DNA from: Nitrospiraceae bacterium
GTDB taxonomy: Bacteria; Nitrospirota; Nitrospiria; Nitrospirales; Nitrospiraceae
DNA length: 64,000 nt
Assembly: GCA_035573855.1 (NCBI GenBank)
Contig: DATLZU010000026.1
Location: 3,392-67,391, forward strand
Direction of reading: 5' to 3'
Of the stretch, positions 1 to 64,000 are shown piece by piece. Positions within the stretch are counted from its first letter, which is position 1. Every line of letters begins with the position of its first letter. The notes under the pieces were generated by a model that saw only the letters and a list, made by a program, of their open reading frames with translations, was not told the DNA's origin and ran no database searches. Made by a program: the position numbers and the translations under genes.

Positions 1-564
1 GAACACGTCCTGCCATCCCCACTTCACCGCTTCCTCATACGCCTTCCGCGCGTCTTGGTGATAGCAGACGTGTTTGAGATGTTTTTCCGGGCTATGCACG
101 TCGATCGGCCTCGGCGCGACGTTCATGTCTCCGCACCAGATAGCCGGCTGCTCTGGCGACAGATGCTTGGCGAAGTAGCGACGGAGCCGGTCGAACCATC
201 GCAATTTATAGGCGTACTTCGGCGAGTCGATTTGGTATCCCTGGGGTACGTAGGTGTTGATGATCGGAATGCCACGGACGATGACTCGCATGAGCCGTGA
301 GTCGTCCGGATCTCCGTTGTCGTCGAACCCGTAGAAGACCGCATCCGGCTTGGTGCGACTCAGCACCGCTACGCCGTTGTACCCCTTGATCCCGCGAAAA
401 CTGACCGCATAGCCGGCTTCCGTCAGCGCCAGCAGCGGGAATTCTGCATCCTGCACCTTGGTCTCCTGCAGGCACAGCACGTCGGGTTTGTGCCGGTCGA
501 GCCAGTCCAGGACGATCGGTAAACGTTTCCGGATCGAGTTGACGTTGAACGTGGCGATCTTCAT
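1..564 (-). CDS. xthA: Exodeoxyribonuclease III (EEP family), C-terminus beyond left window edge
   Basis: My own translation of the minus strand from ATG (comp. 562-564) gives MKIATFNVNSIRKRLPIVLDWLDRHKPDVLCLQETKVQDAEFPLLALT..., with the ExoIII hallmark DVLCLQETK. It is absent from the ORF track because it has no stop inside the window. The listed 206..568 ORF is the wrong frame. Confidence 0.85.
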   Translation of the reverse strand, partial: MKIATFNVNSIRKRLPIVLDWLDRHKPDVLCLQETKVQDAEFPLLALTEAGYAVSFRGIKGYNGVAVLSRTKPDAVFYGFDDNGDPDDSRLMRVIVRGIPIINTYVPQGYQIDSPKYAYKLRWFDRLRRYFAKHLSPEQPAIWCGDMNVAPRPIDVHSPEKHLKHVCYHQDARKAYEEAVKWGWQDVF

Positions 565-628
565 GCACCGATCTGCTAAAAAACAGGAGTGATTGGATAG
601 CGCGCGGGAAGATGGCCGCGGCGAGCGT

Positions 629-1471
629 TCATTTCTTGGCCATCGCCGAGAGATACCCCCGCAGGATCGCCTGTTCGATGCGCGACCGGCCGCGGGCCGG
701 CGCCGGGAAACGCAGGTGCAGGTTGATGCGGCCCGGCTCGGGGATCTGCACAATCACGCGCGGGTCCAACGACGGCGCTTCCAACAGGTTCTTTTCCTCC
801 AAAGATTGCATGTGCCGCTTCGCGTCTTCGAGATACGGCGCGCACTCGGCTTTGGCGACCTCCAGCAGAACCTGTTCCGCTTTCTGCCACTCGTCCTCGC
901 TTCGCAACGGAACCGTTGTCACATGCAACACATACTCCTCGGTGTAGGTCTCATTGACCAACGGATGGGTGAAGAGAAGACTGTTGGGGAAGACCACGGC
1001 TCGACCGGTGGAAAGATGCGACGCCTGACCCGGCCCGATCTCCAACAGGGTCGTCGCAAACAGGTCCTGATCGAGCACGATGCCGCGATACCCGGCGATC
1101 TGAATGCGATCGCCCACCGAGTACGCGTTCGCTCCTGCACGCAACGCGGCCCCGCTGACGCAGAGGATCAGTTCCTTGGTGGCCAGGACCAGCGCCACCG
1201 CGATGGCGACCAGGGACACTGCAAAGGCCTGCAGCTCGTGGGCCCAGATGAAAAACAACCCCATCACGAAGACGAACGCGACCGTGTTGCGGACGGTCAC
1301 GATCCATCGCAGCTTGGAGTCCGTCGAGATGCGGGGATTTTTGGTGATGGACCGAACCAGGACGGCCCGCAGGATCAGAAGGACGAACAAGAGAGCCAGC
1401 GATTTCGCAACGTCGGCCAGGAAGGCACTGTCGAGGTTCGGAAACCATTGTTGGAGGAGACCCATAATCAA
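629..1471 (-). CDS. Mechanosensitive ion channel, MscS family
   Basis: 280 aa. Has N-terminal TM helices followed by an MscS beta-domain-like block (YSVGDRIQIAGYRGIVLDQDLFATTLLE). Confidence 0.8.
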   Translation of the reverse strand: MIMGLLQQWFPNLDSAFLADVAKSLALLFVLLILRAVLVRSITKNPRISTDSKLRWIVTVRNTVAFVFVMGLFFIWAHELQAFAVSLVAIAVALVLATKELILCVSGAALRAGANAYSVGDRIQIAGYRGIVLDQDLFATTLLEIGPGQASHLSTGRAVVFPNSLLFTHPLVNETYTEEYVLHVTTVPLRSEDEWQKAEQVLLEVAKAECAPYLEDAKRHMQSLEEKNLLEAPSLDPRVIVQIPEPGRINLHLRFPAPARGRSRIEQAILRGYLSAMAKK

Positions 1472-1538
1472 ATCATTCAGGCAGGGCGATTCAGCGAACG
1501 AGAGGGCGACGGCCGCCTGCCGCGGCGAGCGTCTCCTC

Positions 1539-2006
1539 CTATTGCGACGCCGCTTTCTCGTGGTTTCTCGGCACGCAATCTTCCCGTCTCCAACTCTTCA
1601 AGACCTTCGCTTCGTCAAAGGTGAGGACATAGCGGTAGCAGTAAAGCGTCTCACGCGCACCCTCGCCGCCGCCCTTGCCGATGAGTGCGGCGGCCTGCTG
1701 GGTCACATTCAATGCTCCCCTGGTCATGGTGTCGAGGCTCCAGGGACGCAACTCCTTATCGCTCATGGGAAACCGATAGGTCCACACACTCTCGCCGCCC
1801 AGCACGGGGGTCTTGGCAGTATGAGGTGGCCCGAGCTTCTCGGCGATCTCTTCCTGGGTGAGCCGGTTGATCCCCCGTTTCAAATAGGTGTCACGCCATG
1901 GCCCTCCACAGGCGGCCAGGATCAGGCACAGAAAGGGAATGAAGGCCCACAGGGCCACCGGCCAACTCGCTCGCTTCACTGGTTTGCTGGATCGCTGTCG
2001 CGTCAT
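1539..2006 (-). CDS. Hypothetical lipoprotein
   Basis: 155 aa. Signal peptide with lipobox (FLCLILAAC|GG). Its start overlaps the stop of the 2003..2236 ORF by 4 nt. Confidence 0.55.
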   Translation of the reverse strand: MTRQRSSKPVKRASWPVALWAFIPFLCLILAACGGPWRDTYLKRGINRLTQEEIAEKLGPPHTAKTPVLGGESVWTYRFPMSDKELRPWSLDTMTRGALNVTQQAAALIGKGGGEGARETLYCYRYVLTFDEAKVLKSWRREDCVPRNHEKAASQ

Positions 2007-2236
2007 GGCGTGTTCGAATCGTGTTTCTCCCTCATCCGTCGAAGCGTGCAGTACAGGGCGTACCCCTGCGCCATCATGCCGGTCACGAGCAACCCCAGGG
2101 CGGTTCTGAGCCAGATGGAATCCGGATGTTCCAATCCGTGCATGCCGCTGACGAATCCCAGGGCGATCGCGACAACGCCGACTGAACGGGCGATCGCGGC
2201 GCGTTGCCGAAAGTGTCGCTTTGGCTCTTCATCCAT
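2003..2236 (-). CDS. Small membrane protein (2 predicted TM helices)
   Basis: 77 aa with two hydrophobic stretches (VGVVAIALGFVSGM and ALGLLVTGMMAQGYALY). Overlaps the downstream lipoprotein start by 4 nt. Confidence 0.4.
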   Translation of the reverse strand: MDEEPKRHFRQRAAIARSVGVVAIALGFVSGMHGLEHPDSIWLRTALGLLVTGMMAQGYALYCTLRRMREKHDSNTP

Positions 2237-2279
2237 GGCGCGGCCGCGCCGGTACGCTACACCGGGTGCCTCCCGGACT

Positions 2280-3059
2280 TCAACCCAGCGGCTTGGCCAC
2301 GGACGCCCGGCTCTGCCTGCTCCGGATCGCGGCCGCCCGCTCTTCCAGTTTCACTGCCTCTTCCTCTCGCCGCGCCTTCCGCAGCAGAGCGGCATAGTCC
2401 TCCAGACTTTTGGCGACATCGGGGTGGTCCCCCCCCAGAGCCTTTTCTCTGATCGCCAGGGCCCGCTGATACAGCGGCTCGGCCTGCGCATAATGCCCCT
2501 GGGCCATGTGCAACCTCGCCAGGTTGCTCAAACTCAAGGCGACATCGGGATGGTCCCGACCGAGGACTTTTTCCTTGATCGTCAGGGCCCGCTCGAGGAG
2601 CGGCTCCGCCTGAGCGTATTGACCGTGCATCCGGTGCAGCACGCCCAGGTTATTGAGCGTCGCTGCCACGTCGGGATGTTCTTCCCCGTGCACGTCCTGG
2701 TAAATCTCGAGCGCTCGGAGATAGACCGGTTCCGCTTCCACATATTTGCCCTGCGCCGCATAGACCTGCGCTAACTGACTCAGCGTGACGGCGACGCGGC
2801 GATCCTTGCGCCCGAACGCCTCAGCCTTCACGACGGCGGCGGCATAAATGCGCTCGGCCTCGGCGTAATCGCCGCGCTGAATAGCCCGGTGGCCGGCCTG
2901 CATGGCGGACTCCCAGGTTTCCTGGGCGCAGGCGGACAGAGTGCACGCCAGCAGCCAAACCGCGTAAAACAGAAACGCCGTGCTCGGTCGCGCGCATAAT
3001 GCGAGGTTCTCCATAGACACGAACAACGCCTTTTCCGCTCGCTGCCTTCGGGCAGACAA
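2280..3059 (-). CDS. Tetratricopeptide repeat protein (TPR_12-like), probably exported
   Basis: 259 aa with repeated ...AEPLYQRALAIREKALGxDHPDVAxSLxNLAxLY... units. A later start at 3014 (MENLAL...LSAC) would give a lipoprotein-type signal. Confidence 0.8.
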   Translation of the reverse strand: MSARRQRAEKALFVSMENLALCARPSTAFLFYAVWLLACTLSACAQETWESAMQAGHRAIQRGDYAEAERIYAAAVVKAEAFGRKDRRVAVTLSQLAQVYAAQGKYVEAEPVYLRALEIYQDVHGEEHPDVAATLNNLGVLHRMHGQYAQAEPLLERALTIKEKVLGRDHPDVALSLSNLARLHMAQGHYAQAEPLYQRALAIREKALGGDHPDVAKSLEDYAALLRKARREEEAVKLEERAAAIRSRQSRASVAKPLG

Positions 3060-3306
3060 GGATCCTTTTTTGAGAACGGCGCGCCTCGCTTCCGGCGAGC
3101 ATGGTACACCATAGTCAACCCCGGTCGCTATCGCTGCTCGAAGGACAAGCGCTAGAGGTCATCGGGCGCACCGGCGCCCGGAGACGGACGAGAGATTCGG
3201 CTTCTTTCGCGCGCCGGACGGAGAGTGCGATCCGTCGGTCAGGCCGAAGACGATGTTTCTCGAAACGGTGCGGTGGAGGGACGGTTGGCGCTTTAAGTTC
3301 AATGGC

Positions 3307-3831
3307 TCACAAATAGCTCCAGCGAGAGAAAGTCGCAGCCTGACCCCGGCACACACCCGCCTGGTCGATGACGGTCCAGACGACGGCGTGCTCGACCAGG
3401 AACCGGCGGCCGCTGCGGGAGATACGCACGCCTCGATAGTCGTCGATGTAGCCCCGTGACGCCGCTTCGGCGAGCATGCGTTCCCGCTCGGCCCGCTCGC
3501 CAGGCTCGGCCGTGAGCCGCGACGGAGTCTTTGTCAACTGCTCCCACGTATATTCCCAGAGGTCTAAGGCCGCTTGGTTTCCATAATTGAGGACCGGATC
3601 GTCCTCCGTCCCGTGTGAGACAACCACGAACGGGGCCGTGAACAAGGCCCGCGCCTGATCCTCCGCCGTGCCCACCCGCTCCAGTAACTCGCGTCCGGTC
3701 CACCGGTAAAAACTATCCAGCAGCAACCGGCACCAGTTGATGAGGGCAGGCGATCTCCACTCCAGAGCAGTCCCCATGGTCGCCGTCTCGCGAACCGAAA
3801 AAGCGATGGGCGCGTGAGCCCTGGCGCTCAC
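3307..3831 (-). CDS. MEKHLA domain protein
   Basis: Contains APFVVVSHGTEDDPVLNYGNQAALDLWEYTWEQLTKTPSRLTAEP...YRGVRISRSGRRFLVEHAVVWTVID, which matches the bacterial stand-alone MEKHLA pattern. The true start may be M19 (3777). Confidence 0.7.
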   Translation of the reverse strand: MSARAHAPIAFSVRETATMGTALEWRSPALINWCRLLLDSFYRWTGRELLERVGTAEDQARALFTAPFVVVSHGTEDDPVLNYGNQAALDLWEYTWEQLTKTPSRLTAEPGERAERERMLAEAASRGYIDDYRGVRISRSGRRFLVEHAVVWTVIDQAGVCRGQAATFSRWSYL

Positions 3832-3878
3832 GCGGCCGTCGTACGTAGCACGCGCAGAGCGGCGGATTCAACACCCTG

Positions 3879-4430
3879 TCACGTTCCGCTCTTGCGGAGC
3901 TGCCGCACAAACAACGGCTGACCGTTCTTGCCCACCAGGGTCATGACGAGGTCTCCGCGCTTCATGAAGACCTGGTGCTCTTCGTCGTTCCGATCCTGCG
4001 TAATCGCGACGCAATGCCAAGTCTCCGCTGCGGCCGCGGCTCCCTTGGCCCGCACCGTCACCAGGCCGTCACGCTCGAAGCCGTACGTCACGACCGCCGG
4101 AATCGCCTGGAACATCTTGCCGGGATTTTCCCGGAACGGCTTGGGGGAATGCGCCGATTTCATGTTCCCGTCGGCAGTGAACTGAAACACCTGATACGGG
4201 AGCAGATAGGGCGCATTCGGGTCCTTGAACTCATAGGGCGTTGTGTACTTCACCAGGTGCCACGTCCCGACGAGATCATGGGCCTTGCAGAAGCGGGAAA
4301 AAGGGTTGCCCGCAGCGGCCCGTCCGGTCGCCGGCTTGGTCGCCCGACTCTCACCGGCGCCGGCGAACGCCGGTATCAACAGGACACCGACAAACAAAAC
4401 AGCTATCGTCATTCGTGTTCGCATTGCCAC
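3879..4430 (-). CDS. Secreted hypothetical protein
   Basis: 183 aa with an N-terminal Sec signal (MTIAVLFVGVLLIPAFAGA). I do not recognise a domain. Confidence 0.5.
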   Translation of the reverse strand: MAMRTRMTIAVLFVGVLLIPAFAGAGESRATKPATGRAAAGNPFSRFCKAHDLVGTWHLVKYTTPYEFKDPNAPYLLPYQVFQFTADGNMKSAHSPKPFRENPGKMFQAIPAVVTYGFERDGLVTVRAKGAAAAAETWHCVAITQDRNDEEHQVFMKRGDLVMTLVGKNGQPLFVRQLRKSGT

Positions 4431-4758
4431 TCCTCCCTTCGGTCCCGCCAGCGACCGATCGTTCGCTGGCCGTCGCTATCAAAAATAGCAAACGAATCTA
4501 AGCCGTCGGAAAATCAGGGCGAGCATTGAATCAGCCGGGCTCGGCGGCCGAACGGAGTCTGGACCGGGGAACAGGCGGGCTGGGTAGAAAGCGCGCGATC
4601 GCTGAACGATCCGGGCAGCCCACGGGCGCCGGGTGCACAAGACGACTTGACGTCGAGCGGCTCCGATGCGCACCATCATGGAGCCGCCGTCGGCGGTGGC
4701 CGCCTTGCGGCCACGACCACGACCTGCCGTTCACCGTGTTCAGAAGGCAGGAGAAGCG

Positions 4759-5220
4759 ATGCTAACTGTTCGCCCGGCGATGGAGAAGGACTTCGACTCC
4801 ATCCTCGAGATCCAACGGGAAGCCTTCGGCGAGTACGCCGGACTCTACGCCACCAGCGCCTGGACGACCGAGACCCTGGACGACCTGAAGCGGGACGCGC
4901 AGGAGAAGAAGATTCTCGTCGCGGAATGGGAGGGGACCGTGGTCGGCTCGGTGCGCTTCTGGGTGGTTGGGGGCGTCTGCGTCATCCGGCTGCTATCCGT
5001 CAAGCCTTCCCACCAAGGACGTGGGATCGGTCAGGCGCTGATGAGGGAAATCGAGCAAAGGGCGACGGGCGCCCACAAACTCTACGTCTGCACGATGCTC
5101 CGCACCTCCCGCAACGTGCACCTGTTCTTGAAGCTCGGGTACCGGCCCGAGTCGCTGCTGCCGAACCATTACAACCGGATGGACATGATCTGCTTCGCCA
5201 AGTATCCCCAAGGCCTATAA
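4759..5220 (+). CDS. GNAT family N-acetyltransferase
   Basis: Start moved to ATG 4759, which is preceded by AGGCAGGAGAAG. Acetyl-CoA motif: [20 protein letters not shown]. Confidence 0.8.
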
Positions 5221-5308
5221 CCGCCCGGCCGCCGCTTCCAGACTCTGCGGTGAAGCTGCTATACTACCGTTCTCGTTGCTTGATCGGTTCGCGTGTCGAG
5301 GTTTTTCA

Positions 5309-6713
5309 TATGTCCGGCAAGACCCTCTTTGAAAAGATTTGGGATGCGCATGTCGTGCGGCAAGAACCGGACGGCACGACCTTGCTGTACATCGACCGGC
5401 ATCTGGTCCACGAAGTGACTTCGCCGCAGGCCTTTGACGGCTTGAGACTGGCGGGTCGCCGCGTTCGCCGTCCGGGGGCGGTGCTGGCCGTGCCCGACCA
5501 CAATGTGCCGACTACCGACCGCCGCTTCGGGATCGCCGATCCGGTCAGCGCAAAACAGATTCACACGCTGGAGAAGAATTGCAAAGAGTTCGGCATCACG
5601 CTGTTCGGCATGAACGATGTGCGCCAGGGCATCGTCCATGTGATCGGGCCTGAGCAGGGCTTCACGCTTCCTGGCATGACCATTGTCTGCGGCGATTCTC
5701 ACACTTCCACACACGGCGCGTTCGGCGCGCTCGCCTTCGGGATCGGGACCAGCGAAGTGGAACATGTGCTGGCGACCCAGTGTTTGGTCCAGAAACGGCC
5801 GAAGACGATGGAAATCCGGGTGGACGGGAAACTCTCAGATCGCTGCTCGGCGAAGGATGTGATCCTGGCGATCATCGGCAAGATCGGAACGGCGGGCGGC
5901 ACCGGTTACGTGGTGGAGTACACCGGCTCGACGATCCGCGATCTGAGTATGGAAGGCCGCATGACCCTGTGCAATATGTCGATCGAAGCCGGGGCGCGAG
6001 CAGGCATGGTTGCACCGGATGACAAGACGATCGGGTACATCGAGGGGCGGCCGATGGCGCCGAGGGGCACCCTATTCCGCCAGGCCGTCGAGGCCTGGCG
6101 CCGGCTGGTGACCGACCCCGACGCGGTGTACGATCGGACGGTCCTCCTACAGGCCGAGGATATCGCTCCGCAAGTGACCTGGGGCACCAGCCCCGGCATG
6201 GTGGTCGGCGTGGACGGCAGAGTGCCGGACCCGAGCGAGATGCCCGACGAGAAAACCCGCAAGGCCGCCGAACGGGCGTTGGAATACATGGCGCTCAAAC
6301 CCGGCACGCCGATCACCGAGATCCGAATCGACAAGGTCTTTATCGGTTCCTGCACTAATTCCCGCATCGAGGATCTCCGGCTGGCCGCCGGTTTTGCCAA
6401 AGGCAAGAAGGTGGCGAAAGGTGTCCACGCCATGGTGGTGCCCGGGTCTGGGCTCGTGAAGCAACAGGCCGAGCAGGAAGGACTTGACCGGATCTTCAAG
6501 GATGCCGGTTTCGAATGGCGGGAGGCGGGCTGCAGCATGTGTCTCGCAATGAACGCCGATGTGTTGCAACCGGGCGAGCGCTGCGCCTCCACCAGCAACC
6601 GTAACTTCGAAGGCCGGCAGGGGGCGGGCGGCCGCACCCATCTGGTGTCGCCGGCGATGGCCGTGGCCGCCGCGATCGAAGGGCACTTTGTGGACATACG
6701 AAACTGGCCATGA
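5309..6713 (+). CDS. leuC: 3-isopropylmalate dehydratase large subunit
   Basis: From ATG 5309: [16 protein letters not shown]...[14 protein letters not shown]...[23 protein letters not shown]...[11 protein letters not shown]...CSMCLAMN. The upstream part of the 688-aa track ORF is a non-coding extension. Confidence 0.96.
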
Positions 6714-6717
6714 CCTG

Positions 6718-6765
6718 GAGTGCTGAGTGAGGAGTTGATCGAGCCGAACTCAGAACTCAGCACTC
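6718..6765 (+). other. Strong intercistronic hairpin between leuC and leuD
   Basis: GAGTGCTGAGT (6718-6728) pairs with ACTCAGCACTC (6755-6765). An inner GAGTT/AACTC stem lies at 6732-6736/6747-6751. It is followed by the AT-rich sequence CTTATAATATTTATT. Confidence 0.5.
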
Positions 6766-6789
6766 ACAACTTATAATATTTATTGGACT

Positions 6790-7413
6790 TTGAGGATGCA
6801 GCCTTTCAGGACGCACACCGGCCTCGTCGCCCCGCTGGATCGGGTCAACGTCGATACCGATCAGATCATCCCGAAGCAGTTCCTAAAGACGATCGAGCGG
6901 ACAGGACTGCGGGAAGGCCTCTTCTACGATTGGCGGAGAAAGCGCGACGGCTCCCCAGACCCCGACTTTTTCCTCAATCAGCCGCGATATCAGGGGGCGA
7001 CGATCCTGCTCACGCGCGACAATTTTGGTTGCGGTTCTTCGCGGGAACATGCGCCCTGGGCGCTGCTCGATCAGGGCTTCCGTTGCATCATTGCGCCCAG
7101 TTTTGCCGACATTTTTTACAACAACTGTTTTCAGAATGGCATCCTGCCGGTGGTGCTCAAACCCGACGAAGTGCAGGCGTTGTTCCAATCCGTCCTCGCC
7201 CGGCCCGGCTATCAGATCACCGTTGATCTTGCCGCGCAGACCGTCACCACTCCAGAAGGCGCGCGTTACTCTTTCGACGTGGATCCCTTCCGCAAGGACT
7301 GCCTCTACCGAGGACTCGACGCCATCGGCCTCACCTTGCAGCACGAGCCGGCCATCGCCGCCTACGAAGCCCGTCGCAAGACCGAGGCGCCCTGGCTATT
7401 TACGGATCTCTGA
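6790..7413 (+). CDS. leuD: 3-isopropylmalate dehydratase small subunit
   Basis: Contains [31 protein letters not shown]...[15 protein letters not shown]. Sits directly after leuC. Confidence 0.95.
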
Positions 7414-7518
7414 CCTTCGAGGCGCCGACGGCCGACGAGCCCATGAGCCATCTTTTTATGGATCGCGCCGTCGCCGAAGGAGCCGAGCGAACATCCTTCA
7501 CCTGGGAACCCAATCCCG

Positions 7519-8316
7519 ATGCAACGAGAACTTGACCTGCTCCTAGACACGGTTCGGCTCGCCGGGACACGAGCTCTCGAACTGGCGCGCAACGGGTTCG
7601 ACACACACCGGAAGGCCGACCGGTCCCCCGTGACCTCGGTGGACCTGGAAGTCAATCGGCTGTTGCAAGAAAGGCTGCTAGGAGCCTTCCCAGACGACGG
7701 CTGGCTCTCGGAGGAAACGCCCGACAGTCCGGCCCGCTTGGAGAAGAAGCGGGTCTGGATCGTCGATCCGATCGACGGCACCAACGCCTTCATCAAGGGG
7801 TTGCCGGAATTCTGCATCTCGGTCGCTCTGGTGGAAGGCGATCAGCCGATCGTTGGCGCCGTCTTAAATCCCGTGACGAATGAACTGTTCACCGCCGTCC
7901 GCGGACAGGGATTCCGGCTGAACGGAAATCCACCACCACCGGCGAAGCCTGCCGGGCGACCGGTCATTCTGGTCAATCCCTGGGAACTCTCGACCGGCCG
8001 GTTCGACTCTTTGCGGGAAGTCGCTGTGTGCCGCCCGATGCACTCGATCGCCTATGCGTTAGTGCTGGTGGCTGCGGGGCGGGTCGACGCGGCACTCACG
8101 TTCGAGCGCGAGCATGAATGGGACCTGGCGGCCGGCGTGCTGCTAATCCAAGAGGCCGGCGGAACCGTGACGGACGGAGCCGGCAAACCGTTCCGTTTCA
8201 ACCAGCCGCGGCCGTCGATGCAAGGCACAGTGGCCGTGGCACCCGGGTCGGCCGGGCGAGTGGAGGTCCTCATCCACAGGCTGATGGCTCTGCAACGCAG
8301 CAAAACACGGACCTAA
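7519..8316 (+). CDS. Inositol monophosphatase family protein (SuhB/CysQ-like)
   Basis: Metal-binding motifs are present: WLSEE and WIVDPIDGTNAFIKGLPEF. Confidence 0.8.
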   Translation: MQRELDLLLDTVRLAGTRALELARNGFDTHRKADRSPVTSVDLEVNRLLQERLLGAFPDDGWLSEETPDSPARLEKKRVWIVDPIDGTNAFIKGLPEFCISVALVEGDQPIVGAVLNPVTNELFTAVRGQGFRLNGNPPPPAKPAGRPVILVNPWELSTGRFDSLREVAVCRPMHSIAYALVLVAAGRVDAALTFEREHEWDLAAGVLLIQEAGGTVTDGAGKPFRFNQPRPSMQGTVAVAPGSAGRVEVLIHRLMALQRSKTRT

Positions 8317-8331
8317 TCCTCCCTTCCCGCT

Positions 8332-8781
8332 TCATGAACGCGCAAATAAGTCCAGCACCATTCTCCGATGCGGAATGCCTGCGTCCAGGAAGACCTCGCC
8401 GATCGCCCGAAAGCCTTCCCGTTCGTAGAAGCCGATCGCCTGGGTCTGCGCGGCCAATTCGACCTTCGTGAGGCCGCGCTCACTCGCAACCTTGAGCAGC
8501 GCCCGGAGCATTGCCCGACCCACGCCGCGGCCTCTCCATTCCTTCAACACCGCCATGCGGCCGATCTTGCCCTCCGGCTGCAGGCGCGCGGTGCCGATCG
8601 CGATGCCGCTGTCATTCCGAGCCAGGATATGGAGACAAGCCGGGTCGAGGCCGTCCCATTCCAACTCCTCCGGCACGCCTTGCTCGCGCACAAACACGAG
8701 TTCGCGGATGCCGCGAATGATGGATTCCAATTCCTCCCATGTGACCAGCGTGATGCACGGTTGGAGCGGAGTCGCCTTCAT
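8332..8781 (-). CDS. GNAT family N-acetyltransferase
   Basis: 149 aa. Contains RMAVLKEWRGRGVGRAMLRALL and FYEREGF. Overlaps the upstream radical SAM gene by 4 nt. Confidence 0.8.
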   Translation of the reverse strand: MKATPLQPCITLVTWEELESIIRGIRELVFVREQGVPEELEWDGLDPACLHILARNDSGIAIGTARLQPEGKIGRMAVLKEWRGRGVGRAMLRALLKVASERGLTKVELAAQTQAIGFYEREGFRAIGEVFLDAGIPHRRMVLDLFARS

Positions 8782-9680
8782 GAGGAATCCTGCACCTGGA
8801 TATCCGGCAAGTCGCGGTGTGCGACATTGAATCCCGCCCGGCTGATGCCGACCCGGGCGTCGCCGAAGACCTGGCGGAACGTCTTGACGACCTCGTCAAA
8901 CGGTGCCAGCCCGGTCCAGGCGTTCCACCCGTTGGCGTTCAGCAGCATCGGCAATTTCGTCTGCTTGGTCCGCTGTCCCTCGCGACTGCCGTCGCCGAGG
9001 AGATAGTGATCGAGGACCACACGGTCGCAGGCCGCTTCGAGTTGTCGCGCGAAGGTCAATGGATCGTCCAGCGGGAGCAGGGGACTCACGGCGGCCACGG
9101 TGAGGAGTCCCGCCTGCCGTAGGGCGCGGAGAGCCGCGATCCGCGCGGCCGGCAGGTAGGCATGACGGGGGAACGGTGGCGGCAAGGCCTCCTTGTCCGT
9201 CTCCACCGTGATATTGATCTCCAGCCGGCACCGTTGGCGCAACGCGAGCAGGAGAGGGAGATCCTCGATGACCAGCGGAGTATGGGATTGGATTACCAGC
9301 CGATCCGGCGGCCGCGTGAGCATCTCCTCCAACAGGCGGCGCATCCGTCTCGCCGTGCGCTCCTGCGGCGGATAGGGCTCGGTCACGCTGGAGAGAAAGA
9401 TCCGAAGGGGCTTGGGTTCGCCGCGGACCGGCTGTTTCAGCCGATTGTACTGGGCCCGATAGGCCTCCACGAAGCCAGTCTTGACGTCCAAGAAGCGTCC
9501 CCACACGCGGCCCAGCGTGTGATGCGGATTCCATTGCGCATAACAGTAGAGGCCGCAGAGCGAGTTCCCCAAGGCGCACCCGCGGTACAAGTTGATCGTA
9601 TGGGTGAAACCCTCTCCCAGATAGCCGCCGGTGGGATTCAGAATGGTTCCGGTGGGAATCTCCCGAATCTGCATAGCCAC
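8778..9680 (-). CDS. Radical SAM-like protein (SplB/DNA-photolyase-like fold) with atypical Cys spacing
   Basis: 300 aa. The N-terminal region reads INLYRGCALGNSLCGLYCYAQW, where related proteins carry CxxxCxxC. TIM-barrel-like periodicity follows. Confidence 0.55.
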   Translation of the reverse strand: MAMQIREIPTGTILNPTGGYLGEGFTHTINLYRGCALGNSLCGLYCYAQWNPHHTLGRVWGRFLDVKTGFVEAYRAQYNRLKQPVRGEPKPLRIFLSSVTEPYPPQERTARRMRRLLEEMLTRPPDRLVIQSHTPLVIEDLPLLLALRQRCRLEINITVETDKEALPPPFPRHAYLPAARIAALRALRQAGLLTVAAVSPLLPLDDPLTFARQLEAACDRVVLDHYLLGDGSREGQRTKQTKLPMLLNANGWNAWTGLAPFDEVVKTFRQVFGDARVGISRAGFNVAHRDLPDIQVQDSS

Positions 9681-9767
9681 TCGCCTCCGTCTTGCCGCGC
9701 CGGCATGGGAAATCGGCTGGCCTATGGTACTATCACATGATCCGTCTTCATAGGGAGGGCGACACGC

Positions 9768-10643
9768 ATGCGTGTCGCGGTAATGGGAACCGGACTCCTA
9801 GGTGGGCCGATTGCCGAACGGTTCAAGGCGACCGGCCACCAGGTCGTCGTGTACAACCGTACTCGGGCCAGGGCTGAGCCCTTGCGCGAGCTGGGAATCC
9901 AGGTCGCCTTGCAACCGAAAGAGGCCGTTCGAGCCGCCGAGTGTATCGTGCTCGTGCTGGCGGACGCGGCGGCGATCCGGAGCGTCCTGTCGGCCGACCC
10001 GGTGAGGAAGGAACTGGCCGGCCGCACCGTCATCCAGATGGGGACCATCGGCCCATCGGAGAGCCAGACGCTGAAAGAAGAGGTCTGTGCGATCGGCGGC
10101 GACTATCTTGAAGCGCCGGTCTTGGGAAGCATCGCGGAGGCCAAGGCCGGGACGCTTCAGGTGATGGTCGGCGGCAGCCAGGAGCAATTTGTCCGGTGGG
10201 CGGACCTATTCCGGTCGCTGAGCCGCGAACCGCGATTGATCGGCCCCGTCGGCAAGGCAGCTGCGCTCAAGCTGGCGCTGAACCAGTTGATCGCCGCCCA
10301 AATCGCCGCGTTCGCTCTCAGCCTGGGATTCGTGCAGCGGCAGGGGATCGACGTGGAAACGTTCATGGCTATTCTCCGCGAGAGCGCGCTGTTCGCGCCC
10401 ACCTATGACAAGAAACTCCCCAGATTGCTCCATCGCGAGTATGCCAATCCGAACTTCTCGACGCGACACTTGCTCAAGGACGTCGAGCTCTTTCTGGGCG
10501 AGGCGAAGGGCTGCCGGCTCAACACGGGCAACCTGGACGGGATTCGCAGCTTGTTGCAGAAGACGGTCGGCTTGGGCCTGGCCGAGGCGGATTACTCCGC
10601 CGTGTACGAGGCCGTGAACCCCGCTCAGGGGAATGGTGCGTGA
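9768..10643 (+). CDS. NAD(P)-dependent oxidoreductase, 6-phosphogluconate/3-hydroxyisobutyrate dehydrogenase family
   Basis: Rossmann N-terminus MRVAVMGTGLLGGPIAERF. 291 aa. Its stop overlaps the zwf ORF start (GTGA), which suggests a short-type 6PGDH role. That role is inference. Confidence 0.7.
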   Translation: MRVAVMGTGLLGGPIAERFKATGHQVVVYNRTRARAEPLRELGIQVALQPKEAVRAAECIVLVLADAAAIRSVLSADPVRKELAGRTVIQMGTIGPSESQTLKEEVCAIGGDYLEAPVLGSIAEAKAGTLQVMVGGSQEQFVRWADLFRSLSREPRLIGPVGKAAALKLALNQLIAAQIAAFALSLGFVQRQGIDVETFMAILRESALFAPTYDKKLPRLLHREYANPNFSTRHLLKDVELFLGEAKGCRLNTGNLDGIRSLLQKTVGLGLAEADYSAVYEAVNPAQGNGA

Positions 10644-12124
10644 TTCGGGGACCTTTCGGCATGGCCGATCAGCCCGTTGAACCCCACATCTTCATCATCT
10701 TGGGCGCGACCGGTGATCTCACACGGCGCAAGCTCTTGCCCGCGCTGTACCGCCTGCGAGATCAGGGAGTCCTGGAAAAGCGCAATACCTTGATCGTTGG
10801 CGCCGCGTTGCCCGAGATCGGGGAAGAGGGGTTCCGGCTCTGGGCATTCGAGGGATTGCGCAAAGCAGGCTGGCCGAGCGACAAAGCATTGCGCGCATGG
10901 TGCGAGGAGTGTCTGTACTATCACGCGCTGCCCACCGGGAATGAGCAGGATTATGAAGCGCTAGCGGCCTACGTGCGCCGGCTGGAGCGGATGCACGGGT
11001 TGCCGGAAAATCGCGTGTTTTACCTGGCCTTGCCTCCGGCTGCCGTGCCCGACGCGATTGAAGGGCTAGACCACGCCGTACTCCTCAAGAGTCACGGCTG
11101 GGTCCGGGTCGTGGTCGAAAAACCGTTCGGCCATGATTTCCACTCCGCCCGTGCCTTGAACACGCTGCTGCACCGGTACCTGGAAGAGCCCCAGATCTAT
11201 CGGATTGATCACTACTTGGGGAAAGAGACGGTGCAGAACCTCCTGGCGTTCCGTTTCGCCAACCCGATCTTCGAATCGCTGTGGAACCGCAACACGGTGG
11301 AGAACGTGCAAATCACGGTTGCGGAAGACATCGGGGTCGAACACCGCGGAGCCTACTATCAACAGGCCGGCGCGCTCCGCGATATGGTCCAGAATCACCT
11401 GACCCAGCTCATGACGGTGGTCGCGATGGAGGTGCCGGTCTCCTTCGAGGCCGGCGCGATTCAGGCGGAACGCTTGAAAGTGCTCCATTCAGTGTCACCC
11501 ATTGCGCGGGAGGACGTGGTTTTCGGGCAGTACACCGCCTGGCAGATCGCGGGGCATACGATCAAAGGCTATCGCGAAGAGGCCGGAGTGCCGGGAGATT
11601 CGCTGACCGAAACCTACGTGGCGCTGAAAGTCGATATCAACAACTGGCGATGGAAGGGCGTGCCATTCTACCTTCGGACCGGCAAGCGGCTGCCGCGCAA
11701 GTTGACCCAGGTCGCGGTGACTTTCCGTGAAGCGCCGACGCAGGTGTTCCGGTCACTCGAACCGGGCAGTATCGCTCGCAACAAACTGGTCATCACGCTC
11801 CAGCCCAGCGAAGGCTTCTCCCTCTGTTTCTCAGTCAAAAGTCCGGGACGGCCATTCCGCCTGGCCGACCATGCGCTGCATTTCGACTATGAAAAAGCCT
11901 TCGGCCAACTGCCCGAGGCCTACGAGACCCTGCTTCGCGACATCATGATCGGCGACCAGACACTCTTCGTGAGCGCAGAATTCACCGAAACGGCCTGGCG
12001 CCTGTATGACCCCTTGCTGCAAGGCGAGAAGACTATCCATTTCTACACCGCCGGCACGTGGGGCCCCAGCGAGGCCGATGAATTGGTGGCGCGGTACGGG
12101 CATCAGTGGCAGTTGGGATGGTGA
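10640..12124 (+). CDS. zwf: Glucose-6-phosphate 1-dehydrogenase
   Basis: Contains ILGATGDLTRRKLLPALY, RIDHYLGKE and the EKPFGHD motif. The start is either GTG 10640 or ATG 10661. Confidence 0.95.
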   Translation: MIRGPFGMADQPVEPHIFIILGATGDLTRRKLLPALYRLRDQGVLEKRNTLIVGAALPEIGEEGFRLWAFEGLRKAGWPSDKALRAWCEECLYYHALPTGNEQDYEALAAYVRRLERMHGLPENRVFYLALPPAAVPDAIEGLDHAVLLKSHGWVRVVVEKPFGHDFHSARALNTLLHRYLEEPQIYRIDHYLGKETVQNLLAFRFANPIFESLWNRNTVENVQITVAEDIGVEHRGAYYQQAGALRDMVQNHLTQLMTVVAMEVPVSFEAGAIQAERLKVLHSVSPIAREDVVFGQYTAWQIAGHTIKGYREEAGVPGDSLTETYVALKVDINNWRWKGVPFYLRTGKRLPRKLTQVAVTFREAPTQVFRSLEPGSIARNKLVITLQPSEGFSLCFSVKSPGRPFRLADHALHFDYEKAFGQLPEAYETLLRDIMIGDQTLFVSAEFTETAWRLYDPLLQGEKTIHFYTAGTWGPSEADELVARYGHQWQLGW

Positions 12125-12226
12125 GAGGGCTCGCCCCTCATTCCTCCGGTGCGCCGACGCAACCGCCGGCAACACATTGCCTGGCGGCAGTGACGATTCA
12201 TCCATCAGCAAAACAGAGGGGGACCT

Positions 12227-12862
12227 ATGTCTCGCATAAAAGAACTCAGAGTATCTATCGACAAAAAGCTGGACGCGTTGGAGCACCAGGCGCTGGCGTT
12301 GGAATCACAGCTCACCCAGACAAAGGGACAGGCGTTCCAGCGGCTGGAGCAACGGAAGCAGCAACTCCGGGAGCTGCTCAAGCAGGTGCAGGTCGAGATC
12401 CAGCAATCGAAAGAGCTCGCTGCACAGGTCAAGACAGAGGTTCAGGCCAAGCTGGAGCATCTTCAAGTGCAATTGGCGCTCGGCAAGGCGGAAGCCCGCG
12501 AGGCGCTTGAGGAGCAGCGGACCAGGATTCTCAAGGCCCTGAGCGAGTTCGAATCCATCGTAGACGAGAAATTGAAAGGGGCCGCCTTCGAGTCGGGCAA
12601 GCTGTGGGAGAATCTCGTGGACCGGGCCAGCATTCTTGAAGCGGAATTCGAGGCGCTGAAGAACCGGTTTGAGAGCGAGAAGGCGAAGCAGGAGGCCAAG
12701 CTGGAGGAGAAAAAGCAGGAGATCCTGGCCAAGCTACAGGCCTTCAAGGACCAGCTCAAGGAGAAACGCCGGATGGTCCAGAACAAAGCCGATGCCCTGG
12801 AAAGCGACCTGCGGGAAAGGCTGGAGCAGATCAAGCGGGCGTTTCGGAGCTTGTTCGAGTGA
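12227..12862 (+). CDS. Coiled-coil protein, apolipoprotein/phasin-like composition, function unknown
   Basis: 211 aa. Almost entirely heptad-like, E/K/Q/L-rich helix. SD GAGGGGGA lies upstream of the ATG. Confidence 0.6.
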   Translation: MSRIKELRVSIDKKLDALEHQALALESQLTQTKGQAFQRLEQRKQQLRELLKQVQVEIQQSKELAAQVKTEVQAKLEHLQVQLALGKAEAREALEEQRTRILKALSEFESIVDEKLKGAAFESGKLWENLVDRASILEAEFEALKNRFESEKAKQEAKLEEKKQEILAKLQAFKDQLKEKRRMVQNKADALESDLRERLEQIKRAFRSLFE

Positions 12863-13094
12863 ACAAGGTGATGAAGGATCCGGGGCAAAGAAAAGGGGGG
12901 CCGTAAAGAAAAAAGTCGGGAATCTTTTCACGCGAAGCTCAGGCCTGCCTGGCCCGCAGCGAGGCCTTTACAGCGGACGGGTGTGCGCTTTCGCCCGTTA
13001 CTATCAGCCTTCACAACCCGGCCGGTCGGCGTCAGAACCCGCATTTTCGAATCGGGATACAGGCGCTCTGCAGGATGGATATCGGCGCGCTCGG

Positions 13095-13765
13095 CTACTT
13101 CACGATGTCGAGTAGTGCGACTTCAAAGATCAGCGTGGCGCCGGGCTTGATCTTTGGCGGCGATCCACGATCCCCGTAGGCCAGGTCGGCAGGACAGACC
13201 AGACGGCTCTTACCCCCGCTTTGATGTGTTGCAGGCCCTCGGTCTAACACGTGATGACTTGATTCAGGGGAAACGTCGCTGGCTCCCCTCACTTGACCGA
13301 GCTGTCAAACACCGTGCCGTCGAGGAGCATCCCGTGATAGTGAACCTTCACCGTATCCGTCGCTTTCGGAGTTGCGCCACTCCCTTCCTTCAGCGTCGTG
13401 ACGATCGCACCGGACGCGGTTTTCTTCGCTCCTGACTCCGCCGCCTTCGCGAGGAACGCGGCCCCGGCTTTCTTCTCGGCCTCGGCGACCGCCGCCGCTC
13501 GCGTCTGCTGCAATTGCTGAATCTTGGGCGTCATCGCTTGAAGATCCACCTTGCGCGGCCGCTTGAGGACGCCATCCGTGAGACCGGCCTTCACGAACTC
13601 CAGCTCGGACTCGCTGAGCGTGAAACTGCCGAGGGAGTCGCTGATGGCCAAGCCAATGGCATACAACGCTTTCTGCTCATCGGTGACGGGATCCGGTCTG
13701 GCGGCGATGGCGACAGAAACGGTGAAGCACAGCAGGGCTAAGATGGAAAAGCCGATAACGCGCAT
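13095..13765 (-). pseudogene. FkpA-type FKBP peptidyl-prolyl isomerase, disrupted
   Basis: The signal peptide, dimerisation region and ...[18 protein letters not shown] are intact. Then TGA (13289-13291) replaces the expected R of RGEP. The same frame continues as [17 protein letters not shown] (13244-13246) then replaces the conserved W of GWTEG. A 1-nt frame change at the C5 run 13213-13217 precedes [39 protein letters not shown]. Confidence 0.8.
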
Positions 13766-14107
13766 GGGTCATCCTTTCTTGTGAGGAGGTTCGGCATGGC
13801 AACGCTGCAGGCACTCTGCGGCACGATCACGAAGCGCTAGCATAGGACACCCGCCCGGACGCCCACAACACCTTTGTTGGGCAGGCTTGCGGGAGGCGAG
13901 AGCGCACAGGAAAGCGGGATGCAGGGCGTCGCCGAGCACCCAACGGATGACCGCCCGGACGAAGTACGGTATGATCGTCCATGCCGGCGAGAATCGGGCA
14001 ATTCCTTAGGGCGATGTAGTAATGGACAGGGCGCATCCTCGGCGCGCATTCAACCTCGGGTGCGTCCGGCTTTCTAACCCTATTCCCGACTGGAAAGGAG
14101 GTGCGCG

Positions 14108-14983
14108 ATGGCCTTGTACGCGTTCGACGGGACCTGGAATGAAGAAAAGGACGCGGGGGAGTACGGCAAGAACACCAACGTGGTGAAATTCCGCGACGCC
14201 TACGAGGGCAGATCTGAGTTTTACACGAAAGGGGTCGGCACCAGATATGGGTTCGTCGGGAAACTCTTCGGCGGCGCGTTCGGCGTCGGGGGTAAGGACC
14301 GGATCAACCAGGCGGCGGAGCAACTGGCGCAGTACTTTGCCGCTGGCGATCGTGACATCGACATCGTCGGGTTCAGCCGAGGCGCCGCGTTGGCTCTTCA
14401 TTTCGCCAACACGATCGCGAGCCGCGGCGTGCGGGATCGGGACGGCCGGGTGATCGAAGCGCGACCTGTGATCCGCTTTCTCGGTCTGTGGGACGTGGTG
14501 GCGGCCTTCGGCATCCCGATCGATCTCGGCATCCCGTTCGGTCGGATCAACTTGGGTTATCGGCTCAGCCTGCCCGGCAACGTGACCTACTGCTTTCATG
14601 CTCTGGCGCTGGACGAACGCCGCCAGGCGTTCCGGCCGACCCGGGTTCGCGGCGGCTACGAAGTGTGGTTCCGCGGCGTGCATTCCGACATCAGCGGCGG
14701 GAACGGCAATCTCGGGCTGAACAACATCGCGCTGCGGTGGATGCTGAAGAAGGCGCTGGCGGTCGGGTGCCCGATCAACCGCAACGCCCTCGCCACGCTC
14801 GATGCGCTGGTTGATCCGCAGGCGGACATCAGCCGCAACCTGGACCCGATCAAGAACAGGCCGCGCGCCGTGCGCGCGACTGATCGCATCCACTACACAG
14901 TGACGCCCAGACCCAACCACAACAACCCGCCACCGCACGCGCCGGTCGAGAGTCCGGAGGATGAAGCGGGAAGGTTAGCGTGA
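14108..14983 (+). CDS. DUF2235 alpha/beta hydrolase (Tle1-like phospholipase fold)
   Basis: Starts MALYAFDGTWNE. Nucleophile elbow GFSRGA, LGLWDVVAAFG, and His motif GVHSDISGGNG are all present. Confidence 0.75.
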   Translation: MALYAFDGTWNEEKDAGEYGKNTNVVKFRDAYEGRSEFYTKGVGTRYGFVGKLFGGAFGVGGKDRINQAAEQLAQYFAAGDRDIDIVGFSRGAALALHFANTIASRGVRDRDGRVIEARPVIRFLGLWDVVAAFGIPIDLGIPFGRINLGYRLSLPGNVTYCFHALALDERRQAFRPTRVRGGYEVWFRGVHSDISGGNGNLGLNNIALRWMLKKALAVGCPINRNALATLDALVDPQADISRNLDPIKNRPRAVRATDRIHYTVTPRPNHNNPPPHAPVESPEDEAGRLA

Positions 14984-15490
14984 ATCGGACGGGAACAAAA
15001 CAGGCTGAGGAGAGAACGGCTCCGGTTCCGCGGCGGTATCTTCGCTCCCGGCGTCCTCGATTTTCGTCAGGTGGAAGGCGCCACCGGGTTGCGTCGGCGC
15101 GGTGTCATCGGCGATGCGGGTGTACCACCAGCGGCCTTCGCCTTCCGAGTAGTCGTCTGAAAGTCTCACCTCGAAACCGCCTTCGCGGCCGTTTCCCGGT
15201 TGTCTCCACGTCCCCGTCCAGGTGTGATCGGAAAGCGCGAGGGTCAGGAGCTCGCCATCGTTCCACGGATAGGTTCCGTTTCCTTGTTCATCGAGTTTCA
15301 GGGTCACGACCACGCCGCTGTCTTCGTATTCCCACACCCCTTCCAGCACCTTTAAACGGTCCGGCGGGTTGGGCGCCTCGCTGACGTTCGAACTCGTGTC
15401 GGCGCGCAGGATGGCGGATGGCTGGCTACAGGCGCTCACCGCAGCCGCGCTCAACATCAGCCCGGTGATCCAAGCCCAAGAAGTTTTCAC
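14975..15490 (-). CDS. Lipoprotein, function unknown
   Basis: Internal GTG (comp. 15488-15490) lies 5 nt after SD GGAGAGGG. Signal peptide plus lipobox: (M)KTSWAWITGLMLSAAAVSAC|S. Mature part is W/G-rich. Convergent with the DUF2235 gene and overlaps it by 9 nt. Confidence 0.55.
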   Translation of the reverse strand: MKTSWAWITGLMLSAAAVSACSQPSAILRADTSSNVSEAPNPPDRLKVLEGVWEYEDSGVVVTLKLDEQGNGTYPWNDGELLTLALSDHTWTGTWRQPGNGREGGFEVRLSDDYSEGEGRWWYTRIADDTAPTQPGGAFHLTKIEDAGSEDTAAEPEPFSPQPVLFPSDSR

Positions 15491-16768
15491 TTCACCCTCT
15501 CCATGACCGAATCGTCCGCGGGACATATCGCCGCACCGGACAAGTTCGCTACTTAGCATGATCGGCATTCCTACACAAGAATTTTTGACGGGAAGTCGCA
15601 GAGCGGTGAGCCAAGACAACTTGTCCAACCGGCGACAAGCTTCGTCCAGATCGGCGTCCGTCTTCGCAAAGCAGAAGCGGATGAAACGGTGACCCTCGGG
15701 TCCCTCGAAGAACGCTTCGCCCGGCACACCGGCCACGCCGGTCCCCTCGAGCAGGTACATCGCGCGGTCTTTTCCTGTCGCGCCGGGCAGGCGCGACGCG
15801 TCGGCAAGCACATAGTAGGCGCCTTGCGGTACGGAGGGCGGCAGGCCGGCCTTGCTCAGCGCCTGGCAGAATCGGTCCCGTTTCGCCTGATACTCGCGGG
15901 CCAAGCCCTGATAGAACGACGCCCCCAATTCCTGAATGCCGACGGCCACGCCGAACTGAAGCGGCGCCGGCGCGCAGACATAGAGCAGATCGTTCATCGC
16001 GTTGATCAGCGAGGCCCACTTGGCCTGCGCAACGCTGTAGCCGATCCGCCAGCCGGTGATGCTGAAGGTCTTGGAGTAACCGGAAATCGTGATCGTGCGC
16101 TCCCCCATGCCGGGTAGTGACGCGAGGCTCACGTGCTTCCGGTCGTCGAAGAGAAAATATTCGTAGATTTCATCGGTGAACACGAACAGGTCATGGCGGC
16201 CGGCCAGTTCAGCGATCGCTTCCAGTTCATGCCTGCTGAACACCTTGCCGGAGGGATTGGCCGGTGTGTTGACCACGATGGCCGCGGTCCGGCTCGTGAT
16301 GGCCCGCTCCACGTCGGCCGGCGAGAAGGTCCAGTCCGGGGCCTGCGTGCGCACGACGCGGGGGATCGCTTCCACCGCGATCAGGGCACTGATGTGGTAG
16401 GCATAATAGGGCTCGAACACGATGACCTCGTCGCCAGGATTGAGCAACGCCAGGCAGGCGCAGTGAAACGCGCCGGTGGCGCCGGCGCTCACCGTGATCT
16501 CCGTTTCGGGATCGGCCGTGATGCCGTTGTACTCCGCCAGCTTGCGCGCGAGCGCGTGGCGCAGCTCCGGGAGGCCATCAGAGCGGGTGTAGGTGTTGAT
16601 GCCTTGTCGCATCGCCCGGTCGGCCGCCTCGATCACCAGGCTCGGCGCCGGGGTATCACAGACCCCCTGCGCCATGTTGATGCCTTGTACCCGCGCGCAG
16701 GCCGAGGTCATGGCCCGAATCTCCGATTGGGTCAGCTTCGCCATACGCCGATTGCCTTCGCGCGCCAT
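14975..16768 (-). CDS. Class I/II PLP-dependent aminotransferase; ORF has no stop before the downstream lipoprotein ORF (catalytic domain ends near 15600)
   Basis: PLP-Lys motif SGYSKTFSITGWRIGY, NTPANPSGKVF, and a typical C-terminus IRFCFAKTDADLDEACRRLDKL. The same frame then reads straight into the lipoprotein signal peptide without a stop. Confidence 0.7.
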   Translation of the reverse strand: MAREGNRRMAKLTQSEIRAMTSACARVQGINMAQGVCDTPAPSLVIEAADRAMRQGINTYTRSDGLPELRHALARKLAEYNGITADPETEITVSAGATGAFHCACLALLNPGDEVIVFEPYYAYHISALIAVEAIPRVVRTQAPDWTFSPADVERAITSRTAAIVVNTPANPSGKVFSRHELEAIAELAGRHDLFVFTDEIYEYFLFDDRKHVSLASLPGMGERTITISGYSKTFSITGWRIGYSVAQAKWASLINAMNDLLYVCAPAPLQFGVAVGIQELGASFYQGLAREYQAKRDRFCQALSKAGLPPSVPQGAYYVLADASRLPGATGKDRAMYLLEGTGVAGVPGEAFFEGPEGHRFIRFCFAKTDADLDEACRRLDKLSWLTALRLPVKNSCVGMPIMLSSELVRCGDMSRGRFGHGEGEVKTSWAWITGLMLSAAAVSACSQPSAILRADTSSNVSEAPNPPDRLKVLEGVWEYEDSGVVVTLKLDEQGNGTYPWNDGELLTLALSDHTWTGTWRQPGNGREGGFEVRLSDDYSEGEGRWWYTRIADDTAPTQPGGAFHLTKIEDAGSEDTAAEPEPFSPQPVLFPSDSR

Positions 16769-16939
16769 CCGACATGTTCCTTTGCTCTAAGGCCGCCCTC
16801 TTTCCTGACATACGCGCACGGAGAGGTCAAGCCTGGCCTCCTATGACGCGGGGGTGCAGGGCTCTTAACCCCTGCGCCCCCTGGGCAGGCCGATGGCACG
16901 CTGAATCGTTGGCACAGGCGGGTTCGCACCCGATCGATG

Positions 16940-17581
16940 TTATCTGTAGGCGGGCTGGACCTTACCGGTCCGATAAGCGTGGTAGTACGTGAGGACTTTT
17001 TTGACGTAGAAGCGGGTCTCGCGGATCGGCGGCACTTGTTGATGCCGCTTCACCCGATACTCACCGGCATTGTACGCAGCCAGCGCGAGCGTCAGGTCGC
17101 CGTTGAAGCGGTCGAGCAGATAGCGCAGATGCTTGGCGCCGCCACGGATATTCTCGATCGGGTTGAAGGGATCGTGCACCTTGAGCGACGCCGCCGTACG
17201 CGGCATCAGTTGCATCAACCCCTGCGCCCCCGTCCGAGAGACGGCGGCGGGGTCAAAATCAGATTCGGCCTTGATGACCGCCCGCAGGAGGGCGGGATGC
17301 AACCCATACCGCCGGGCATACCAGGCAATGGCCTGTTCCAATTCGCGCTGAGAGATGCGGGTTCCGATGGAAGTGGTTCCGAAGGGAAGCGGTTGATCGC
17401 GTCGATCGGCGGGCACGTTGGTCAACTTGGGCGTCCCGTCCGGCTGAAGCGCCTGATACACCTCGCTGGTCACGGCGGGTGGCACCAGCACCATCGCACT
17501 CAACATGAGCGCGACCCCCCAGCCCCGTCCCATCGACCTGGCCAGGCTCTTGCCCGTCTTGTCTGGAGTGGTGTTACCCAT
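16940..17581 (-). CDS. Lytic transglycosylase (SLT/GH23 domain), paralog 1
   Basis: Contains AVIKAESDFDPAAVSRTGAQGLMQLMP...ALAAYNAGEYRV. Start chosen at ATG 17581 (MGNTT...), ahead of a hydrophobic signal. The upstream part of the track ORF is unlikely to be coding. Confidence 0.8.
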   Translation of the reverse strand: MGNTTPDKTGKSLARSMGRGWGVALMLSAMVLVPPAVTSEVYQALQPDGTPKLTNVPADRRDQPLPFGTTSIGTRISQRELEQAIAWYARRYGLHPALLRAVIKAESDFDPAAVSRTGAQGLMQLMPRTAASLKVHDPFNPIENIRGGAKHLRYLLDRFNGDLTLALAAYNAGEYRVKRHQQVPPIRETRFYVKKVLTYYHAYRTGKVQPAYR

Positions 17582-17855
17582 ATTCCCGATACCTGGGTCT
17601 CCCTTCGCTGAATGGCGGCTCCCTGTGCGGCCTACCCGGCAGAGGATCAGATTCCGTGCCGTAACGATCGGAGGGACAAGAATGTTCAGCGGCGAAAAAA
17701 CAGGACGTTGCGAAGAGGGGCTTCCCCTGCTTTTGGAGGAAGGCGTTTCGCCACAGGACCGCGTTTTGGCAGATGTAGGCGCAATCCTTGGCACCGCGAA
17801 AGAAGGCGTTCAGCAACGGCCCGGCCGCGGACGGGTTTCTTGACGCACGCTCGCT

Positions 17856-18524
17856 GTGTTACAAGTTCACTGGCTGTTCCGTCACGGAGGGAAGCGCTCC
17901 ATGATCAGCCGACCGCGCTTTGCGTTCCACCTGGCGACCTTGTGGCTACTGGTCGTGGCCGGTGGCTGTGCCGAGTGGACCTACCAGCGGATGAACGATC
18001 CGTCGCGGGATGCCTGGCAGCAGCCCGAGATGGTGATCCAGGCTCTGGCGATCGCCCCCGGCTCGCGCGTCGCCGATCTGGGCGCGGGCGGCGGCTACTT
18101 CACGTGGCGTTTGGCCGAGGCGGTCGGCCCGGCGGGCAAAGTCTACGCGGTGGATGTGGACGAGACTGCGCTTCGCCTCATCGAGCGGGAGACGGCGCAG
18201 CGCGGAGTAGCCGATGTCGAACTGATCCGGGCGACGCCGACCGACGCCCGCCTGCCCGCCGCCGGCGTGGATTTGATCTTCACCTGCAACACCTACCATC
18301 ACCTTCCTGATCGGACCGCCTATTTCAGGTCGCTCGCACGCGCCCTGCGGCCCGGCGGTCGCATCGCCGTGATCGAATACAAAGACAGCGGCTGGCTCTT
18401 CGGCCATGCGACGCCGAAGGAGACAGTGCTTCGCGAAATGGAAGCGGCGGGCTATCGCGTGATCCAGGAATTCGACTTTCTGCCCCAGCAGCATTTCCTG
18501 GTGTTCAGCCCGATCCGCTCATGA
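17856..18524 (+). CDS. Class I SAM-dependent methyltransferase with N-terminal signal/lipobox-like anchor
   Basis: SAM motif VADLGAGGGYFT. The N-terminus from the alternative start 17901 is MISRPRFAFHLATLWLLVVAGGC. Its stop overlaps the permease start (ATGA). Confidence 0.75.
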   Translation: MLQVHWLFRHGGKRSMISRPRFAFHLATLWLLVVAGGCAEWTYQRMNDPSRDAWQQPEMVIQALAIAPGSRVADLGAGGGYFTWRLAEAVGPAGKVYAVDVDETALRLIERETAQRGVADVELIRATPTDARLPAAGVDLIFTCNTYHHLPDRTAYFRSLARALRPGGRIAVIEYKDSGWLFGHATPKETVLREMEAAGYRVIQEFDFLPQQHFLVFSPIRS

Positions 18525-19882
18525 ATCGGTCGTCTTCAGCCGACCGCTATGAACCGGCCGGCCGGCATCAAGTCGGCTGGTTTACCGCCGCCTGTGTGCT
18601 GGTGAGCAACATCATCGGCGGCGGAATCTTCACCACGACTGGGTTCATGGCACGCGACCTGGGCGACCCGGTCCTGATCCTGACGCTCTGGGTGGTCGGC
18701 GCCGGCTTCGCCCTGGCCGGAGCGATGGCCTACGGCGAGCTCGGCGCAGCGCTGCCGCAGGCCGGCGGCGACTACATCTATCTGCGCCGAGCGTACGGGC
18801 CGTTGGCCGGGTTTCTGAGCGGATGGACTTCGTTGACCATCGGCTTCGGCGCAGCCATCGCGGCTTCGGCGGTGAGCTTCGCCTCCTACTTCCTGCGCGT
18901 CGCCCCGATCGCCGACGACAACGGGTGGGCGGCCAAAGGACTCGCCTTGCTTCTGCTGTGGAGCCTGACCGCCGTCCATGTCGCGGGCGTAGGCGCCGGC
19001 GGGCGGCTACAACGGATGCTGACGACAACGAAGGTCCTCGCCATCCTTGCGCTGGCCCTGGGTGGACTCTCGCTCGGCTCAGGGAGCTGGAAGAATTTCG
19101 CTGTGCGGGCGCCCGACGCCGATCCCGGCGTGGGCACCGTGATGGTGGCGCTGATCTTCGTGATGTACAGCTACCTGGGGTGGAACGTCGCGGGGTATAT
19201 CGCGGGTGAAATCGCCGAGCCAGGGCGGACCCTTCCCAGGATCATGATCGGCGCCACCGCCTTTGTGGGCGCGATGTATCTGCTGCTGAATCTCGTGTAC
19301 CTGTACGCCCTGCCAGTCACCTCGCTGGCGCAGCCGCCGGTGCTGCCGGTGGCCGAAAAAGCCGCTGCCGCCCTTTGGGGTCCGGCGAGCGGACGCTTCG
19401 TCGCGGCGCTACTCTGCCTGTCGATCGCCGGCGCGGTGAGCGCCATGGTGTGGGCCGGTCCACGCGTGTACTGGGCCATGGCGCGGGATGGAGTGTTCGT
19501 CCCCTGGTTCGCCGCCCTCGACAAGAAGACCGGGGTGCCCGTGCGGGCCATCCTGCTCCAGAGCGGCTGGGCTTCGTTGTTGATTCTTACGGGCACCTTC
19601 GAGCAACTGGTGATCTACGGTGGGCTGGTCCTTGCGGTCTTTACGGCTTTCACCGTCGGGGCACTGATCGTGCTCCGACGCCGGCAACCGGACCTGCCGC
19701 GTCCCTATCGGGTGCCGCTCTATCCCGCATTGCCCGGCCTGCTGGTCGTGCTCTCACTGCTCATTGTCGGCTATAGCCTGATCCAACGACCGATCGAGTC
19801 TGCACTGGGCTTCGCGACCGTGCTGGCCGGGATTCCGCTCTACTTTGTTTGGCGCATATCACCCGAGCAGCAGCGGGCATAG
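18521..19882 (+). CDS. APC-family amino acid permease
   Basis: 453 aa with about 12 TM segments. Contains GGGIFTTTG and the GELGAALPQAGGDYIYLRRAYG motif. Confidence 0.85.
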   Translation: MNRSSSADRYEPAGRHQVGWFTAACVLVSNIIGGGIFTTTGFMARDLGDPVLILTLWVVGAGFALAGAMAYGELGAALPQAGGDYIYLRRAYGPLAGFLSGWTSLTIGFGAAIAASAVSFASYFLRVAPIADDNGWAAKGLALLLLWSLTAVHVAGVGAGGRLQRMLTTTKVLAILALALGGLSLGSGSWKNFAVRAPDADPGVGTVMVALIFVMYSYLGWNVAGYIAGEIAEPGRTLPRIMIGATAFVGAMYLLLNLVYLYALPVTSLAQPPVLPVAEKAAAALWGPASGRFVAALLCLSIAGAVSAMVWAGPRVYWAMARDGVFVPWFAALDKKTGVPVRAILLQSGWASLLILTGTFEQLVIYGGLVLAVFTAFTVGALIVLRRRQPDLPRPYRVPLYPALPGLLVVLSLLIVGYSLIQRPIESALGFATVLAGIPLYFVWRISPEQQRA

Positions 19883-20181
19883 ACCCCACCGCTCACCTTA
19901 CACACACGGCGTGAGCTTGTGTAATAAAAAAATTATGCATTGAATCGAGATCTCTCCCACCGATCGATCGGGACCGCCATATTTCCATAGCGCTGAGGCG
20001 CACCAAGGAACGGCAAGCCGAATTGCTCGCCCATCTGCCAGATACTGCATTTCGCCTGCCACAGCGGCATTCGCTTCGGGCTCGATCCTGTGGGCGGCCA
20101 GATGCCCGTCGTGGCGATCTCATGGCAACCGTTTCAGGCGCGGTTATGCTGCTGATCGCCAAGCACAGGACGGGGCCAAGG

Positions 20182-20820
20182 TCAACGGGGCTTGACGGGC
20201 GAACCCTGCACCTTCTGCTCGCCCGCGTGGTGGAGCCGGCCCGGTTTGAAAGCCTGGTAGTACCGCAGCACCTTGCGGACGTAGGCGCGGGTCTCGCGGA
20301 TGCGCGGCAGCGTGCGCCCTTTCACGCGGTGCACGCCGGCATTGTAGGCCGCCAGGGCCAGTGGCAGGTCGCCGTCGTAGCGGTTCAAGAGACGGCGGAG
20401 CTGCCTGGCGCCGGCGCGGATATTCTGGATGGGATCAAGAGGATCAGCGACGCGGAGGGAGGCAGCGGTCCCGGGCATGAGCTGCATGAGCCCGATGGCC
20501 CCTTTGTGGGACATCGCTCGAGGACGAAAATCCGACTCGGCCTTGATGACGGCGCACAGCAGCGCCGGATCGAGCCGATATTGTTTCGCATACCAGTTGA
20601 TGGCGCGGCGAAGCTCCTGGCGGGTGTAGCGCGGCCGTCCGTCCAAGTCCGACTGCGTCGTCGTGGGGAAGGCCAGCAGCAGCGCGCCCACGACCAGAGA
20701 CTCACACAACCCACGCCTGAAACCTGCCCTGAAAAGTCGGTGGTTGGGGGTTGCTGCGGCCATACTCCGCCAATCGCCTGATCCCTCCACTGTCCTTGCT
20801 TGATAGCCGCTTTTTCTCAA
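20182..20820 (-). CDS. Lytic transglycosylase (SLT/GH23 domain), paralog 2
   Basis: Contains AVIKAESDFRPRAMSHKGAIGLMQLMP...ALAAYNAGVHRV. Roughly two-thirds identical by eye to the 16940..17581 product across the catalytic block. Confidence 0.8.
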   Translation of the reverse strand: MRKSGYQARTVEGSGDWRSMAAATPNHRLFRAGFRRGLCESLVVGALLLAFPTTTQSDLDGRPRYTRQELRRAINWYAKQYRLDPALLCAVIKAESDFRPRAMSHKGAIGLMQLMPGTAASLRVADPLDPIQNIRAGARQLRRLLNRYDGDLPLALAAYNAGVHRVKGRTLPRIRETRAYVRKVLRYYQAFKPGRLHHAGEQKVQGSPVKPR

Positions 20821-20978
20821 AATTCGTGCCGATTCCGGTTCTCATGCTAACCTCTCGACCCAGCTTGAGAAATTTTGTTGCCTGCAATGCCGCCGCAGTG
20901 CGGAGATGCACACGGAGCGACCACCGTAGAGATTTTTGCCCCCACCGTTGGTCTCCAAAGAGGGAATCTGAACACCGG

Positions 20979-21338
20979 TCAGACAGAGGGGGTGTCAGAG
21001 TGGGGTGTAGGGAGAGTCTTTGCCGCCTGCGTTCGGTCTTCAAGCCACGTGGCCAAGATCAGCGCACCGAATCCCGGCGTGAAGAGCAGGACGCCGATCG
21101 TCGCGCCCACGATGGCCACGCCGAACAGCTCGTCGAGCGGTTGCCAGAGCGCTTCCCAAGGCAGGCACAACCGCTGGGCGGCGAGAATGAGGTCGGGGAT
21201 CGGCCGGAAGATCACCAGATACCCGTTGCGCGCCAGTTCCACCGCCCACACGATACCTGCCACGGTGTTCCACGCGTAGCCGAACAATCGGAAGGACCGA
21301 ATCGTGCGAGACATACTCCGTTCCCCGCCCCCGGTCAC
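20979..21338 (-). CDS. Small membrane protein, function unknown
   Basis: 119 aa with 2-3 hydrophobic helices. GTG start overlaps the msrA stop (GTGA). An alternative ATG lies at 21314. Confidence 0.45.
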   Translation of the reverse strand: MTGGGERSMSRTIRSFRLFGYAWNTVAGIVWAVELARNGYLVIFRPIPDLILAAQRLCLPWEALWQPLDELFGVAIVGATIGVLLFTPGFGALILATWLEDRTQAAKTLPTPHSDTPSV

Positions 21339-21937
21339 CTCTTGCCCCAGAGCTGGGCGAGCCGCTGAGCTCGACCGCAGTTGAATTTATAGAACTTGTA
21401 ACGGATAGGATTCTTTCTGTAGAAGTCCTGATGATAGTCTTCGGCCGGGTAAAACGGCGAGGCCGGGACAATCTCGGTGACGATGGGTTCCTCGAACGGC
21501 TTCGTTTGTTCGACCGCCAGCTTCGATGCCTCCGCCTGCTTGCGCTGCATCTCGTCGTGATAAAAAATCGCGGAGCGGTACTGATGGCCGGTATCGCAGA
21601 ACTGGCGATCGGGCGTGGTGGGATCGATGTTCCGCCAGAACACCTGCAACAACTTCTCGTAGCTCACCTTCGCCGGGTCGAAGAGAATCTCGACGGCCTC
21701 GGCATGGCCGGTTCCGCCCGCCGACACCTCCTCGTAAGTCGGATGGGCTTGCCTCCCGCCGGTGTAGCCCGAGATGACCGAGGCGACGCCGTCCACCGCC
21801 TCAAACACCTCCTCCATGCACCAGAAACACCCGCCGGCGAAGGTGGCCTTGGCCAACGGGCTTGCCGCCGGCACGTTGAAGGGTCCGGCGACCACGACCG
21901 CAACGATCGAGAGCCGCAGCAGCGACAGGATCTTCAT
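21335..21937 (-). CDS. msrA: Peptide-methionine (S)-S-oxide reductase, exported form
   Basis: Start at ATG 21937 after SD GGGAGGGAGAG. Signal peptide MKILSLLRLSIVAVVVAG, then GGCFWCME and GHAEAVEILFDP. Confidence 0.92.
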   Translation of the reverse strand: MKILSLLRLSIVAVVVAGPFNVPAASPLAKATFAGGCFWCMEEVFEAVDGVASVISGYTGGRQAHPTYEEVSAGGTGHAEAVEILFDPAKVSYEKLLQVFWRNIDPTTPDRQFCDTGHQYRSAIFYHDEMQRKQAEASKLAVEQTKPFEEPIVTEIVPASPFYPAEDYHQDFYRKNPIRYKFYKFNCGRAQRLAQLWGKR

Positions 21938-22022
21938 GGGTCTCTCCCTCCCTTGCCCGGCGGTCGGCGGCCGAAGGCGTTTCTTCTCCCTCCAGCTCGC
22001 CTTTTCCAAACCGCTCGAACGG

Positions 22023-23030
22023 TTAGGATCTCCCCAGCGTGACGACAACGGTCTGTTCTTGTTGCCCGCGCAAGATTTTGACGGTCACTTTCTGGCCCGG
22101 CGTCGTCCGCTCGATTAGATAATTCTTCAACTGCGCACCGGCGGTGATCTCGGTCCCGTCGATCGCCAGAATAACGTCGCCTTTCTGAATACCGGCATCG
22201 CGCGCCGGCCCCATCACTTCGGAGGCCGCCACCCGCCACCGGGTCCCCATCTGAACCGCCGTGAGACCGATGCCAAGTCGCGAAAACGTCGGCTGTTCGC
22301 CGCGAATCAGCGCCGCAACCACCCGATGCACCAGTGATCCCGGCACGGCGAAGGCGAACTGGCTGCAGCGCCCCGGCCCATCCTCCTTTCCTGTCTCGAT
22401 GATGGCGTGCATGACGCCCACCAACTGCCCCTGCTCGTCGAAGAGCCCGCCGCCGGAGTTTCCGCTGCACGCCGGGAGTGCGAGTTGCATGAGCCGACCT
22501 TCCGCCGTCGGCAGAAAGGTGTTCGGATTGCCGATCCGGCCGAAACCGAAGGCCGGGCCCCACCCCAGCGGATAGCCGATCGTCAGAACGGCGTCGCCGG
22601 CTTGAGGCTCGCGCTCCGCAAAGCCCACATTCGGCAAGCGGCCCGCGCCATCCGTCAGGCGATACACTGCGATGTCCAGAAATGCGCTAACCCCAACTAG
22701 TTTGGCCGGCAATTCTTCCACATCCGTCGTCAGCACCCGGATCTCCTCCTGCACGATGCGCTTCCCCCGCTCGTCCCGCTCGACCGCATGGTGCGCCGTC
22801 AGGATGTAGCCGTCATGGAGATGGACTCCCGAGGCCTGCATGACGAAATGCCCCTTGCCGGTCTGCTTGTAGGCCTCGTGCTCCGGCGCGAAGATGCCGA
22901 CCGTGGCCCGTTTCGCCCGCTCGATCCCGCTGACCGTTTCGGCGGACGCCATGCCGGCCCCGACCCCGCCCATGCTCGCCACGACCACCACGCATCCCGC
23001 CGCCAGTATCAGGTTCAGCACGCTGCTCAT
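22023..23030 (-). CDS. Trypsin-like serine protease with C-terminal PDZ (HtrA/DegP-like)
   Basis: Start at ATG 23030 after SD GGAGGAAGG. Catalytic triad contexts LTAHHAV, FLDIAVYRL and GNSGGGLF. PDZ-like block GDVILAIDGTEI. The 559-aa track ORF is an artefactual extension. Confidence 0.85.
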   Translation of the reverse strand: MSSVLNLILAAGCVVVVASMGGVGAGMASAETVSGIERAKRATVGIFAPEHEAYKQTGKGHFVMQASGVHLHDGYILTAHHAVERDERGKRIVQEEIRVLTTDVEELPAKLVGVSAFLDIAVYRLTDGAGRLPNVGFAEREPQAGDAVLTIGYPLGWGPAFGFGRIGNPNTFLPTAEGRLMQLALPACSGNSGGGLFDEQGQLVGVMHAIIETGKEDGPGRCSQFAFAVPGSLVHRVVAALIRGEQPTFSRLGIGLTAVQMGTRWRVAASEVMGPARDAGIQKGDVILAIDGTEITAGAQLKNYLIERTTPGQKVTVKILRGQQEQTVVVTLGRS

Positions 23031-23542
23031 GCCTTCCTCCGATTCAGATGCCGTCTGATCATGTCGACGACCGCCTGCGGCGTGCGCGCCGAGCGAACCA
23101 GCCCGCCGCCAAGTTTCGTGAACATCTTTACCTCCAACGGATCTCCGCCCAGCAGGATCACCGGCTTTCGCGCTTTCAGCGCCAGCGCCACTTCGGAAAT
23201 CGTCCCGGGCCCGCCGGGTCCGCAGGCCACCACCACATCGCTGGAGAGGACGTTGATGTTGTTCCGGGCGTTGCCCATATCGGTGATGATTGCCACATCC
23301 ACGAAGCGTGACACGCGCGTGCCAGCCGTCGGCAAAACCCCGATCGTCAAGCTGCCGGGAATCCGTTTCGCTCCCCGGTTCACCGCGTCCATCACGCCGG
23401 CGGCGCGGCCGCCGGTCAACAACACCCAGCCGTTGCGGGCGATCCCTTCGCCGAGCTCCGAGGCCAACCTCAGATGTTCCCGGGAGGCCTGGCTCGGCCC
23501 CATGACCCCAATCACCGGTCTGCGCCTCACGACGGCGACCAC
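23027..23542 (-). CDS. LOG/TIGR00725-family (lysine-decarboxylase-like, SLOG) protein
   Basis: Contains PVIGVMGPS, LLTGGRAAGVMDAVNRGA and the PGGxGTxxE motif (GPGGPGTISEVALAL). The start is uncertain: GTG 23542, GTG 23530 or ATG 23503. Its stop overlaps the protease ATG (ATGA). Confidence 0.7.
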   Translation of the reverse strand: MVAVVRRRPVIGVMGPSQASREHLRLASELGEGIARNGWVLLTGGRAAGVMDAVNRGAKRIPGSLTIGVLPTAGTRVSRFVDVAIITDMGNARNNINVLSSDVVVACGPGGPGTISEVALALKARKPVILLGGDPLEVKMFTKLGGGLVRSARTPQAVVDMIRRHLNRRKA

Positions 23543-23925
23543 ATAACGTGGATCTCGCGTTGCCTCGGCCCGTCCAGTTCCACCAACAGCACTGATTGCC
23601 ACGTCCCCAACACCAGTGCCCCGTCCTTGACGGGCAGGGTGAGCGATGGCCCCAGAATCGACGCCGCCATGTGGGACCAAGCATGAGCCGGATCATGCGC
23701 ATGCCGAAACCGAATCTTCGGGATCATCTGCTCCACCACATCGAGCAAATCGTCTTCCGTCCCCTCTCCCACTTCGCCGGTCGTGAGCGCGGCGGTCGTG
23801 TGGGCGAGGAACAATGCGCACAGGCCGTCCTTGAGCTTGGCTTGCCGGATCAGCTCGTTCACCCGAGCGGTCAGATCGACGATTTGCTTACGCTGCGACG
23901 TCGCGACCCGAACAATGTGTCCCAC
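23527..23925 (-). CDS. yjbQ: YjbQ/UPF0047 family protein (secondary thiamine-phosphate synthase-like)
   Basis: 132 aa. Contains DGLCALFLAHTTAALTTGE and HAWSHMAASILGPSLTLPVKDG.LVLGTWQ. Confidence 0.8.
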   Translation of the reverse strand: MGHIVRVATSQRKQIVDLTARVNELIRQAKLKDGLCALFLAHTTAALTTGEVGEGTEDDLLDVVEQMIPKIRFRHAHDPAHAWSHMAASILGPSLTLPVKDGALVLGTWQSVLLVELDGPRQREIHVMWSPS

Positions 23926-24037
23926 TTCCGTTCCTTGCGCGAAAACGAAGACGGTCGCCGAGGGCGATGCGTGAACGTATGGTGGCAGCTTTGGGCGGGA
24001 GGGTCAACCGGGCGACGATCGGAGAAGCAGCCGATAG

Positions 24038-25710
24038 TCAGAATCTCGACGAGGTCAGCGTCACGTCGGCGCGCGCCCAGGCCTTCTTGAATCGCTGCTC
24101 CACGGCCGCGGCTTCGTCCGTTTTGTTCTGCTTCCTCAAACTCTGGGCCAGTCCGAACAGCGCCCAGCCGTTTTCCGGGTGTCGCGCCAGGTCCTCCCGG
24201 TAGATCCGCTCCGCCTCGGCCGGGCGGCTCGCTTCGAGCAAGACGGCCCCCAAAGAATGGCGGACCGGATAATACCAGAGCGGAGGCTCATAGTAGCGCA
24301 ACGCGTCTTCCAACGTGATCGCCTCTGCCAAGCGCGAGACGGCCTGCCCTCGATCGCCGCGTCGGGCGGCAATTTCTCCCGCCAGAACTTTCTCCACAAT
24401 CCGCGCCAACACCGCTACCTGACTCCCGCCCAGGGTTCTGGCTCGAGGCAGGGACTTGACCGCTTCGGCCAGTCTCGCCTGTTTCGCATCCGCCTCGTCG
24501 AACCGGCCCATCGCCGCGTAGGCCAATCCGCGCGCGTAGCGCCAGATCGCCGCCGTATATACCAACTCGACCGGAGGCGACGGCACGGTTAATACCTCGC
24601 TCCATTTCCCGAACCGGACCAGCGCAAAGAGGAGCATAGGGGTGAATTCTTCCGTCGAGGGATCGTTGCGCGCCTCGTCCCACGAGACCACTCGGTGGAG
24701 TTCGCGAGCGGCTTGAATGGCTTCCCGGCTTCGCCCTTCCATGGCAAGCACCGCCCAGAGGAAGTGGAGGTTGTACGGATAGTAGCCCGTCGGATAGATG
24801 CCGGTGAGATGCCGGTGTTTTAATATTCTTGATCGACCGCCGCCGCATGCACGTTTCGCTCCACTGCTTCCCGATACCGCCCCAGTCGCAGATAAATGTG
24901 GGCGGGCATATGGACAAGATGACCCGCACCCGGGACCAGCCTCGGGAGCCGTTCGGCGCAGGGAAGTGCGCGTTCCGGCCTCTGCGACGCCTCAACGGCA
25001 TGGATGTAATAGTGACACGCCCCCGGATGGTCAGGGTTCAGCGTCAAGACGCGCTCGAGGATCGCGACGATCTCTTCCGTGTTTCCCTTGGGGCACCCGT
25101 CAGGAGTCCAAAAGTTCCACGGCTGCAGGTCCATGCGCGCTTCGGCGAAGAGCGTACCGGCATCACTGTCATCCGGGTCTCGCTCCCAGACTTCCCGCAT
25201 TGCCTTCGCGTAAGCTCGGTCCAGTGTCTCCCGTTTCGCGTTCGGGTCCGACGAGTACCGGGCGGCGAGTGCCTCGATGTAGGCGCGCTCCTTTGAGCTG
25301 ACGCGCTGGCGCCGCGACAGGGCCTGTTGCAGGGCCTCATACGCCCGGCGTTCCTGTGCCCTGTCCATGGGGGCGTTGATGTTCGGCCCCAGCGTCAGCG
25401 CGATGCCCCAATAGGCCATGGCCGCATTGGGATTGTATCGTGCCGCTTCCTCGAACGAGTGGATCGCCTCCTCGTGATTGAAGGCGTACACCAGCCGGAG
25501 TCCCTGATCAAAATACTGCTGAGCCTTCGCCGATGCCGTGGTGATCGGGTGATGCAGGGCGCCCAGATTGTCGTACAGCGGGACTCCTGCGGACACCTGC
25601 TCCGAGACGTTCTGTCTCGCGCTCGAACACGCTCCAGAAAAAAGCGCCGCAAACAGGACAGCCCCACTCCCCCACACCACAGATCGAGACGCCACGCTCA
25701 CCCTCCCCAT
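24038..25710 (-). pseudogene. Exported TPR-containing protein (~555 aa family), single frameshift
   Basis: The 24820..25710 ORF (lipoprotein-like N-terminus, ...GHLVHMPAHIYLRLGRYREAVERNVHAAAVDQEY) stops at TAA 24820-24822. The adjacent frame is open across the junction and continues LKHRHLTGIYPTGYYPYNLHFLWAVLAMEGRS... to 24038. A 1-nt indel at TATT(T)AAAAC would restore one protein. Confidence 0.75.
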
Positions 25711-25714
25711 ATGC

Positions 25715-26445
25715 TCATAACGACACGTCCGCGCTGGCTGCCGCGACGTCTGGCTCTACGCCGCGCCGCTTGGGTTTCGAGCACCTCACCGCCCGGTTTT
25801 CAGGACTTCGCGGCCTCGCCCGGGCCGACGGCATCACGCGCATCGCCACTTGGTCCAGTTCGTCGCCGAACCGAATCAGGACTTCCTGCTGCGAGCGGAT
25901 CATCGCCTGGAGGTCTCAAACTTGCGCGGTGATCTGCGCCAGCTCCCGCTGCTGAGCCTTGACCCGCTCCCGCAGGGCGATCAGAGTCTTGCCGCCTCTC
26001 ACCATGCGCATCGCCTGCGCACGATCCACAAGCCATCGCATCAGCCCGTAGCTCGCCTCCGCGATGCCGCGCCGCATGCCGTTCGGCTTCGGCGGCCATG
26101 CCGCGAGCCCACGGCTGGCCGTCGATACCACGCGCCGCATTGCGGCCACCGCTTGCGCTCGGCAGAGCGCTGCCGCGAAGCGCAAGGCCTCCACCGCTGT
26201 CGCCCATCGGGAGGCAAACCGTTCCCGCATCGTTCGGAGCAGCATGGCCCGTGCGCGGCCCATGTCCCGACCCGTTTGAACCGCTGAGCGGCGCACGCCA
26301 TCCGGCCTCGGGCGGCGGCCGCTCCCCGCTCGAGTTTCAACAAGACGAGGGTTCGCGAAAACGGATGGCATCCGGGCGACGGGCGTTCCGTAGGAAGAAG
26401 AATCCGGACAAGTTTCACGGGAGCCTCTTTGAACATTCGCGCCAT
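25715..26445 (-). pseudogene. Hypothetical helical protein gene, apparently disrupted (in-frame TGA 25916-25918; probable frame change near 26250-26280)
   Basis: A strong SD (GGAGGTG, 5 nt spacing) precedes ATG 26445 (MARMFKEAPVKLVRILLPTERP...). High third-position GC then moves to the frame of the 25916..26476 ORF (MGRARAMLLRTMRERF...RERVKAQQRELAQITAQV). The same frame and codon bias continue after the TGA (DLQAMIRSQQEVLIRFGDELDQ...) to TGA 25715-25717. Confidence 0.3.
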
Positions 26446-26845
26446 GACAGCACCTCCAATGCGGCGAGCTTCTCAAATGGTCTCAGGCCGCCGTTCGAAT
26501 TGGAAGAGGATGAAAGGAGACGAATCGGTCAGGACCAGAGGAACGTCACGGAGCTTGCGCGCCCGAATGGTGGATCGTATCCGTGCCGAAAGGGTTCAGG
26601 AACGGCCAGGCCGTCTCGGGATCGAGCGAGGAACGTCATGACGTCCTGAAGCCAGCCGCGAACAGCCGGCTAGGGTTTGTGCAGACTGCAGGCACGACTG
26701 ACTTTCTGTGTACGCTTGCCCGACGCCTTAGTCAATGGGAGTCCGCCGGGGACGAGGCGCGTTGTCTGGTTCGAACGGCAGAACCCAGGATGGAGAACGG
26801 CGGACACGTTCGTGAATGCGCCGGGACGGCGAAAAACTGGGGGCG

Positions 26846-26880
26846 GGCCGGCCGCTTCCATGCAGCCAAAGCGGCCGGTC
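26846..26880 (-). terminator. Hairpin downstream of the small secreted-peptide ORF (weak terminator candidate)
   Basis: CCGGCCGCTT (26848-26857) pairs perfectly with AAGCGGCCGG (26869-26878). On the minus strand a T5 run follows about 10 nt later, so it is not adjacent. Confidence 0.3.
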
Positions 26881-26891
26881 TCGCGGCGCAC

Positions 26892-27062
26892 CTACTGCGC
26901 TACGCACAATTCCGGCACCTGCGCACATGCCTCATCCGGCAACGGCGCGGGAACAGGTCTGGGAGGACCAGGCGGCGTGAACGGCGGGCCTTGGGCAATA
27001 ACCGGCGTGGCGAAAATCAACACCGTCAGAACGGCGAACACCAAAAGCAGCGATCGTGTCAT
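26892..27062 (-). CDS. Small secreted proline-rich peptide (56 aa), not in ORF track
   Basis: SD AAGGGAGGTG lies 6 nt before ATG (comp. 27060-27062). Product: MTRSLLLVFAVLTVLIFATPVIA|QGPPFTPPGPPRPVPAPLPDEACAQVPELCVAQ*. Clear Sec-type signal. The mature 33-aa part has 12 Pro and 2 Cys. Confidence 0.5.
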   Translation of the reverse strand: MTRSLLLVFAVLTVLIFATPVIAQGPPFTPPGPPRPVPAPLPDEACAQVPELCVAQ

Positions 27063-27294
27063 TTATGACACCTCCCTTGTTGTTATGAACTGCCACGGAA
27101 GGAGATTCGGCAAGGACTATGCCATAGCATCAGCCGCACCGATCGCGCACAGTTTCTACAACCCGGCGCAGTTCCAAGGACTTGCACAACAGACTGGCGA
27201 GCACAAGTGCGGCTCTGGCGAAGATGTGTGCACAGTGCAGGCAGGACCCTACACAAGTCGAGTCAGGTGTCCATCCGGAGGACCTCAGATCGAA

Positions 27295-28635
27295 TTAGAA
27301 TCGCGTCACGCTGGAGAAATTGAAGTCCCGGATTTTCATAGCAGGCACAAGCAATTTCCCGGTCTCGGCAGTGACCGCCTCCTCGGGGAGGGTGAACGCA
27401 TCGATCTCGTTGAAGGCCCGCAGCGGACTATCATGGAACCGGAAGTTGCGCACCGCCGTCATGATCCGGCCGTCCTCGATCAAGAAGGTGCCATCCCTGG
27501 TCATGCCGGTTAAAGTCAGATCGGTGGGATTCACTGGACGGATGTACCAGAAGTTGGTGACGAGCACGCCGCGGGCCGTGCTGCGGATCAGGTCTTCGAG
27601 ACCGGGCTTCGCCGACCCATCTCCCGACAGCAGCGGCGACTCCAACGTCGCAATGTGGTCGATGCCGTGCTCCTTGGCGGTGAACCGATCGTACGACAGT
27701 TGTCGGAGCACGCCCGCGTCGATCCACGTCGACGCGTTCACAGGGAGCCCCTCGCTCGTGAATCCATAGCCGAGTAAATCAGGATGGTCCGGCCGGTTCT
27801 TCAGCGATAGCCGCGGGTCGACGACCCGTCGGTCCAGCTTGCCGCTGAACGGGCTGGTTCCCCTGTAGAACGCCTTGGCGTCCAACATCCAGATGAACCA
27901 GGTCAGAAGACCGGCCACTGCCGGCGCTTCAAGAATGACCGCATAGCGGCCGGCCGGTATCTCTTTCGCTCCAACGGACCGTTTCGCTTTGTCGATGGCG
28001 ATCTGCGTCCGTTCACGCACGGCAAGCCGATCGATCGACCGGTGCGCTGCGGAGGCCCAGCCGCTCGCTTCGCCATGCTGCGCCGTCAGGCTGAACCGCG
28101 CCTCAGTCCGTTCCTCGTGAGCGAAGAGACCGGTGTTCGCGGCCACGCCGACGGTCGCGGCGGATGACGACACGATGCCAGCCGCCGTGAGCCGCTCGCC
28201 CCGGCACAACTCGATCGCCTCCCGTGCGTACGCCAAGCGCCCGGCCGGGCCCGCCGCCGCGGTTTCCGGCCGCGCCGCAGGCCATGCTGGGTAGGATTGC
28301 GGGTCGACCGGCGGCAGATATTCTGGGTCCTCGGGAGAAACCCGCGCGAGGCGCTCGGCGCGTTTGAGCGTCTCCTGCACCGAACCCGCGGTCAGGTCCG
28401 TCGTGCCGGCGGATCCATGCCGGCGGCCGAACGCGACCGTGACGCTGAACGAGATTCGCCGCGTGTCGACGTTTTGGACGACCTGATTGTTGGCGAAGCG
28501 GACGGTGCCGCCGCGTTGATCGTGCAGCGAGACGAACGTGTGGTCGCCGCTCGAGTGTTTGAACACCAGATCGGCGAGGAATCGGAATTCGTCCCGGTCG
28601 GTCAGTTTGGGTACGGCGGCCGAGCCTTTGGTCAT
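27295..28635 (-). CDS. pmbA: TldE/PmbA-family metalloprotease partner
   Basis: Start at ATG 28635 overlaps the tldD stop (ATGA). Has the TldD/PmbA fold pattern without an HExxxH motif. Confidence 0.85.
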   Translation of the reverse strand: MTKGSAAVPKLTDRDEFRFLADLVFKHSSGDHTFVSLHDQRGGTVRFANNQVVQNVDTRRISFSVTVAFGRRHGSAGTTDLTAGSVQETLKRAERLARVSPEDPEYLPPVDPQSYPAWPAARPETAAAGPAGRLAYAREAIELCRGERLTAAGIVSSSAATVGVAANTGLFAHEERTEARFSLTAQHGEASGWASAAHRSIDRLAVRERTQIAIDKAKRSVGAKEIPAGRYAVILEAPAVAGLLTWFIWMLDAKAFYRGTSPFSGKLDRRVVDPRLSLKNRPDHPDLLGYGFTSEGLPVNASTWIDAGVLRQLSYDRFTAKEHGIDHIATLESPLLSGDGSAKPGLEDLIRSTARGVLVTNFWYIRPVNPTDLTLTGMTRDGTFLIEDGRIMTAVRNFRFHDSPLRAFNEIDAFTLPEEAVTAETGKLLVPAMKIRDFNFSSVTRF

Positions 28636-30089
28636 GACGCAGCTTGTCCTCGAATCACGTCCACGTTCCGGAAGCGCGCGTGCACGGCGGCGTGGGTCAT
28701 CCAACCGGACTGACCGGGCTGACCCTTCCCGCAGGTGACGAACCCGAAGCGGCGGCGGTGCGAACGGTCCGCCACGCCGTCGCACCGGCCCCAGAACTCC
28801 GGTGTGATGCCGTGATAGATCACATCCCGGAGCATGTGCGTGCGCCGCCCGTGCTCAATCAGCCAGAAGGCATCGCCGCCAAACTGAAAATTGTACCGCC
28901 GCTGGTCGATGCTGTAAGAGCCGTGCCCTTCGATGTAGATGCCGCGTTTCACGTCGGCGACGAGATCGTTCAGCGTGGCTGCGCCGGGCTCCAGCCCGAT
29001 GTTGGCGATCCGCACGATTGGCACGCTGCCCCAACCGTCCGCCCGGTTCGACCCGCGCGAGCGTGGCTCGCCGATCTTGGGCGCCATTTCGCGGTTCGTG
29101 CAGTAGCCGACGAAGATCCCCTCGCGCACGATGTCCCACTTCTGGCAGGTCACTCCGTCGTCGTCGTACCCCGTGGCGGCGAGCGTCTCCGGCTCGGTGT
29201 TGTCGGCCACGAGGTTTACATGCGTCGACCCATAGCGGAAGGTCCCGCGCTTGTCGGGTGTGAGAAAACTCGTCCCCGCATAGTTCGCCTCATAGCCCAG
29301 CGCGCGATCCAGCTCGCTGGGATGGCCGCAGGATTCGTGGATGGTGAGCGACAGATGCTCCGGATCGAGCACGAGATCGTAGCACCCTGGAGCCACCGGA
29401 GGAGCCTTGACTTTCTCCACCGCCTGCGCAGCGATGCGCGGCGCCTCGGCCAAGAAGTTGGCCTCGGCGATCAGCTCGTAGCCGGTGCGGAGGTGCGGCG
29501 TGCTGAAACTGCGCGAAGCGAAGCGTCCGTCGTGGACTGCGGTCGCCTCGAAGTCCCCTTGGGTCGCCAAAAGATCGAACTCCAACCGCGAGCCTTCGGT
29601 GGAGACGAACAACTTGAGATCGCGACGGGCCCAGAGGTTCGCGCGGCTGCGGACGATGCCGGGCTGCCGGTGGACGTACTCCATCACATCCAGCAGCAGC
29701 ATCGCCTTGTCTTCCAGCGGCACGGAGAAGGGATCGCTCCGCCGAGGCGTGATCACCCGGTCTCGATGGACCGGCTCGTCCGCTAGGCGCACCGGCTCGC
29801 TGAGCAGAGCGGCCGACCCCTTGGCGATCTCGATCGCCAGCTCGGCGACCTTCGGCACCTCCTCCAGGGACAGGATCGAGCTGGCCGCAAATCCCCAGGC
29901 GCCACGGTAGAGCACGCGCACGCCGAAGCCGCTGTCGCGGCTGTCCCGCACCTGCGCAATCCGCCGATCCTCGCCGTGAACGGTCTGCGTCACGCTGTCC
30001 AGAATGCGAATATCGCCGTACTCCGCGCCGACCGCCCGGACGCGCGACAAGGCCAGCTCGGCCAGTTCATCCCAGTTCGCCGCCTTCAC
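28632..30089 (-). CDS. tldD: TldD-family metalloprotease
   Basis: 485 aa. HExxxH present (TIHESCGHPSE). GFGVRVLYRGAWGFAAS matches the typical TldD N-domain. Confidence 0.88.
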   Translation of the reverse strand: MKAANWDELAELALSRVRAVGAEYGDIRILDSVTQTVHGEDRRIAQVRDSRDSGFGVRVLYRGAWGFAASSILSLEEVPKVAELAIEIAKGSAALLSEPVRLADEPVHRDRVITPRRSDPFSVPLEDKAMLLLDVMEYVHRQPGIVRSRANLWARRDLKLFVSTEGSRLEFDLLATQGDFEATAVHDGRFASRSFSTPHLRTGYELIAEANFLAEAPRIAAQAVEKVKAPPVAPGCYDLVLDPEHLSLTIHESCGHPSELDRALGYEANYAGTSFLTPDKRGTFRYGSTHVNLVADNTEPETLAATGYDDDGVTCQKWDIVREGIFVGYCTNREMAPKIGEPRSRGSNRADGWGSVPIVRIANIGLEPGAATLNDLVADVKRGIYIEGHGSYSIDQRRYNFQFGGDAFWLIEHGRRTHMLRDVIYHGITPEFWGRCDGVADRSHRRRFGFVTCGKGQPGQSGWMTHAAVHARFRNVDVIRGQAAS

Positions 30090-30412
30090 TGTTCCGGACT
30101 CAATGCGTCGTCAAAAGGTGTGGCCGGGGAGCTAGTATAGCAGTCTTCATTGGGTTCGCCATATATGGACCTGGCACATAGCACGCAGCTAACGGCCAGC
30201 ACCGCAGAGCGACTTGCTGCCGACTATCGGTCTGGCTCGCACAGTCTCCATTGCCTTCTGGGCCACCCTGTTTCACCCGTTGCCACTGAATCGCAAGCGT
30301 GTCCCCCACAATCGCCCCCACCCCACTCCCCCTCGAAGGGAAAGGGGGTGAAGCGATTAGCTATTCACCATTGGCCGCTGGCTATTTTTCAAAACAGGCC
30401 CGAGGAGGTCGG

Positions 30413-31957
30413 CTAGACGCCCGTTCCCGTCCGGGTGGCGTCCACAAACTGCTCGGTCGAGTCATCGATGGCCCGACCACGACGGCCGGGAGGCGGGAGG
30501 ATATAGAGTAGCTTGGAACTGAACCTCTCGGGGGTCGTTTCGGGCAGCTTCATCTGGTACTTGACGGGCTTCTGATGATCGGCGAGCTGCAGCATGGGGT
30601 TGTACACGCTATTGAACTTCCACAGCATCTTCACGAAATTCGTCTGTCCGCGCAGGAGATGGCCGACTGCAATCTTGGCCGTGGACTTGAGAGCGGTCCA
30701 GCCCAGGTGCTTCTTGTTCAAGACCTGTTGAGTCTTGACCAGCTCCTCGTAAAACTCGGGAAGCGGCAGCCGCGTCGGCAACACCGCGTGCTGGATGTCG
30801 AAGAGCCGGTAATCCCGCGTCTGGAACTTCCGCGCCTCAGTGCGCCAGCTTTCCGTTCCCGGATAGGGCGTATTGACGCTGATGTTCACGATTTCCGGAA
30901 TTTCCAGACACCATTCCCGGATGACCTCGAACCGTTTCCGATCCCAATCGGGGTCCGCGATCAGGTTGATGGCAACCGTGATGCCGAGCGAGCGGGCGAA
31001 CTCCAGAGCCTCGAAGTTCTTGCCGAGCGAGATGCGCTTGCGGTGCATTTTGAGGCCTTCTTCGTCGATCGCCTCGATGCCCAGGAACATGTACTGGAGG
31101 CCCAATCTCTTCCAGAACTGGAACACCTCCTTGTTGCGCAGCAGCACGTCGCCGCGCGTTTCCAAATAGTACTGCTTTTTGATGCCCTCGCGGGCGATAG
31201 CCTCCCCGATGTCGAGCCCGTGTTTCGCCTGGATGAACGCCACGTCGTCGACGATAAAAATGCCCGGTTCTTCGATCCGCTTTAGATCCTCGACGGCCCG
31301 CTCCGGGCTGACAACGCGATAACTCCGCCCGTAAAAGGTCCAGGCGCTGCAGAAGGAACAGTCCCAGGGACAACCGCGCGCGAATTCGATAGAGGCGCAG
31401 GGATCGAGCACGCCAATGAAGTACTTCCGGCGATGGCGTAGGAGTTCGCGGGCTGGGCGGAGGTGATCGAGGCTCTCAACGAACTGCGGCGGCGGCCCTT
31501 CACCGGTGAGGGCGACGACGCCGGGCACCATGGTGATGGCGCGGCGATCGTGTTCGACCGCCAGCAGGAGCTTGGCGACGGCGGCCTCGCCTTCGCCTTT
31601 CAGCACGCAGTCGATGGCCCCCGCCCCGTGTTCCAGCAATTCTTGCGCGATGAAGGACGCGCTGTGGCCACCGACGAACACAAAACAGCCAGGCAGCTTT
31701 TGTGTGGTCAGTTTCGCCAGGTCCACGATTTCCGGCACATTCGCCAAGTAGTTGCAGGAGAACGCAACCACGTCGGGCCTCCAGTCGTCGAGCACTCGCA
31801 CATAGTCGTGGTGCGTTTCCACCTGGAGATCCAGCAGCCGGACGTCATGGCCAGCCTGCCGAGCGGCTTGCGCGACCAATTCCAGACCGAGCGGCTCCAG
31901 CCGGAGATAAATCTTGGTGTACATGAGCGGACCGGGATGAACCGCAAGTACTTTCAT
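30413..31957 (-). CDS. B12-binding-domain radical SAM enzyme (class B; HpnR-like hopanoid methylase is one candidate)
   Basis: N-terminal cobalamin-binding-like domain (MKVLAVHPGPLMYTKIYLRLEPLGLELVA...) and canonical CxxxCxxC (RGCPWDCSFCS). 514 aa. Confidence 0.75.
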   Translation of the reverse strand: MKVLAVHPGPLMYTKIYLRLEPLGLELVAQAARQAGHDVRLLDLQVETHHDYVRVLDDWRPDVVAFSCNYLANVPEIVDLAKLTTQKLPGCFVFVGGHSASFIAQELLEHGAGAIDCVLKGEGEAAVAKLLLAVEHDRRAITMVPGVVALTGEGPPPQFVESLDHLRPARELLRHRRKYFIGVLDPCASIEFARGCPWDCSFCSAWTFYGRSYRVVSPERAVEDLKRIEEPGIFIVDDVAFIQAKHGLDIGEAIAREGIKKQYYLETRGDVLLRNKEVFQFWKRLGLQYMFLGIEAIDEEGLKMHRKRISLGKNFEALEFARSLGITVAINLIADPDWDRKRFEVIREWCLEIPEIVNISVNTPYPGTESWRTEARKFQTRDYRLFDIQHAVLPTRLPLPEFYEELVKTQQVLNKKHLGWTALKSTAKIAVGHLLRGQTNFVKMLWKFNSVYNPMLQLADHQKPVKYQMKLPETTPERFSSKLLYILPPPGRRGRAIDDSTEQFVDATRTGTGV

Positions 31958-32244
31958 AGGTCGAAACCTCTTTCGAAGACTCCATAGAACCAGCGGCTTA
32001 GGGGAATGATCCTGCCAGACCTGGCCGACTTGTTCAACTGACGAATCTCAGGGGGGTCCGCCGGTTGGTTCTCACAGGGGTCCTCACGGGAAGAAATTGC
32101 TTCCACCGTCTTCGCAGGCCCTCGGTTGGCGGAACCTGGAGCGGGCATAGAGCCGATAGCCCTAGAGAGCTTTGCCGTTCGCTGTTCGCACTGTTGGGCG
32201 AGCTGTTCGCTCCGCGCTACCAGCGACTCGCTGCCCTCTCCGCA

Positions 32245-33279
32245 TCAGTAGCCGATCTTCTCCCACAGCCGGCCCGGCTCCAGCGCCGAGCCCCGACCAC
32301 CCATGGCTAACGCCAAGTCGGGACGATCGGTGAAGAATCCGTCCACGCCGAAGAGACGGAGGGCCCGCAGTTCGCATCGATCATTGACGGTCCAGGCATG
32401 GACCACGAGGCCGGCACGATGGGCGCCCCCCGTGTACCAGGGCCAGGTCGTGAGGTAGCGCACCGGCGCTGCGGCCCGATCCCAGCGCGGGCTGAGCGCA
32501 TGACGAAGGCCCCAGGTCCCGATTCCAGATGCCACCGTCTGCGCCTTTTTGAGCAACGAGTTCCACCCTTCTCGGGCGATCAGCGTTTCGTCGATCAGGA
32601 AGACTCTGGGCACCTGCGGCGCCAGAGCTTGCAACCGGGCGAGGCTGTCAAGCTCGAACGACTGGAGGATCACGCGCGATTGCGGACCGACGGCCGCCCG
32701 ATCGATCCACCCTTGCGCGGCGAGCGTCTCGATCAATTGCCGCTCGATCCCCGGATAGCGGTGCGCGGATTTGGTTTCGATGTACAGGCCCGGGCGCGGG
32801 TCTTTACCCTCGGCGAGGGCGAGCACTTCGTCCAGCCGCAAGATGCGCAGGCTGCGAAACGCCGGCCGCGCCCGTTTCGGAAACCGCCGGTTGAACCAGG
32901 ACCCGGCATCCAGACGCGCCAGCTCTTCGAACGTAAAGGAGCCGACCGGTGCGCGCTCTCGGCCGGGGAAGACCTCGGCCACGTCGGTGGTGCGGGACAA
33001 ATCGTCATCATGAAAAACGATCAATACCCCGTCTCGCGTTCTCTGAAGATCCAGCTCCAGATAATCGGCGCCCATCTCGCGAGCGAGCAAGTACGCGGGC
33101 CGAGTGCTCTCCGGCGCGTAATAGGACGCGCCTCGGTGGGCGATGACGGCGGGATGAGGCATCCGCAGGGCCTGAGCCAACCGCTTGCCGCGCGAGGGGG
33201 CGCTCAGGGCCGCTCCCACCGCCAGCGCGAGACCCGCCAAGGCCACAGCGGCGCTCACCACCGTCATCAGCAGTTTCAT
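32245..33279 (-). CDS. Glycerophosphodiester phosphodiesterase, exported
   Basis: Signal peptide followed by VIAHRGASYYAPESTRPAY...ELDLQRTRDGVLIVFHDDDL. Confidence 0.85.
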   Translation of the reverse strand: MKLLMTVVSAAVALAGLALAVGAALSAPSRGKRLAQALRMPHPAVIAHRGASYYAPESTRPAYLLAREMGADYLELDLQRTRDGVLIVFHDDDLSRTTDVAEVFPGRERAPVGSFTFEELARLDAGSWFNRRFPKRARPAFRSLRILRLDEVLALAEGKDPRPGLYIETKSAHRYPGIERQLIETLAAQGWIDRAAVGPQSRVILQSFELDSLARLQALAPQVPRVFLIDETLIAREGWNSLLKKAQTVASGIGTWGLRHALSPRWDRAAAPVRYLTTWPWYTGGAHRAGLVVHAWTVNDRCELRALRLFGVDGFFTDRPDLALAMGGRGSALEPGRLWEKIGY

Positions 33280-33372
33280 GCCGTGTTCCTGACAGCCCGT
33301 TCCCGCGGCCGGCGGAGAAACGTCAACGGATGGCTTGGCTTTGTCCTTTGGTCTCGCGTATCATCACCGTCC

Positions 33373-33708
33373 ATGCTTCCGCCGGAACAGACCGCTCGTC
33401 AGCGGATTGCGGACTTGCTCTTCAACACGCGGCTGACGTCGCGGCAATTGGCGCAACTGGTCGGCATCTCTGAACGCCAGGTCGAAGACCACCTGCTCCA
33501 CATCGCGAAGACCGTCGCCAGCGACCGGTCGCGCCGCTTCATGCTGGAACCGTCCCAGTGCCGGGACTGCGGCTATATCTTTCGGGACCGGTCGCGCTTG
33601 ACCAAACCAAGTCGTTGCCCACGATGCCGGAGTGAGGCGATCACGGCTCCTCGGTACGGGATCGACCTCCTAACCTCCCGAGGCAAGACCCGCCCAGAGG
33701 GTTCGTGA
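33373..33708 (+). CDS. HTH transcriptional regulator with C-terminal zinc ribbon (COG3357-like)
   Basis: From ATG 33373: ...RLTSRQLAQLVGISERQVEDHLLHI... and CRDCGY...CPRCRS. The rest of the 436-aa track ORF is antisense to glpQ. Confidence 0.65.
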   Translation: MLPPEQTARQRIADLLFNTRLTSRQLAQLVGISERQVEDHLLHIAKTVASDRSRRFMLEPSQCRDCGYIFRDRSRLTKPSRCPRCRSEAITAPRYGIDLLTSRGKTRPEGS

Positions 33709-33845
33709 GCTGATGCACGTCGTGGACGCCGGTCGACGCGGGTGCGGCCGACGCACACCCGATTGACGCCACACACAACCTCGCCACGGTACTCTCGACC
33801 AATGTCCATCCGGCGCGTTGAGGGCGGACGTCACGCCAGCGCGAA

Positions 33846-34658
33846 TTAAGGTTCCCGACCCCTTTTCTCGGTTTTCGGAAACCACGGGAAAAAGGCACTC
33901 GTGGTTCGCTGGTAGAGCCGATACTCCTCCCCGCGGCCGGCGACAGCCTGTTCCTCGCTCGGCGGAATGCCCGTCACCTTCAGCAGCGCCCATCCCATCA
34001 CCAGCGGCCCCAGCAGCGTCACCCCCCAGTTCGGCAGCCCCACACCCATCACGACATACGCCCACCAGTGCAACCATTCGAAAAAATAGTTCGGGTGGCG
34101 CGAATACCGCCAGAGTCCCTCGCGGCACACTCGATCGCGATTCCAGGGCTTGGCGCGAAATCGAGCCAGTTGCCAGTCGGCCATCGACTCGCCGGTGACG
34201 GCGAGGAGCCACAGGAGCGCGCCGGCCAACTCCCACAGGCTAAACGTCGGCCGAGGATTCTGCATAAGGACCAGAAACGGGAGCGAGAACAGGGCGATTG
34301 CGGCGGCCTGTAATTGAAAGTAAAAAAACATTCGGACATGTTGTTGCTCCCCCCACTCCTGCCGGAGCCGCTGATAGCGCGCATCTTCCGCTTTGCCGAG
34401 CACGCGATCGATCAAGATGTAGAACCCAAGGCGAAGGGCATAGATCGATCCCATGATCGCGACGAGCCATCGGCGATCCGTGTCCCCGTGGGCGGCCCCT
34501 GCGTACCAGCAGACGATGAGGACGAGACCCAGGCACCATCCGGCATCCGCGATCGAGGCGTTCCGCAGGCGGAGTTGCAAAGCCCACAGCCCCGCCATGA
34601 ACGCGGCCATCGCGACATAAGCGGTCACGACGAGCGGAAGCGGATCGGACCCCGTCAC
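33846..34658 (-). CDS. DUF1295 / steroid 5-alpha-reductase-like membrane protein
   Basis: 270 aa, polytopic. Conserved C-terminal GLWRYSRHPNYFFEWLHWW. Confidence 0.8.
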   Translation of the reverse strand: MTGSDPLPLVVTAYVAMAAFMAGLWALQLRLRNASIADAGWCLGLVLIVCWYAGAAHGDTDRRWLVAIMGSIYALRLGFYILIDRVLGKAEDARYQRLRQEWGEQQHVRMFFYFQLQAAAIALFSLPFLVLMQNPRPTFSLWELAGALLWLLAVTGESMADWQLARFRAKPWNRDRVCREGLWRYSRHPNYFFEWLHWWAYVVMGVGLPNWGVTLLGPLVMGWALLKVTGIPPSEEQAVAGRGEEYRLYQRTTSAFFPWFPKTEKRGREP

Positions 34659-34713
34659 GGCATGTTCCTCTTGCCAAACTTGCGCCTCACGGTCACGCTT
34701 GGCGCATCGCGCT

Positions 34714-35616
34714 TCACGGGCTTTCGTAGTCCCACGGATCGTGATTACGGCCCGCGCGCCCGGCCAGCCACTCGCCGAATCCCGGCAACCGAAACGACAG
34801 CACCGCTTGGATCTTGTCGCAGTTCAAGGACAAATCCGGAGGACGGTACGGCCCAGCGTAGTCCCGAACCGACCCGGGCGCCATCTCGGCGCGGAGCTCC
34901 GACCACTGTGCAGCCAGTAGCCGGCCAATGTCCCAACGCGACAGCCGCTCGGCGCCGGCCAGATGATACAGTCCGGGCCGATTCTTTGTCGTCAATTCCC
35001 AGACGGCCCGCGCCGTGACCCCGGCGGGAATCGGGCACCGAAATTCATCGGTGAACAGCATGAGCCTCCGCCCGGCTTGCCACGCCCGTCGCATCTCTTC
35101 GACGAAACTCCGGTCCCCGGTCGGCGACCATCCGGCGTTCAACGACGTCCGCACCACCGTGTGCCTCGGATGCGCCAGCACATGCCGTTCGGCCGCCAGC
35201 TTGGTTTCGGCATACACATTGAGCGGATGGGGTTCGTCTGTTTCCATGTACCAGCCTGCGCGGCCATCAAAGACTTGGTCACTGGAGAAAAAGACAAAGG
35301 GAAGGTTTGCGGAGAGGTCGGCAAGCAGCGCCGTGACCTCGACGTTGAGCTTGCGGGCCAGAGCCGGATCGCGTTCGCAGGCTTCCGTCCGGCTCATGGC
35401 CGCGCAGTGAATGACCAGGCTCGGCTTCAAAGTCCGCCATAGCTCGCGGACCCGATCCATATCGGTGAGATCGACCTCGGAACGGCTCAGCCCCTGGACC
35501 CGCCATTCCGGTGCCCAGCGCGCGGCGGTCTTGACGAGGTAGCTCCCGATCAGGCCGCCGGCTCCGGTGACAAGGGCGATCGAGTTCGTGCCTTCCTCGC
35601 CGGCGGGACGTGGCAT
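34714..35616 (-). CDS. RmlD-like SDR (dTDP-4-dehydrorhamnose reductase family)
   Basis: Contains LVTGAGGLIGSYL and the YAETKLAAE catalytic YxxxK. About 300 aa. Confidence 0.75.
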   Translation of the reverse strand: MPRPAGEEGTNSIALVTGAGGLIGSYLVKTAARWAPEWRVQGLSRSEVDLTDMDRVRELWRTLKPSLVIHCAAMSRTEACERDPALARKLNVEVTALLADLSANLPFVFFSSDQVFDGRAGWYMETDEPHPLNVYAETKLAAERHVLAHPRHTVVRTSLNAGWSPTGDRSFVEEMRRAWQAGRRLMLFTDEFRCPIPAGVTARAVWELTTKNRPGLYHLAGAERLSRWDIGRLLAAQWSELRAEMAPGSVRDYAGPYRPPDLSLNCDKIQAVLSFRLPGFGEWLAGRAGRNHDPWDYESP

Positions 35617-35625
35617 GACGACCGG

Positions 35626-37308
<1,683 letters not shown>

Positions 37309-37463
37309 GGATGGCGAACCAGTCCTTTCTTCCGCCGTACGCTCGGAGAGCGTTCGTTTGACCGTTTGACGACTCGCGACCGAGCCGGCAGCGCGGTAGT
37401 CTAACACAGCATCAGCAGAGACGACAGGGCGCAGGCGCATCCCCTGTCCATCGGTCACGTGAT

Positions 37464-38798
37464 ATGGTACACAGGAGCGAGACCAGGGCCATTTCCGTTT
37501 CATCAACCCGAGATATCCTCTTGAACGAGCATCCGCCTTCCGCGTCGCCCTGGCGCGCCCTGCGCCATCGCAACTTCGCCCTCTTTGCGGCAGGCCACGG
37601 GTTTTCCCTGTGCGGCTCCTGGATGCAAAGCCTGGCGCAAGCCTGGCTCGTCTATCGGCTGACGGAGTCACCGCTTCTCCTGGGCGTGACGGAATTCCTC
37701 GCCCGGGCGCCGATTCTCGTTCTGTCGCTCGCGGCAGGCCTGGTGGCGGACCGAGTTCCTCGCTATCGGCTGATGGTCCTCACCCAAGTTCTGTTGCTGT
37801 TGCAGGCTGCGACCCTAGCAGCGCTCACGCTGACCGGCTTCGTGACGGTTCCCTGGATTCTTGCGCTGGCGTTGCTGATGGGCCTGATCAGCGCATTGGA
37901 GGTCCCCACCCGGCAGACATTCATGACCGATCTGGTCCCGCCGCAGGACATCCCGTCCGCCATCGGGCTGAATTCCTCGATGTTCAACGCCGCCCGGATT
38001 GTCGGCCCGTCGATCGCGGGCGTGCTGGTCGCGGCGCTGGGCGAGGGCTCGTGTTTCGTGATCAATGCCCTGAGCTACCTGGCGGTCCTGGGCTGCCTGA
38101 AGGCCATGCAGATCGCGCCGCCCCCGCCTCATCCGACGGGGAACGCCGCGAGCCAGTTCCACGAAGCGCTCACTTACGCTCGCACGACGCCCCATGTCCG
38201 CGCGGTGCTGTCCGCCGTCGCCGTCGTGAGCATCGCCGCCATGCCTTATGCCACGCTCCTGCCCGTCTTTGCGGGGGAGGTGCTGCGGATCGGCCCGGCC
38301 GGGCTCGGCTGGCTGATGGCCGCGACCGGCCTGGGCGCCTTGGCCGGCGCGCTCAGGCTCGCGCGCCGGCCCTCGGTGACCGGCCTCCCCTCATCCATCT
38401 GCCACGCCGCGGCCCTGTTCGGCGGCAGCCTGGTCCTGTTCGCTGCCAGCCGCTCGCTGTGGCTCTCCCTCCCGGCCCTGATCGCGATCGGCTTCGCCAT
38501 GGTCAGCACCTTGGCCGGGAGCAACACCCTGCTGCAATCGCTCGCGCCGAACGGCATGCGGGGACGGGTGGTCAGCCTTTATACGACCGCCTCGCTAGGA
38601 TTCACCGTTTTCGGCAGCCTGTTGGGCGGCATCGCTGGCGCGTGGATCGGCGCGCCGCTGACGGTCGCCCTCGGCGGGGTGGTCACGCTGGCGGCGGCCG
38701 CCGGGCTGCGCTGGGCCCTGCCGGGGTTCCGTAGTGATGCGGAATTCGAGCGCCTTCCGGTCCCGTCACACACGGTTCCGTCTCGATGGTCGAAATGA
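37464..38798 (+). CDS. MFS transporter (EntS/MFS_3-like)
   Basis: 444 aa with about 12 TM segments. Contains [26 protein letters not shown]. Confidence 0.8.
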
Positions 38799-38924
38799 TC
38801 GCTTGAACGCGTTGTTCCGCTGCGGGGTTGCCCAAGGCCAGGCCGTCGGCGACAATGGCCGAACGCTGAGAAGCAACGGTCCTGTGACGCGAGGCGAACC
38901 ATCGCGCACGCAAATGGAGGGATC

Positions 38925-39680
38925 ATGTTCAGACCACAGAGACAGGCACTGCGAGTCTTTCTTCCAAAACCCATCGCCCGGCCCGTCGCGAAGCTTGTCC
39001 TCGCCGTCGTCCTGACTGCGCTCTCGGGAGCGGCACCCGATTCGACGTGGGCCGATGACCGCGAGCAACGAGACTTGGTGGATCGGGCGCGTATGACCTT
39101 GGAAAGCTTTCTGGCCGATTCCAACATGAGCTGGTTTCGGGATCACGTGAAGGACGCCAAAGGCGTGTTCATCGTGCCCCAGTTTTTGAAGGCCGCCTTT
39201 TTCTTCGGCGGCGCGGGCGGCAGCGGCGTGTTGCTGGTGCGTGATGAGCAGACCGGCGAGTGGAGCGAGCCGGCGTTCTATACGATGGGGGCCGGCAGTT
39301 TCGGCTTCCAGTTCGGCGCGCAGGCGGCCGAGGTGATCCTCCTCATCATGACCAAGAAGGGCGTCGAATCGATGTTGACCAGCACCTTCAAGCTCGGCGC
39401 CGATGCCTCCATCGCCGTCGGGCCGGTGGGCGCCGGCGTGGAGGGAGCGACCGCTCCCAACCTCAGTGTCGATCTGCTCTCCTTCGCGAAGGCCAAGGGG
39501 CTCTTCGCGGGCGTGTCGCTGGAAGGCGCGGTCATCGCGTTCCGGGACGAGTGGAACAGCTCGTATTACGGCAAGACCGTCCGGCCCGCCGATATCCTCG
39601 TCCGCCGCGCGGTGAACAATCCCCATTCAGCGGGCCTGCGCGAAGCGGTGATGCAGGCCGCGGCGGGAAAAGACCCCTAG
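38925..39680 (+). CDS. SYLF (Ysc84/DUF500) lipid-binding domain protein, exported
   Basis: Signal peptide followed by GVFIVPQFLKAAFFFGGAGGSGVLLVRD...GFQFGAQ...ADASIAVGPVG. Confidence 0.75.
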   Translation: MFRPQRQALRVFLPKPIARPVAKLVLAVVLTALSGAAPDSTWADDREQRDLVDRARMTLESFLADSNMSWFRDHVKDAKGVFIVPQFLKAAFFFGGAGGSGVLLVRDEQTGEWSEPAFYTMGAGSFGFQFGAQAAEVILLIMTKKGVESMLTSTFKLGADASIAVGPVGAGVEGATAPNLSVDLLSFAKAKGLFAGVSLEGAVIAFRDEWNSSYYGKTVRPADILVRRAVNNPHSAGLREAVMQAAAGKDP

Positions 39681-39792
39681 CAGTCAGGCACCAGGGTTCA
39701 GCGCCAAACTTTCGGAATTGACGGTGGAGACCCGATCACTGAACATCCGCGCCGGCCGTCCGCGCTGTTGGTCGTGAACGGTGTGATCTCAC

Positions 39793-40512
39793 TCATGTGC
39801 GACTGAGGACTGTTCGGAGAAACACACCGAGGCGTTCCACGATCCCGTCCGGAATTTCATGCCCGCCTCGAAAGCTGTGCCAGTCAACCCTGAGCCCGGC
39901 CTTTGTCAATTCGTCTCGCAGCCGCTCGGCCAACATGTGCGGCAGGATCTCATCGTGCGTGCCGTGACTTTGGAAGACCGGCAGGCCCCGTCGCTTCGGC
40001 ATCAACGGCGCCCACTCATCCTGAGCGAGGAACGTGCCGGAGAGCAACACCAGTCCAGCGAACAGATGTTCCGTCCTCAAGATCACGTCGCAGGCCAGCA
40101 TGGCGCCCTGGGAAAAGCCGCCGAAGACTGTCTTCCTGGGATCAACCCCGAAACGATGCTCTAATTCCATGAGCATCGCCAGCACCCCCCGTCTTGCTGC
40201 AGGCAGGCCCTTCGGGACCTCCCGCGACAAATCGCGAAAGCGGCCCGCGGCGATGTCCTGGTTGACCCGGTTCCAGTCGATGATCCACCAGGCCCGCGAG
40301 TTGCCGAACCCGAGATGAAGGGAGAGCGGCCCTTCGGGAAACACGAAGCGGGTCCCGGCCGGGGCGTCAATGGCATCCCCGAGCGACACCAGATCGTCCC
40401 CGGGCGCACCGAAACCGTGCAGGAGAATGACCACCGGGCCATGGCCTCCGCCTGTCCCGTCCGTCCCGCCGGTGATCCGGATCGTCATCCCGCCGAATTG
40501 CTCGATGCGCAT
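39793..40512 (-). CDS. Phospholipase/carboxylesterase-family alpha/beta hydrolase
   Basis: Contains VVILLHGFGAPGDDL, the nucleophile elbow GGFSQGAML and HGTHDEILP. Confidence 0.8.
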   Translation of the reverse strand: MRIEQFGGMTIRITGGTDGTGGGHGPVVILLHGFGAPGDDLVSLGDAIDAPAGTRFVFPEGPLSLHLGFGNSRAWWIIDWNRVNQDIAAGRFRDLSREVPKGLPAARRGVLAMLMELEHRFGVDPRKTVFGGFSQGAMLACDVILRTEHLFAGLVLLSGTFLAQDEWAPLMPKRRGLPVFQSHGTHDEILPHMLAERLRDELTKAGLRVDWHSFRGGHEIPDGIVERLGVFLRTVLSRT

Positions 40513-40516
40513 GCGA

Positions 40517-42010
40517 TCACGACGAGCAGCTCACGACCAGACGCTTGCCCCAGTCGGGCGGCGCGGCGGCGTAGGATTCCATGCCCGGCCGGTCGGTGAA
40601 AGGATCTCGAAGGACAGTGAGAAGGCGATCGATTTCAGAAAAATCTTTCTGCTGCGCCTGCTCGATGGCCCGCTGGGCCAGATAGTTCCGCAAGACATAC
40701 TTCGGATTCACGCGGTTCATGCGCCGCCGGCGCTCTGCATCCTCGCTGTCTTCGTCACGCAGCCGGGCGGCGTATCGCCGGGCCCACGCGTCAACGGCGT
40801 CGCGATCCACAAAGAAATCGCGCAGCGCGGAATCGGCTCCCGGTCTGTTTCCTTTTCCGCTGGGCGAAACGGTCACAAAGTCGCCCAATGTTCGGAAACA
40901 GATCGTATAGTCCACGCGGCCGGCCTGCATCAGCGCCAACAAGTCCTGGATCAGGGTTTCGTCTTCCGGTCTTGACCGTTCTAGCCCCAGCTTCGCCCGC
41001 ATCAATGCCCAGTAGTGGCGATTCAACGTCGCCTCATAGGTGTCGAGAGCGGCTTTCAGCGCCTCCTTGGCCGCCAATGGCAGCAAGGCCTGGGCAAGGC
41101 AGCTCAGATTCCAGAGACCGATATACGGCTGCCGGTCGAAGGCATAGCGGCCGTTGTGGTCAGAGTGGTTGCAGATAAAGCCGGGATCATAGTCGTCCAT
41201 GAAGCCGAACGGCCCGTAGTCGAGCGTCAGGCCCAAGATCGACATATTGTCTGTGTTCATCACCCCGTGCGCAAAGCCGATCGCCTGCCACTGGGCGATG
41301 AGCTGCGCCGTCCTCGTCACCACTTCCTGGAAGAAGCGGGCGTAGCGGTCCTCAGCCTTGAGCAGATGGGGAAAGTGCTGCTCGATCACGTAATCGGCCA
41401 GCCGTTTGAGATGCTCGTGCTGCCGGCGATAGTAAAACACCTCGAATGTGCCAAAACGGACATGCGAGGGCGCCATCCGCAGGAGCATCGCGCCGGTCTC
41501 GACCCGCTCGCGATACACCTTGTCGTCGCTGCCGACCACACACAGGGCGCGCGTGGTGGGAATGCCCAGCCCGTGCATCGCCTCACCGCACAGATACTCG
41601 CGGATGGCCGACCGCAGGACCTTGCGCCCATCGCCGTCTCGCGAAAACGGCGTCCGCCCGGCGCCCTTCAGATGCAGGTCCCACTTCTCCCCGCACTCGT
41701 TGCGCACTTCTCCTAGCAGGATAGCGCGCCCGTCGCCGAGTTGCGGCACGTACACCCCGAACTGGTGGCCGGCGTACAGCATCGCCAGCGGCTCCATGCC
41801 GGGCACCAGCAGGCTCCCGCTGAACACGCCCACGAACTCGGGCCGCTCCGCTTCCGCGGGATCGAGATCGATCAGCGCCGCGGCGTCGGGATTGAAGCTC
41901 ACCAGATAGGGCGGCTGCTCAAATGGGGTTGGATTCAGCTTGGCGTAGAACGCCTCCGGCAGGCGCGCGTAAGTGTTGTCGAAACGCAAGGTTTCCAGCG
42001 TTCGGGACAT
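40517..42010 (-). CDS. selO: Protein adenylyltransferase SelO (YdiU family)
   Basis: From ATG 42010: MSRTLETLRFDNTYARLPEAFYA...YAGHQFGVYVPQLGDGRAILLGE...MNTDNMSILGLTLDYGPFGFMD. Confidence 0.9.
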   Translation of the reverse strand: MSRTLETLRFDNTYARLPEAFYAKLNPTPFEQPPYLVSFNPDAAALIDLDPAEAERPEFVGVFSGSLLVPGMEPLAMLYAGHQFGVYVPQLGDGRAILLGEVRNECGEKWDLHLKGAGRTPFSRDGDGRKVLRSAIREYLCGEAMHGLGIPTTRALCVVGSDDKVYRERVETGAMLLRMAPSHVRFGTFEVFYYRRQHEHLKRLADYVIEQHFPHLLKAEDRYARFFQEVVTRTAQLIAQWQAIGFAHGVMNTDNMSILGLTLDYGPFGFMDDYDPGFICNHSDHNGRYAFDRQPYIGLWNLSCLAQALLPLAAKEALKAALDTYEATLNRHYWALMRAKLGLERSRPEDETLIQDLLALMQAGRVDYTICFRTLGDFVTVSPSGKGNRPGADSALRDFFVDRDAVDAWARRYAARLRDEDSEDAERRRRMNRVNPKYVLRNYLAQRAIEQAQQKDFSEIDRLLTVLRDPFTDRPGMESYAAAPPDWGKRLVVSCSS

Positions 42011-42080
42011 CGCTTCGCAGCCTTGTCGGGTCCGCCCTATTACGCCACGCTCGCGCGGTCCGAGGCGGGAGCCCGCGACC

Positions 42081-42458
42081 TCACCGGAAGCCAGATTCCA
42101 GATCGCGGTCGAGCGTGAACACGAACACCCGTTCGCCCACCTGCGTGTCGATGTCCGTAAACAGCGCGAGCGCGTTGGCCCCGGTAATTTCACTGACCTG
42201 GTCGAACAGCCTCTCCCGTCCCTGCGCGATTAGATTCTGTCGCAGCCGTTTCACCATGTCCACACCGTCGGGCGTTTTGGCGAGTTGTCGTTCCGCCGGC
42301 GTCAGGACGCCTTTCAAGCGCACCACGACCATGTCTCGGATAATGAAGGCCCGCACGTCTTCCGGGCCGCGTCCCATGAACTCCTGCTCGAACCTGATGA
42401 CCGCGTTGCGAATAGCGGCCTCGACCTCGCCTTTGGTCCGCTTTTCCTGGTGATTCAT
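42081..42458 (-). CDS. mpsC: DUF2294 / MpsC-family protein
   Basis: 125 aa. Contains AIRNAVIRFEQEFMGRGPEDVRAFIIRDMVVVRLKGVLTPAERQLAKT. Divergent from the dabB leader. Confidence 0.75.
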   Translation of the reverse strand: MNHQEKRTKGEVEAAIRNAVIRFEQEFMGRGPEDVRAFIIRDMVVVRLKGVLTPAERQLAKTPDGVDMVKRLRQNLIAQGRERLFDQVSEITGANALALFTDIDTQVGERVFVFTLDRDLESGFR

Positions 42459-42751
42459 CGATCCTCGTCGGCCGGAACGGGCGGAGGGATTATAAAGCGT
42501 TCTGACCCGCGCAGCGACAACAATATCCGCTCAGGGCCCGGCCATGGGCCTTAAGACCTACGACCTGGGACGAAATTTCTTTTGCCGTCACGCCGGCGTC
42601 TCGGCTATAAGAGCAGCATCGCAACATGAGGATGGGGCCTCGGCGCCGATTTCCACTCGGAGCCGGCGGATCCATCCGAGACCGTTTGCCGGAATTCTTG
42701 CGGCGGTAGGGCAGCCGGCTTTCTCCGGTGAGAAGGTCGGTTGCAGTGCAA

Positions 42752-42797
42752 GCCAGCCGGACTCCCTCGCAGAGGGAACGGTTGGCTTTTGTTTTTT
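42752..42797 (+). terminator. Intrinsic-terminator-like hairpin plus U-tract inside the dabB leader (attenuator candidate)
   Basis: GCCAGCCG (42752-59) pairs with CGGTTGGC (42779-86, one G.U). Inner CCCTC/GAGGG stem with a GCA loop. Immediately followed by TTTTGTTTTTT (42787-97). No plus-strand gene ends upstream of it. Confidence 0.55.
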
Positions 42798-42856
42798 GGG
42801 GCCTTGTTGGCCGTGCGAATCAGGCGTCCTCTCCGCGAAAGGCCGTGGCGCCGGAC

Positions 42857-44557
42857 ATGTCGCTCTCGATCCTTGTCCCGCTGTTGCCGCTGGCGACAGT
42901 TTTTCTCGTCCTGATCGGCGGACCTGCGACGCAGCATGGCCGCGCCAAGCTGGGCGTGGTGCCCATGGCCATGGCCTTTCTCGGCGCCATCGCGACATTG
43001 GGCGTCGTCGCTGCGCATGGGTCGGCCGACCTGCGGTTCTATGAGCCCGCCTCCGTCGGGAGACTCGCTCTCCCGCTGGGGTTCCGCATCGACCGGCTCA
43101 GCGCGGTCATGATGGTGCTGATCGCGGGGGTGGGCGCGGTCATTTACCGCTACTCTGTCGGCTACCTGTACCAGGATCGCGACTTCCGCCGGTTTCTGGC
43201 GCTCATCGGGTTCACGACCTTTGTGCTGCTCAGCATGGTGTCAAGCGCCAATCTCCTTATGCTCTTTGTGTGCTGGCAACTGCTGAGCTACCTGCTCTAT
43301 TTGCTCGCGCACAACCTTTCGCACGCCGCCACGCTGGATGGCGCGTTCCGCACATTCACGCTTCTGCGCGTCGGCGACGCCGCCTTTCTTGCCGGGATCG
43401 TGCTCGCGCACTCGCTGTACGGCACCCTGGAGTTCGACGAACTCTTCCTGCGGGCCGCTGAAGCTCCGGGCGCCTTAGCCTTGGCACCCGGTCTCGAGCT
43501 CAGCGGCCCCACCGTGGTGACGCTGCTGCTGTTCGTCGGCGCGATGAGCAAGTCGGCGCAGTTTCCTCTTCACATCTGGCTTCCGCGTTCTCTCTACGCC
43601 CCGACGCCGGTCCATGCGCTGTTGCATGCCGGCATCATCAACGCCGGCGGCTTTCTGCTGAATCGGCTCGCCCCCCTTTACGGACTGAGCTCCACGACCC
43701 TTCACGTCGCCTTCGTGATCGGTTCGCTCACGGCAATCCTCGGCGCGGCGATGATGCTGGCGCAGAACGACATCAAGAAAACGCTCGGCTTCTCCACTAT
43801 CGGACAAATGGGCTACATGATCATGGAATGTGGTCTGGGTGCGTTTTCGCTGGCGATCTTCCACCTCATCGCGCATGGGCTCTTCAAGGCGACCGTCTTC
43901 CTCAATTGCGGCAACGTCATTCACAAGGCCCGGCATGAGCCCGTCCTGCCGCGCGTCGCCCGCCCGTCCGAGGAAACCGAATTGTCCCGGCTCGCCTGGG
44001 CGACGGGATTCGTGACGACCCTGCTGCTCCCCCTGGTGATTTTGCTGGTGGCCCACGGGATCTTGCACATCCCGATCCGTGACTCCCAGGGGGCCGTGAT
44101 TTTCCTGTTCTTCAGTTGGGTCACCTCCTCTCAAGCGATCCTGACACTCACCCGCCTGCGGGCCGTTGCCTCGTGGAAGGTGTCCGCAGCCATGCTGGCG
44201 ACGCTGCTCCTCGTCGTGTTCACCTACCTCTTCGCCGCCGAATCCTTCACCGCGTTCCTCTATCCCGATCCGACGGAATTGGCTTCGTACTTCCATGCTG
44301 CGGCGCTGCCCACTCCCCTCTTCGACGCGCTCGTCGCAACGACAACTTTGCTGATCGTCCTCGGCTGGGTGTATTTGTACGCGCGCTCTCACGGACGGAC
44401 GGTGCGGGTGCCGGCCTGGGCAGAGCGGGGCCAGGCACATCTGTACGTGTTGTTTCTGAATCGGCTCTATCTGGACGAAATCTACGCCAAGTTGGGCCTG
44501 GCCGTCGCCCGCGCGATGACTTGCCTTGATCGCCGATCGTGGGGGAGAACAGGATGA
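42857..44557 (+). CDS. dabB: NuoL/MrpA-like proton-conducting membrane subunit (DabB/MpsA-type)
   Basis: From ATG 42857: MSLSILVPLLPLATVFLVLIGG... PF00361-type core (KSAQFPLHIWLPRSLYAPTPVHALLHAGIINAGGFLL). No other complex I genes are nearby. Confidence 0.8.
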   Translation: MSLSILVPLLPLATVFLVLIGGPATQHGRAKLGVVPMAMAFLGAIATLGVVAAHGSADLRFYEPASVGRLALPLGFRIDRLSAVMMVLIAGVGAVIYRYSVGYLYQDRDFRRFLALIGFTTFVLLSMVSSANLLMLFVCWQLLSYLLYLLAHNLSHAATLDGAFRTFTLLRVGDAAFLAGIVLAHSLYGTLEFDELFLRAAEAPGALALAPGLELSGPTVVTLLLFVGAMSKSAQFPLHIWLPRSLYAPTPVHALLHAGIINAGGFLLNRLAPLYGLSSTTLHVAFVIGSLTAILGAAMMLAQNDIKKTLGFSTIGQMGYMIMECGLGAFSLAIFHLIAHGLFKATVFLNCGNVIHKARHEPVLPRVARPSEETELSRLAWATGFVTTLLLPLVILLVAHGILHIPIRDSQGAVIFLFFSWVTSSQAILTLTRLRAVASWKVSAAMLATLLLVVFTYLFAAESFTAFLYPDPTELASYFHAAALPTPLFDALVATTTLLIVLGWVYLYARSHGRTVRVPAWAERGQAHLYVLFLNRLYLDEIYAKLGLAVARAMTCLDRRSWGRTG

Positions 44558-45861
44558 CGGCCTGGGCGACCGCGTCTCTGCTGATCGTGGTGACGCCGCT
44601 CCTGGGCGCGGCGTCGGGCTTGCTCCTGTGGGGCCACCCCCGCATGCTCAAGGTTTGGGGACTGCTGGTCGCTGCGGCGAGCTTTCTCATGACGTGCTGG
44701 AGTCTGGGGTCCCTTCCTGTTGCGGCCGGCGCGTTCCCGCACCTCTTGCTCCTGCCGCTGACCGCCTTTCTCTCGCTGTTGGGGCAACCGGCTCATCGCA
44801 GCAACCAACCGGCCTGGTTGCTGAGCCTGCTCTTACTCGGGTTCGGGCTGGGCACGTTCGTCGGCGAAGGTCCTCTCTCCTTGATGTGTCTGCTGCTGGT
44901 TCTCGCCCTTGTCGGCCTCGCCCTGGCGGTCCATCATGTCTTTCCCGGACCTGCAGCTTGGTGGGGAATCGGGACGCTGGGGTGCGGCGTTCTGAGCCTC
45001 GCGCTCGCCCTCGTCGCGCCTTCTCCCGTTTCCTCCCTCGCCTTCCTGGTGGGCTGCGCCATCGCGCTGCCACTGGTACCGTTGCACCACGGCTACGTCG
45101 CCGCCCTCACGGCACTGCCCGGCAACCTGCCCGCCTTTCTCGCCCTGCTCCTCCCGACGCTCGGGTTCCACGGGCTCGAGGCAGCGCTTCCCGAGCTGCC
45201 GGATGGGCCGGCGCAGGCAGCCGCGGGGCTGGCTCTCGCGGGAACCCTCTACGGTTCGCTCAAGGCTCTGGCTCAAGCGCGTCCGGCTGTGCTCATCGCC
45301 TACGGCAATCTGGCGTTCCTCTCCATTCTGTGGTGGTATCTGGCCGAGACCCGCACGGCCCCGTCCCCGGCGGCCGTTTACTTGAGCGCAGTCGGGCTGG
45401 CGGGCAGCGGATTGCTGCTCGCGTGGTACGCTTTGTGCGCCCGCTACGGTGACGTCGATCTTCGGGCCTTGAGCGGGCTGGCGCGCCCGATGCCGCGTTT
45501 CGCCGTCGCGCTCTCGCTTCTGGCGCTCGCCGCGCTGGGGCTGCCGCCCTTCGGCGTATTCTCCGGCTTGGTCGGCATGCTGCTGGCGCCGTCCTACGCA
45601 GCGCCCGGCGGCTTGCTCGTCATCGTGATCGTCTGGCTCTGCGCATCCTGGTATTTCTTCGATCTTCCGCACCGCCTCCTGTTCGGCCCGGAGCGAGCGA
45701 CCCTGCGTCATCAGGATCTGCGGGGCCCTGAAGCGGCTTCGCTTGCCCTTGTGATCGTCATCCTGTTGATGCTGGGCGTGATGCCGTCCCGGCCGATCGA
45801 ATCCGCCCCGGCGCCGCTTCACCCAACGGCCACCGCGGAGTTTCCCGCATGGACCAAATAG
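44554..45861 (+). CDS. Second, degenerate antiporter-like (NuoM/N-like) polytopic membrane subunit
   Basis: ATG 44554 overlaps the dabB stop (ATGA) and follows SD GGGGGAG. About 435 aa, L/A/G-rich, about 12 or more hydrophobic segments. Only weak echoes of PF00361 (ALPLVPLHHGYV where canonical subunits have PxHxWLP). Confidence 0.6.
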   Translation: MTAWATASLLIVVTPLLGAASGLLLWGHPRMLKVWGLLVAAASFLMTCWSLGSLPVAAGAFPHLLLLPLTAFLSLLGQPAHRSNQPAWLLSLLLLGFGLGTFVGEGPLSLMCLLLVLALVGLALAVHHVFPGPAAWWGIGTLGCGVLSLALALVAPSPVSSLAFLVGCAIALPLVPLHHGYVAALTALPGNLPAFLALLLPTLGFHGLEAALPELPDGPAQAAAGLALAGTLYGSLKALAQARPAVLIAYGNLAFLSILWWYLAETRTAPSPAAVYLSAVGLAGSGLLLAWYALCARYGDVDLRALSGLARPMPRFAVALSLLALAALGLPPFGVFSGLVGMLLAPSYAAPGGLLVIVIVWLCASWYFFDLPHRLLFGPERATLRHQDLRGPEAASLALVIVILLMLGVMPSRPIESAPAPLHPTATAEFPAWTK

Positions 45862-48800
45862 CGCGTGACATCGACATGGAAGCCCGCCGCATGGAATTGC
45901 GCGGCATCGTCCGCGTGGCCGGCGAGGTGATCGCGCCGTATTGGCCCATGCGCACGTTTGTGCACCACAATCCGTTGCACGGCCTCGAATATCTGCCGTT
46001 CGACGACGCGGTCGAACGGGGCGCGCAGTTCCTCGGAGGAAGGGGCTATCTCGCGGGCGACCTGTATCGGCACTATTTCCGAATTGGCCGGATTCACCTC
46101 CCTCACCTGGAAGAGGCGCTACGCCCGTTGGCCCGTGACGAGCACGTGATCGTCGGCCCGTGCCGCATCGCCCATCGCGAGGTCCTGCGGGCCTGTCTCA
46201 CCCACGGGCTGTGCGCACTGCCGGACGAACCGCTCGACGCCCTGGTGGACAGCGGACCGAACGAAGACCTGGTCCGCGCCCTGGCCGACTATCTGGCTCC
46301 CGTCTTGTCGGCTCCGACCGCGCGCGAGCAGATGGCTGCGGCGGTGAAAGAGGACCGTTCGTCTCTGGGACGCTGTGTGACCCTGTCAAGTTGGTGCGAC
46401 CGCACCTGCGGCACGTCCATCGTCGCCCGGGTCAACGATGAAATGGTGAAGTGGTGTGAAGCGTTTTTGGACGAAGGCCATGCCGGCTGGGCGATGCCCG
46501 GGCGGGAACGGGGGTTCTACATCGCGTGGAAATCCCTGGCGGCGAAGGAATGGTCGCCTTGCGGCATTGCGGACAGTCGGCGGAAGATCGCGGCGCTGCC
46601 CGAGCGTCCTGAAGATGCCGTCCTGGAAAGCCTCGACCTACTCGCCATTTCCCACGAGCTTCGGCAAGACTATCTCTCGCTCCAGCTCACCGCGCTCCCT
46701 GGCTGGCCTGCGTTTATCAAGTGGCGCGAGGAACGGCCCAACTATGTGTGGCAACAGGCGTGCCCGATCAGTCTCGTGAAATTCCTGGCCGTCCGCCTCT
46801 GGTATGAGCGCGAACTGGTGCAACAAGTTTGCCGCGAAGCATTGGGGATCGCCGGGACCTTCCCCGCGGTGATGGGCTACATGGAGCAGCGCTCCGAAGC
46901 GTATTTCCTGCGCAAGGAACGGGCCACCGGGCGCTTGCCGGTTCCCTATGCCGACCTGGTCGATCGGCTGGCCCGCTGGGGCGACGGGTGGACAGAGGCG
47001 GTCGACCGCCTTCAGACGGAGATGGGCCCGCGTCGCGACCGGGCTTTCCGCTTAACCGCAGCCCGGCGCTTACTCGCGCTGGCCCAGGCGCTGGGTATCG
47101 TGCCGACGGTCCTGCTGGAGAGCGCTCCGGAGCATCTGGCCTTGCTCGCGCGCTGGATGGATGAATTCCCTGAGTCGGCTCACGGTCCCGTCTGGCTCAA
47201 GGCGTTCGAAGCCGGCTACCACGACCAGTTATTCGGCCAGCTCATGCGGACGTCCTCCCTTTCGCGCACGAGCGAGCGGGAGCGGTCCGTTCCGGTCAGA
47301 CCTCAATCGCAATCGGTCTTTTGCATCGATGTGCGGTCCGAGCCATTCCGGCGTCACTTGGAATCCACCGGCGCGAACGAGACCTACGGCTTCGCCGGGT
47401 TCTTCGCCGTCTTCATTCGCTTCCGGCCATGGGGGAAAAATCATGAGACCGAGCAGTTTCCGGTGATCATGCGGGCCAAGAACGAGGTGCGCGAGTTTCC
47501 CCGGAGCTATCATGATCACATGGTGCCCAAGCACGAATCGAGGACCAAACTGGTCCGTGCGGGACACACCCTGTTGCATGACCTCAAAGAGAACGTGGTA
47601 ACACCCTATGTCATGGTGGAATCGCTGGGCTGGTTCTACGGCTTGCCGTTATTCGGCAAGACCTTCTTTTCCGCGTGGTACCGCCGCTGGACGGCCCGGC
47701 TGCGGCGGCTCTTCGTGCCGCCCATCGCCACCACCGTGACCGTTGACAAACTGACCCCAGCGGACACCGAAGAGCTGGTCGCGGCGGAACAGCGGGCGAT
47801 CATCTGGAAGGCCTTACGCAGCGAGCTTGGCCTGCATGGCCCACGGGTTTCACCCGAACTCGTGGAAGCGCTGCGCCGACAGGCGCTGAACGGCGACGGT
47901 TCACTGACATCCCAGGTGCCGGAGCTCGTTCAGCGCACCGAGTTCTCATCGGAAGCGCTGGCAAACTTTGTGCAGATCCTGCGCCGCCGATACGACGTCA
48001 ATCCTCGGTCGGCCTCGCGGCAGCGGGAACGGATTACGCGGACGGGCTTCACGCTGGAGGAGCAGGTCTTCACGGTGGAGACGGCGCTCCGGATGATGGG
48101 CCTCATCCGCAACTTCGCGCGACTCGTCTTGTTCTGCGCGCACGGCAGCACGTCGGACAACAACCCGTTCGAGTCGGCGCTGGATTGCGGCGCCTGCGGT
48201 GGCAACGCCGGCAAGCCCAACGCCCGGGTGCTTGCCGGCATGGCTAACAAGCCGCAGGTCAGGGCGCGACTGGCCAAAAATGGAATCGAGATTCCGTCCG
48301 ACACCTACTTCCTCGCCGGCCAGATCGATACGACGACGGACGAAGTGGAGCTTTTCGACCTCGAAGACGTCCCGCTGACCCACCGGAAAGACGTGGCCCG
48401 TTTGCTGGATGATTTGCGGGAAGCCGCCCGCTTGACCAGCCAGGAGCGGTGTGCCCGCTTTCCGGATTTGGCGCGACCGCTGTCCGTTCCGCAGGCCGTG
48501 GCGCACGTGCGCGCCCGGGCCGCCGACTGGAGTCAGATCCGGCCCGAATGGGGGCTGTCCGGCAACGCAGCCTTCATCATCGGGCGCCGCGAGCTGACGA
48601 AGGGGCTCGACCTCGCCGGGCGCGTGTTCCTGCACTCGTACGACCACCGGGAAGACCCGACCGGCCGCCTTTTGGAAGTCCTGATGACGGCGCCGCAGAT
48701 CGTAGCGCAGTGGATTAACACGGAACATTATTTTTCCACCGTGGACAACGAAGTCTATGGCGCCGGGAGCAAAGTATATCATAACGTCGTGGGGCGGATC

Positions 48801-49091
48801 GGGATTATGTCCGGTCCCTGGAGCGATCTACGGCTCGGCCTGGCTAGGCAAACGGTCATGAACGGCGAGGTCCCTTTCCACGAGCCCATGCGGTTGCTGA
48901 CTGTGATCGAAGCTCCCCGAGCCATCATCGAGAAGCTGATCACGCGCCACGAGCTGTTACGCCATTTTTATCATCACGAGTGGGTGCACCTCGCCGCGCT
49001 GGACCCCTCGGACGGAGCCGTGTATCGTTACCGGCCGACCGGTGAGTGGAGTCGGGCCATCCGTTGCGATTTCCTTGCGCCGGATCGGTGA
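45849..49091 (+). CDS. dabA: DUF2309 protein (DabA/MpsB-type, beta-carbonic-anhydrase-like)
   Basis: 1080 aa. Contains [16 protein letters not shown] (TGC ATC GAT at 47322-47330), [25 protein letters not shown], and C-terminal [11 protein letters not shown]. Its start overlaps the end of the preceding gene. Confidence 0.85.
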   Translation: [1080 protein letters not shown]

Positions 49092-49167
49092 CGGCGCACA
49101 CCGGGACCCATCGCATCTTTAAAGGATGCCAGGTGCGGCCTGCACCGGACAGGAAAGGAGCCAACGC

Positions 49168-49509
49168 ATGAGCGCCCTGACGTTGCATCCCATGAAGGAG
49201 ATTCGTGTCATCGTCGCCGGAGAACACCGGGCGTTCGTCACCGACTTGTTGGACCGGGTAAACGCCACCGGATACACGATCATCGGTAATGTGTCGGGGA
49301 AAGGCCATCATGGATTCCGCGAAGCGCACTTCATGTTCAGCGAGCAGGAAAGCCTGGTGATGATCATGACCGTCGTCCCGGAAGAGAAGGTTGAGCCGAT
49401 TCTGGCCGGACTGCGCCCGTTGTTCGAACGGCACTCCGGCGTGATGTTCGTCGCGAACGTGGCCGTCAGCCGGCGGGAATATTTCGGCAAGACGGACGGC
49501 GGGAGCTGA
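49168..49509 (+). CDS. P-II-family signalling protein (CPII-like)
   Basis: ATG 49168 after SD AAAGGAG. 113 aa. Contains MKEIRVIVAGEHRAFVTDLLDRVNATGYTIIGNVSGKGHHG and the beta-alpha-beta P-II pattern. Confidence 0.65.
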   Translation: MSALTLHPMKEIRVIVAGEHRAFVTDLLDRVNATGYTIIGNVSGKGHHGFREAHFMFSEQESLVMIMTVVPEEKVEPILAGLRPLFERHSGVMFVANVAVSRREYFGKTDGGS

Positions 49510-49606
49510 ACGCTGGAGGATGAGGAGTTCCCTGTTCGCCCTTGTCTTTGCTCGACGGGTTTGTCTACAATGACCGCCTCATCGGCCGATGGAAGGGAGA
49601 CCCCGC

Positions 49607-49876
49607 GTGAAGGGTTTGCGATTCGAGCGAATCGGCAGAGACCGATACTACAACGTCGTCTTTCACATTGGCTCGACCTATGTACCGGTAAGCGACGAGA
49701 CGGTCGAAGAACTCAAGGCGCACAGCTTGTTGCCGGCCGAGCGGTTTCTCGACCTGCTGCTCGACAAGGTCGGCTATTCGTCCTACCTCAAAGATCAGAT
49801 CCGCGCCGAACTGAAAAGCGCCGGCGACCCCGTCACCCAAATCACGGTGCTCCAAGGAACGATCCGGGAGCTGTAG
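49607..49876 (+). CDS. Small hypothetical protein (89 aa) trailing the DAB cluster
   Basis: GTG 49607 lies 7 nt after SD GGAAGGGAG. Product: (M)KGLRFERIGRDRYYNVVFHIGSTYVPVSDETVEELK... I do not recognise a domain. Confidence 0.4.
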   Translation: MKGLRFERIGRDRYYNVVFHIGSTYVPVSDETVEELKAHSLLPAERFLDLLLDKVGYSSYLKDQIRAELKSAGDPVTQITVLQGTIREL

Positions 49877-49895
49877 GCGCCACGCGCGGCGTGCG

Positions 49896-50939
49896 TCACG
49901 TATCCCACGCCCCGCCTTCTTTGAAGATCTGGTTCATGATCTCGTTTTTCTTCTGGGGATCCCGCTCGTACTTGAGCGCCTTGGTGTAGTTGTCGATGGC
50001 GGTCTGCACCTTCCCGCGACAGGCATACACCTTCGCCACGCCCAGGTAGGCGCGCGCATTCTCAGGATCGGCTTTCAAGGCCCGGTTGAAGGCGTCCATG
50101 GCGTCCTCCAGATGCCCCTTTTCAAACAACAGCCAACCGATTTCGACGCGCGCGGGCGCGAAATCGGGATTCGCCTGGACCGCCGCCTCATATTCTTTCA
50201 GCGCCAAATCTTTCCGACCCCGACTTTCGTACAAGCCGCCCAGTGCATAGCGCACCTCCGCGTCTTGGGGGTTCAGGCGAACCGCCTCCTTGTATTCCAG
50301 CAACGCCGCCTCCGTCTTGCCCTGCTCCAGCAGGGCGCAAGCGAGATTCGCATGGGCGATCGGGTCGTTCGGATTCAGCCGGATCACTTCGCGGTACTGG
50401 GGAATCGCCATCTCGAGCCGGCCCTGTTCCTGATAGGCCACCCCTAGGTTGGTCCGGGCCGGGATGTAGGTCGGGTCCAGCTTGACGGCCTCACGGTATT
50501 CCTTGATCGCCAGTTCAAGCCGGTCCGCACGCTCATGGATCTGGGCGAGGAAATAATGCGGATAAGCGGAAAGCGGATCGAGTCTAATGGCCTCCTTGTA
50601 ACACTCCACCGACTGCTCGGATTTCCCGGATTGAGCCAGGAACAATCCCATGACCAAGTGGACGGTGGCCTTGTCCGGATGCCGGGCACGCAAGTCCTCC
50701 ATCCAGGCGCGGATCACCTCGATGTCCTCGCCCTCCTTCAACGCTTGGGCGTGAGTCTTCCAGGCCTCCGCGAATCGTCCTTTGATGAGATGCACGACAT
50801 TCAGCGCGAAGTACGGCCGCGGCTCGCGTCGGTCCTCCGGCACCGCCTGTGCCCACGCCGTCGCTTCCCCGAGCGCCGCGTCCCAGTCGCCCCGCAGGAT
50901 GGCCTCTTCGATCCGAACCGCGTAGTCCGACCCGCTCAA
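49896..50939 (-). CDS. Tetratricopeptide repeat protein
   Basis: 347 aa with about 8 canonical 34-aa TPR units (A..Y.EA..L.P....A..NLG). Confidence 0.85.
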   Translation of the reverse strand: MSGSDYAVRIEEAILRGDWDAALGEATAWAQAVPEDRREPRPYFALNVVHLIKGRFAEAWKTHAQALKEGEDIEVIRAWMEDLRARHPDKATVHLVMGLFLAQSGKSEQSVECYKEAIRLDPLSAYPHYFLAQIHERADRLELAIKEYREAVKLDPTYIPARTNLGVAYQEQGRLEMAIPQYREVIRLNPNDPIAHANLACALLEQGKTEAALLEYKEAVRLNPQDAEVRYALGGLYESRGRKDLALKEYEAAVQANPDFAPARVEIGWLLFEKGHLEDAMDAFNRALKADPENARAYLGVAKVYACRGKVQTAIDNYTKALKYERDPQKKNEIMNQIFKEGGAWDT

Positions 50940-51433
50940 TGGTGCCTCTTGTCCTTATGATGTCTGCCTTGTGGTGCCGGTTCCGGGAGGTCGATCCCGA
51001 CGAAATGGCGGTAGACCAATTCGCCTCCGTACCACCCCTGCACCCCGGTCAGCGTCGCACCGAGCACATTGACGATCACCGGCAGCGCGACGGTGCCGGA
51101 AGCCGGGAGGTCGCCTCCGTTGCGCACCGCCAGATTCAACCCTTGGATCACCAGCAAGCCAACCCCGAAGATGAAATGCGACAGGGCCGGATGCCGGGCG
51201 GCCGCTGTTCGCTCGCGGATGATCGCCAGAAAATCGGGAAATCCGGTGGCGGCGGCGCCCAGGTGCGTCACTACCCCGAACACCAGCGCCCAGTAGGCGG
51301 CGCGAAACCAGAAGGCGTCGCGGAGGAGAAGATACAGGACATCGCACACCAACGCCGCGGAGTACAGCCCGATGGGAAATCCCACTGCCATGGCATGAAT
51401 CGGATGCCCGCGAAACTGCAACCGGCTTTTCAT
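50936..51433 (-). CDS. DUF2231 membrane protein
   Basis: 165 aa. Contains GHPIHAMAVGFPIGL, has 4 TM segments, and ends GGELVY. Overlaps the TPR gene start by 4 nt. Confidence 0.7.
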   Translation of the reverse strand: MKSRLQFRGHPIHAMAVGFPIGLYSAALVCDVLYLLLRDAFWFRAAYWALVFGVVTHLGAAATGFPDFLAIIRERTAAARHPALSHFIFGVGLLVIQGLNLAVRNGGDLPASGTVALPVIVNVLGATLTGVQGWYGGELVYRHFVGIDLPEPAPQGRHHKDKRHH

Positions 51434-51446
51434 GGACCATCACCCC

Positions 51447-52955
51447 TTATCGGGTGAGCGTGTCCTCCACGTCCGGCGGCGTCGCCTGGACCAGATCGCC
51501 CAGCATCGGATAGCGCTCGGCGAGCTTTCGTTTCATCGACCAGGCGACGGTCCGGTATGACCAGTGTCCTTTCACGCCCGACCGGAGCTTGGCGATGTAC
51601 TCCGCCTCCGCGAAGTCCATCTTGAACAGGCAACGGACCCGGAAGCCAAAGGGAATCGCGTAGAGCGCGGCTTCCTGGCTGGTTTCGCGCAACCGCTCGA
51701 TGTCCGCTTTCACGGCGTCCATGGCATCCCGATAGTCCCGTTCGAGCCCGGCTTGGACGAGCGCCGGCGGGATGTCGTATCCGTGGACGGTCGTGAAGTT
51801 CTGCTGGACCTGCTGGCAACGCCGGTGTCGGTGCAGGTCCCGCCAGCCGCCGATGTCCATGAGGATGTCGAAGACGAACGCATACCCGCTACGGAACTCC
51901 TTGACCAATTCGTCGTAGGGCCCGCGCTTCCGCAGTGCGACTTCGATTGTGTCTCGCTTTTGCTTCTCAGTCCACTCGCGCACGACGGCAAGAATGTGTC
52001 GATACGGCGCCTGCGTTACGCGATAGAGCAGCGTGGCGACGAGTTCGTCGAGCGGGTGATGGGGCTCGATGAGGTCCACCGGGTCGTCCTGCTTTCTCAG
52101 CCTGTTGGGCGCCCGCACCGAATCCGGTTGATCGAGTCCCGTCCCCTTCAGCACTTCGCGCGCGTGCCGCGCCAGATCCCGGTACACTTCGGCCTGATAG
52201 GCGCTCGCCTTGGCATGCCTGGCCAGCGTCGGCGCCAGCGGCTCGGCCAGCCCGGCCGCCTGCCCCACCAGTTCTTTCCAAAGATTGACGGGGGGGCGGA
52301 GGCAGGCTTCTTTCAGTTCTTCCCCGATGGCCCGCAGTTCCGGTAACGGGGAGGAGAGCAGGCGTGTCATCTGCTTTTCAAGCGTCCTGATGCTCACCAC
52401 CTGCCCGACATTGGTGCAGGCGGCGAGTGGCAGGAGGTAGCGCGTCACGTCGAACGCACGGGCCGCGATCGTCCGTTGGTATTGCGCCGGCGTCATAGAT
52501 TCCGGCCGCGGCTCGCGTTCGGACAGGAATCGGGTCAGCGGCTCATGCAATGTGCGGTACACGTTGGCTAGGCTGCGGAGAATGCCCTGATAGATCCCTT
52601 CCGTTTCTGTGCCGCGGATGGAGTCCGGCACGTACCAGGTGCTGGAGGCGAAGTTCTGGTAGCGGCTGGATTTCGCCTGACCGTCCCACAACGGTTCGTC
52701 CTCCAGTCGGATCGCCGCCAACTCCGAGATGTGCTCGAAACAGACGATGACATGCCCCAAATCGGCGATCGAGGCGTGCCCGTAATCGAAGTAGAACTGT
52801 TCCCAGAACCTCTCGGACGAGTGGGCGTGGACCCACCGGATGCTGTCCTCAATCGAATCCGGCGAGCGGCTGTAGCGGGCCAACGCGTACGCGGATTTCT
52901 CCGGCGGCATGGGCGCAACGGCGATGACCCTACGTTGTGACCCGACAGTGGTCAT
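51447..52955 (-). CDS. thyX: Tandem-domain (pseudo-dimeric) ThyX-like FAD-dependent thymidylate synthase
   Basis: 502 aa with two ThyX-like halves. The first half contains GHASIADLGHVIVCFEHIS...AKSSRYQNF. The second half contains WRDLHRHRRCQQVQQNF. Confidence 0.6.
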   Translation of the reverse strand: MTTVGSQRRVIAVAPMPPEKSAYALARYSRSPDSIEDSIRWVHAHSSERFWEQFYFDYGHASIADLGHVIVCFEHISELAAIRLEDEPLWDGQAKSSRYQNFASSTWYVPDSIRGTETEGIYQGILRSLANVYRTLHEPLTRFLSEREPRPESMTPAQYQRTIAARAFDVTRYLLPLAACTNVGQVVSIRTLEKQMTRLLSSPLPELRAIGEELKEACLRPPVNLWKELVGQAAGLAEPLAPTLARHAKASAYQAEVYRDLARHAREVLKGTGLDQPDSVRAPNRLRKQDDPVDLIEPHHPLDELVATLLYRVTQAPYRHILAVVREWTEKQKRDTIEVALRKRGPYDELVKEFRSGYAFVFDILMDIGGWRDLHRHRRCQQVQQNFTTVHGYDIPPALVQAGLERDYRDAMDAVKADIERLRETSQEAALYAIPFGFRVRCLFKMDFAEAEYIAKLRSGVKGHWSYRTVAWSMKRKLAERYPMLGDLVQATPPDVEDTLTR

Positions 52956-53039
52956 GCCTCTCCTCCTCCGGCGTAATCGGTCATCGGCGATCCCTTCTTC
53001 TCCACCATCGCGTCTTGATCACCGATCAATGACCTCCGG

Positions 53040-54116
53040 TTACCAGGCGCTCCCAAACAATGCCCATGCCGCGCCCAGTGCGAACGCGGTGTTGGCCACC
53101 GTCGCCAGAAAATAGACCGCCACCGGACGCCAGCCCACCTCGGCAAACTCCGCGAAAGACAACTCCAAACCGATGCAGACAAAGGCCGCAGTCAGAAACC
53201 AGTTCCGCAACGGGACGATCGCGTGTTTGACGTGCTCCGGCTCAAGGAGCCCGACGGTGGCGAACGCCGAAGCGGTCATGAAGCCCAGGACGAATTTCGG
53301 AAACCGGGTCCAGATCTCGCGCGGACTGGGCCGCTGGTCCGGCCGGCGTTCGATGACAACAACCCAATACAACGCCAACAAGAACGCGGCGAACCCAATG
53401 AGGGCGTTCTGGGATAGCTTCACGACCGAGGCGACCTTCATGGCGGTTTCACTGTGGATTGCGCCGGCCCCGACCACGGCGGCGGTTGTATCGATGTTGC
53501 CACCGATCCACGCGCCAGCCACCTCGGCGGAGAGATCCAATGCTTTCGCCGCGTAGGGCTGGAGCAGCATGAGCGGCAGCGCGAATATGATCACCAGCGT
53601 GGCCACATAGGCCAAGTGCTCTTTCTTCGCCAACACCGCGCCCGCGGCGGCGATGGCGGCGGAAACTCCGCAAATCGAGACGGAGGCGGCCATCAGCGCG
53701 CGCAACTTGGCATCGAGCCGAAACCACGCGGCCAAGCGCCAGGTCAAGAAGAACACCGCCGTGACGACCAACACTGCTTGGATCAGACCCTTGGCTCCGA
53801 TACGCAGGACGTCTGCCAAGTTGATCGTGGCGCCCATCAGGACAAGTCCCGTCTTCAGGAAAAATTCCGTTCCTATCACGGTGCTGACGTGCGTACGCAC
53901 CCCGGCGGCGCTGATCGCCAGATTGGCTGCCAGTCCCAGTGTGACGGCCCACACAGGATATTCTAACAACTCCCGACCGAGCCACGCCTTGCTCGTCTGA
54001 GCCAGCCGATTGGCGATCACCGCCAGCAGGATGACAAACAGAAACGAAAGCGCCGCGGCAAGGCGCCGGGTCCTTGTTTCGGTCCGGCCCGCCACTCTCG
54101 GATCTTCCTTCGACAT
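53040..54116 (-). CDS. YeiH/UPF0324-family membrane protein (putative sulfate exporter family)
   Basis: 358 aa, polytopic. Contains FFLKTGLVLMGATINLADVLRIGAKGL and SICGVSAAIAAAG. Confidence 0.75.
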   Translation of the reverse strand: MSKEDPRVAGRTETRTRRLAAALSFLFVILLAVIANRLAQTSKAWLGRELLEYPVWAVTLGLAANLAISAAGVRTHVSTVIGTEFFLKTGLVLMGATINLADVLRIGAKGLIQAVLVVTAVFFLTWRLAAWFRLDAKLRALMAASVSICGVSAAIAAAGAVLAKKEHLAYVATLVIIFALPLMLLQPYAAKALDLSAEVAGAWIGGNIDTTAAVVGAGAIHSETAMKVASVVKLSQNALIGFAAFLLALYWVVVIERRPDQRPSPREIWTRFPKFVLGFMTASAFATVGLLEPEHVKHAIVPLRNWFLTAAFVCIGLELSFAEFAEVGWRPVAVYFLATVANTAFALGAAWALFGSAW

Positions 54117-54321
54117 CGACGATCACCAGGGGACATGCGTGATCAGCCCTGCCCCGACCATGGCCGCCAATCCCAACCCGATGATGACTGCGAGCCAGTC
54201 TTCACTCATTTCCGCCGCAAGCCGAACGAGACGCCAGATCGCGATCATCCCGTTCGGTGCGCCGCACTATAAACGCCTGGAGGCTGTCGCTGCAAGGAGG
54301 CAGCGCAGGTGAGGAGGCGCG

Positions 54322-54351
54322 TTGACTTGCTGCGAATGCCGCCGCTATAGT
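54322..54351 (+). promoter_or_regulatory. Sigma70-like promoter candidate for hisS
   Basis: TTGACT (54322-27), an 18-nt spacer, then TATAGT (54346-51). Lies about 33 nt upstream of the hisS GTG. Confidence 0.4.
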
Positions 54352-54383
54352 GCGCCTCGCACACGCGAACGACCGCAGCCGCC

Positions 54384-55661
54384 GTGATTCGAGGCATTAA
54401 AGGCGTCAAAGATATCCTGCCCGACGAGACGGCCCGCTGGCAGTTTGTCGAACAGCATGCCCGCCAGACGGCCGGCCTCTATGGCTATCGGGAGATCCGC
54501 ATCCCGATTTTCGAAATGACGGACCTCTTCGCCCGGAGCATTGGGGCGACGACCGATATCGTCGAGAAAGAGATGTACACCTTTCAGGACCGCGACGGCG
54601 CTTCTCTGACCCTGCGCCCCGAAGGAACTGCCGGAGCGGTCCGAGCGTATATCGAGCACAATCTGGCGGCCGACCCTCTTCCCCAAAAGCTGTATTACCT
54701 GGGTCCGATGTTCCGGCATGAGCGCCCGCAAGCCGGACGGCTCCGCCAGTTTCACCAGTTCGGTGTGGAGTTCTTCGGTACGGCGGATCCGCGCGCCGAC
54801 GTCGAAGTGATCGCGCTGCTGTGGCGATTCCTCTCCGGGCTCGGCCTTCCCGATCTGGCGTTGGAGATGAACAGCTTGGGACTGGCTGAGGACAGACCGG
54901 CCTTTAAGGCCGTGCTCCTCCGGTTCCTCAAGGAGCGCGAATCCCGGCTCTGCTCGAACTGCCGGCGGCGCATGGAGACGAACCCCCTGCGCGTCCTCGA
55001 CTGCAAAGTGCCCGAGTGCCGCGCGGCGACCGAGGATGCCCCGAGGCTGACGGACCACCTGTCGCCGGAGGCCCGCCGTCACTTCGACAAGGTGCTCGGC
55101 GGCCTGTCGCTGATCGGCGTCCCCTATCGGCTCAATCCCCGACTCGTCCGCGGACTCGATTACTACACGCTGACGGCCTTTGAGGTCACCTCCTCGCAGC
55201 TTGGCGCGCAAAACGCCGTTGGGGCGGGAGGTCGCTATGACGGGTTGGTGGAGGCGCTCGGCGGCCCGAAGACTCCAGCGATTGGGTTCGCCGTCGGTTT
55301 GGAGCGGGTCACGCTGATGCTCCCGCAAGGCAATACGCCTTCCGTTCAGCGGTCTGTGTACGTCGCCGCCTTCGGCGAGCGCGGATCTTCTGCTGGCCTG
55401 ACCCTGGTCGAAGAACTGCGAGCCCTCGGGGTTTCGGCCAACACCGACTACAGAGCGACCTCGCTAAAAGCTCACCTGCGGCAGGCCGATCGGCTCCGCT
55501 CGATCTATGCTGTCATTGTCGGCGATGAGGAAGTTTCCAAAGACTTCCTCGTCGTCCGCGATATGGATACGAAACAGCAGGAGAACCTCCCTCTCAAGGG
55601 TGCGGCACAGTCAATCGCATTGCGGTATCGCTCCGACGGAGAACGTGCTTTTTCCCGTTGA
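54384..55661 (+). CDS. hisS: Histidine--tRNA ligase
   Basis: GTG start. Contains IRGIKGVKDILPDE, EKEMYTFQDRDGASLTLRPEGTAGAVRAY and YYLGPMFRHERPQAGRLRQFHQ. Confidence 0.95.
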   Translation: MIRGIKGVKDILPDETARWQFVEQHARQTAGLYGYREIRIPIFEMTDLFARSIGATTDIVEKEMYTFQDRDGASLTLRPEGTAGAVRAYIEHNLAADPLPQKLYYLGPMFRHERPQAGRLRQFHQFGVEFFGTADPRADVEVIALLWRFLSGLGLPDLALEMNSLGLAEDRPAFKAVLLRFLKERESRLCSNCRRRMETNPLRVLDCKVPECRAATEDAPRLTDHLSPEARRHFDKVLGGLSLIGVPYRLNPRLVRGLDYYTLTAFEVTSSQLGAQNAVGAGGRYDGLVEALGGPKTPAIGFAVGLERVTLMLPQGNTPSVQRSVYVAAFGERGSSAGLTLVEELRALGVSANTDYRATSLKAHLRQADRLRSIYAVIVGDEEVSKDFLVVRDMDTKQQENLPLKGAAQSIALRYRSDGERAFSR

Positions 55662-55760
55662 CTTTTTTGTCTGGAATCCGTAATCTGCGAAAGATAGTTT
55701 TTTTATTTATAAGTTATTGATTTATTGTGTTTTTATAAGTCTATCCCCTCTTGGATTCTT

Positions 55761-56081
55761 ATGCAGAGAAAGAAACTCGGAATCTTACTCTCGACACCCC
55801 AATCGCATCCCAGTGTGGAGACGGTCGCCACCCTGTCTTCTGAAGCGCTGGCACAGCAGATCGATGTCTACCTCTACCTCATCGACGAGGGAGTGAAGAA
55901 CGTGCGTGATCCGCGCTTGACCGAATTGGCGCATCGTGGTGTCAAACTGTTTGCATGCGCATACGGCTGCCAACGGCACGGCGTATCGACCGAAGGGCTC
56001 GATCCCGCCATATCTCTGTGCGGACTCGTCGTCCTCTCGAACATGGTAGCCGGTTGCGATCGATTTCTTGCGTTTACCTGA
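55761..56081 (+). CDS. DsrE/TusD-like protein
   Basis: From ATG 55761: MQRKKLGILLSTPQ...IDVYLYLIDEGV...KLFACAYGCQRHGV. About 106 aa. Confidence 0.6.
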   Translation: MQRKKLGILLSTPQSHPSVETVATLSSEALAQQIDVYLYLIDEGVKNVRDPRLTELAHRGVKLFACAYGCQRHGVSTEGLDPAISLCGLVVLSNMVAGCDRFLAFT

Positions 56082-56102
56082 CCCTTAGACGCTCGGCTCG
56101 CG

Positions 56103-56450
56103 ATGCCTTACCATGTTGCCGTCGTCATCCGCGCGAATCCCACAAAGACGCACCGTGCGGTTGAGGCGCTTCGCATTGCTCTCGGTTTGAGCGCTGGCGA
56201 GCATACCGTGACCGTCTTCCTTCTAGATCAAGCTCCTGCGCTCCTCACGGAGGACCTCGAACATGTCATTGACGCCGACATTCTCGAAAAATATTTACCT
56301 TCTCTCGAGCAATTAGGTACCCCGTTTGTGGTCGTCGAGGGGACGCTGTCCCAGTTCCGCATAACCCCCGGTTTTAACGTTCGTGAAGAGCAACTCTTTA
56401 GGATTGCCGAACTGATTGCGTCGAGCGATCGGGCGCTGGTGTTCTCCTGA
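56103..56450 (+). CDS. DsrF/TusC-like protein
   Basis: 115 aa. Contains VAVVIRANPTKTHRAVEALRIALGLSAGEHTVTVFLLDQA. Confidence 0.55.
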   Translation: MPYHVAVVIRANPTKTHRAVEALRIALGLSAGEHTVTVFLLDQAPALLTEDLEHVIDADILEKYLPSLEQLGTPFVVVEGTLSQFRITPGFNVREEQLFRIAELIASSDRALVFS

Positions 56451-56462
56451 GGAAAACAGCTG

Positions 56463-56732
56463 TTGCGGAAGGTCCTTTATCTCGTCAGGCGAACGTCGGT
56501 CGAGGACGTCGCGGACCTGATTCTCTCTCCTGCCGCTGTAGAGCGGGAGGTGGAGGTGACGATTGTTCTGCTCGAGGGAGCGGAGAATTTTCCTTTTCGG
56601 GCGCATCGGGTTCTGAGGCTGGCCTCTGTAGAAGAAGCGACCGGGGTAAATTTCTGCTCGAAAGTGCCGGTGATTTCGCACACGGCTTTGGTCGGCGAGA
56701 TATTTGCGTCAGACAAGGTAGTGGTTCTGTGA
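56463..56732 (+). CDS. DsrH/TusB-like protein
   Basis: 89 aa. TTG start after SD GAGGAAAA. Third small DsrE/F/H-fold ORF in a row. Confidence 0.45.
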   Translation: MRKVLYLVRRTSVEDVADLILSPAAVEREVEVTIVLLEGAENFPFRAHRVLRLASVEEATGVNFCSKVPVISHTALVGEIFASDKVVVL

Positions 56733-57046
56733 AGAGTGCTGCTTTCTTCCTCCGTGATGTGATCGCTACACGGGAGAGAAACCGTAAGAGGGGGATTAGG
56801 AGTAAGCTGTGTGAATAGGGTGTATTTGTTTAACTATCTGAAAAAGCAGATGTTTTTTATGTTTAATAAGGTGGATGGGCCTGGGGAAAACCTCGTGGAA
56901 GAGATGTCCGGAATTAGGAGGAGAATGGTGAGATCGAAGCGTGAAAAAGGGTATGGAATATGCTGAGTACTCAAAGAAACTGACTGCGGATTCCCTTGTT
57001 ATCCACAATTGTGAATAAGGTTGTGTATAGCTTCGAGGTCGGAAAG
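56733..57046. other. Chromosomal replication origin region (oriC candidate)
   Basis: DnaA boxes: perfect TTATCCACA (56999-57007), inverted TGTGAATAA (57010-18), TGTGTATAG (57022-30) and TGTGAATAG (56810-18). An AT-rich tract (56821-56870) sits in an otherwise GC-rich window. The region lies directly upstream of dnaA. Confidence 0.6.
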
Positions 57047-58387
57047 ATGGATGTCCAGGCTGTGTGGGATCGGGCGTTGGCTGAGGTGTCGGAACGGGTG
57101 CCGAAGCAGGTCTTCGAGACATGGTTCGCACCGCTTCATCTACAGAGCCTCGACGATTCCGGGGCGAAAATCGCAGTACCGAACCGGTTCTTTGCGGACT
57201 GGTTGACCCAACATTACCGCGATCTTTTAGCGGAGGCTCTGTCTGGAGCGAACGGAGGGGAAACCGTGGACGTCGCGTTTGTCGTGGACAGGAAAGCGGA
57301 GGCTCGGCCGGATGAAGGAGCGCCGCTCGTTGCGGGGCGCTCGCAGACAGCAAACCGACTCAGGCGTGGCATTCAGTTGAATCCCAAATACACGTTCAAA
57401 AGCTTCGTCGTCGGGGCGGGAAATCAGTTCGCCCATGCCGCCAGCATGGCCGTGGCCGAGCAGCCTGCAAAGGCCTATAACCCGCTTTTCATCTATGGGG
57501 GCGTGGGGCTGGGGAAAACCCACCTCTTGAATGCAATCGGGAATCACGTCGCAGACCACACCGATCTTCGTATCGCCTATGTGACAACGGAGCAGTTCAC
57601 CAATGAGGTCATCAACTCGATCCGGTACGACAAGATGATCGACCTCCGCAAGCGGTATCGGAACATCGACATGTTGATGATCGATGATATTCAGTTTCTG
57701 GCGGGAAAGGAGCGGACACAGGAAGAATTCTTTCACACGTTCAACGCGCTCTATGAGGCGAGGAAGCAGATTGTGTTGTCGAGCGATCGGTTCCCTAAAG
57801 ATATGCCGGATATCGAAGAGCGGCTCCGATCCCGCTTCGAGTGGGGGTTGATCGCGGATCTGCAGCCGCCGGACGTGGAGACGCGGATCGCCATCTTGCG
57901 CAAGAAGTCCGAAGACGAGGGTATCGTCCTTCCGGAAGACGTCATCCACTTCCTGGCCACCACGATGAAAAACAACATCCGCGAGCTCGAGGGTTCGCTG
58001 GTCCGGTTGGGCGCGTACTCATCGTTGACCGGGCAGGCTATCACGCTGGAGATGGCGAAGAACGTGCTGCGGGATCTGATCGGCGACAAGAAGAAAATCA
58101 TCGTGCTGGACGACATTCAGGAGGCCGTGAGCGCCCGGTTCCACGTCAAGATCAGCGATCTGAAGTCACGGCGGCGCAGCAAGACGCTTGTGCATCCCAG
58201 GCAGATCGCTATGTATCTTTGCCGTGAATTGACCGACGCCTCGTTTCCCGAGATCGGCCGTCACTTCGGCGGCAAAGACCATACAACGATCATCCACGCG
58301 TGCAAGCAGATCGCGAAGGCTCGGGAGACCGACAGCGTGCTCAACGCCACGTTGGAGAGTTTAAAAGAACAGATTTTGAGGGGATAA
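57047..58387 (+). CDS. dnaA: Chromosomal replication initiator protein DnaA
   Basis: From ATG 57047: MDVQAVWDRALAEV... Walker A GGVGLGKTHLL. The C-terminal DNA-binding domain (KSRRRSKTLVHPRQIAMYLCRELT) is present. Confidence 0.97.
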   Translation: MDVQAVWDRALAEVSERVPKQVFETWFAPLHLQSLDDSGAKIAVPNRFFADWLTQHYRDLLAEALSGANGGETVDVAFVVDRKAEARPDEGAPLVAGRSQTANRLRRGIQLNPKYTFKSFVVGAGNQFAHAASMAVAEQPAKAYNPLFIYGGVGLGKTHLLNAIGNHVADHTDLRIAYVTTEQFTNEVINSIRYDKMIDLRKRYRNIDMLMIDDIQFLAGKERTQEEFFHTFNALYEARKQIVLSSDRFPKDMPDIEERLRSRFEWGLIADLQPPDVETRIAILRKKSEDEGIVLPEDVIHFLATTMKNNIRELEGSLVRLGAYSSLTGQAITLEMAKNVLRDLIGDKKKIIVLDDIQEAVSARFHVKISDLKSRRRSKTLVHPRQIAMYLCRELTDASFPEIGRHFGGKDHTTIIHACKQIAKARETDSVLNATLESLKEQILRG

Positions 58388-58411
58388 AGGTTCGAGGCGG
58401 AGGGACCATTT

Positions 58412-59539
58412 ATGAAGATGCGGATCGGTCGTGACGAGCTGCTGACCGGCTTGCAACGCGTCCAGGGGGTGGTGGAAAAGCGGAACACTATGCCCATTCT
58501 GTCGAATGTGCTGCTGGAAGCCAAGCAGGAAGGGACGGAGATCGTTGCCACCGACCTGGAGATCGGCATGCGGGGCCTGTACAAGGCCACCGTGCTGGAG
58601 CCCGGAGGCATCACACTCTCAGCGCGGAAGCTCTACGAGATCATCAAGGAATTGCCGGACGGCGACGTCGAGTTGACCACTGGCGACAATCATTGGACGA
58701 CAATCCAGGCCGGCAAGAGCCAATTCAAGATCGTGGGCTTGCCCAGCGGCGACTACCCGGCTCTGCCGGCGATCGAGCGCGAAGGGTTGACGCCGTTGAC
58801 CGGCGCCGGCTTCCTGGAGTTGATCCGCAAGACGTTGTTCGCCGCCGGGGACAACGACGCGCGCTACATCTTGAACGGGTTGCTGGTCACCCTGGCCGCG
58901 ACCGACAAGAAGACCATGCTGCGGCTGGTTGGGACGGACGGGCATCGCCTGGCCGTCGCCGAGCAGGAAATCGGCCAACCCGGCAGCAGGAACGTGCCGA
59001 AGGACATCAAAGCTATCATCCCGAAAAAGGCCGCCCAGGAGATCCGCCGGCTCCTGGAAGAAGGCGGCGACGAAGAGCCGTTGATCGGGTTCACCAAGAA
59101 TCTGATGATCTTTCGCAAGAGCGGCCTGCTCCTGACTTCGCGGTTAATGGAGGGCAACTACCCGAACTACCAGCAAGTCCTCCCCAAGGAGAGCCACAAG
59201 CGGATCGCCGTGAAGCGCGGCGAGTTGGAAAGTGCGCTACGGCGGGTCTCCGTTTTGTCGCGCGACAAGGCCAACGCGGTGAGGCTCTCCTTCGCGCCAG
59301 GGAGACTGACGCTGTTTGCGAGCCATCCGGAGTACGGCGAAGCCACCGAAGAATTAGCCGCCCGGTACGAGGGCGAGCCGTTGACCACCGGCTTCAACGC
59401 GCGCTACCTGCTGGATGTCTTCGGCGTGATGGACGGGGACACCGTCACCCTGCAAATGGAGACGCCGCTCAGCCCTTGCCTGATCCAGGAACCAGAGACC
59501 CCGGGGTTCAAGTGCGTGGTGATGCCTGTTAAGATATGA
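58412..59539 (+). CDS. dnaN: DNA polymerase III beta sliding clamp
   Basis: 375 aa. Contains MKMRIGRDELLTGLQRVQGVVEKRNTMPILSNVLLEA and ends PVKI. Confidence 0.96.
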   Translation: MKMRIGRDELLTGLQRVQGVVEKRNTMPILSNVLLEAKQEGTEIVATDLEIGMRGLYKATVLEPGGITLSARKLYEIIKELPDGDVELTTGDNHWTTIQAGKSQFKIVGLPSGDYPALPAIEREGLTPLTGAGFLELIRKTLFAAGDNDARYILNGLLVTLAATDKKTMLRLVGTDGHRLAVAEQEIGQPGSRNVPKDIKAIIPKKAAQEIRRLLEEGGDEEPLIGFTKNLMIFRKSGLLLTSRLMEGNYPNYQQVLPKESHKRIAVKRGELESALRRVSVLSRDKANAVRLSFAPGRLTLFASHPEYGEATEELAARYEGEPLTTGFNARYLLDVFGVMDGDTVTLQMETPLSPCLIQEPETPGFKCVVMPVKI

Positions 59540-59607
59540 AGCACTAGGCAATGGGCGCTAGGCGAGGGACGACGGAACCGGTGCTTCATTTCTTGCCTGT
59601 CGCCTAG

Positions 59608-62136
<2,529 letters not shown>

Positions 62137-62193
62137 CAAGCAGCACAGTCACTCAGTCTGCCGTCGGCTGCTTGCTGCCGGCCAAGGAGACCA

Positions 62194-64000
62194 ATGCCCT
62201 CCGACGAACGATTGGGCCAGATCGCGATCGAAGACGAGATGCGCTCGTCCTATCTGGATTACGCGATGAGCGTGATCGTAGGACGCGCGCTCCCGGACGT
62301 GCGCGACGGCCTCAAGCCGGTCCACCGCCGCATCCTTTACGGCATGCACGAGATGGGCCTGACCCACAACCGGGCCTATCGCAAGTCGGCCAAGATCGTT
62401 GGCGAGATCATGGGGAACTACCATCCCCATGGCGACGCGGCGATCTACGATACGCTGGTGCGGATGGCGCAGGACTTCAACATGCGCTATCCACTCGTGG
62501 ACGGCCAGGGCAACTACGGCTCGATGGACGGCGATCCGCCCGCCGCCATGCGGTACACCGAGGCGAGGCTGACGAAGCTCGCCGAGGAAATGCTGGCCGA
62601 TATCGACAAGGAGACCGTCGATTTTGTCCCCAACTACGACGAGTCGAGAGTGGAGCCCGTCGTCCTGCCCGCCAAGGTGCCCAATCTGTTGATCAACGGC
62701 GCGGGCGGCATCGCCGTCGGCTACGCGACCAACATCCCCACGCACAACCTGGCCGAAGTCATCGACGGCCTCCTCTTGCTGCTGGAGAACCCCGACGCCA
62801 CGATCGCCCAACTGATGAAGAAAATCCCCGGGCCGGACTTCCCGACCGCCGGCTTCATTTACGGCACGGAGGGGATCAAAAAGGCCTACGAGACGGGCCG
62901 GGGCCTGCTGACTCTACGGGCCAAGGTCAACATCGAAAGCGACGAGCGGACCGACCGCGAGCGGCTGATCGTCACTGAGATTCCCTATCAGGTCAACAAG
63001 GCCAACCTGATTGAGAAAATCGCCGAGCTCGTCCAGGACAGGCGGATCGAAGGCATCGCGGACCTGCGTGACGAATCGGATCGGGACGGCGTCCGGATCG
63101 TCATCGAGCTCAAGCGCGGCGAGATCCCCCTGGTCGTGTTGAACAACCTCTACAAGCACACCCAGCTCCAGACGACCTTCGGGGTCATCATGTTGGCGCT
63201 GGTGAACAACCGGCCGGAGGTCCTGAACCTCAAGCAGATCCTGTCCGCCTTCATCGACCATCGCCGCGAAGTCGTCGTGCGCCGCACGTCCTTCGAGTTG
63301 CGCAAGGCGGAAGAGCGCGCCCACGTGCTCGAAGGGCTCAAGATCGCGCTTGACAACCTCGACGCGGTGATCACGCTGATCCGCCGGGCTCAGTCGCCGG
63401 ACGAGGCGCGCAGCGGCCTGATGCGGCGATTCGCCCTGACTGAGATTCAGGCCAACGCGATTCTCGACATGCGCTTGCAGCGGCTGACGCAGTTGGAGCG
63501 CACCAAACTCGTCGAGGAGTACCGAGAGGTCCTCAAGCAGATCGAGTATCTCCGCTCCGTGCTGGGCAGCGAAGCGCTGGTGCGGAAGATCATTAAGGAT
63601 GAGTTGGTCGAGATCCGGGAAGCGTACAAGGACGAGCGGCGGACGCAGATCGTCAAGGAAGAAGCGGAAATCAGCATCGAAGACCTCATCGCCGAGGAGG
63701 AAGTCGTCGTCACCATCTCCCACGCCGGCTATATCAAACGGAACCCGGTCTCTCTCTACCGGGCCCAACGGCGAGGCGGCAAGGGCAAAATCGGCATGGG
63801 CATCAAGGAAGAAGACTTCGTCGAGACGCTATTCACCGCCTCCACGCACGACTACCTCCTGTTCTTCACGGACGCCGGGAAGGTGTATTGGCTCAAAGTC
63901 CACGAGATCCCGGAGGCGGGCCGGGCCGCCAAAGGCAAAGCGCTCATCAACTTACTGGCTTTGGGGTCGGACGAAAAGGTCACCGCCACGGTGCCGGTTA
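62194..64000 (+). CDS. gyrA: DNA gyrase subunit A (N-terminal ~600 aa; continues past right edge)
   Basis: ATG 62194 after SD AAGGAGA. My translation: [51 protein letters not shown]...[19 protein letters not shown]. There is no stop inside the window, so it is absent from the track. Confidence 0.95.

What the first reader, a model, noticed from the sequence alone, without database searches (positions are those of the whole stretch)
42081..49876. Expanded DAB/Mps-type inorganic-carbon pump cluster: MpsC-like, DabB, an extra antiporter-like subunit, DabA, a P-II/CPII-like protein and a small ORF
Established knowledge:
- DUF2309 (DabA/MpsB) plus a NuoL-like subunit (DabB/MpsA) form energy-coupled CO2/bicarbonate accumulators. 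These are the DABs of Halothiobacillus and MpsABC of Staphylococcus.
- DUF2294 is MpsC.
- P-II-like CPII proteins occur next to such transporters.
Seen here:
- All of these components lie in one locus.
- DabA retains the predicted beta-CA-like metal-ligand motifs (FCIDVRSE; CAHGS...DCGACGG).
- The three large genes are translationally coupled. DabB and the next gene share ATGA, and that gene overlaps dabA by 13 nt.
The described systems, as far as I know, have two core subunits. Here a third, degenerate antiporter-like membrane protein sits between dabB and dabA. A P-II-like gene and an 89-aa ORF trail the cluster, and mpsC is divergent. If the host is a Nitrospira-like rTCA autotroph (inference), this would be a candidate carbon-concentrating device of unusual composition.
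Basis: partly seen in the sequence, partly recalled or inferred. Interest (0 to 1): 0.7.

Follow-up and report, generated by a model that had tools for sequence, protein, structure and literature searches.

The report
Nitrospira DAB1-type CO2 pump operon
This is a three-subunit, proton-driven CO2-hydrating pump of a known kind (DAB1: DabB, DabC, DabA, plus the regulator CPII) in a Nitrospira-like bacterium; what differs from described examples is a full-length third subunit and a conserved RNA leader in front of the operon that matches no Rfam family.

Summary
HMMs assign:
- MpsC: 42081-42458, minus strand
- DabB: 42857-44557
- a weak PF00361 protein: 44554-45861
- DabA: 45849-49091
- a P-II protein: 49168-49509
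- a real 89-aa gene: 49607-49876

The ATGA and 13-nt overlaps are exact. The DabA zinc ligands are intact.

DAB1 is DabA + DabB + DabC, and a 2026 preprint gives the Thermocrinis cryo-EM heterotrimer. DabC there is a NuoM-like, non-conducting but essential subunit.

The "extra" gene here is a DabC homologue (profile-profile probability 99%, E 6.5e-18). It lacks the NuoM Lys/Lys/Glu. The order dabB-dabC-dabA-P-II recurs in Nitrobacter, Guyparkeria and a contig whose protein NCBI assigns to Melainabacteria. The P-II protein matches the solved CPII (E 4e-35).

Not described in the papers I could read:
- DabC is a full 14-helix, 435-aa form rather than about 250 aa.
- mpsC is divergently linked in 43/49 Nitrospiraceae loci.
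- A covarying two-hairpin leader ending in a terminator-like stem (42698-42799) has no Rfam match. It precedes dabB in nearly all relatives, and elsewhere precedes an orphan dabA and an mrp operon.

The parts
42081..42458 (-). mpsC (DUF2294/PF10057), 125 aa, divergent from the dab operon
   Evidence: Pfam E 3e-36 over the full profile. Divergent mpsC lies within 1.5 kb of the first dabB in 43/49 evaluable Nitrospiraceae genome loci and in 89/98 metagenome loci. No solved homologue.
42489..42496 (-). Conserved TTTATAAT box (minus strand), a likely -10 element of mpsC. TATAAT lies 31-36 nt upstream of the mpsC ATG.
   Evidence: At least 80% conserved across 54 aligned mpsC-dabB intergenic regions; sequence read. 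Its function is inferred only.
42698..42799 (+). Conserved structured leader RNA. P1 is a long imperfect hairpin with conserved GUAGGG and CAGUGCAAG around an internal loop. P2 is a GC-rich hairpin followed by a U-run (intrinsic-terminator-like), ending 57 nt before the dabB ATG.
   Evidence: RNAfold -82.9 kcal/mol, z -3.1, 0/200 shuffles as good. RNAalifold gives 20 pairs, 6 compensatory. The covariance model gives 56 hits at E<=2e-6, one per locus, all on the dabB strand. 97.4% of cells pair against 23-41% when slid, and 13/20 pairs show double changes. No Rfam match.
42857..44557 (+). dabB, 566 aa, NuoL/NdhF-like proton-conducting subunit
   Evidence: PF00361 E 4e-47 plus PF00662. The PDB search lists NuoL/NdhF chains and DabB2 9rd0_B at E 7e-37. 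The printed alignments to Paracoccus NuoL and chloroplast NdhF keep the TM7 Lys (MSKSAQFPLHIWLP), HALLHAG and FHLIAHGLFKA. The TM5 Glu position reads Gln (WQLLSYLL).
44554..45861 (+). dabC, long form, 435 aa: a NuoM-derived third membrane subunit with about 14 predicted helices and no canonical proton-path residues
   Evidence: hhalign against the DabC family: probability 99.0%, E 6.5e-18, residues 165-410 to DabC 4-245. E. coli NuoM K234/K265/E407 align to A171/P201/L339. AF2 pTM 0.70. Foldseek top hits are NdhD/NuoM/ND4, query TM-score 0.69-0.74. Overlaps dabB by ATGA and dabA by 13 nt.
45849..49091 (+). dabA, 1080 aa, DabA1-type cytoplasmic beta-CA-like vectorial CO2 hydratase subunit
   Evidence: PF10070 E 4e-265. 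Ligands C492/D494/R496/H765/C780 are aligned to DabA2. DabA1 motifs NNPFESALDCGACGG and DWSQIRPEWGL are present; the Cys-Cys spacing is 288, against 260 in T. albus DabA1 and 188 in DabA2. The motifs are conserved in relatives.
49168..49509 (+). cpII, 113 aa, carboxysome-associated-type P-II-like protein
   Evidence: PF00543 E 1e-22. phmmer E 4e-35 over 103 residues to 5d4n/5d4l/5ds7, which I take to be the Thiomonas CPII entries. Follows dabA in 64/64 evaluable loci.
49607..49876 (+). Conserved 89-aa gene of unknown function; every organism name attached to its homologues is Nitrospira-like
   Evidence: 621 homologues; the 120 best are 79-99% identical. AF2 pLDDT 90, three strands plus four helices. 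No significant PDB fold match and no Pfam or NCBIfam hit. Within 2.5 kb downstream of cpII in only 28/47 evaluable loci, so the link to DAB is weak.

Best explanation
The locus is a DAB1-type dissolved-inorganic-carbon accumulating complex of a Nitrospiraceae bacterium. It is transcribed as dabB-dabC-dabA-cpII.

Mechanism, by analogy with the solved DAB2 and DAB1 complexes:
- CO2 that has diffused into the cell is hydrated to bicarbonate at a deeply buried Cys2-His zinc site in cytoplasmic DabA.
- Proton flow through the NuoL-like DabB drives or gates that reaction in one direction.
- DabC, the 'extra antiporter-like subunit', is a NuoM-derived scaffold beside DabB. It has lost the Lys/Lys/Glu proton path and conducts nothing. 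Here it is a full-length 14-helix form rather than the half-size proteobacterial form.
- CPII probably tunes the pump. [quoted passage not shown]

Shown here: family membership, ligand and motif conservation, DabC homology, synteny and translational coupling.

Inferred:
- Activity, stoichiometry and the structural role of DabC.
- Expression is probably controlled by the conserved 5' leader, whose terminator-like hairpin would cause premature termination unless an unknown signal or factor allows read-through.
- MpsC may belong to that control, because mpsC and the leader travel together.
- In an organism without carboxysomes, the likely physiological role is to retain CO2 as bicarbonate and to supply bicarbonate-using carboxylases.
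For: - Family assignments.
- DabA aligned to solved DabA2 with zinc ligands and the Asp-Arg dyad intact (residue roles).
- The DabA1-diagnostic motif NNPYESALDCGACGG is present as NNPFESALDCGACGG; 26 relatives carry the exact form and 38 the F form.
- DabB keeps the NuoL proton-path residues (roles).
- The middle protein is homologous to the DabC family: probability 99%, E 6.5e-18 over 239 columns.
- That DabC family sits in dabB-dabC-dabA-P-II operons in Nitrobacter and beside carboxysome genes in Guyparkeria.
- The same four-gene order with a long DabC occurs in a Melainabacteria-assigned contig and in another metagenome lineage.
- Natural DabB-DabC fusions exist, followed by dabA and P-II. 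This argues for physical association.
- NuoM K234/K265/E407 equivalents are A-L-T-I / invariant Pro / L-F-M-Y in the family.
- CPII identity.
- Conserved synteny and the 13-nt overlap.
- Published function of a DAB1 from Thermocrinis albus, a genus listed among rTCA autotrophs: it rescues CA-free E. coli and needs DabC.
- Leader RNA.
Against: - No functional data exist for this or any Nitrospira DAB.
- The AF2 model of DabC is only moderate (pLDDT 64.5). Its C-terminal third, the part homologous to short DabC, is poorly predicted.
- The lid motif differs slightly from the DabA1 consensus: GFAGFFA against GI(A/G)GFFG.
- Long DabC keeps invariant polar residues (H178, H206, Q241, K33, D388, E393) whose role is unknown, so a purely structural role is not proven.
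- Nitrospira grows slowly on a high-potential donor, so an energised DIC pump is physiologically puzzling (PMC13147460).
- For the leader, no ligand, no conserved antiterminator and no transcript data are known. It could be an independent small RNA.
Confidence: 0.85

Rival explanations
1. One reading: a compositionally new, expanded DAB in which the middle gene is an additional working antiporter-like subunit. This would be a second ion path, for example Na+ or an extra H+ per CO2, giving a different stoichiometry from known DABs.
For: - The protein is a full-length 14-helix NuoM-like fold with a detectable PF00361 signature, unlike the half-size DabC that Phillips et al. describe.
- Several polar residues are invariant, including H178, which aligns with the His of the NuoM PLHGW motif.
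Against: - The three canonical NuoM charge positions in the aligned half are hydrophobic or Pro throughout the family.
- No conserved acidic residue appears among the invariant positions of the N-terminal helices.
- It is homologous to DabC, whose solved structure shows no water chain.
- It is the fastest-evolving gene of the operon: 42-61% identity against 65-77% for DabB.
Confidence: 0.08
2. The middle gene is a stray NuoM/MrpD paralogue belonging to a respiratory complex I or Mrp system, and is only adjacent to the dab genes.
For: JGI annotates homologues as NADH-quinone oxidoreductase subunit M. The best PDB sequence and fold matches are NuoM/NdhD.
Against: - ATGA and 13-nt overlaps with dabB and dabA; the 13-nt overlap is conserved in 49/49 measurable loci.
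- It always sits between dabB and dabA.
- NCBIfam NuoM scores are far below the cutoff, 74.6 against 263.8 bits.
- DabC homology and DabB-DabC fusions.
- The Pfam scan of 20 other long ORFs of the window found no further complex I or Mrp subunit.
Confidence: 0.02
3. The system works mainly as a cation-translocating, membrane-potential-generating (Mps-type, Na+-linked) complex rather than as a CO2 pump. Bicarbonate formation would be secondary.
For: [quoted passage not shown]
- An mpsC gene is linked here.
- The same leader RNA also precedes an mrp Na+/H+ antiporter-type operon in related contigs.
Against: - The zinc site and DabA1 coupling motifs are intact.
- DAB2 showed no sodium dependence and did not rescue a sodium-transporter-deficient strain.
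- DAB1 and DAB2 rescue CA-free E. coli.
- CPII linkage.
- A beta-carbonic anhydrase sits next to the cluster in some relatives.
Confidence: 0.05
4. The conserved element at 42698-42799 is not a cis-acting leader. It is an independent small RNA gene, or simply a terminator plus a stabilising hairpin.
For: - It ends in a canonical terminator-like hairpin with a U-run.
- By eye, no conserved alternative (antiterminator) pairing was found.
- No promoter was mapped.
Against: - It always lies on the coding strand just upstream of an ORF start.
- It precedes three different downstream genes (dabB, an orphan dabA, mrpE), and one locus holds two copies in front of two successive units.
- No same-strand gene lies upstream that would need a terminator, because mpsC is divergent.
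- The loop nucleotides are conserved while the stems covary.
Confidence: 0.2

Closest known systems
DAB1 (DabA1-DabB1-DabC) of Thermocrinis albus and Halothiobacillus neapolitanus (Desmarais et al. 2019; Phillips et al. 2026 bioRxiv 10.64898/2026.05.01.722082)
   Same: - Three genes, with dabC between dabB and dabA.
- A long DabA (about 1040-1090 aa) with the arm insertion and the NNP(Y/F)ESALDCGACGG and DWxxxRPEWGL motifs.
- A NuoL-like DabB with an intact proton path.
- A NuoM-like DabC lacking proton-path residues.
- A P-II gene after dabA in the Guyparkeria (Halothiobacillaceae) and Nitrobacter loci.
- T. albus belongs to a genus listed among rTCA autotrophs, as is Nitrospira.
   Different: - DabC here is 435 aa with about 14 helices and a weak PF00361 hit. 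[quoted passage not shown]
- There is no carboxysome context.
- A divergent mpsC and a structured 5' leader are present; neither was found in the Nitrobacter, Guyparkeria or Melainabacteria-assigned loci.
DAB2 (DabA2-DabB2) of H. neapolitanus, PDB 9rd0 (Lo et al. 2026, PMC13144422)
   Same: The same catalytic residues, a beta-CA-like core and NuoL-like coupling.
   Different: - DAB2 has two subunits, DabA2 is 827 aa, and the Cys-Cys spacing is 188 against 288 here.
- The YESA part of the coupling motif differs.
- The alignment to DabA2 is fragmented into four pieces. Nitrobacter DabA1 aligns in one piece over 98% of the protein.
MpsABC of Staphylococcus aureus (Fan et al. 2019, PMC6689103)
   Same: DabB/DabA homologues with a linked PF10057 MpsC gene.
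   Different: - In S. aureus mpsC lies downstream and is dispensable. It was reported not to be co-located with mpsAB homologues outside staphylococci.
- Here it is divergent upstream and is conserved with the leader RNA across Nitrospiraceae.
CPII, the carboxysome-associated P-II protein of Thiomonas intermedia (Wheatley et al. 2016). I take PDB 5D4L/5D4N/5DS7 to be its entries; the depositors name them 'nitrogen regulatory protein P-II'.
   Same: E 4e-35 over 103 residues, and the same position directly after dabA.
   Different: The host has no carboxysome locus nearby. Nucleotide and bicarbonate binding were not examined here.
NuoM/NdhD/MrpD antiporter-like subunits of complex I and Mrp
   Same: The fold and helix order, including the broken TM7 and TM12. 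The TM7 His is kept.
   Different: The Lys(TM7), Lys(TM8) and Glu(TM12) positions are replaced. The N-terminal six helices are compressed into about 155 residues. The protein is never found with other Nuo or Mrp genes.

Membership tests
DAB/DAC inorganic-carbon pump (DabA + DabB) | PF10070 protein co-located in an apparent operon with a PF00361 membrane subunit | tested here: met
   PF10070 E 4e-265; PF00361 E 4e-47; overlapping reading frames.
DAB/DAC inorganic-carbon pump (DabA + DabB) | Zinc ligands and Asp-Arg dyad equivalent to DabA2 C351, D353, R355, H524, C539 | tested here: met
   C492, D494, R496, H765, C780 in the HMMER alignment to 9rd0_A. CIDVRSE and DCGACGG are kept in 69-70 of the 80 related loci scanned, many of which hold only part of dabA.
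DAB/DAC inorganic-carbon pump (DabA + DabB) | Energy-coupled DIC accumulation, or rescue of carbonic-anhydrase-free E. coli | not testable with these tools
   Needs an experiment.
DAB1 subtype (DabABC heterotrimer) | A third membrane gene, dabC, between dabB and dabA, homologous to known DabC | tested here: met
   hhalign probability 99.0%, E 6.5e-18 against a 19-sequence DabC family. That family includes Nitrobacter, Thiomonas, Guyparkeria and Halothiobacillaceae members whose genes lie in dabB-dabC-dabA-P-II operons. Length differs: 435 aa against about 250.
DAB1 subtype (DabABC heterotrimer) | DabA1 motif NNPYESALDCGACGG, reported strictly conserved in 50 DabA1 sequences, and DW(XXX)RPEWGL | tested here: met
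   The window has NNPFESALDCGACGG (one conservative Y-to-F change; 26 relatives have the exact motif) and DWSQIRPEWGL.
DAB1 subtype (DabABC heterotrimer) | Lid motif GI(A/G)GFFG | tested here: inconclusive
   The window and 74 relatives read GFAGFFA. DabA2 itself reads GFAGFFG, so the first change is not subtype-specific.
DAB1 subtype (DabABC heterotrimer) | DabC lacks the NuoM proton-path residues (hydrophobic replacements) | tested here: met
   NuoM K234, K265 and E407 align to A171, P201 and L339. The family shows A/L/T/I, invariant P, and L/F/M/Y at these positions.
DAB1 subtype (DabABC heterotrimer) | 1:1:1 physical complex | not testable with these tools
   No multimer prediction is available. 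Indirect support comes from natural DabB-DabC fusion proteins.
Functional NuoM/MrpD-type proton-translocating subunit | Conserved Lys(TM7), Lys/His(TM8) and Glu/Lys(TM12) charge chain | tested here: not met
   All three are replaced. NCBIfam NuoM scores 74.6 bits against a cutoff of 263.8.
CPII (carboxysome-associated P-II-like protein) | Close sequence similarity to the solved protein, and a position next to DAB genes | tested here: met
   E 4e-35 over 103 residues to 5d4n/5d4l. The gene is present after dabA in 64/64 evaluable loci.
CPII (carboxysome-associated P-II-like protein) | Bicarbonate-dependent adenine-nucleotide binding | not tested
   The ligand residues were not mapped, and the primary paper is not held.
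MpsC (PF10057/DUF2294) | Full-length match to the Pfam profile | tested here: met
   E 3e-36, profile positions 1-111 of 111.
Any described RNA family (Rfam 15), for the leader | Covariance-model match | tested here: not met
   No match at gathering threshold over the whole window, and none at E<=1 on 42400-42900.

The most novel reading that the evidence does not exclude
The conserved leader at 42698-42799 is a new riboswitch-like or protein-dependent attenuator. Together with the co-travelling mpsC gene, it would control a Nitrospira regulon for inorganic-carbon uptake:
- dabBCA-cpII
- an orphan dabA
- an mrp operon that may be that orphan DabA's membrane partner

It would respond to a signal such as bicarbonate/CO2, pH or Na+.

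In parallel, the full-length DabC would be the evolutionary intermediate showing that DAB1 arose from an adjacent NuoL-NuoM pair.
Probability: 0.25. Interest if true: 0.8.

Novelty: new variant of a known kind. Interest (0 to 1): 0.42.

Why it matters
Read as a new pump composition, the finding adds little. It is the known DAB1 architecture, and DAC genes in Nitrospirota are already recorded.

Three points have some value.

1. **A bridge from DabC to NuoM.** The full-length DabC is detectable by PF00361. It links the half-size DabC, for which Phillips et al. report no Pfam family, to NuoM by sequence. Together with the DabB-DabC fusions, it gives natural variants (long, short, fused) for testing what DabC does.

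2. **A second lineage with linked mpsC.** The conserved mpsC linkage revisits the report that mpsC is not co-located with mpsAB homologues outside staphylococci.

3. **A handle on regulation.** None of the DAB papers read here describes how these pumps are regulated in organisms without carboxysomes. The structured, terminator-containing leader is shared by dabB, an orphan dabA and an mrp operon. It can be tested directly, and it hints that the 'orphan' DabA noted in Nitrospira genomes may work with an Mrp complex.

Nitrospira are key nitrite oxidisers in wastewater treatment and soils. A recent genome survey calls their large DIC toolkit 'mysterious' (PMC13147460).

Tried and rejected
**Papers not held:** Schmid et al. 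2021 (J Bacteriol), Scott et al. 2020 (FEMS Lett) and Wheatley et al. 2016 (CPII). Their content is cited only through papers that quote them.

**Searches that gave nothing:**
- The consensus promoter/terminator scan of 41900-50100 was no better than shuffles, and it missed the bulged P2 hairpin.
- Direct BLASTP of the middle protein against Nitrobacter DabC was not significant (E 1.1). Profile against single sequence gave 76% probability. Only profile against profile was decisive.
- The 89-aa protein has no Pfam or NCBIfam family and no significant PDB fold match despite a confident model. The best Foldseek hit was E 0.7, to the microcin synthetase complex (McbBCD).
- MpsC has no solved homologue.
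- The exact 16-mer of the leader occurs only in copies of the window's own genome.

**Readings considered and rejected:**
- A pseudogene or decaying remnant for the middle gene. It is an intact ORF in 80 species-level genomes, with conserved overlaps.
- A repeat (REP-like) element for the leader.
- An antiterminator between the 3' strand of P1 and the 5' strand of P2. It can be drawn for the window sequence but, by eye, is not conserved in other lineages. This was not tested formally.

**Not pursued:**
- The taxonomic placement of the host within Nitrospiraceae.
- The identity of the organism behind L091.

Full report
**1. What is there**

Six genes occupy 42081-49876.

| Gene | Coordinates | Assignment |
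|---|---|---|
| mpsC | 42081-42458, minus | PF10057, E 3e-36 |
| dabB | 42857-44557 | PF00361 E 4e-47 + PF00662 |
| middle gene | 44554-45861, 435 aa | weak PF00361, E 2.7e-9, residues 160-346 only |
| dabA | 45849-49091, 1080 aa | PF10070, E 4e-265 |
| P-II gene | best start 49168, 113 aa | PF00543, E 1e-22 |
| small gene | 49607-49876, GTG start, 89 aa | no family |

- NCBIfam places the middle protein nearest NuoM, but far below the cutoff: 74.6 against 263.8 bits.
- The stated overlaps are exact: ATGA at 44554-44557 and 13 nt at 45849-45861.
- The exact proteins occur on a 3.83-Mb NCBI assembly. An 89-aa protein 99% identical to the small ORF, recorded on a contig of that same length, is named 'Nitrospiraceae bacterium'.
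- The window also holds dnaA, dnaN, gyrB and an aconitase.

**2. DabA and DabB are intact**

- DabA aligns to the solved H. neapolitanus DabA2 (9rd0). FCIDVRSE and HGS...LDCGAC are conserved, which places C492, D494, R496, H765 and C780.
- These correspond to the zinc ligands and Asp-Arg dyad shown by cryo-EM and mutagenesis.
- DabA carries the motifs reported as diagnostic for DabA1: NNPYESALDCGACGG (here Y to F) and DW(XXX)RPEWGL.
- The Cys-Cys spacing is 288 residues, against 260 in T. albus DabA1 and 188 in DabA2. This fits the DabA1 'arm' insertion.
- Relatives keep these motifs.
- In the printed alignments to NuoL and NdhF, DabB keeps the TM7 Lys, the TM8 His and the His-His-Lys of TM11. 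The TM5 Glu position reads Gln; DabB2 has Ile at that position.

**3. The 'extra' subunit is DabC**

- Three-subunit DABs are already in the literature. The H. neapolitanus DAB1 has a gene between dabA1 and dabB1.
- A 2026 preprint solved the T. albus DabA-DabB-DabC heterotrimer. [quoted passage not shown] Its proton-path positions are hydrophobic, it has no water chain, and it is nonetheless required.
- A tblastn search of plasmids found a Nitrobacter hamburgensis operon: dabB (565 aa), a hypothetical protein (253 aa), DUF2309 (1037 aa) and P-II (108 aa). It is duplicated and lies next to a LysR gene and cbbL.
- The family of that 253-aa protein is 241-270 aa long. It includes Thiomonas, Guyparkeria and Halothiobacillaceae members.
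- In Guyparkeria the gene lies in dabB-dabC-dabA-P-II-cbbQ beside carboxysome genes.
- A profile of 12 Nitrospira-type middle proteins matches a profile of 19 DabC proteins at 99.0% probability, E 6.5e-18. Residues 165-410 align to DabC 4-245.
- Against E. coli NuoM, K234, K265 and E407 align to A171, P201 and L339. The family shows only hydrophobic residues or Pro at these positions.

**4. How this DabC differs**

- It has about 160 extra N-terminal residues.
- The AF2 model (pTM 0.70, pLDDT 64.5, best in the N-terminal half) shows about 14 helices, including broken TM7 and TM12.
- Its best PDB fold matches are full-length NdhD/NuoM/ND4, with query TM-score about 0.7.
- An exhaustive profile search found 109 representative clusters at E<=1e-30.
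  - Many are 405-463 aa.
  - Canonical NuoM-length proteins appear only near E 1e-22.
- Long forms with the same dabB-dabC-dabA-P-II order occur in two more places:
  - a contig whose protein NCBI assigns to Melainabacteria;
  - another metagenome lineage that has a beta-CA just upstream.
- DabB-DabC fusions of 783-877 aa also exist. They contain only the short DabC core. One is followed by dabA and P-II.
- So DabC exists in long, short and fused forms. The C-terminal TM7-14-like half is the common core.

**5. Conservation in Nitrospiraceae**

The best 80 genome loci with a relative of the middle protein are, apart from two unnamed records, titled Nitrospira, Nitrospiraceae, Nitrospirales or Nitrospirota. 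Counts are over evaluable loci.

| Feature | Count |
|---|---|
| dabB upstream | 64/65 |
| dabA downstream | 66/66 |
| P-II after dabA | 64/64 |
| 13-nt dabC/dabA overlap | 49/49 |
| divergent mpsC within 1.5 kb | 43/49 |
| 89-aa gene within 2.5 kb | 28/47 |
| two tandem dabB copies | 20/65 |

- By identity to the window: P-II 80-95%, the small gene 73-90%, MpsC 66-82%, DabB 65-77%, DabA 60-74% and DabC 42-61%.
- The P-II protein matches PDB 5d4n/5d4l/5ds7 at E 4e-35. I take these to be the Thiomonas CPII entries.
- The 89-aa protein folds confidently but matches nothing.
- It belongs to a wider syntenic block that runs SelO, mpsC, the dab genes, the TPR gene, then ThyX. Its link to DAB is therefore weak.

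**6. A conserved leader RNA**

- Aligning 54 mpsC-dabB intergenic regions showed conserved blocks.
- Window 42698-42799 folds into two adjacent hairpins (-82.9 kcal/mol, z -3.1).
  - P1 keeps GUAGGG and CAGUGCAAG around an internal loop, while its distal stem varies with compensatory changes.
  - P2 is GCCAGCCG.../...CGGYUGGC followed by a U-run, ending 57 nt before the dabB ATG.
- A covariance model found 56 hits at E<=2e-6 in 1.2 Mb. There is one per Nitrospiraceae locus, all on the coding strand, and those I inspected lie just upstream of the first dabB. None occurs in the Nitrobacter, Guyparkeria or Melainabacteria-assigned loci.
- 97.4% of cells pair, against 23-41% in slid controls. 13 of 20 pairs show double changes, and 0/500 shuffles reach this. 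A second set gave similar values.
- These alignments were fitted to the model, so they lean towards the structure. The independent MAFFT/RNAalifold result agrees with them.
- Rfam 15 has no match.
Of these, 112 could be evaluated.
  - dabB follows in 98, and 89 of those have a divergent mpsC upstream.
  - An mrpE-mrpF-mrpG-mbhD-type operon follows in 6 (checked by Pfam in one). Five of these have a second, divergent DabA just upstream.
  - A DabA-like gene follows directly in 4.
  - Something else follows in 4.
- One locus reads mpsC, leader, orphan dabA, leader, mrpE.
- I read this as a cis-regulatory attenuator or riboswitch-like element. Its signal is unknown. An independent small RNA is the main alternative.

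**7. Verdict**

The locus is a DAB1-type dabB-dabC-dabA-cpII operon.
- The features I did not find described are the full-length DabC, the conserved mpsC linkage and the leader RNA. Fan et al. reported that mpsC is dispensable in S. aureus and not co-located with mpsAB homologues outside staphylococci.
- All functional statements are inferred from homologues.

Noticed in passing
window 42698-42799 (+); 56 Nitrospiraceae genome loci of L007-L086; metagenome loci L094-L213: A conserved, covarying two-hairpin leader RNA with a terminator-like 3' hairpin lies upstream of dabB. It has no Rfam match. It recurs in front of an orphan dabA and an mrp operon in related metagenome contigs.
   Followed up: yes
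L109, L130, L148, L153, L165, L184 (metagenome contigs): A second, divergent DabA with no adjacent dabB is followed by the same leader and then an mrpE-mrpF-mrpG-mbhD-type operon. This 'orphan' DabA resembles the one noted for N. moscoviensis and N. tepida in PMC13147460. It may therefore partner with an Mrp complex.
   Followed up: partly
L015, L023, L028, L029, L036, L037 and 14 further loci (20 of 65): Two tandem dabB paralogues precede dabC in many Nitrospira lineages, for example L023 4427-6115 and 6304-8004. The window has only one.
   Followed up: partly
L023 3008-3655 (-); L091 4542-5180 (+): A beta-carbonic anhydrase gene lies directly beside the dab cluster in some relatives: between SelO and mpsC in L023, and upstream of dabB in L091. 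It is absent at the corresponding place in the window.
   Followed up: no
P0322, P0328, P0347, P0361, P0367, P0369, P0396; L093 1149-3764: There are natural DabB-DabC fusion proteins of 783-877 aa that contain only the short DabC core. In L093 the fusion is followed by dabA (1045 aa) and P-II.
   Followed up: partly
window 49607-49876 (+): An 89-aa protein conserved at 79-99% identity among the 120 best of 621 homologues; every organism name attached to them is Nitrospira-like. Its predicted fold is confident (three strands, four helices) with no structural or family match. Function is unknown.
   Followed up: yes
window 42489-42496 (-): A TTTATAAT box is conserved across Nitrospiraceae, with TATAAT 31-36 nt upstream of the mpsC start codon. 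It is a likely mpsC -10 promoter element.
   Followed up: no
window 56000-62136: dnaA (56996-58387), dnaN (58412-59539) and gyrB (59635-62136) follow a GC dip to 0.547 at 56-58 kb. The dab cluster therefore lies about 7 kb from the probable replication origin.
   Followed up: no
window 40517-42010 (-), 49896-50939 (-), 51447-52955 (-): SelO, a TPR protein and a ThyX-domain (PF02511) protein flank the cluster. They stay syntenic with it in many Nitrospira genomes, so neighbourhood alone overstates functional linkage for mpsC and the 89-aa gene.
   Followed up: partly

Follow-up and report, generated by a model that had tools for sequence, protein, structure and literature searches.

The window, a 64,000-nt stretch of one contig from a Nitrospiraceae bacterium, carries a DAB operon that lies beside a divergent mpsC gene. 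The operon begins with dabB, continues through a gene for a second antiporter-like subunit and dabA, and ends with a P-II-like gene; the dabB ATG at 42857 is kept across the genus alignment. The genes and the spacer are as follows.

42081-42458, minus strand: mpsC (DUF2294; PF10057, E = 3e-36), divergent from dabB
42459-42857: mpsC/dabB intergenic spacer, 399 nt, between divergent genes
42857-44557, plus strand: dabB (NuoL-like; PF00361 and PF00662), first gene 3' of the leader
44539-45861, plus strand: dabB2, second antiporter-like subunit (PF00361)
45849-49091, plus strand: dabA (DUF2309; PF10070, E = 4e-265)
49126-49509, plus strand: P-II-like gene (PF00543), operon end

Architecture of the dabB leader

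The spacer contains a candidate leader RNA whose parts, together with its promoter-like hexamers, are listed here in 5' to 3' order.

42582-42587, plus strand: -35-like hexamer TTGCCG, followed by an 18-nt spacer
42606-42611, plus strand: -10-like hexamer TATAAG
42618-42797, plus strand: entire leader RNA (about 180 nt), putative start to U-tract end
42626-42709, plus strand: 27-codon ORF MRMGPRRRFPLGAGGSIRDRLPEFLRR, from ATG at 42626 to TAG at 42709, without a Shine-Dalgarno sequence; judged not to be a gene
42630-42677, plus strand: P1 domain, a long irregular hairpin GGAUGG...CCAUCC in the minimum free energy fold
42678-42701, plus strand: variable linker, differing in length and sequence among members; a small hairpin in this genome
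42702-42711, plus strand: invariant strand GGC-G-GUAGGG, identified by sequence conservation
42711-42725 and 42730-42744, plus strand: P2 hairpin, 15-bp stem GCAGCCGGCUUUCUC / GAGAAGGUCGGUUGC, -25.4 kcal/mol
42744-42754, plus strand: invariant strand CAGUGC-AA-GCC, whose UGC pairs with GUA
42750-42788, plus strand: intrinsic terminator, two-tier hairpin AAGCCAGCCGG...CGGUUGGCUU, -25.8 kcal/mol
42787-42797, plus strand: U-tract UUUUGUUUUUU; family form GGCUUUUUU

A sequence-only reading of the window had proposed that this spacer encodes a transcription attenuator. We confirmed its strong terminator 60 nt before the dabB ATG, as a hairpin with a U-tract, and its sigma70-like promoter, although the -35 element begins at 42582 and not at 42581. 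The upstream hairpin that it had placed at 42711-42718 and 42738-42744 is also present, but is longer than it had proposed, with a 15-bp stem spanning 42711-42744. Two elements had gone unnoticed: the 5' hairpin domain P1, at the position of the ORF, and the invariant strands GGC-N-GUAGGG and CAGURC-AAGCC.

Judging from the hexamers, transcription probably starts near 42618. Close relatives carry TTGACT-N18-GATAAG in the same place, and a promoter-like motif occupies the equivalent position at no fewer than 94 of 117 related loci, compared with none of the control windows; across related loci the -10 element ends about 85-92 nt 5' of GUAGGG. A promoter-like motif at this fixed distance indicates that each copy of the leader heads its own transcript. 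The transcribed strand is the plus strand, that of dabB, because the stems contain frequent G-U pairs that would be C-A on the opposite strand.

Ten aligned sequences share one architecture, running 5' to 3' through P1, the variable linker, GGC-N-GUAGGG, P2, CAGURC-AAGCC, and the terminator. The base of P1 is conserved as GAUGGKGC on its 5' side and GGCGGA-CCAUC on its 3' side. Nucleotide conservation is highest in GGC-N-GUAGGG, CAGURC-AAGCC, and the terminator base AAGCCA/UGGCUU, rather than in the stems. GUAGGG is found in 93 of 98 members, nearly all of which have GGC (or GGU) 1-2 nt 5' of it. The base of P2 is built from GGC-N-GUAGGG and CAGURC-AAGCC, which provide GUA:URC and two purine-rich internal loops, one 2x2 (GG/AG) and the other N/AA. 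Of the cells for GUA:URC, 99% are paired, and at least 91% of those for GGC:GCC could pair. At the 3' end, the window has the hallmark of an intrinsic terminator, a GC-rich hairpin with a U-tract right behind it, which the family conserves; termination itself is predicted. Such sequence conservation at the terminator base is unusual, and is as compatible with a protein site or a short RNA that functions itself as with a riboswitch expression platform.

Covariation and distribution across the Nitrospirales

When the spacer was compared by BLAST with 60 relatives, the leader turned up in 10: three congeners matched over about 300 nt, and other genera and another family gave short matches centred on the two hairpins and the terminator. 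A covariance model (R1) built from these ten aligned sequences matches 292 of the 401 genomes of the Nitrospirales, the order to which the window belongs, mostly once each. The covariance model match on the window itself spans 42612-42803 and scores 186 bits; by both BLAST and covariance model the leader is single-copy in the window's genome, where the second DAB operon lacks it. A dispersed genomic repeat is thereby excluded, as further copies are absent from this genome.

Beyond the order the RNA quickly disappears. When a 301-genome sample of the phylum was searched with R1, all 56 clear matches fell within the Nitrospirales and two weak ones in a sister order, and approximately 220 Nitrospirota genomes outside the window's class gave no match to the model. 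The sister order has a diverged variant of the RNA 5' of dabB-dabA. A scan of 185,579 species genomes with an exact pattern found at least 119 loci, almost all labelled Nitrospirota, Nitrospirales, or Nitrospira; among the matches listed, one is labelled only "uncultured bacterium" and two carry other labels, apparently in error. At one locus whose MpsC is identical to a Nitrospira tepida protein, the RNA again lies between mpsC and dabB. A weak match on contig 81 of genome G087, after a CBS-domain gene and before unrelated genes, is probably a look-alike terminator, as only its terminator half matches.

The RNA corresponds to no family that we could find. Searching window positions 42300-43000 against Rfam 15 with E up to 10 returned a single sub-threshold snoRNA, snoU82P (E = 0.006; 21 bits, where the gathering score is 42), which lies inside mpsC and which we regard as a chance match. 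Ten diverse member loci searched with E up to 0.05 also gave no match to Rfam 15, including to the DUF1646 (Na+), nhaA-I (Li+), crcB (fluoride), and ykkC families. Our literature search found no paper in which DAB, SulP, or carbonic-anhydrase genes are regulated by an RNA, and no Nitrospira riboswitch other than the guanidine classes. The remark in the sequence-only reading that no cis-regulatory RNA had been described for DAB operons thus stands, for Rfam 15 and for the searchable literature.

The same reading had called for covariation analysis of related leaders, and this provides the clearest support for the structure. In an alignment of 103 copies, 99 of them distinct, standard pairs occupy 90.1% of the cells of the 41 modelled pairs, compared with 78% when columns are shuffled and 28-46% when partners are slid by 1-3 columns. 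The stems are conserved, and 33 of the 41 pairs have changes on both sides; on five measures, none of 500 shuffles matched the observed value of any. An unbiased scan of all column pairs ranked modelled pairs of P1, P2, and the terminator at the top. In P1, all nine modelled pairs of helices 1 and 2 change on both sides, and the 5' domains, once realigned, reveal swaps such as CCUG/CAGG and CUCG/CGAG along a long P1 helix. P2 changes on both sides in 12 of its 13 modelled pairs. Terminator helices 5-7 are 80-98% paired, also with changes on both sides, above a nearly invariant AAGCCA/UGGCUU base. The leader therefore has what is generically expected of a riboswitch in this respect, a conserved structured domain with covariation.

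These results bear directly on whether the hairpins could have arisen by chance, or amount to a plain terminator or insulator that regulates nothing. Simple scans of the window for terminators and promoters flagged neither the leader terminator nor the leader promoter, as chance hairpins would predict; both lie beyond what the scan patterns accept, since the terminator stem contains an internal loop and the -10 hexamer ends in G. Thermodynamically, the window's leader folds better than its shuffles (z = -2.9, with 3 of 200 shuffles folding as well). An insulator would have no upstream plus-strand gene needing termination, since mpsC, as the sequence-only reading had observed, is divergent on the minus strand. 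Conservation with compensatory changes across the entire order is decisive that the leader is more than chance, and, with the fixed gene context and fixed promoter-like motif, leaves the chance or passive-terminator explanation with negligible probability. We conclude that a structured leader RNA of approximately 180 nt, not previously described, occurs across the nitrite-oxidising order Nitrospirales, and that it makes a strong candidate for a new riboswitch-like regulator.

Gene context and probable control in cis

DabA is encoded in 362 of the 401 Nitrospirales genomes, and where coordinates are listed for both, the RNA precedes a dabA gene by 0.1-5.4 kb, on the same strand except in three genomes (G134, G095, and G268). 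The G095 exception was rejected on inspection, resolving to an RNA-dabB-dabB-dabA operon beside a second copy of dabA. In G134 the RNA lies just after dabA, and by position fits a dabA, RNA, mrp layout; in G268 the RNA and the listed dabA are about 6.4 kb apart and on opposite strands.

For 120 copies defined by the pattern we determined the first downstream gene on the same strand. This was DabB in 71, MrpE in 22, DabA in 7, and SulP in 5; a further 5 precede a diverged DabB or an unclassified gene, and for 10 the contig is too short. The median gap from RNA to downstream start codon is about 36 nt, and in 87 of the 120 the closest gene on the upstream side is mpsC. As is generic for riboswitches, the copies are 5' leaders of related genes: of the 110 copies that could be assessed, 105 have dabB, dabA, mrp, SulP, or LCIB genes downstream in the same orientation. 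By Pfam, the Mrp set comprises MNHE, MrpF, PhaG/MnhG, MnhB, NuoK-like, and MrpD-like proteins, and the SulP/BicA-like transporters at RNA loci occur with or without a STAS domain, along with a CitMHS/NhaD-like partner and Usp. BicA-like SulP transporters paired with Na+/H+ antiporters are the proposed and likely route of bicarbonate uptake in Nitrospira (PMC8115632). At a single locus, in G017, the RNA lies 5' of a gene for an LCIB-type beta-carbonic anhydrase (PF18599, E = 5e-53).

Several genomes have three copies of the RNA in one cluster. G056 has the order CitMHS, RNA, SulP ... mpsC (minus strand), RNA, dabA, HtrA-like protease, RNA, mrpEFGB..CD, and G087 has a similar cluster (RNA-SulP, RNA-dabA, RNA-mrp). 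In G107 the order is RNA, a 574-aa ORF, a 485-aa ORF, RNA, with dabA about 5 kb further downstream; the two ORFs are likely SulP-STAS and CitMHS respectively, matching in size the Pfam-confirmed proteins of locus L147 on the same chromosome, and dabB-type genes probably precede dabA.

This context allowed us to assess whether the terminated ~180-nt RNA is itself the functional product, a trans-acting or dual-function sRNA whose link to downstream genes is synteny or a secondary effect. An sRNA would explain the RNA's own promoter-like motif, its single copy in most genomes, and its terminator, which like that of many sRNAs has a strong stem, here conserved in sequence, and a U-tail. It would not explain why strand and position before carbon-uptake genes have been kept through at least five gene arrangements, nor why in genomes with 2-4 copies each copy precedes a different uptake unit within one cluster, and no conserved single-stranded seed region is evident. 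Placement of each RNA before a different uptake unit in multi-copy genomes is a signature of control in cis, and we consider a free-standing sRNA improbable.

Proposed conditional termination and its candidate effectors

We suggest that window positions 42618-42797 probably form the leader of dabB-dabB2-dabA-PII, a Nitrospirales-specific conditional terminator that acts in cis on inorganic-carbon acquisition and is switched by an effector. By default, RNA polymerase would stop at the U-tract (~42797), releasing the ~180-nt RNA. An effector acting on the conserved core would stabilise the stack of GGC:GCC and GUA:UGC at the base of P2; the stabilised stack would in turn hold AAGCC, the 5' base of the terminator stem, so that the terminator fails and polymerase reads through into dabB. 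The effector would most likely be a small molecule or an ion signalling carbon status, making the leader a putative riboswitch. Because the predicted geometry is that of an ON switch, the signal would be carbon shortage rather than bicarbonate itself.

The proposed switch depends on one short helix. GGC (42702-42704) with GCC (42752-42754), three invariant base pairs, is the sole pairing across the family to overlap the terminator: the GCC has two possible partners, the upstream GGC, giving a candidate antiterminator, and the GGC in the terminator 3' arm. Being invariant, this switching helix lies beyond what covariation can test. In the window the GGC:GCC helix extends to 7 bp, giving an extended P2 hairpin that buries the entire 5' arm of the terminator and is 11 kcal/mol more stable than P2 alone. 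In the flanking sequences tabulated for other members we saw no such extension, and longer antiterminators occur only in some clades. The state with both P2 and the terminator is nevertheless favoured by about 10 kcal/mol over the extended hairpin, and something must therefore stabilise the closing stack for read-through to occur.

Two other antiterminators had to be weighed. The sequence-only reading had proposed classical ribosome-mediated attenuation, in which translation of the 27-codon leader peptide would decide between 1:2/3:4 and 2:3 pairing, and within the window this looks plausible: the ORF ends 1 nt before P2, and a 6-bp 2:3 pairing can form. The family does not bear this out. The ORF, although present, has no Shine-Dalgarno sequence, and an ATG ORF of at least 15 codons ends at the equivalent stop in only 14 of 93 members; its codons lie inside a covarying stem, as does its start, which is why the ATG is often GUG, AUA, or AUC in other members. 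The 2:3 helix reaches 6 bp in only 13 of 98 members and 3-4 consecutive pairs in 63 of 98, and the 2:3 pairs found family-wide stem from a shared CCGG core. What survives of the attenuation proposal is a conserved, covarying cis leader tied to carbon-uptake genes; a leader-peptide mechanism is very improbable. We likewise rejected a 1:3 antiterminator, in which the P2 5' arm (GGCUU/GGCUC) would pair with AAGCC/GAGCC, because 74 of the 98 members can form no more than 4 bp of it. A few clades manage 8-10 bp, with G132 accompanying C104 in 13 of 14 cases, and the helix would have to outcompete the 13-bp P2; we treat it as a clade feature or phylogenetic echo.

What stabilises the closing stack could be a ligand or a protein. 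We favour ligand-stabilised antitermination because the invariant GG/AG and N/AA loops adjoin the switching helix, the usual site of a riboswitch pocket, although also that of a RAT protein. The main rival is accordingly protein-stabilised antitermination, in which a protein would hold P2 in a RAT-like extended form. BglG/SacY-type RAT elements overlap their terminators in comparable geometry, and the leader resembles them in its imperfect hairpin with invariant loop bases and in the 5-nt overlap with the terminator AAGCC; the conserved terminator-base sequence would also suit a protein site. A RAT-like mechanism, however, has no need of the large conserved P1 domain. We judge protein-dependent antitermination to be rather unlikely.

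MpsC would be the obvious candidate for such a protein, failing which the P-II-like protein or an unlinked factor might serve. It is small and soluble, its gene is the nearest one upstream of most copies of the RNA, as noted above, and at one of the two sister-order loci inspected, mpsC is the gene immediately 5' of the RNA and runs in its direction. In distant phyla MpsC is found with DAB/Mps genes, as in Staphylococcus mpsABC, yet the RNA is absent from the Nitrospirota genomes searched outside the window's class (outside the phylum, the search for the RNA was the exact-pattern scan, among the matches listed). Moreover, RNA copies before SulP and mrp units lie kilobases from any mpsC. Structure was uninformative: the AlphaFold model is confident (pLDDT 91) and has no solved relative, a sequence search of the PDB gave no match, and the best Foldseek match (E = 0.03, TM ~0.3) was to uL23-like ribosomal proteins, with no RNA-binding fold detected. 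MpsC as a protein with a recognisable RNA- or DNA-binding fold is thus unsupported by either search.

Returning to the ligand-stabilised reading, we tentatively raise a stronger form of it, that the leader represents a new riboswitch class and the first RNA sensor of inorganic-carbon status. Such a riboswitch might bind bicarbonate or CO2, or a starvation metabolite or nucleotide, and would switch on the carbon-uptake regulon of the Nitrospirales, comprising DAB, Mrp-linked DabA, BicA-like SulP, and LCIB-type carbonic anhydrase. Candidates for such a metabolite or nucleotide would be compounds whose levels go up under starvation of reductive-TCA-cycle CO2 fixation, such as 2-oxoglutarate, acetyl-CoA, phosphoenolpyruvate (PEP), AMP, or cAMP. 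The gene set of Mrp, NhaD-like CitMHS, and DabB is also compatible with an ion signal (Na+ or pH), and LCIB, which argues for carbon, is found at one locus.

Among known RNAs, the closest parallels are the riboswitches for fluoride (crcB motif), Na+ (DUF1646 motif), and Li+ (nhaA-I motif), which likewise place a 5' covarying sensor and a terminator before ion or anion transporter genes; the Na+ and Li+ classes also control genes for cation antiporters. The RNA described here differs in being larger (~180 nt, with two long hairpins), in matching nothing in Rfam 15, and in being restricted to the Nitrospirales, with a regulon that centres on DabA/DabB, SulP, and LCIB-type carbonic anhydrase; its binding of a ligand is putative. 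RAT elements of the BglG/SacY/LicT type share the imperfect hairpin, the conserved internal loops, and a 3' base overlapping the 5' arm of the terminator, but the Nitrospirales hairpin greatly exceeds theirs in length and has another conserved domain 5' of it, and no gene for a CAT-PRD protein was found among the annotated neighbours at the loci examined. The leader-peptide attenuators of trp, his, and pheA are alike in their promoter-proximal terminator and, in the window, in the apparent 1:2/3:4 versus 2:3 geometry, whereas the Nitrospirales leader has no conserved leader ORF or 2:3 helix.

Nitrite oxidation and complete ammonia oxidation in soils, oceans, and wastewater plants are dominated by Nitrospira and its relatives, which fix CO2 by the reductive TCA cycle. 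One conserved RNA before every type of carbon-uptake unit defines a regulon in the Nitrospirales for the first time, and this RNA context supports the roles of poorly understood genes: Mrp-linked DabA, SulP without STAS, and MpsC. It also offers a compact handle of about 145 nt on the carbon-limitation signal in an autotroph that does not use the Calvin cycle. Should the RNA bind its effector directly, it would provide both a new class of riboswitch ligand and a genetically encoded sensor of carbon status. In cyanobacteria the same job, turning on BicA, NDH-1-type, or DAB-type uptake according to carbon status, falls to CmpR, NdhR/CcmR, and SbtB, which are DNA-binding or P-II-like metabolite-sensing proteins, in contrast to an RNA within the transcript itself.

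Leader copies in DabA-Mrp clusters of one family

In one family of the order Nitrospirales, the leader RNA was found in carbon-pump clusters of a different composition, represented by two loci.

G056:C1:886000-902000 (L178): first cluster locus
L178 8051-9583: HtrA-like protease (Trypsin_2 and two PDZ domains), after dabA and before the following leader copy
G087:C14:39000-55000 (L179): second cluster locus
L179 21-806: adenylate/guanylate cyclase domain-PilZ fusion, directly 5' of the first leader copy

In both, dabA is not followed by dabB; after it come another copy of the leader and then a complete mrpEFGB..CD-like operon, and immediately 5' of the dabA-mrp arrangement is a SulP gene headed by a leader copy of its own. 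This order of dabA, leader and mrp-like operon, together with the separately led SulP gene, points to a carbon pump of the DabA-Mrp type, the three units of which may each be gated separately. Bicarbonate responsiveness is frequent among class III cyclases, which makes a cyclic nucleotide a possible ligand of the leader.

The genome that carries the second cluster also holds a weak match to our covariance model of the leader (L180 1341-1510, on contig C81 of G087), which covers the terminator half only (AAGCCAGCCG...CGGCUGGCUUUUUU) and is located 3' of a CBS-domain gene and 5' of genes for a CDP-alcohol phosphatidyltransferase and T2SSE. It represents either a terminator that resembles that of the leader or a leader copy that has decayed.

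Leader variant in the sister order and a second DAB locus

Two loci of the neighbouring order carry a variant of the leader.

L184 4020-4200, minus strand: sister-order leader variant
L185 555-725: sister-order leader variant

In these loci, ACAGGC or GACCGG stands in place of GUAGGG, UAGGCC in place of AAGCC, and dabB-dabA still lies downstream; in L184, mpsC is immediately 5' of the variant leader, on the same strand.

The genome from which the window derives has a second DAB locus outside the window, with a dabA that scores higher than the window copy.

C21:309155-312238, minus strand: second dabA

This locus appears to be without the leader RNA, because a search of the genome with the covariance model found no further copy in the rest of it.

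One genome of the order (G116, genus g50) is an outlier in size, at ~16 Mb in 20 contigs versus 2-5 Mb in its relatives; its listed completeness is 98% and its contamination 1%.

MpsC and other signals in the window

The divergent neighbour of dabB encodes a small protein for which the AlphaFold model is confident (pLDDT 91), with the topology alpha-beta-beta-alpha-alpha-beta-beta.

Window 42081-42458, minus strand: mpsC (MpsC/DUF2294)

A Foldseek search with this model returned no solved structural relative, the top match being to uL23-like proteins at only E = 0.03 and a TM of about 0.3. Within the mpsC coding region, at window 42337-42399, Rfam gives a match to U82P, a eukaryotic snoRNA; it scores 21 bits, below the gathering score of 42, and is almost certainly due to chance. 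Within the first 15 codons of dabB, a simple scan picked up a terminator-like hairpin of 9 pairs, followed by TTTTTCTCGTC (window 42880-42900).
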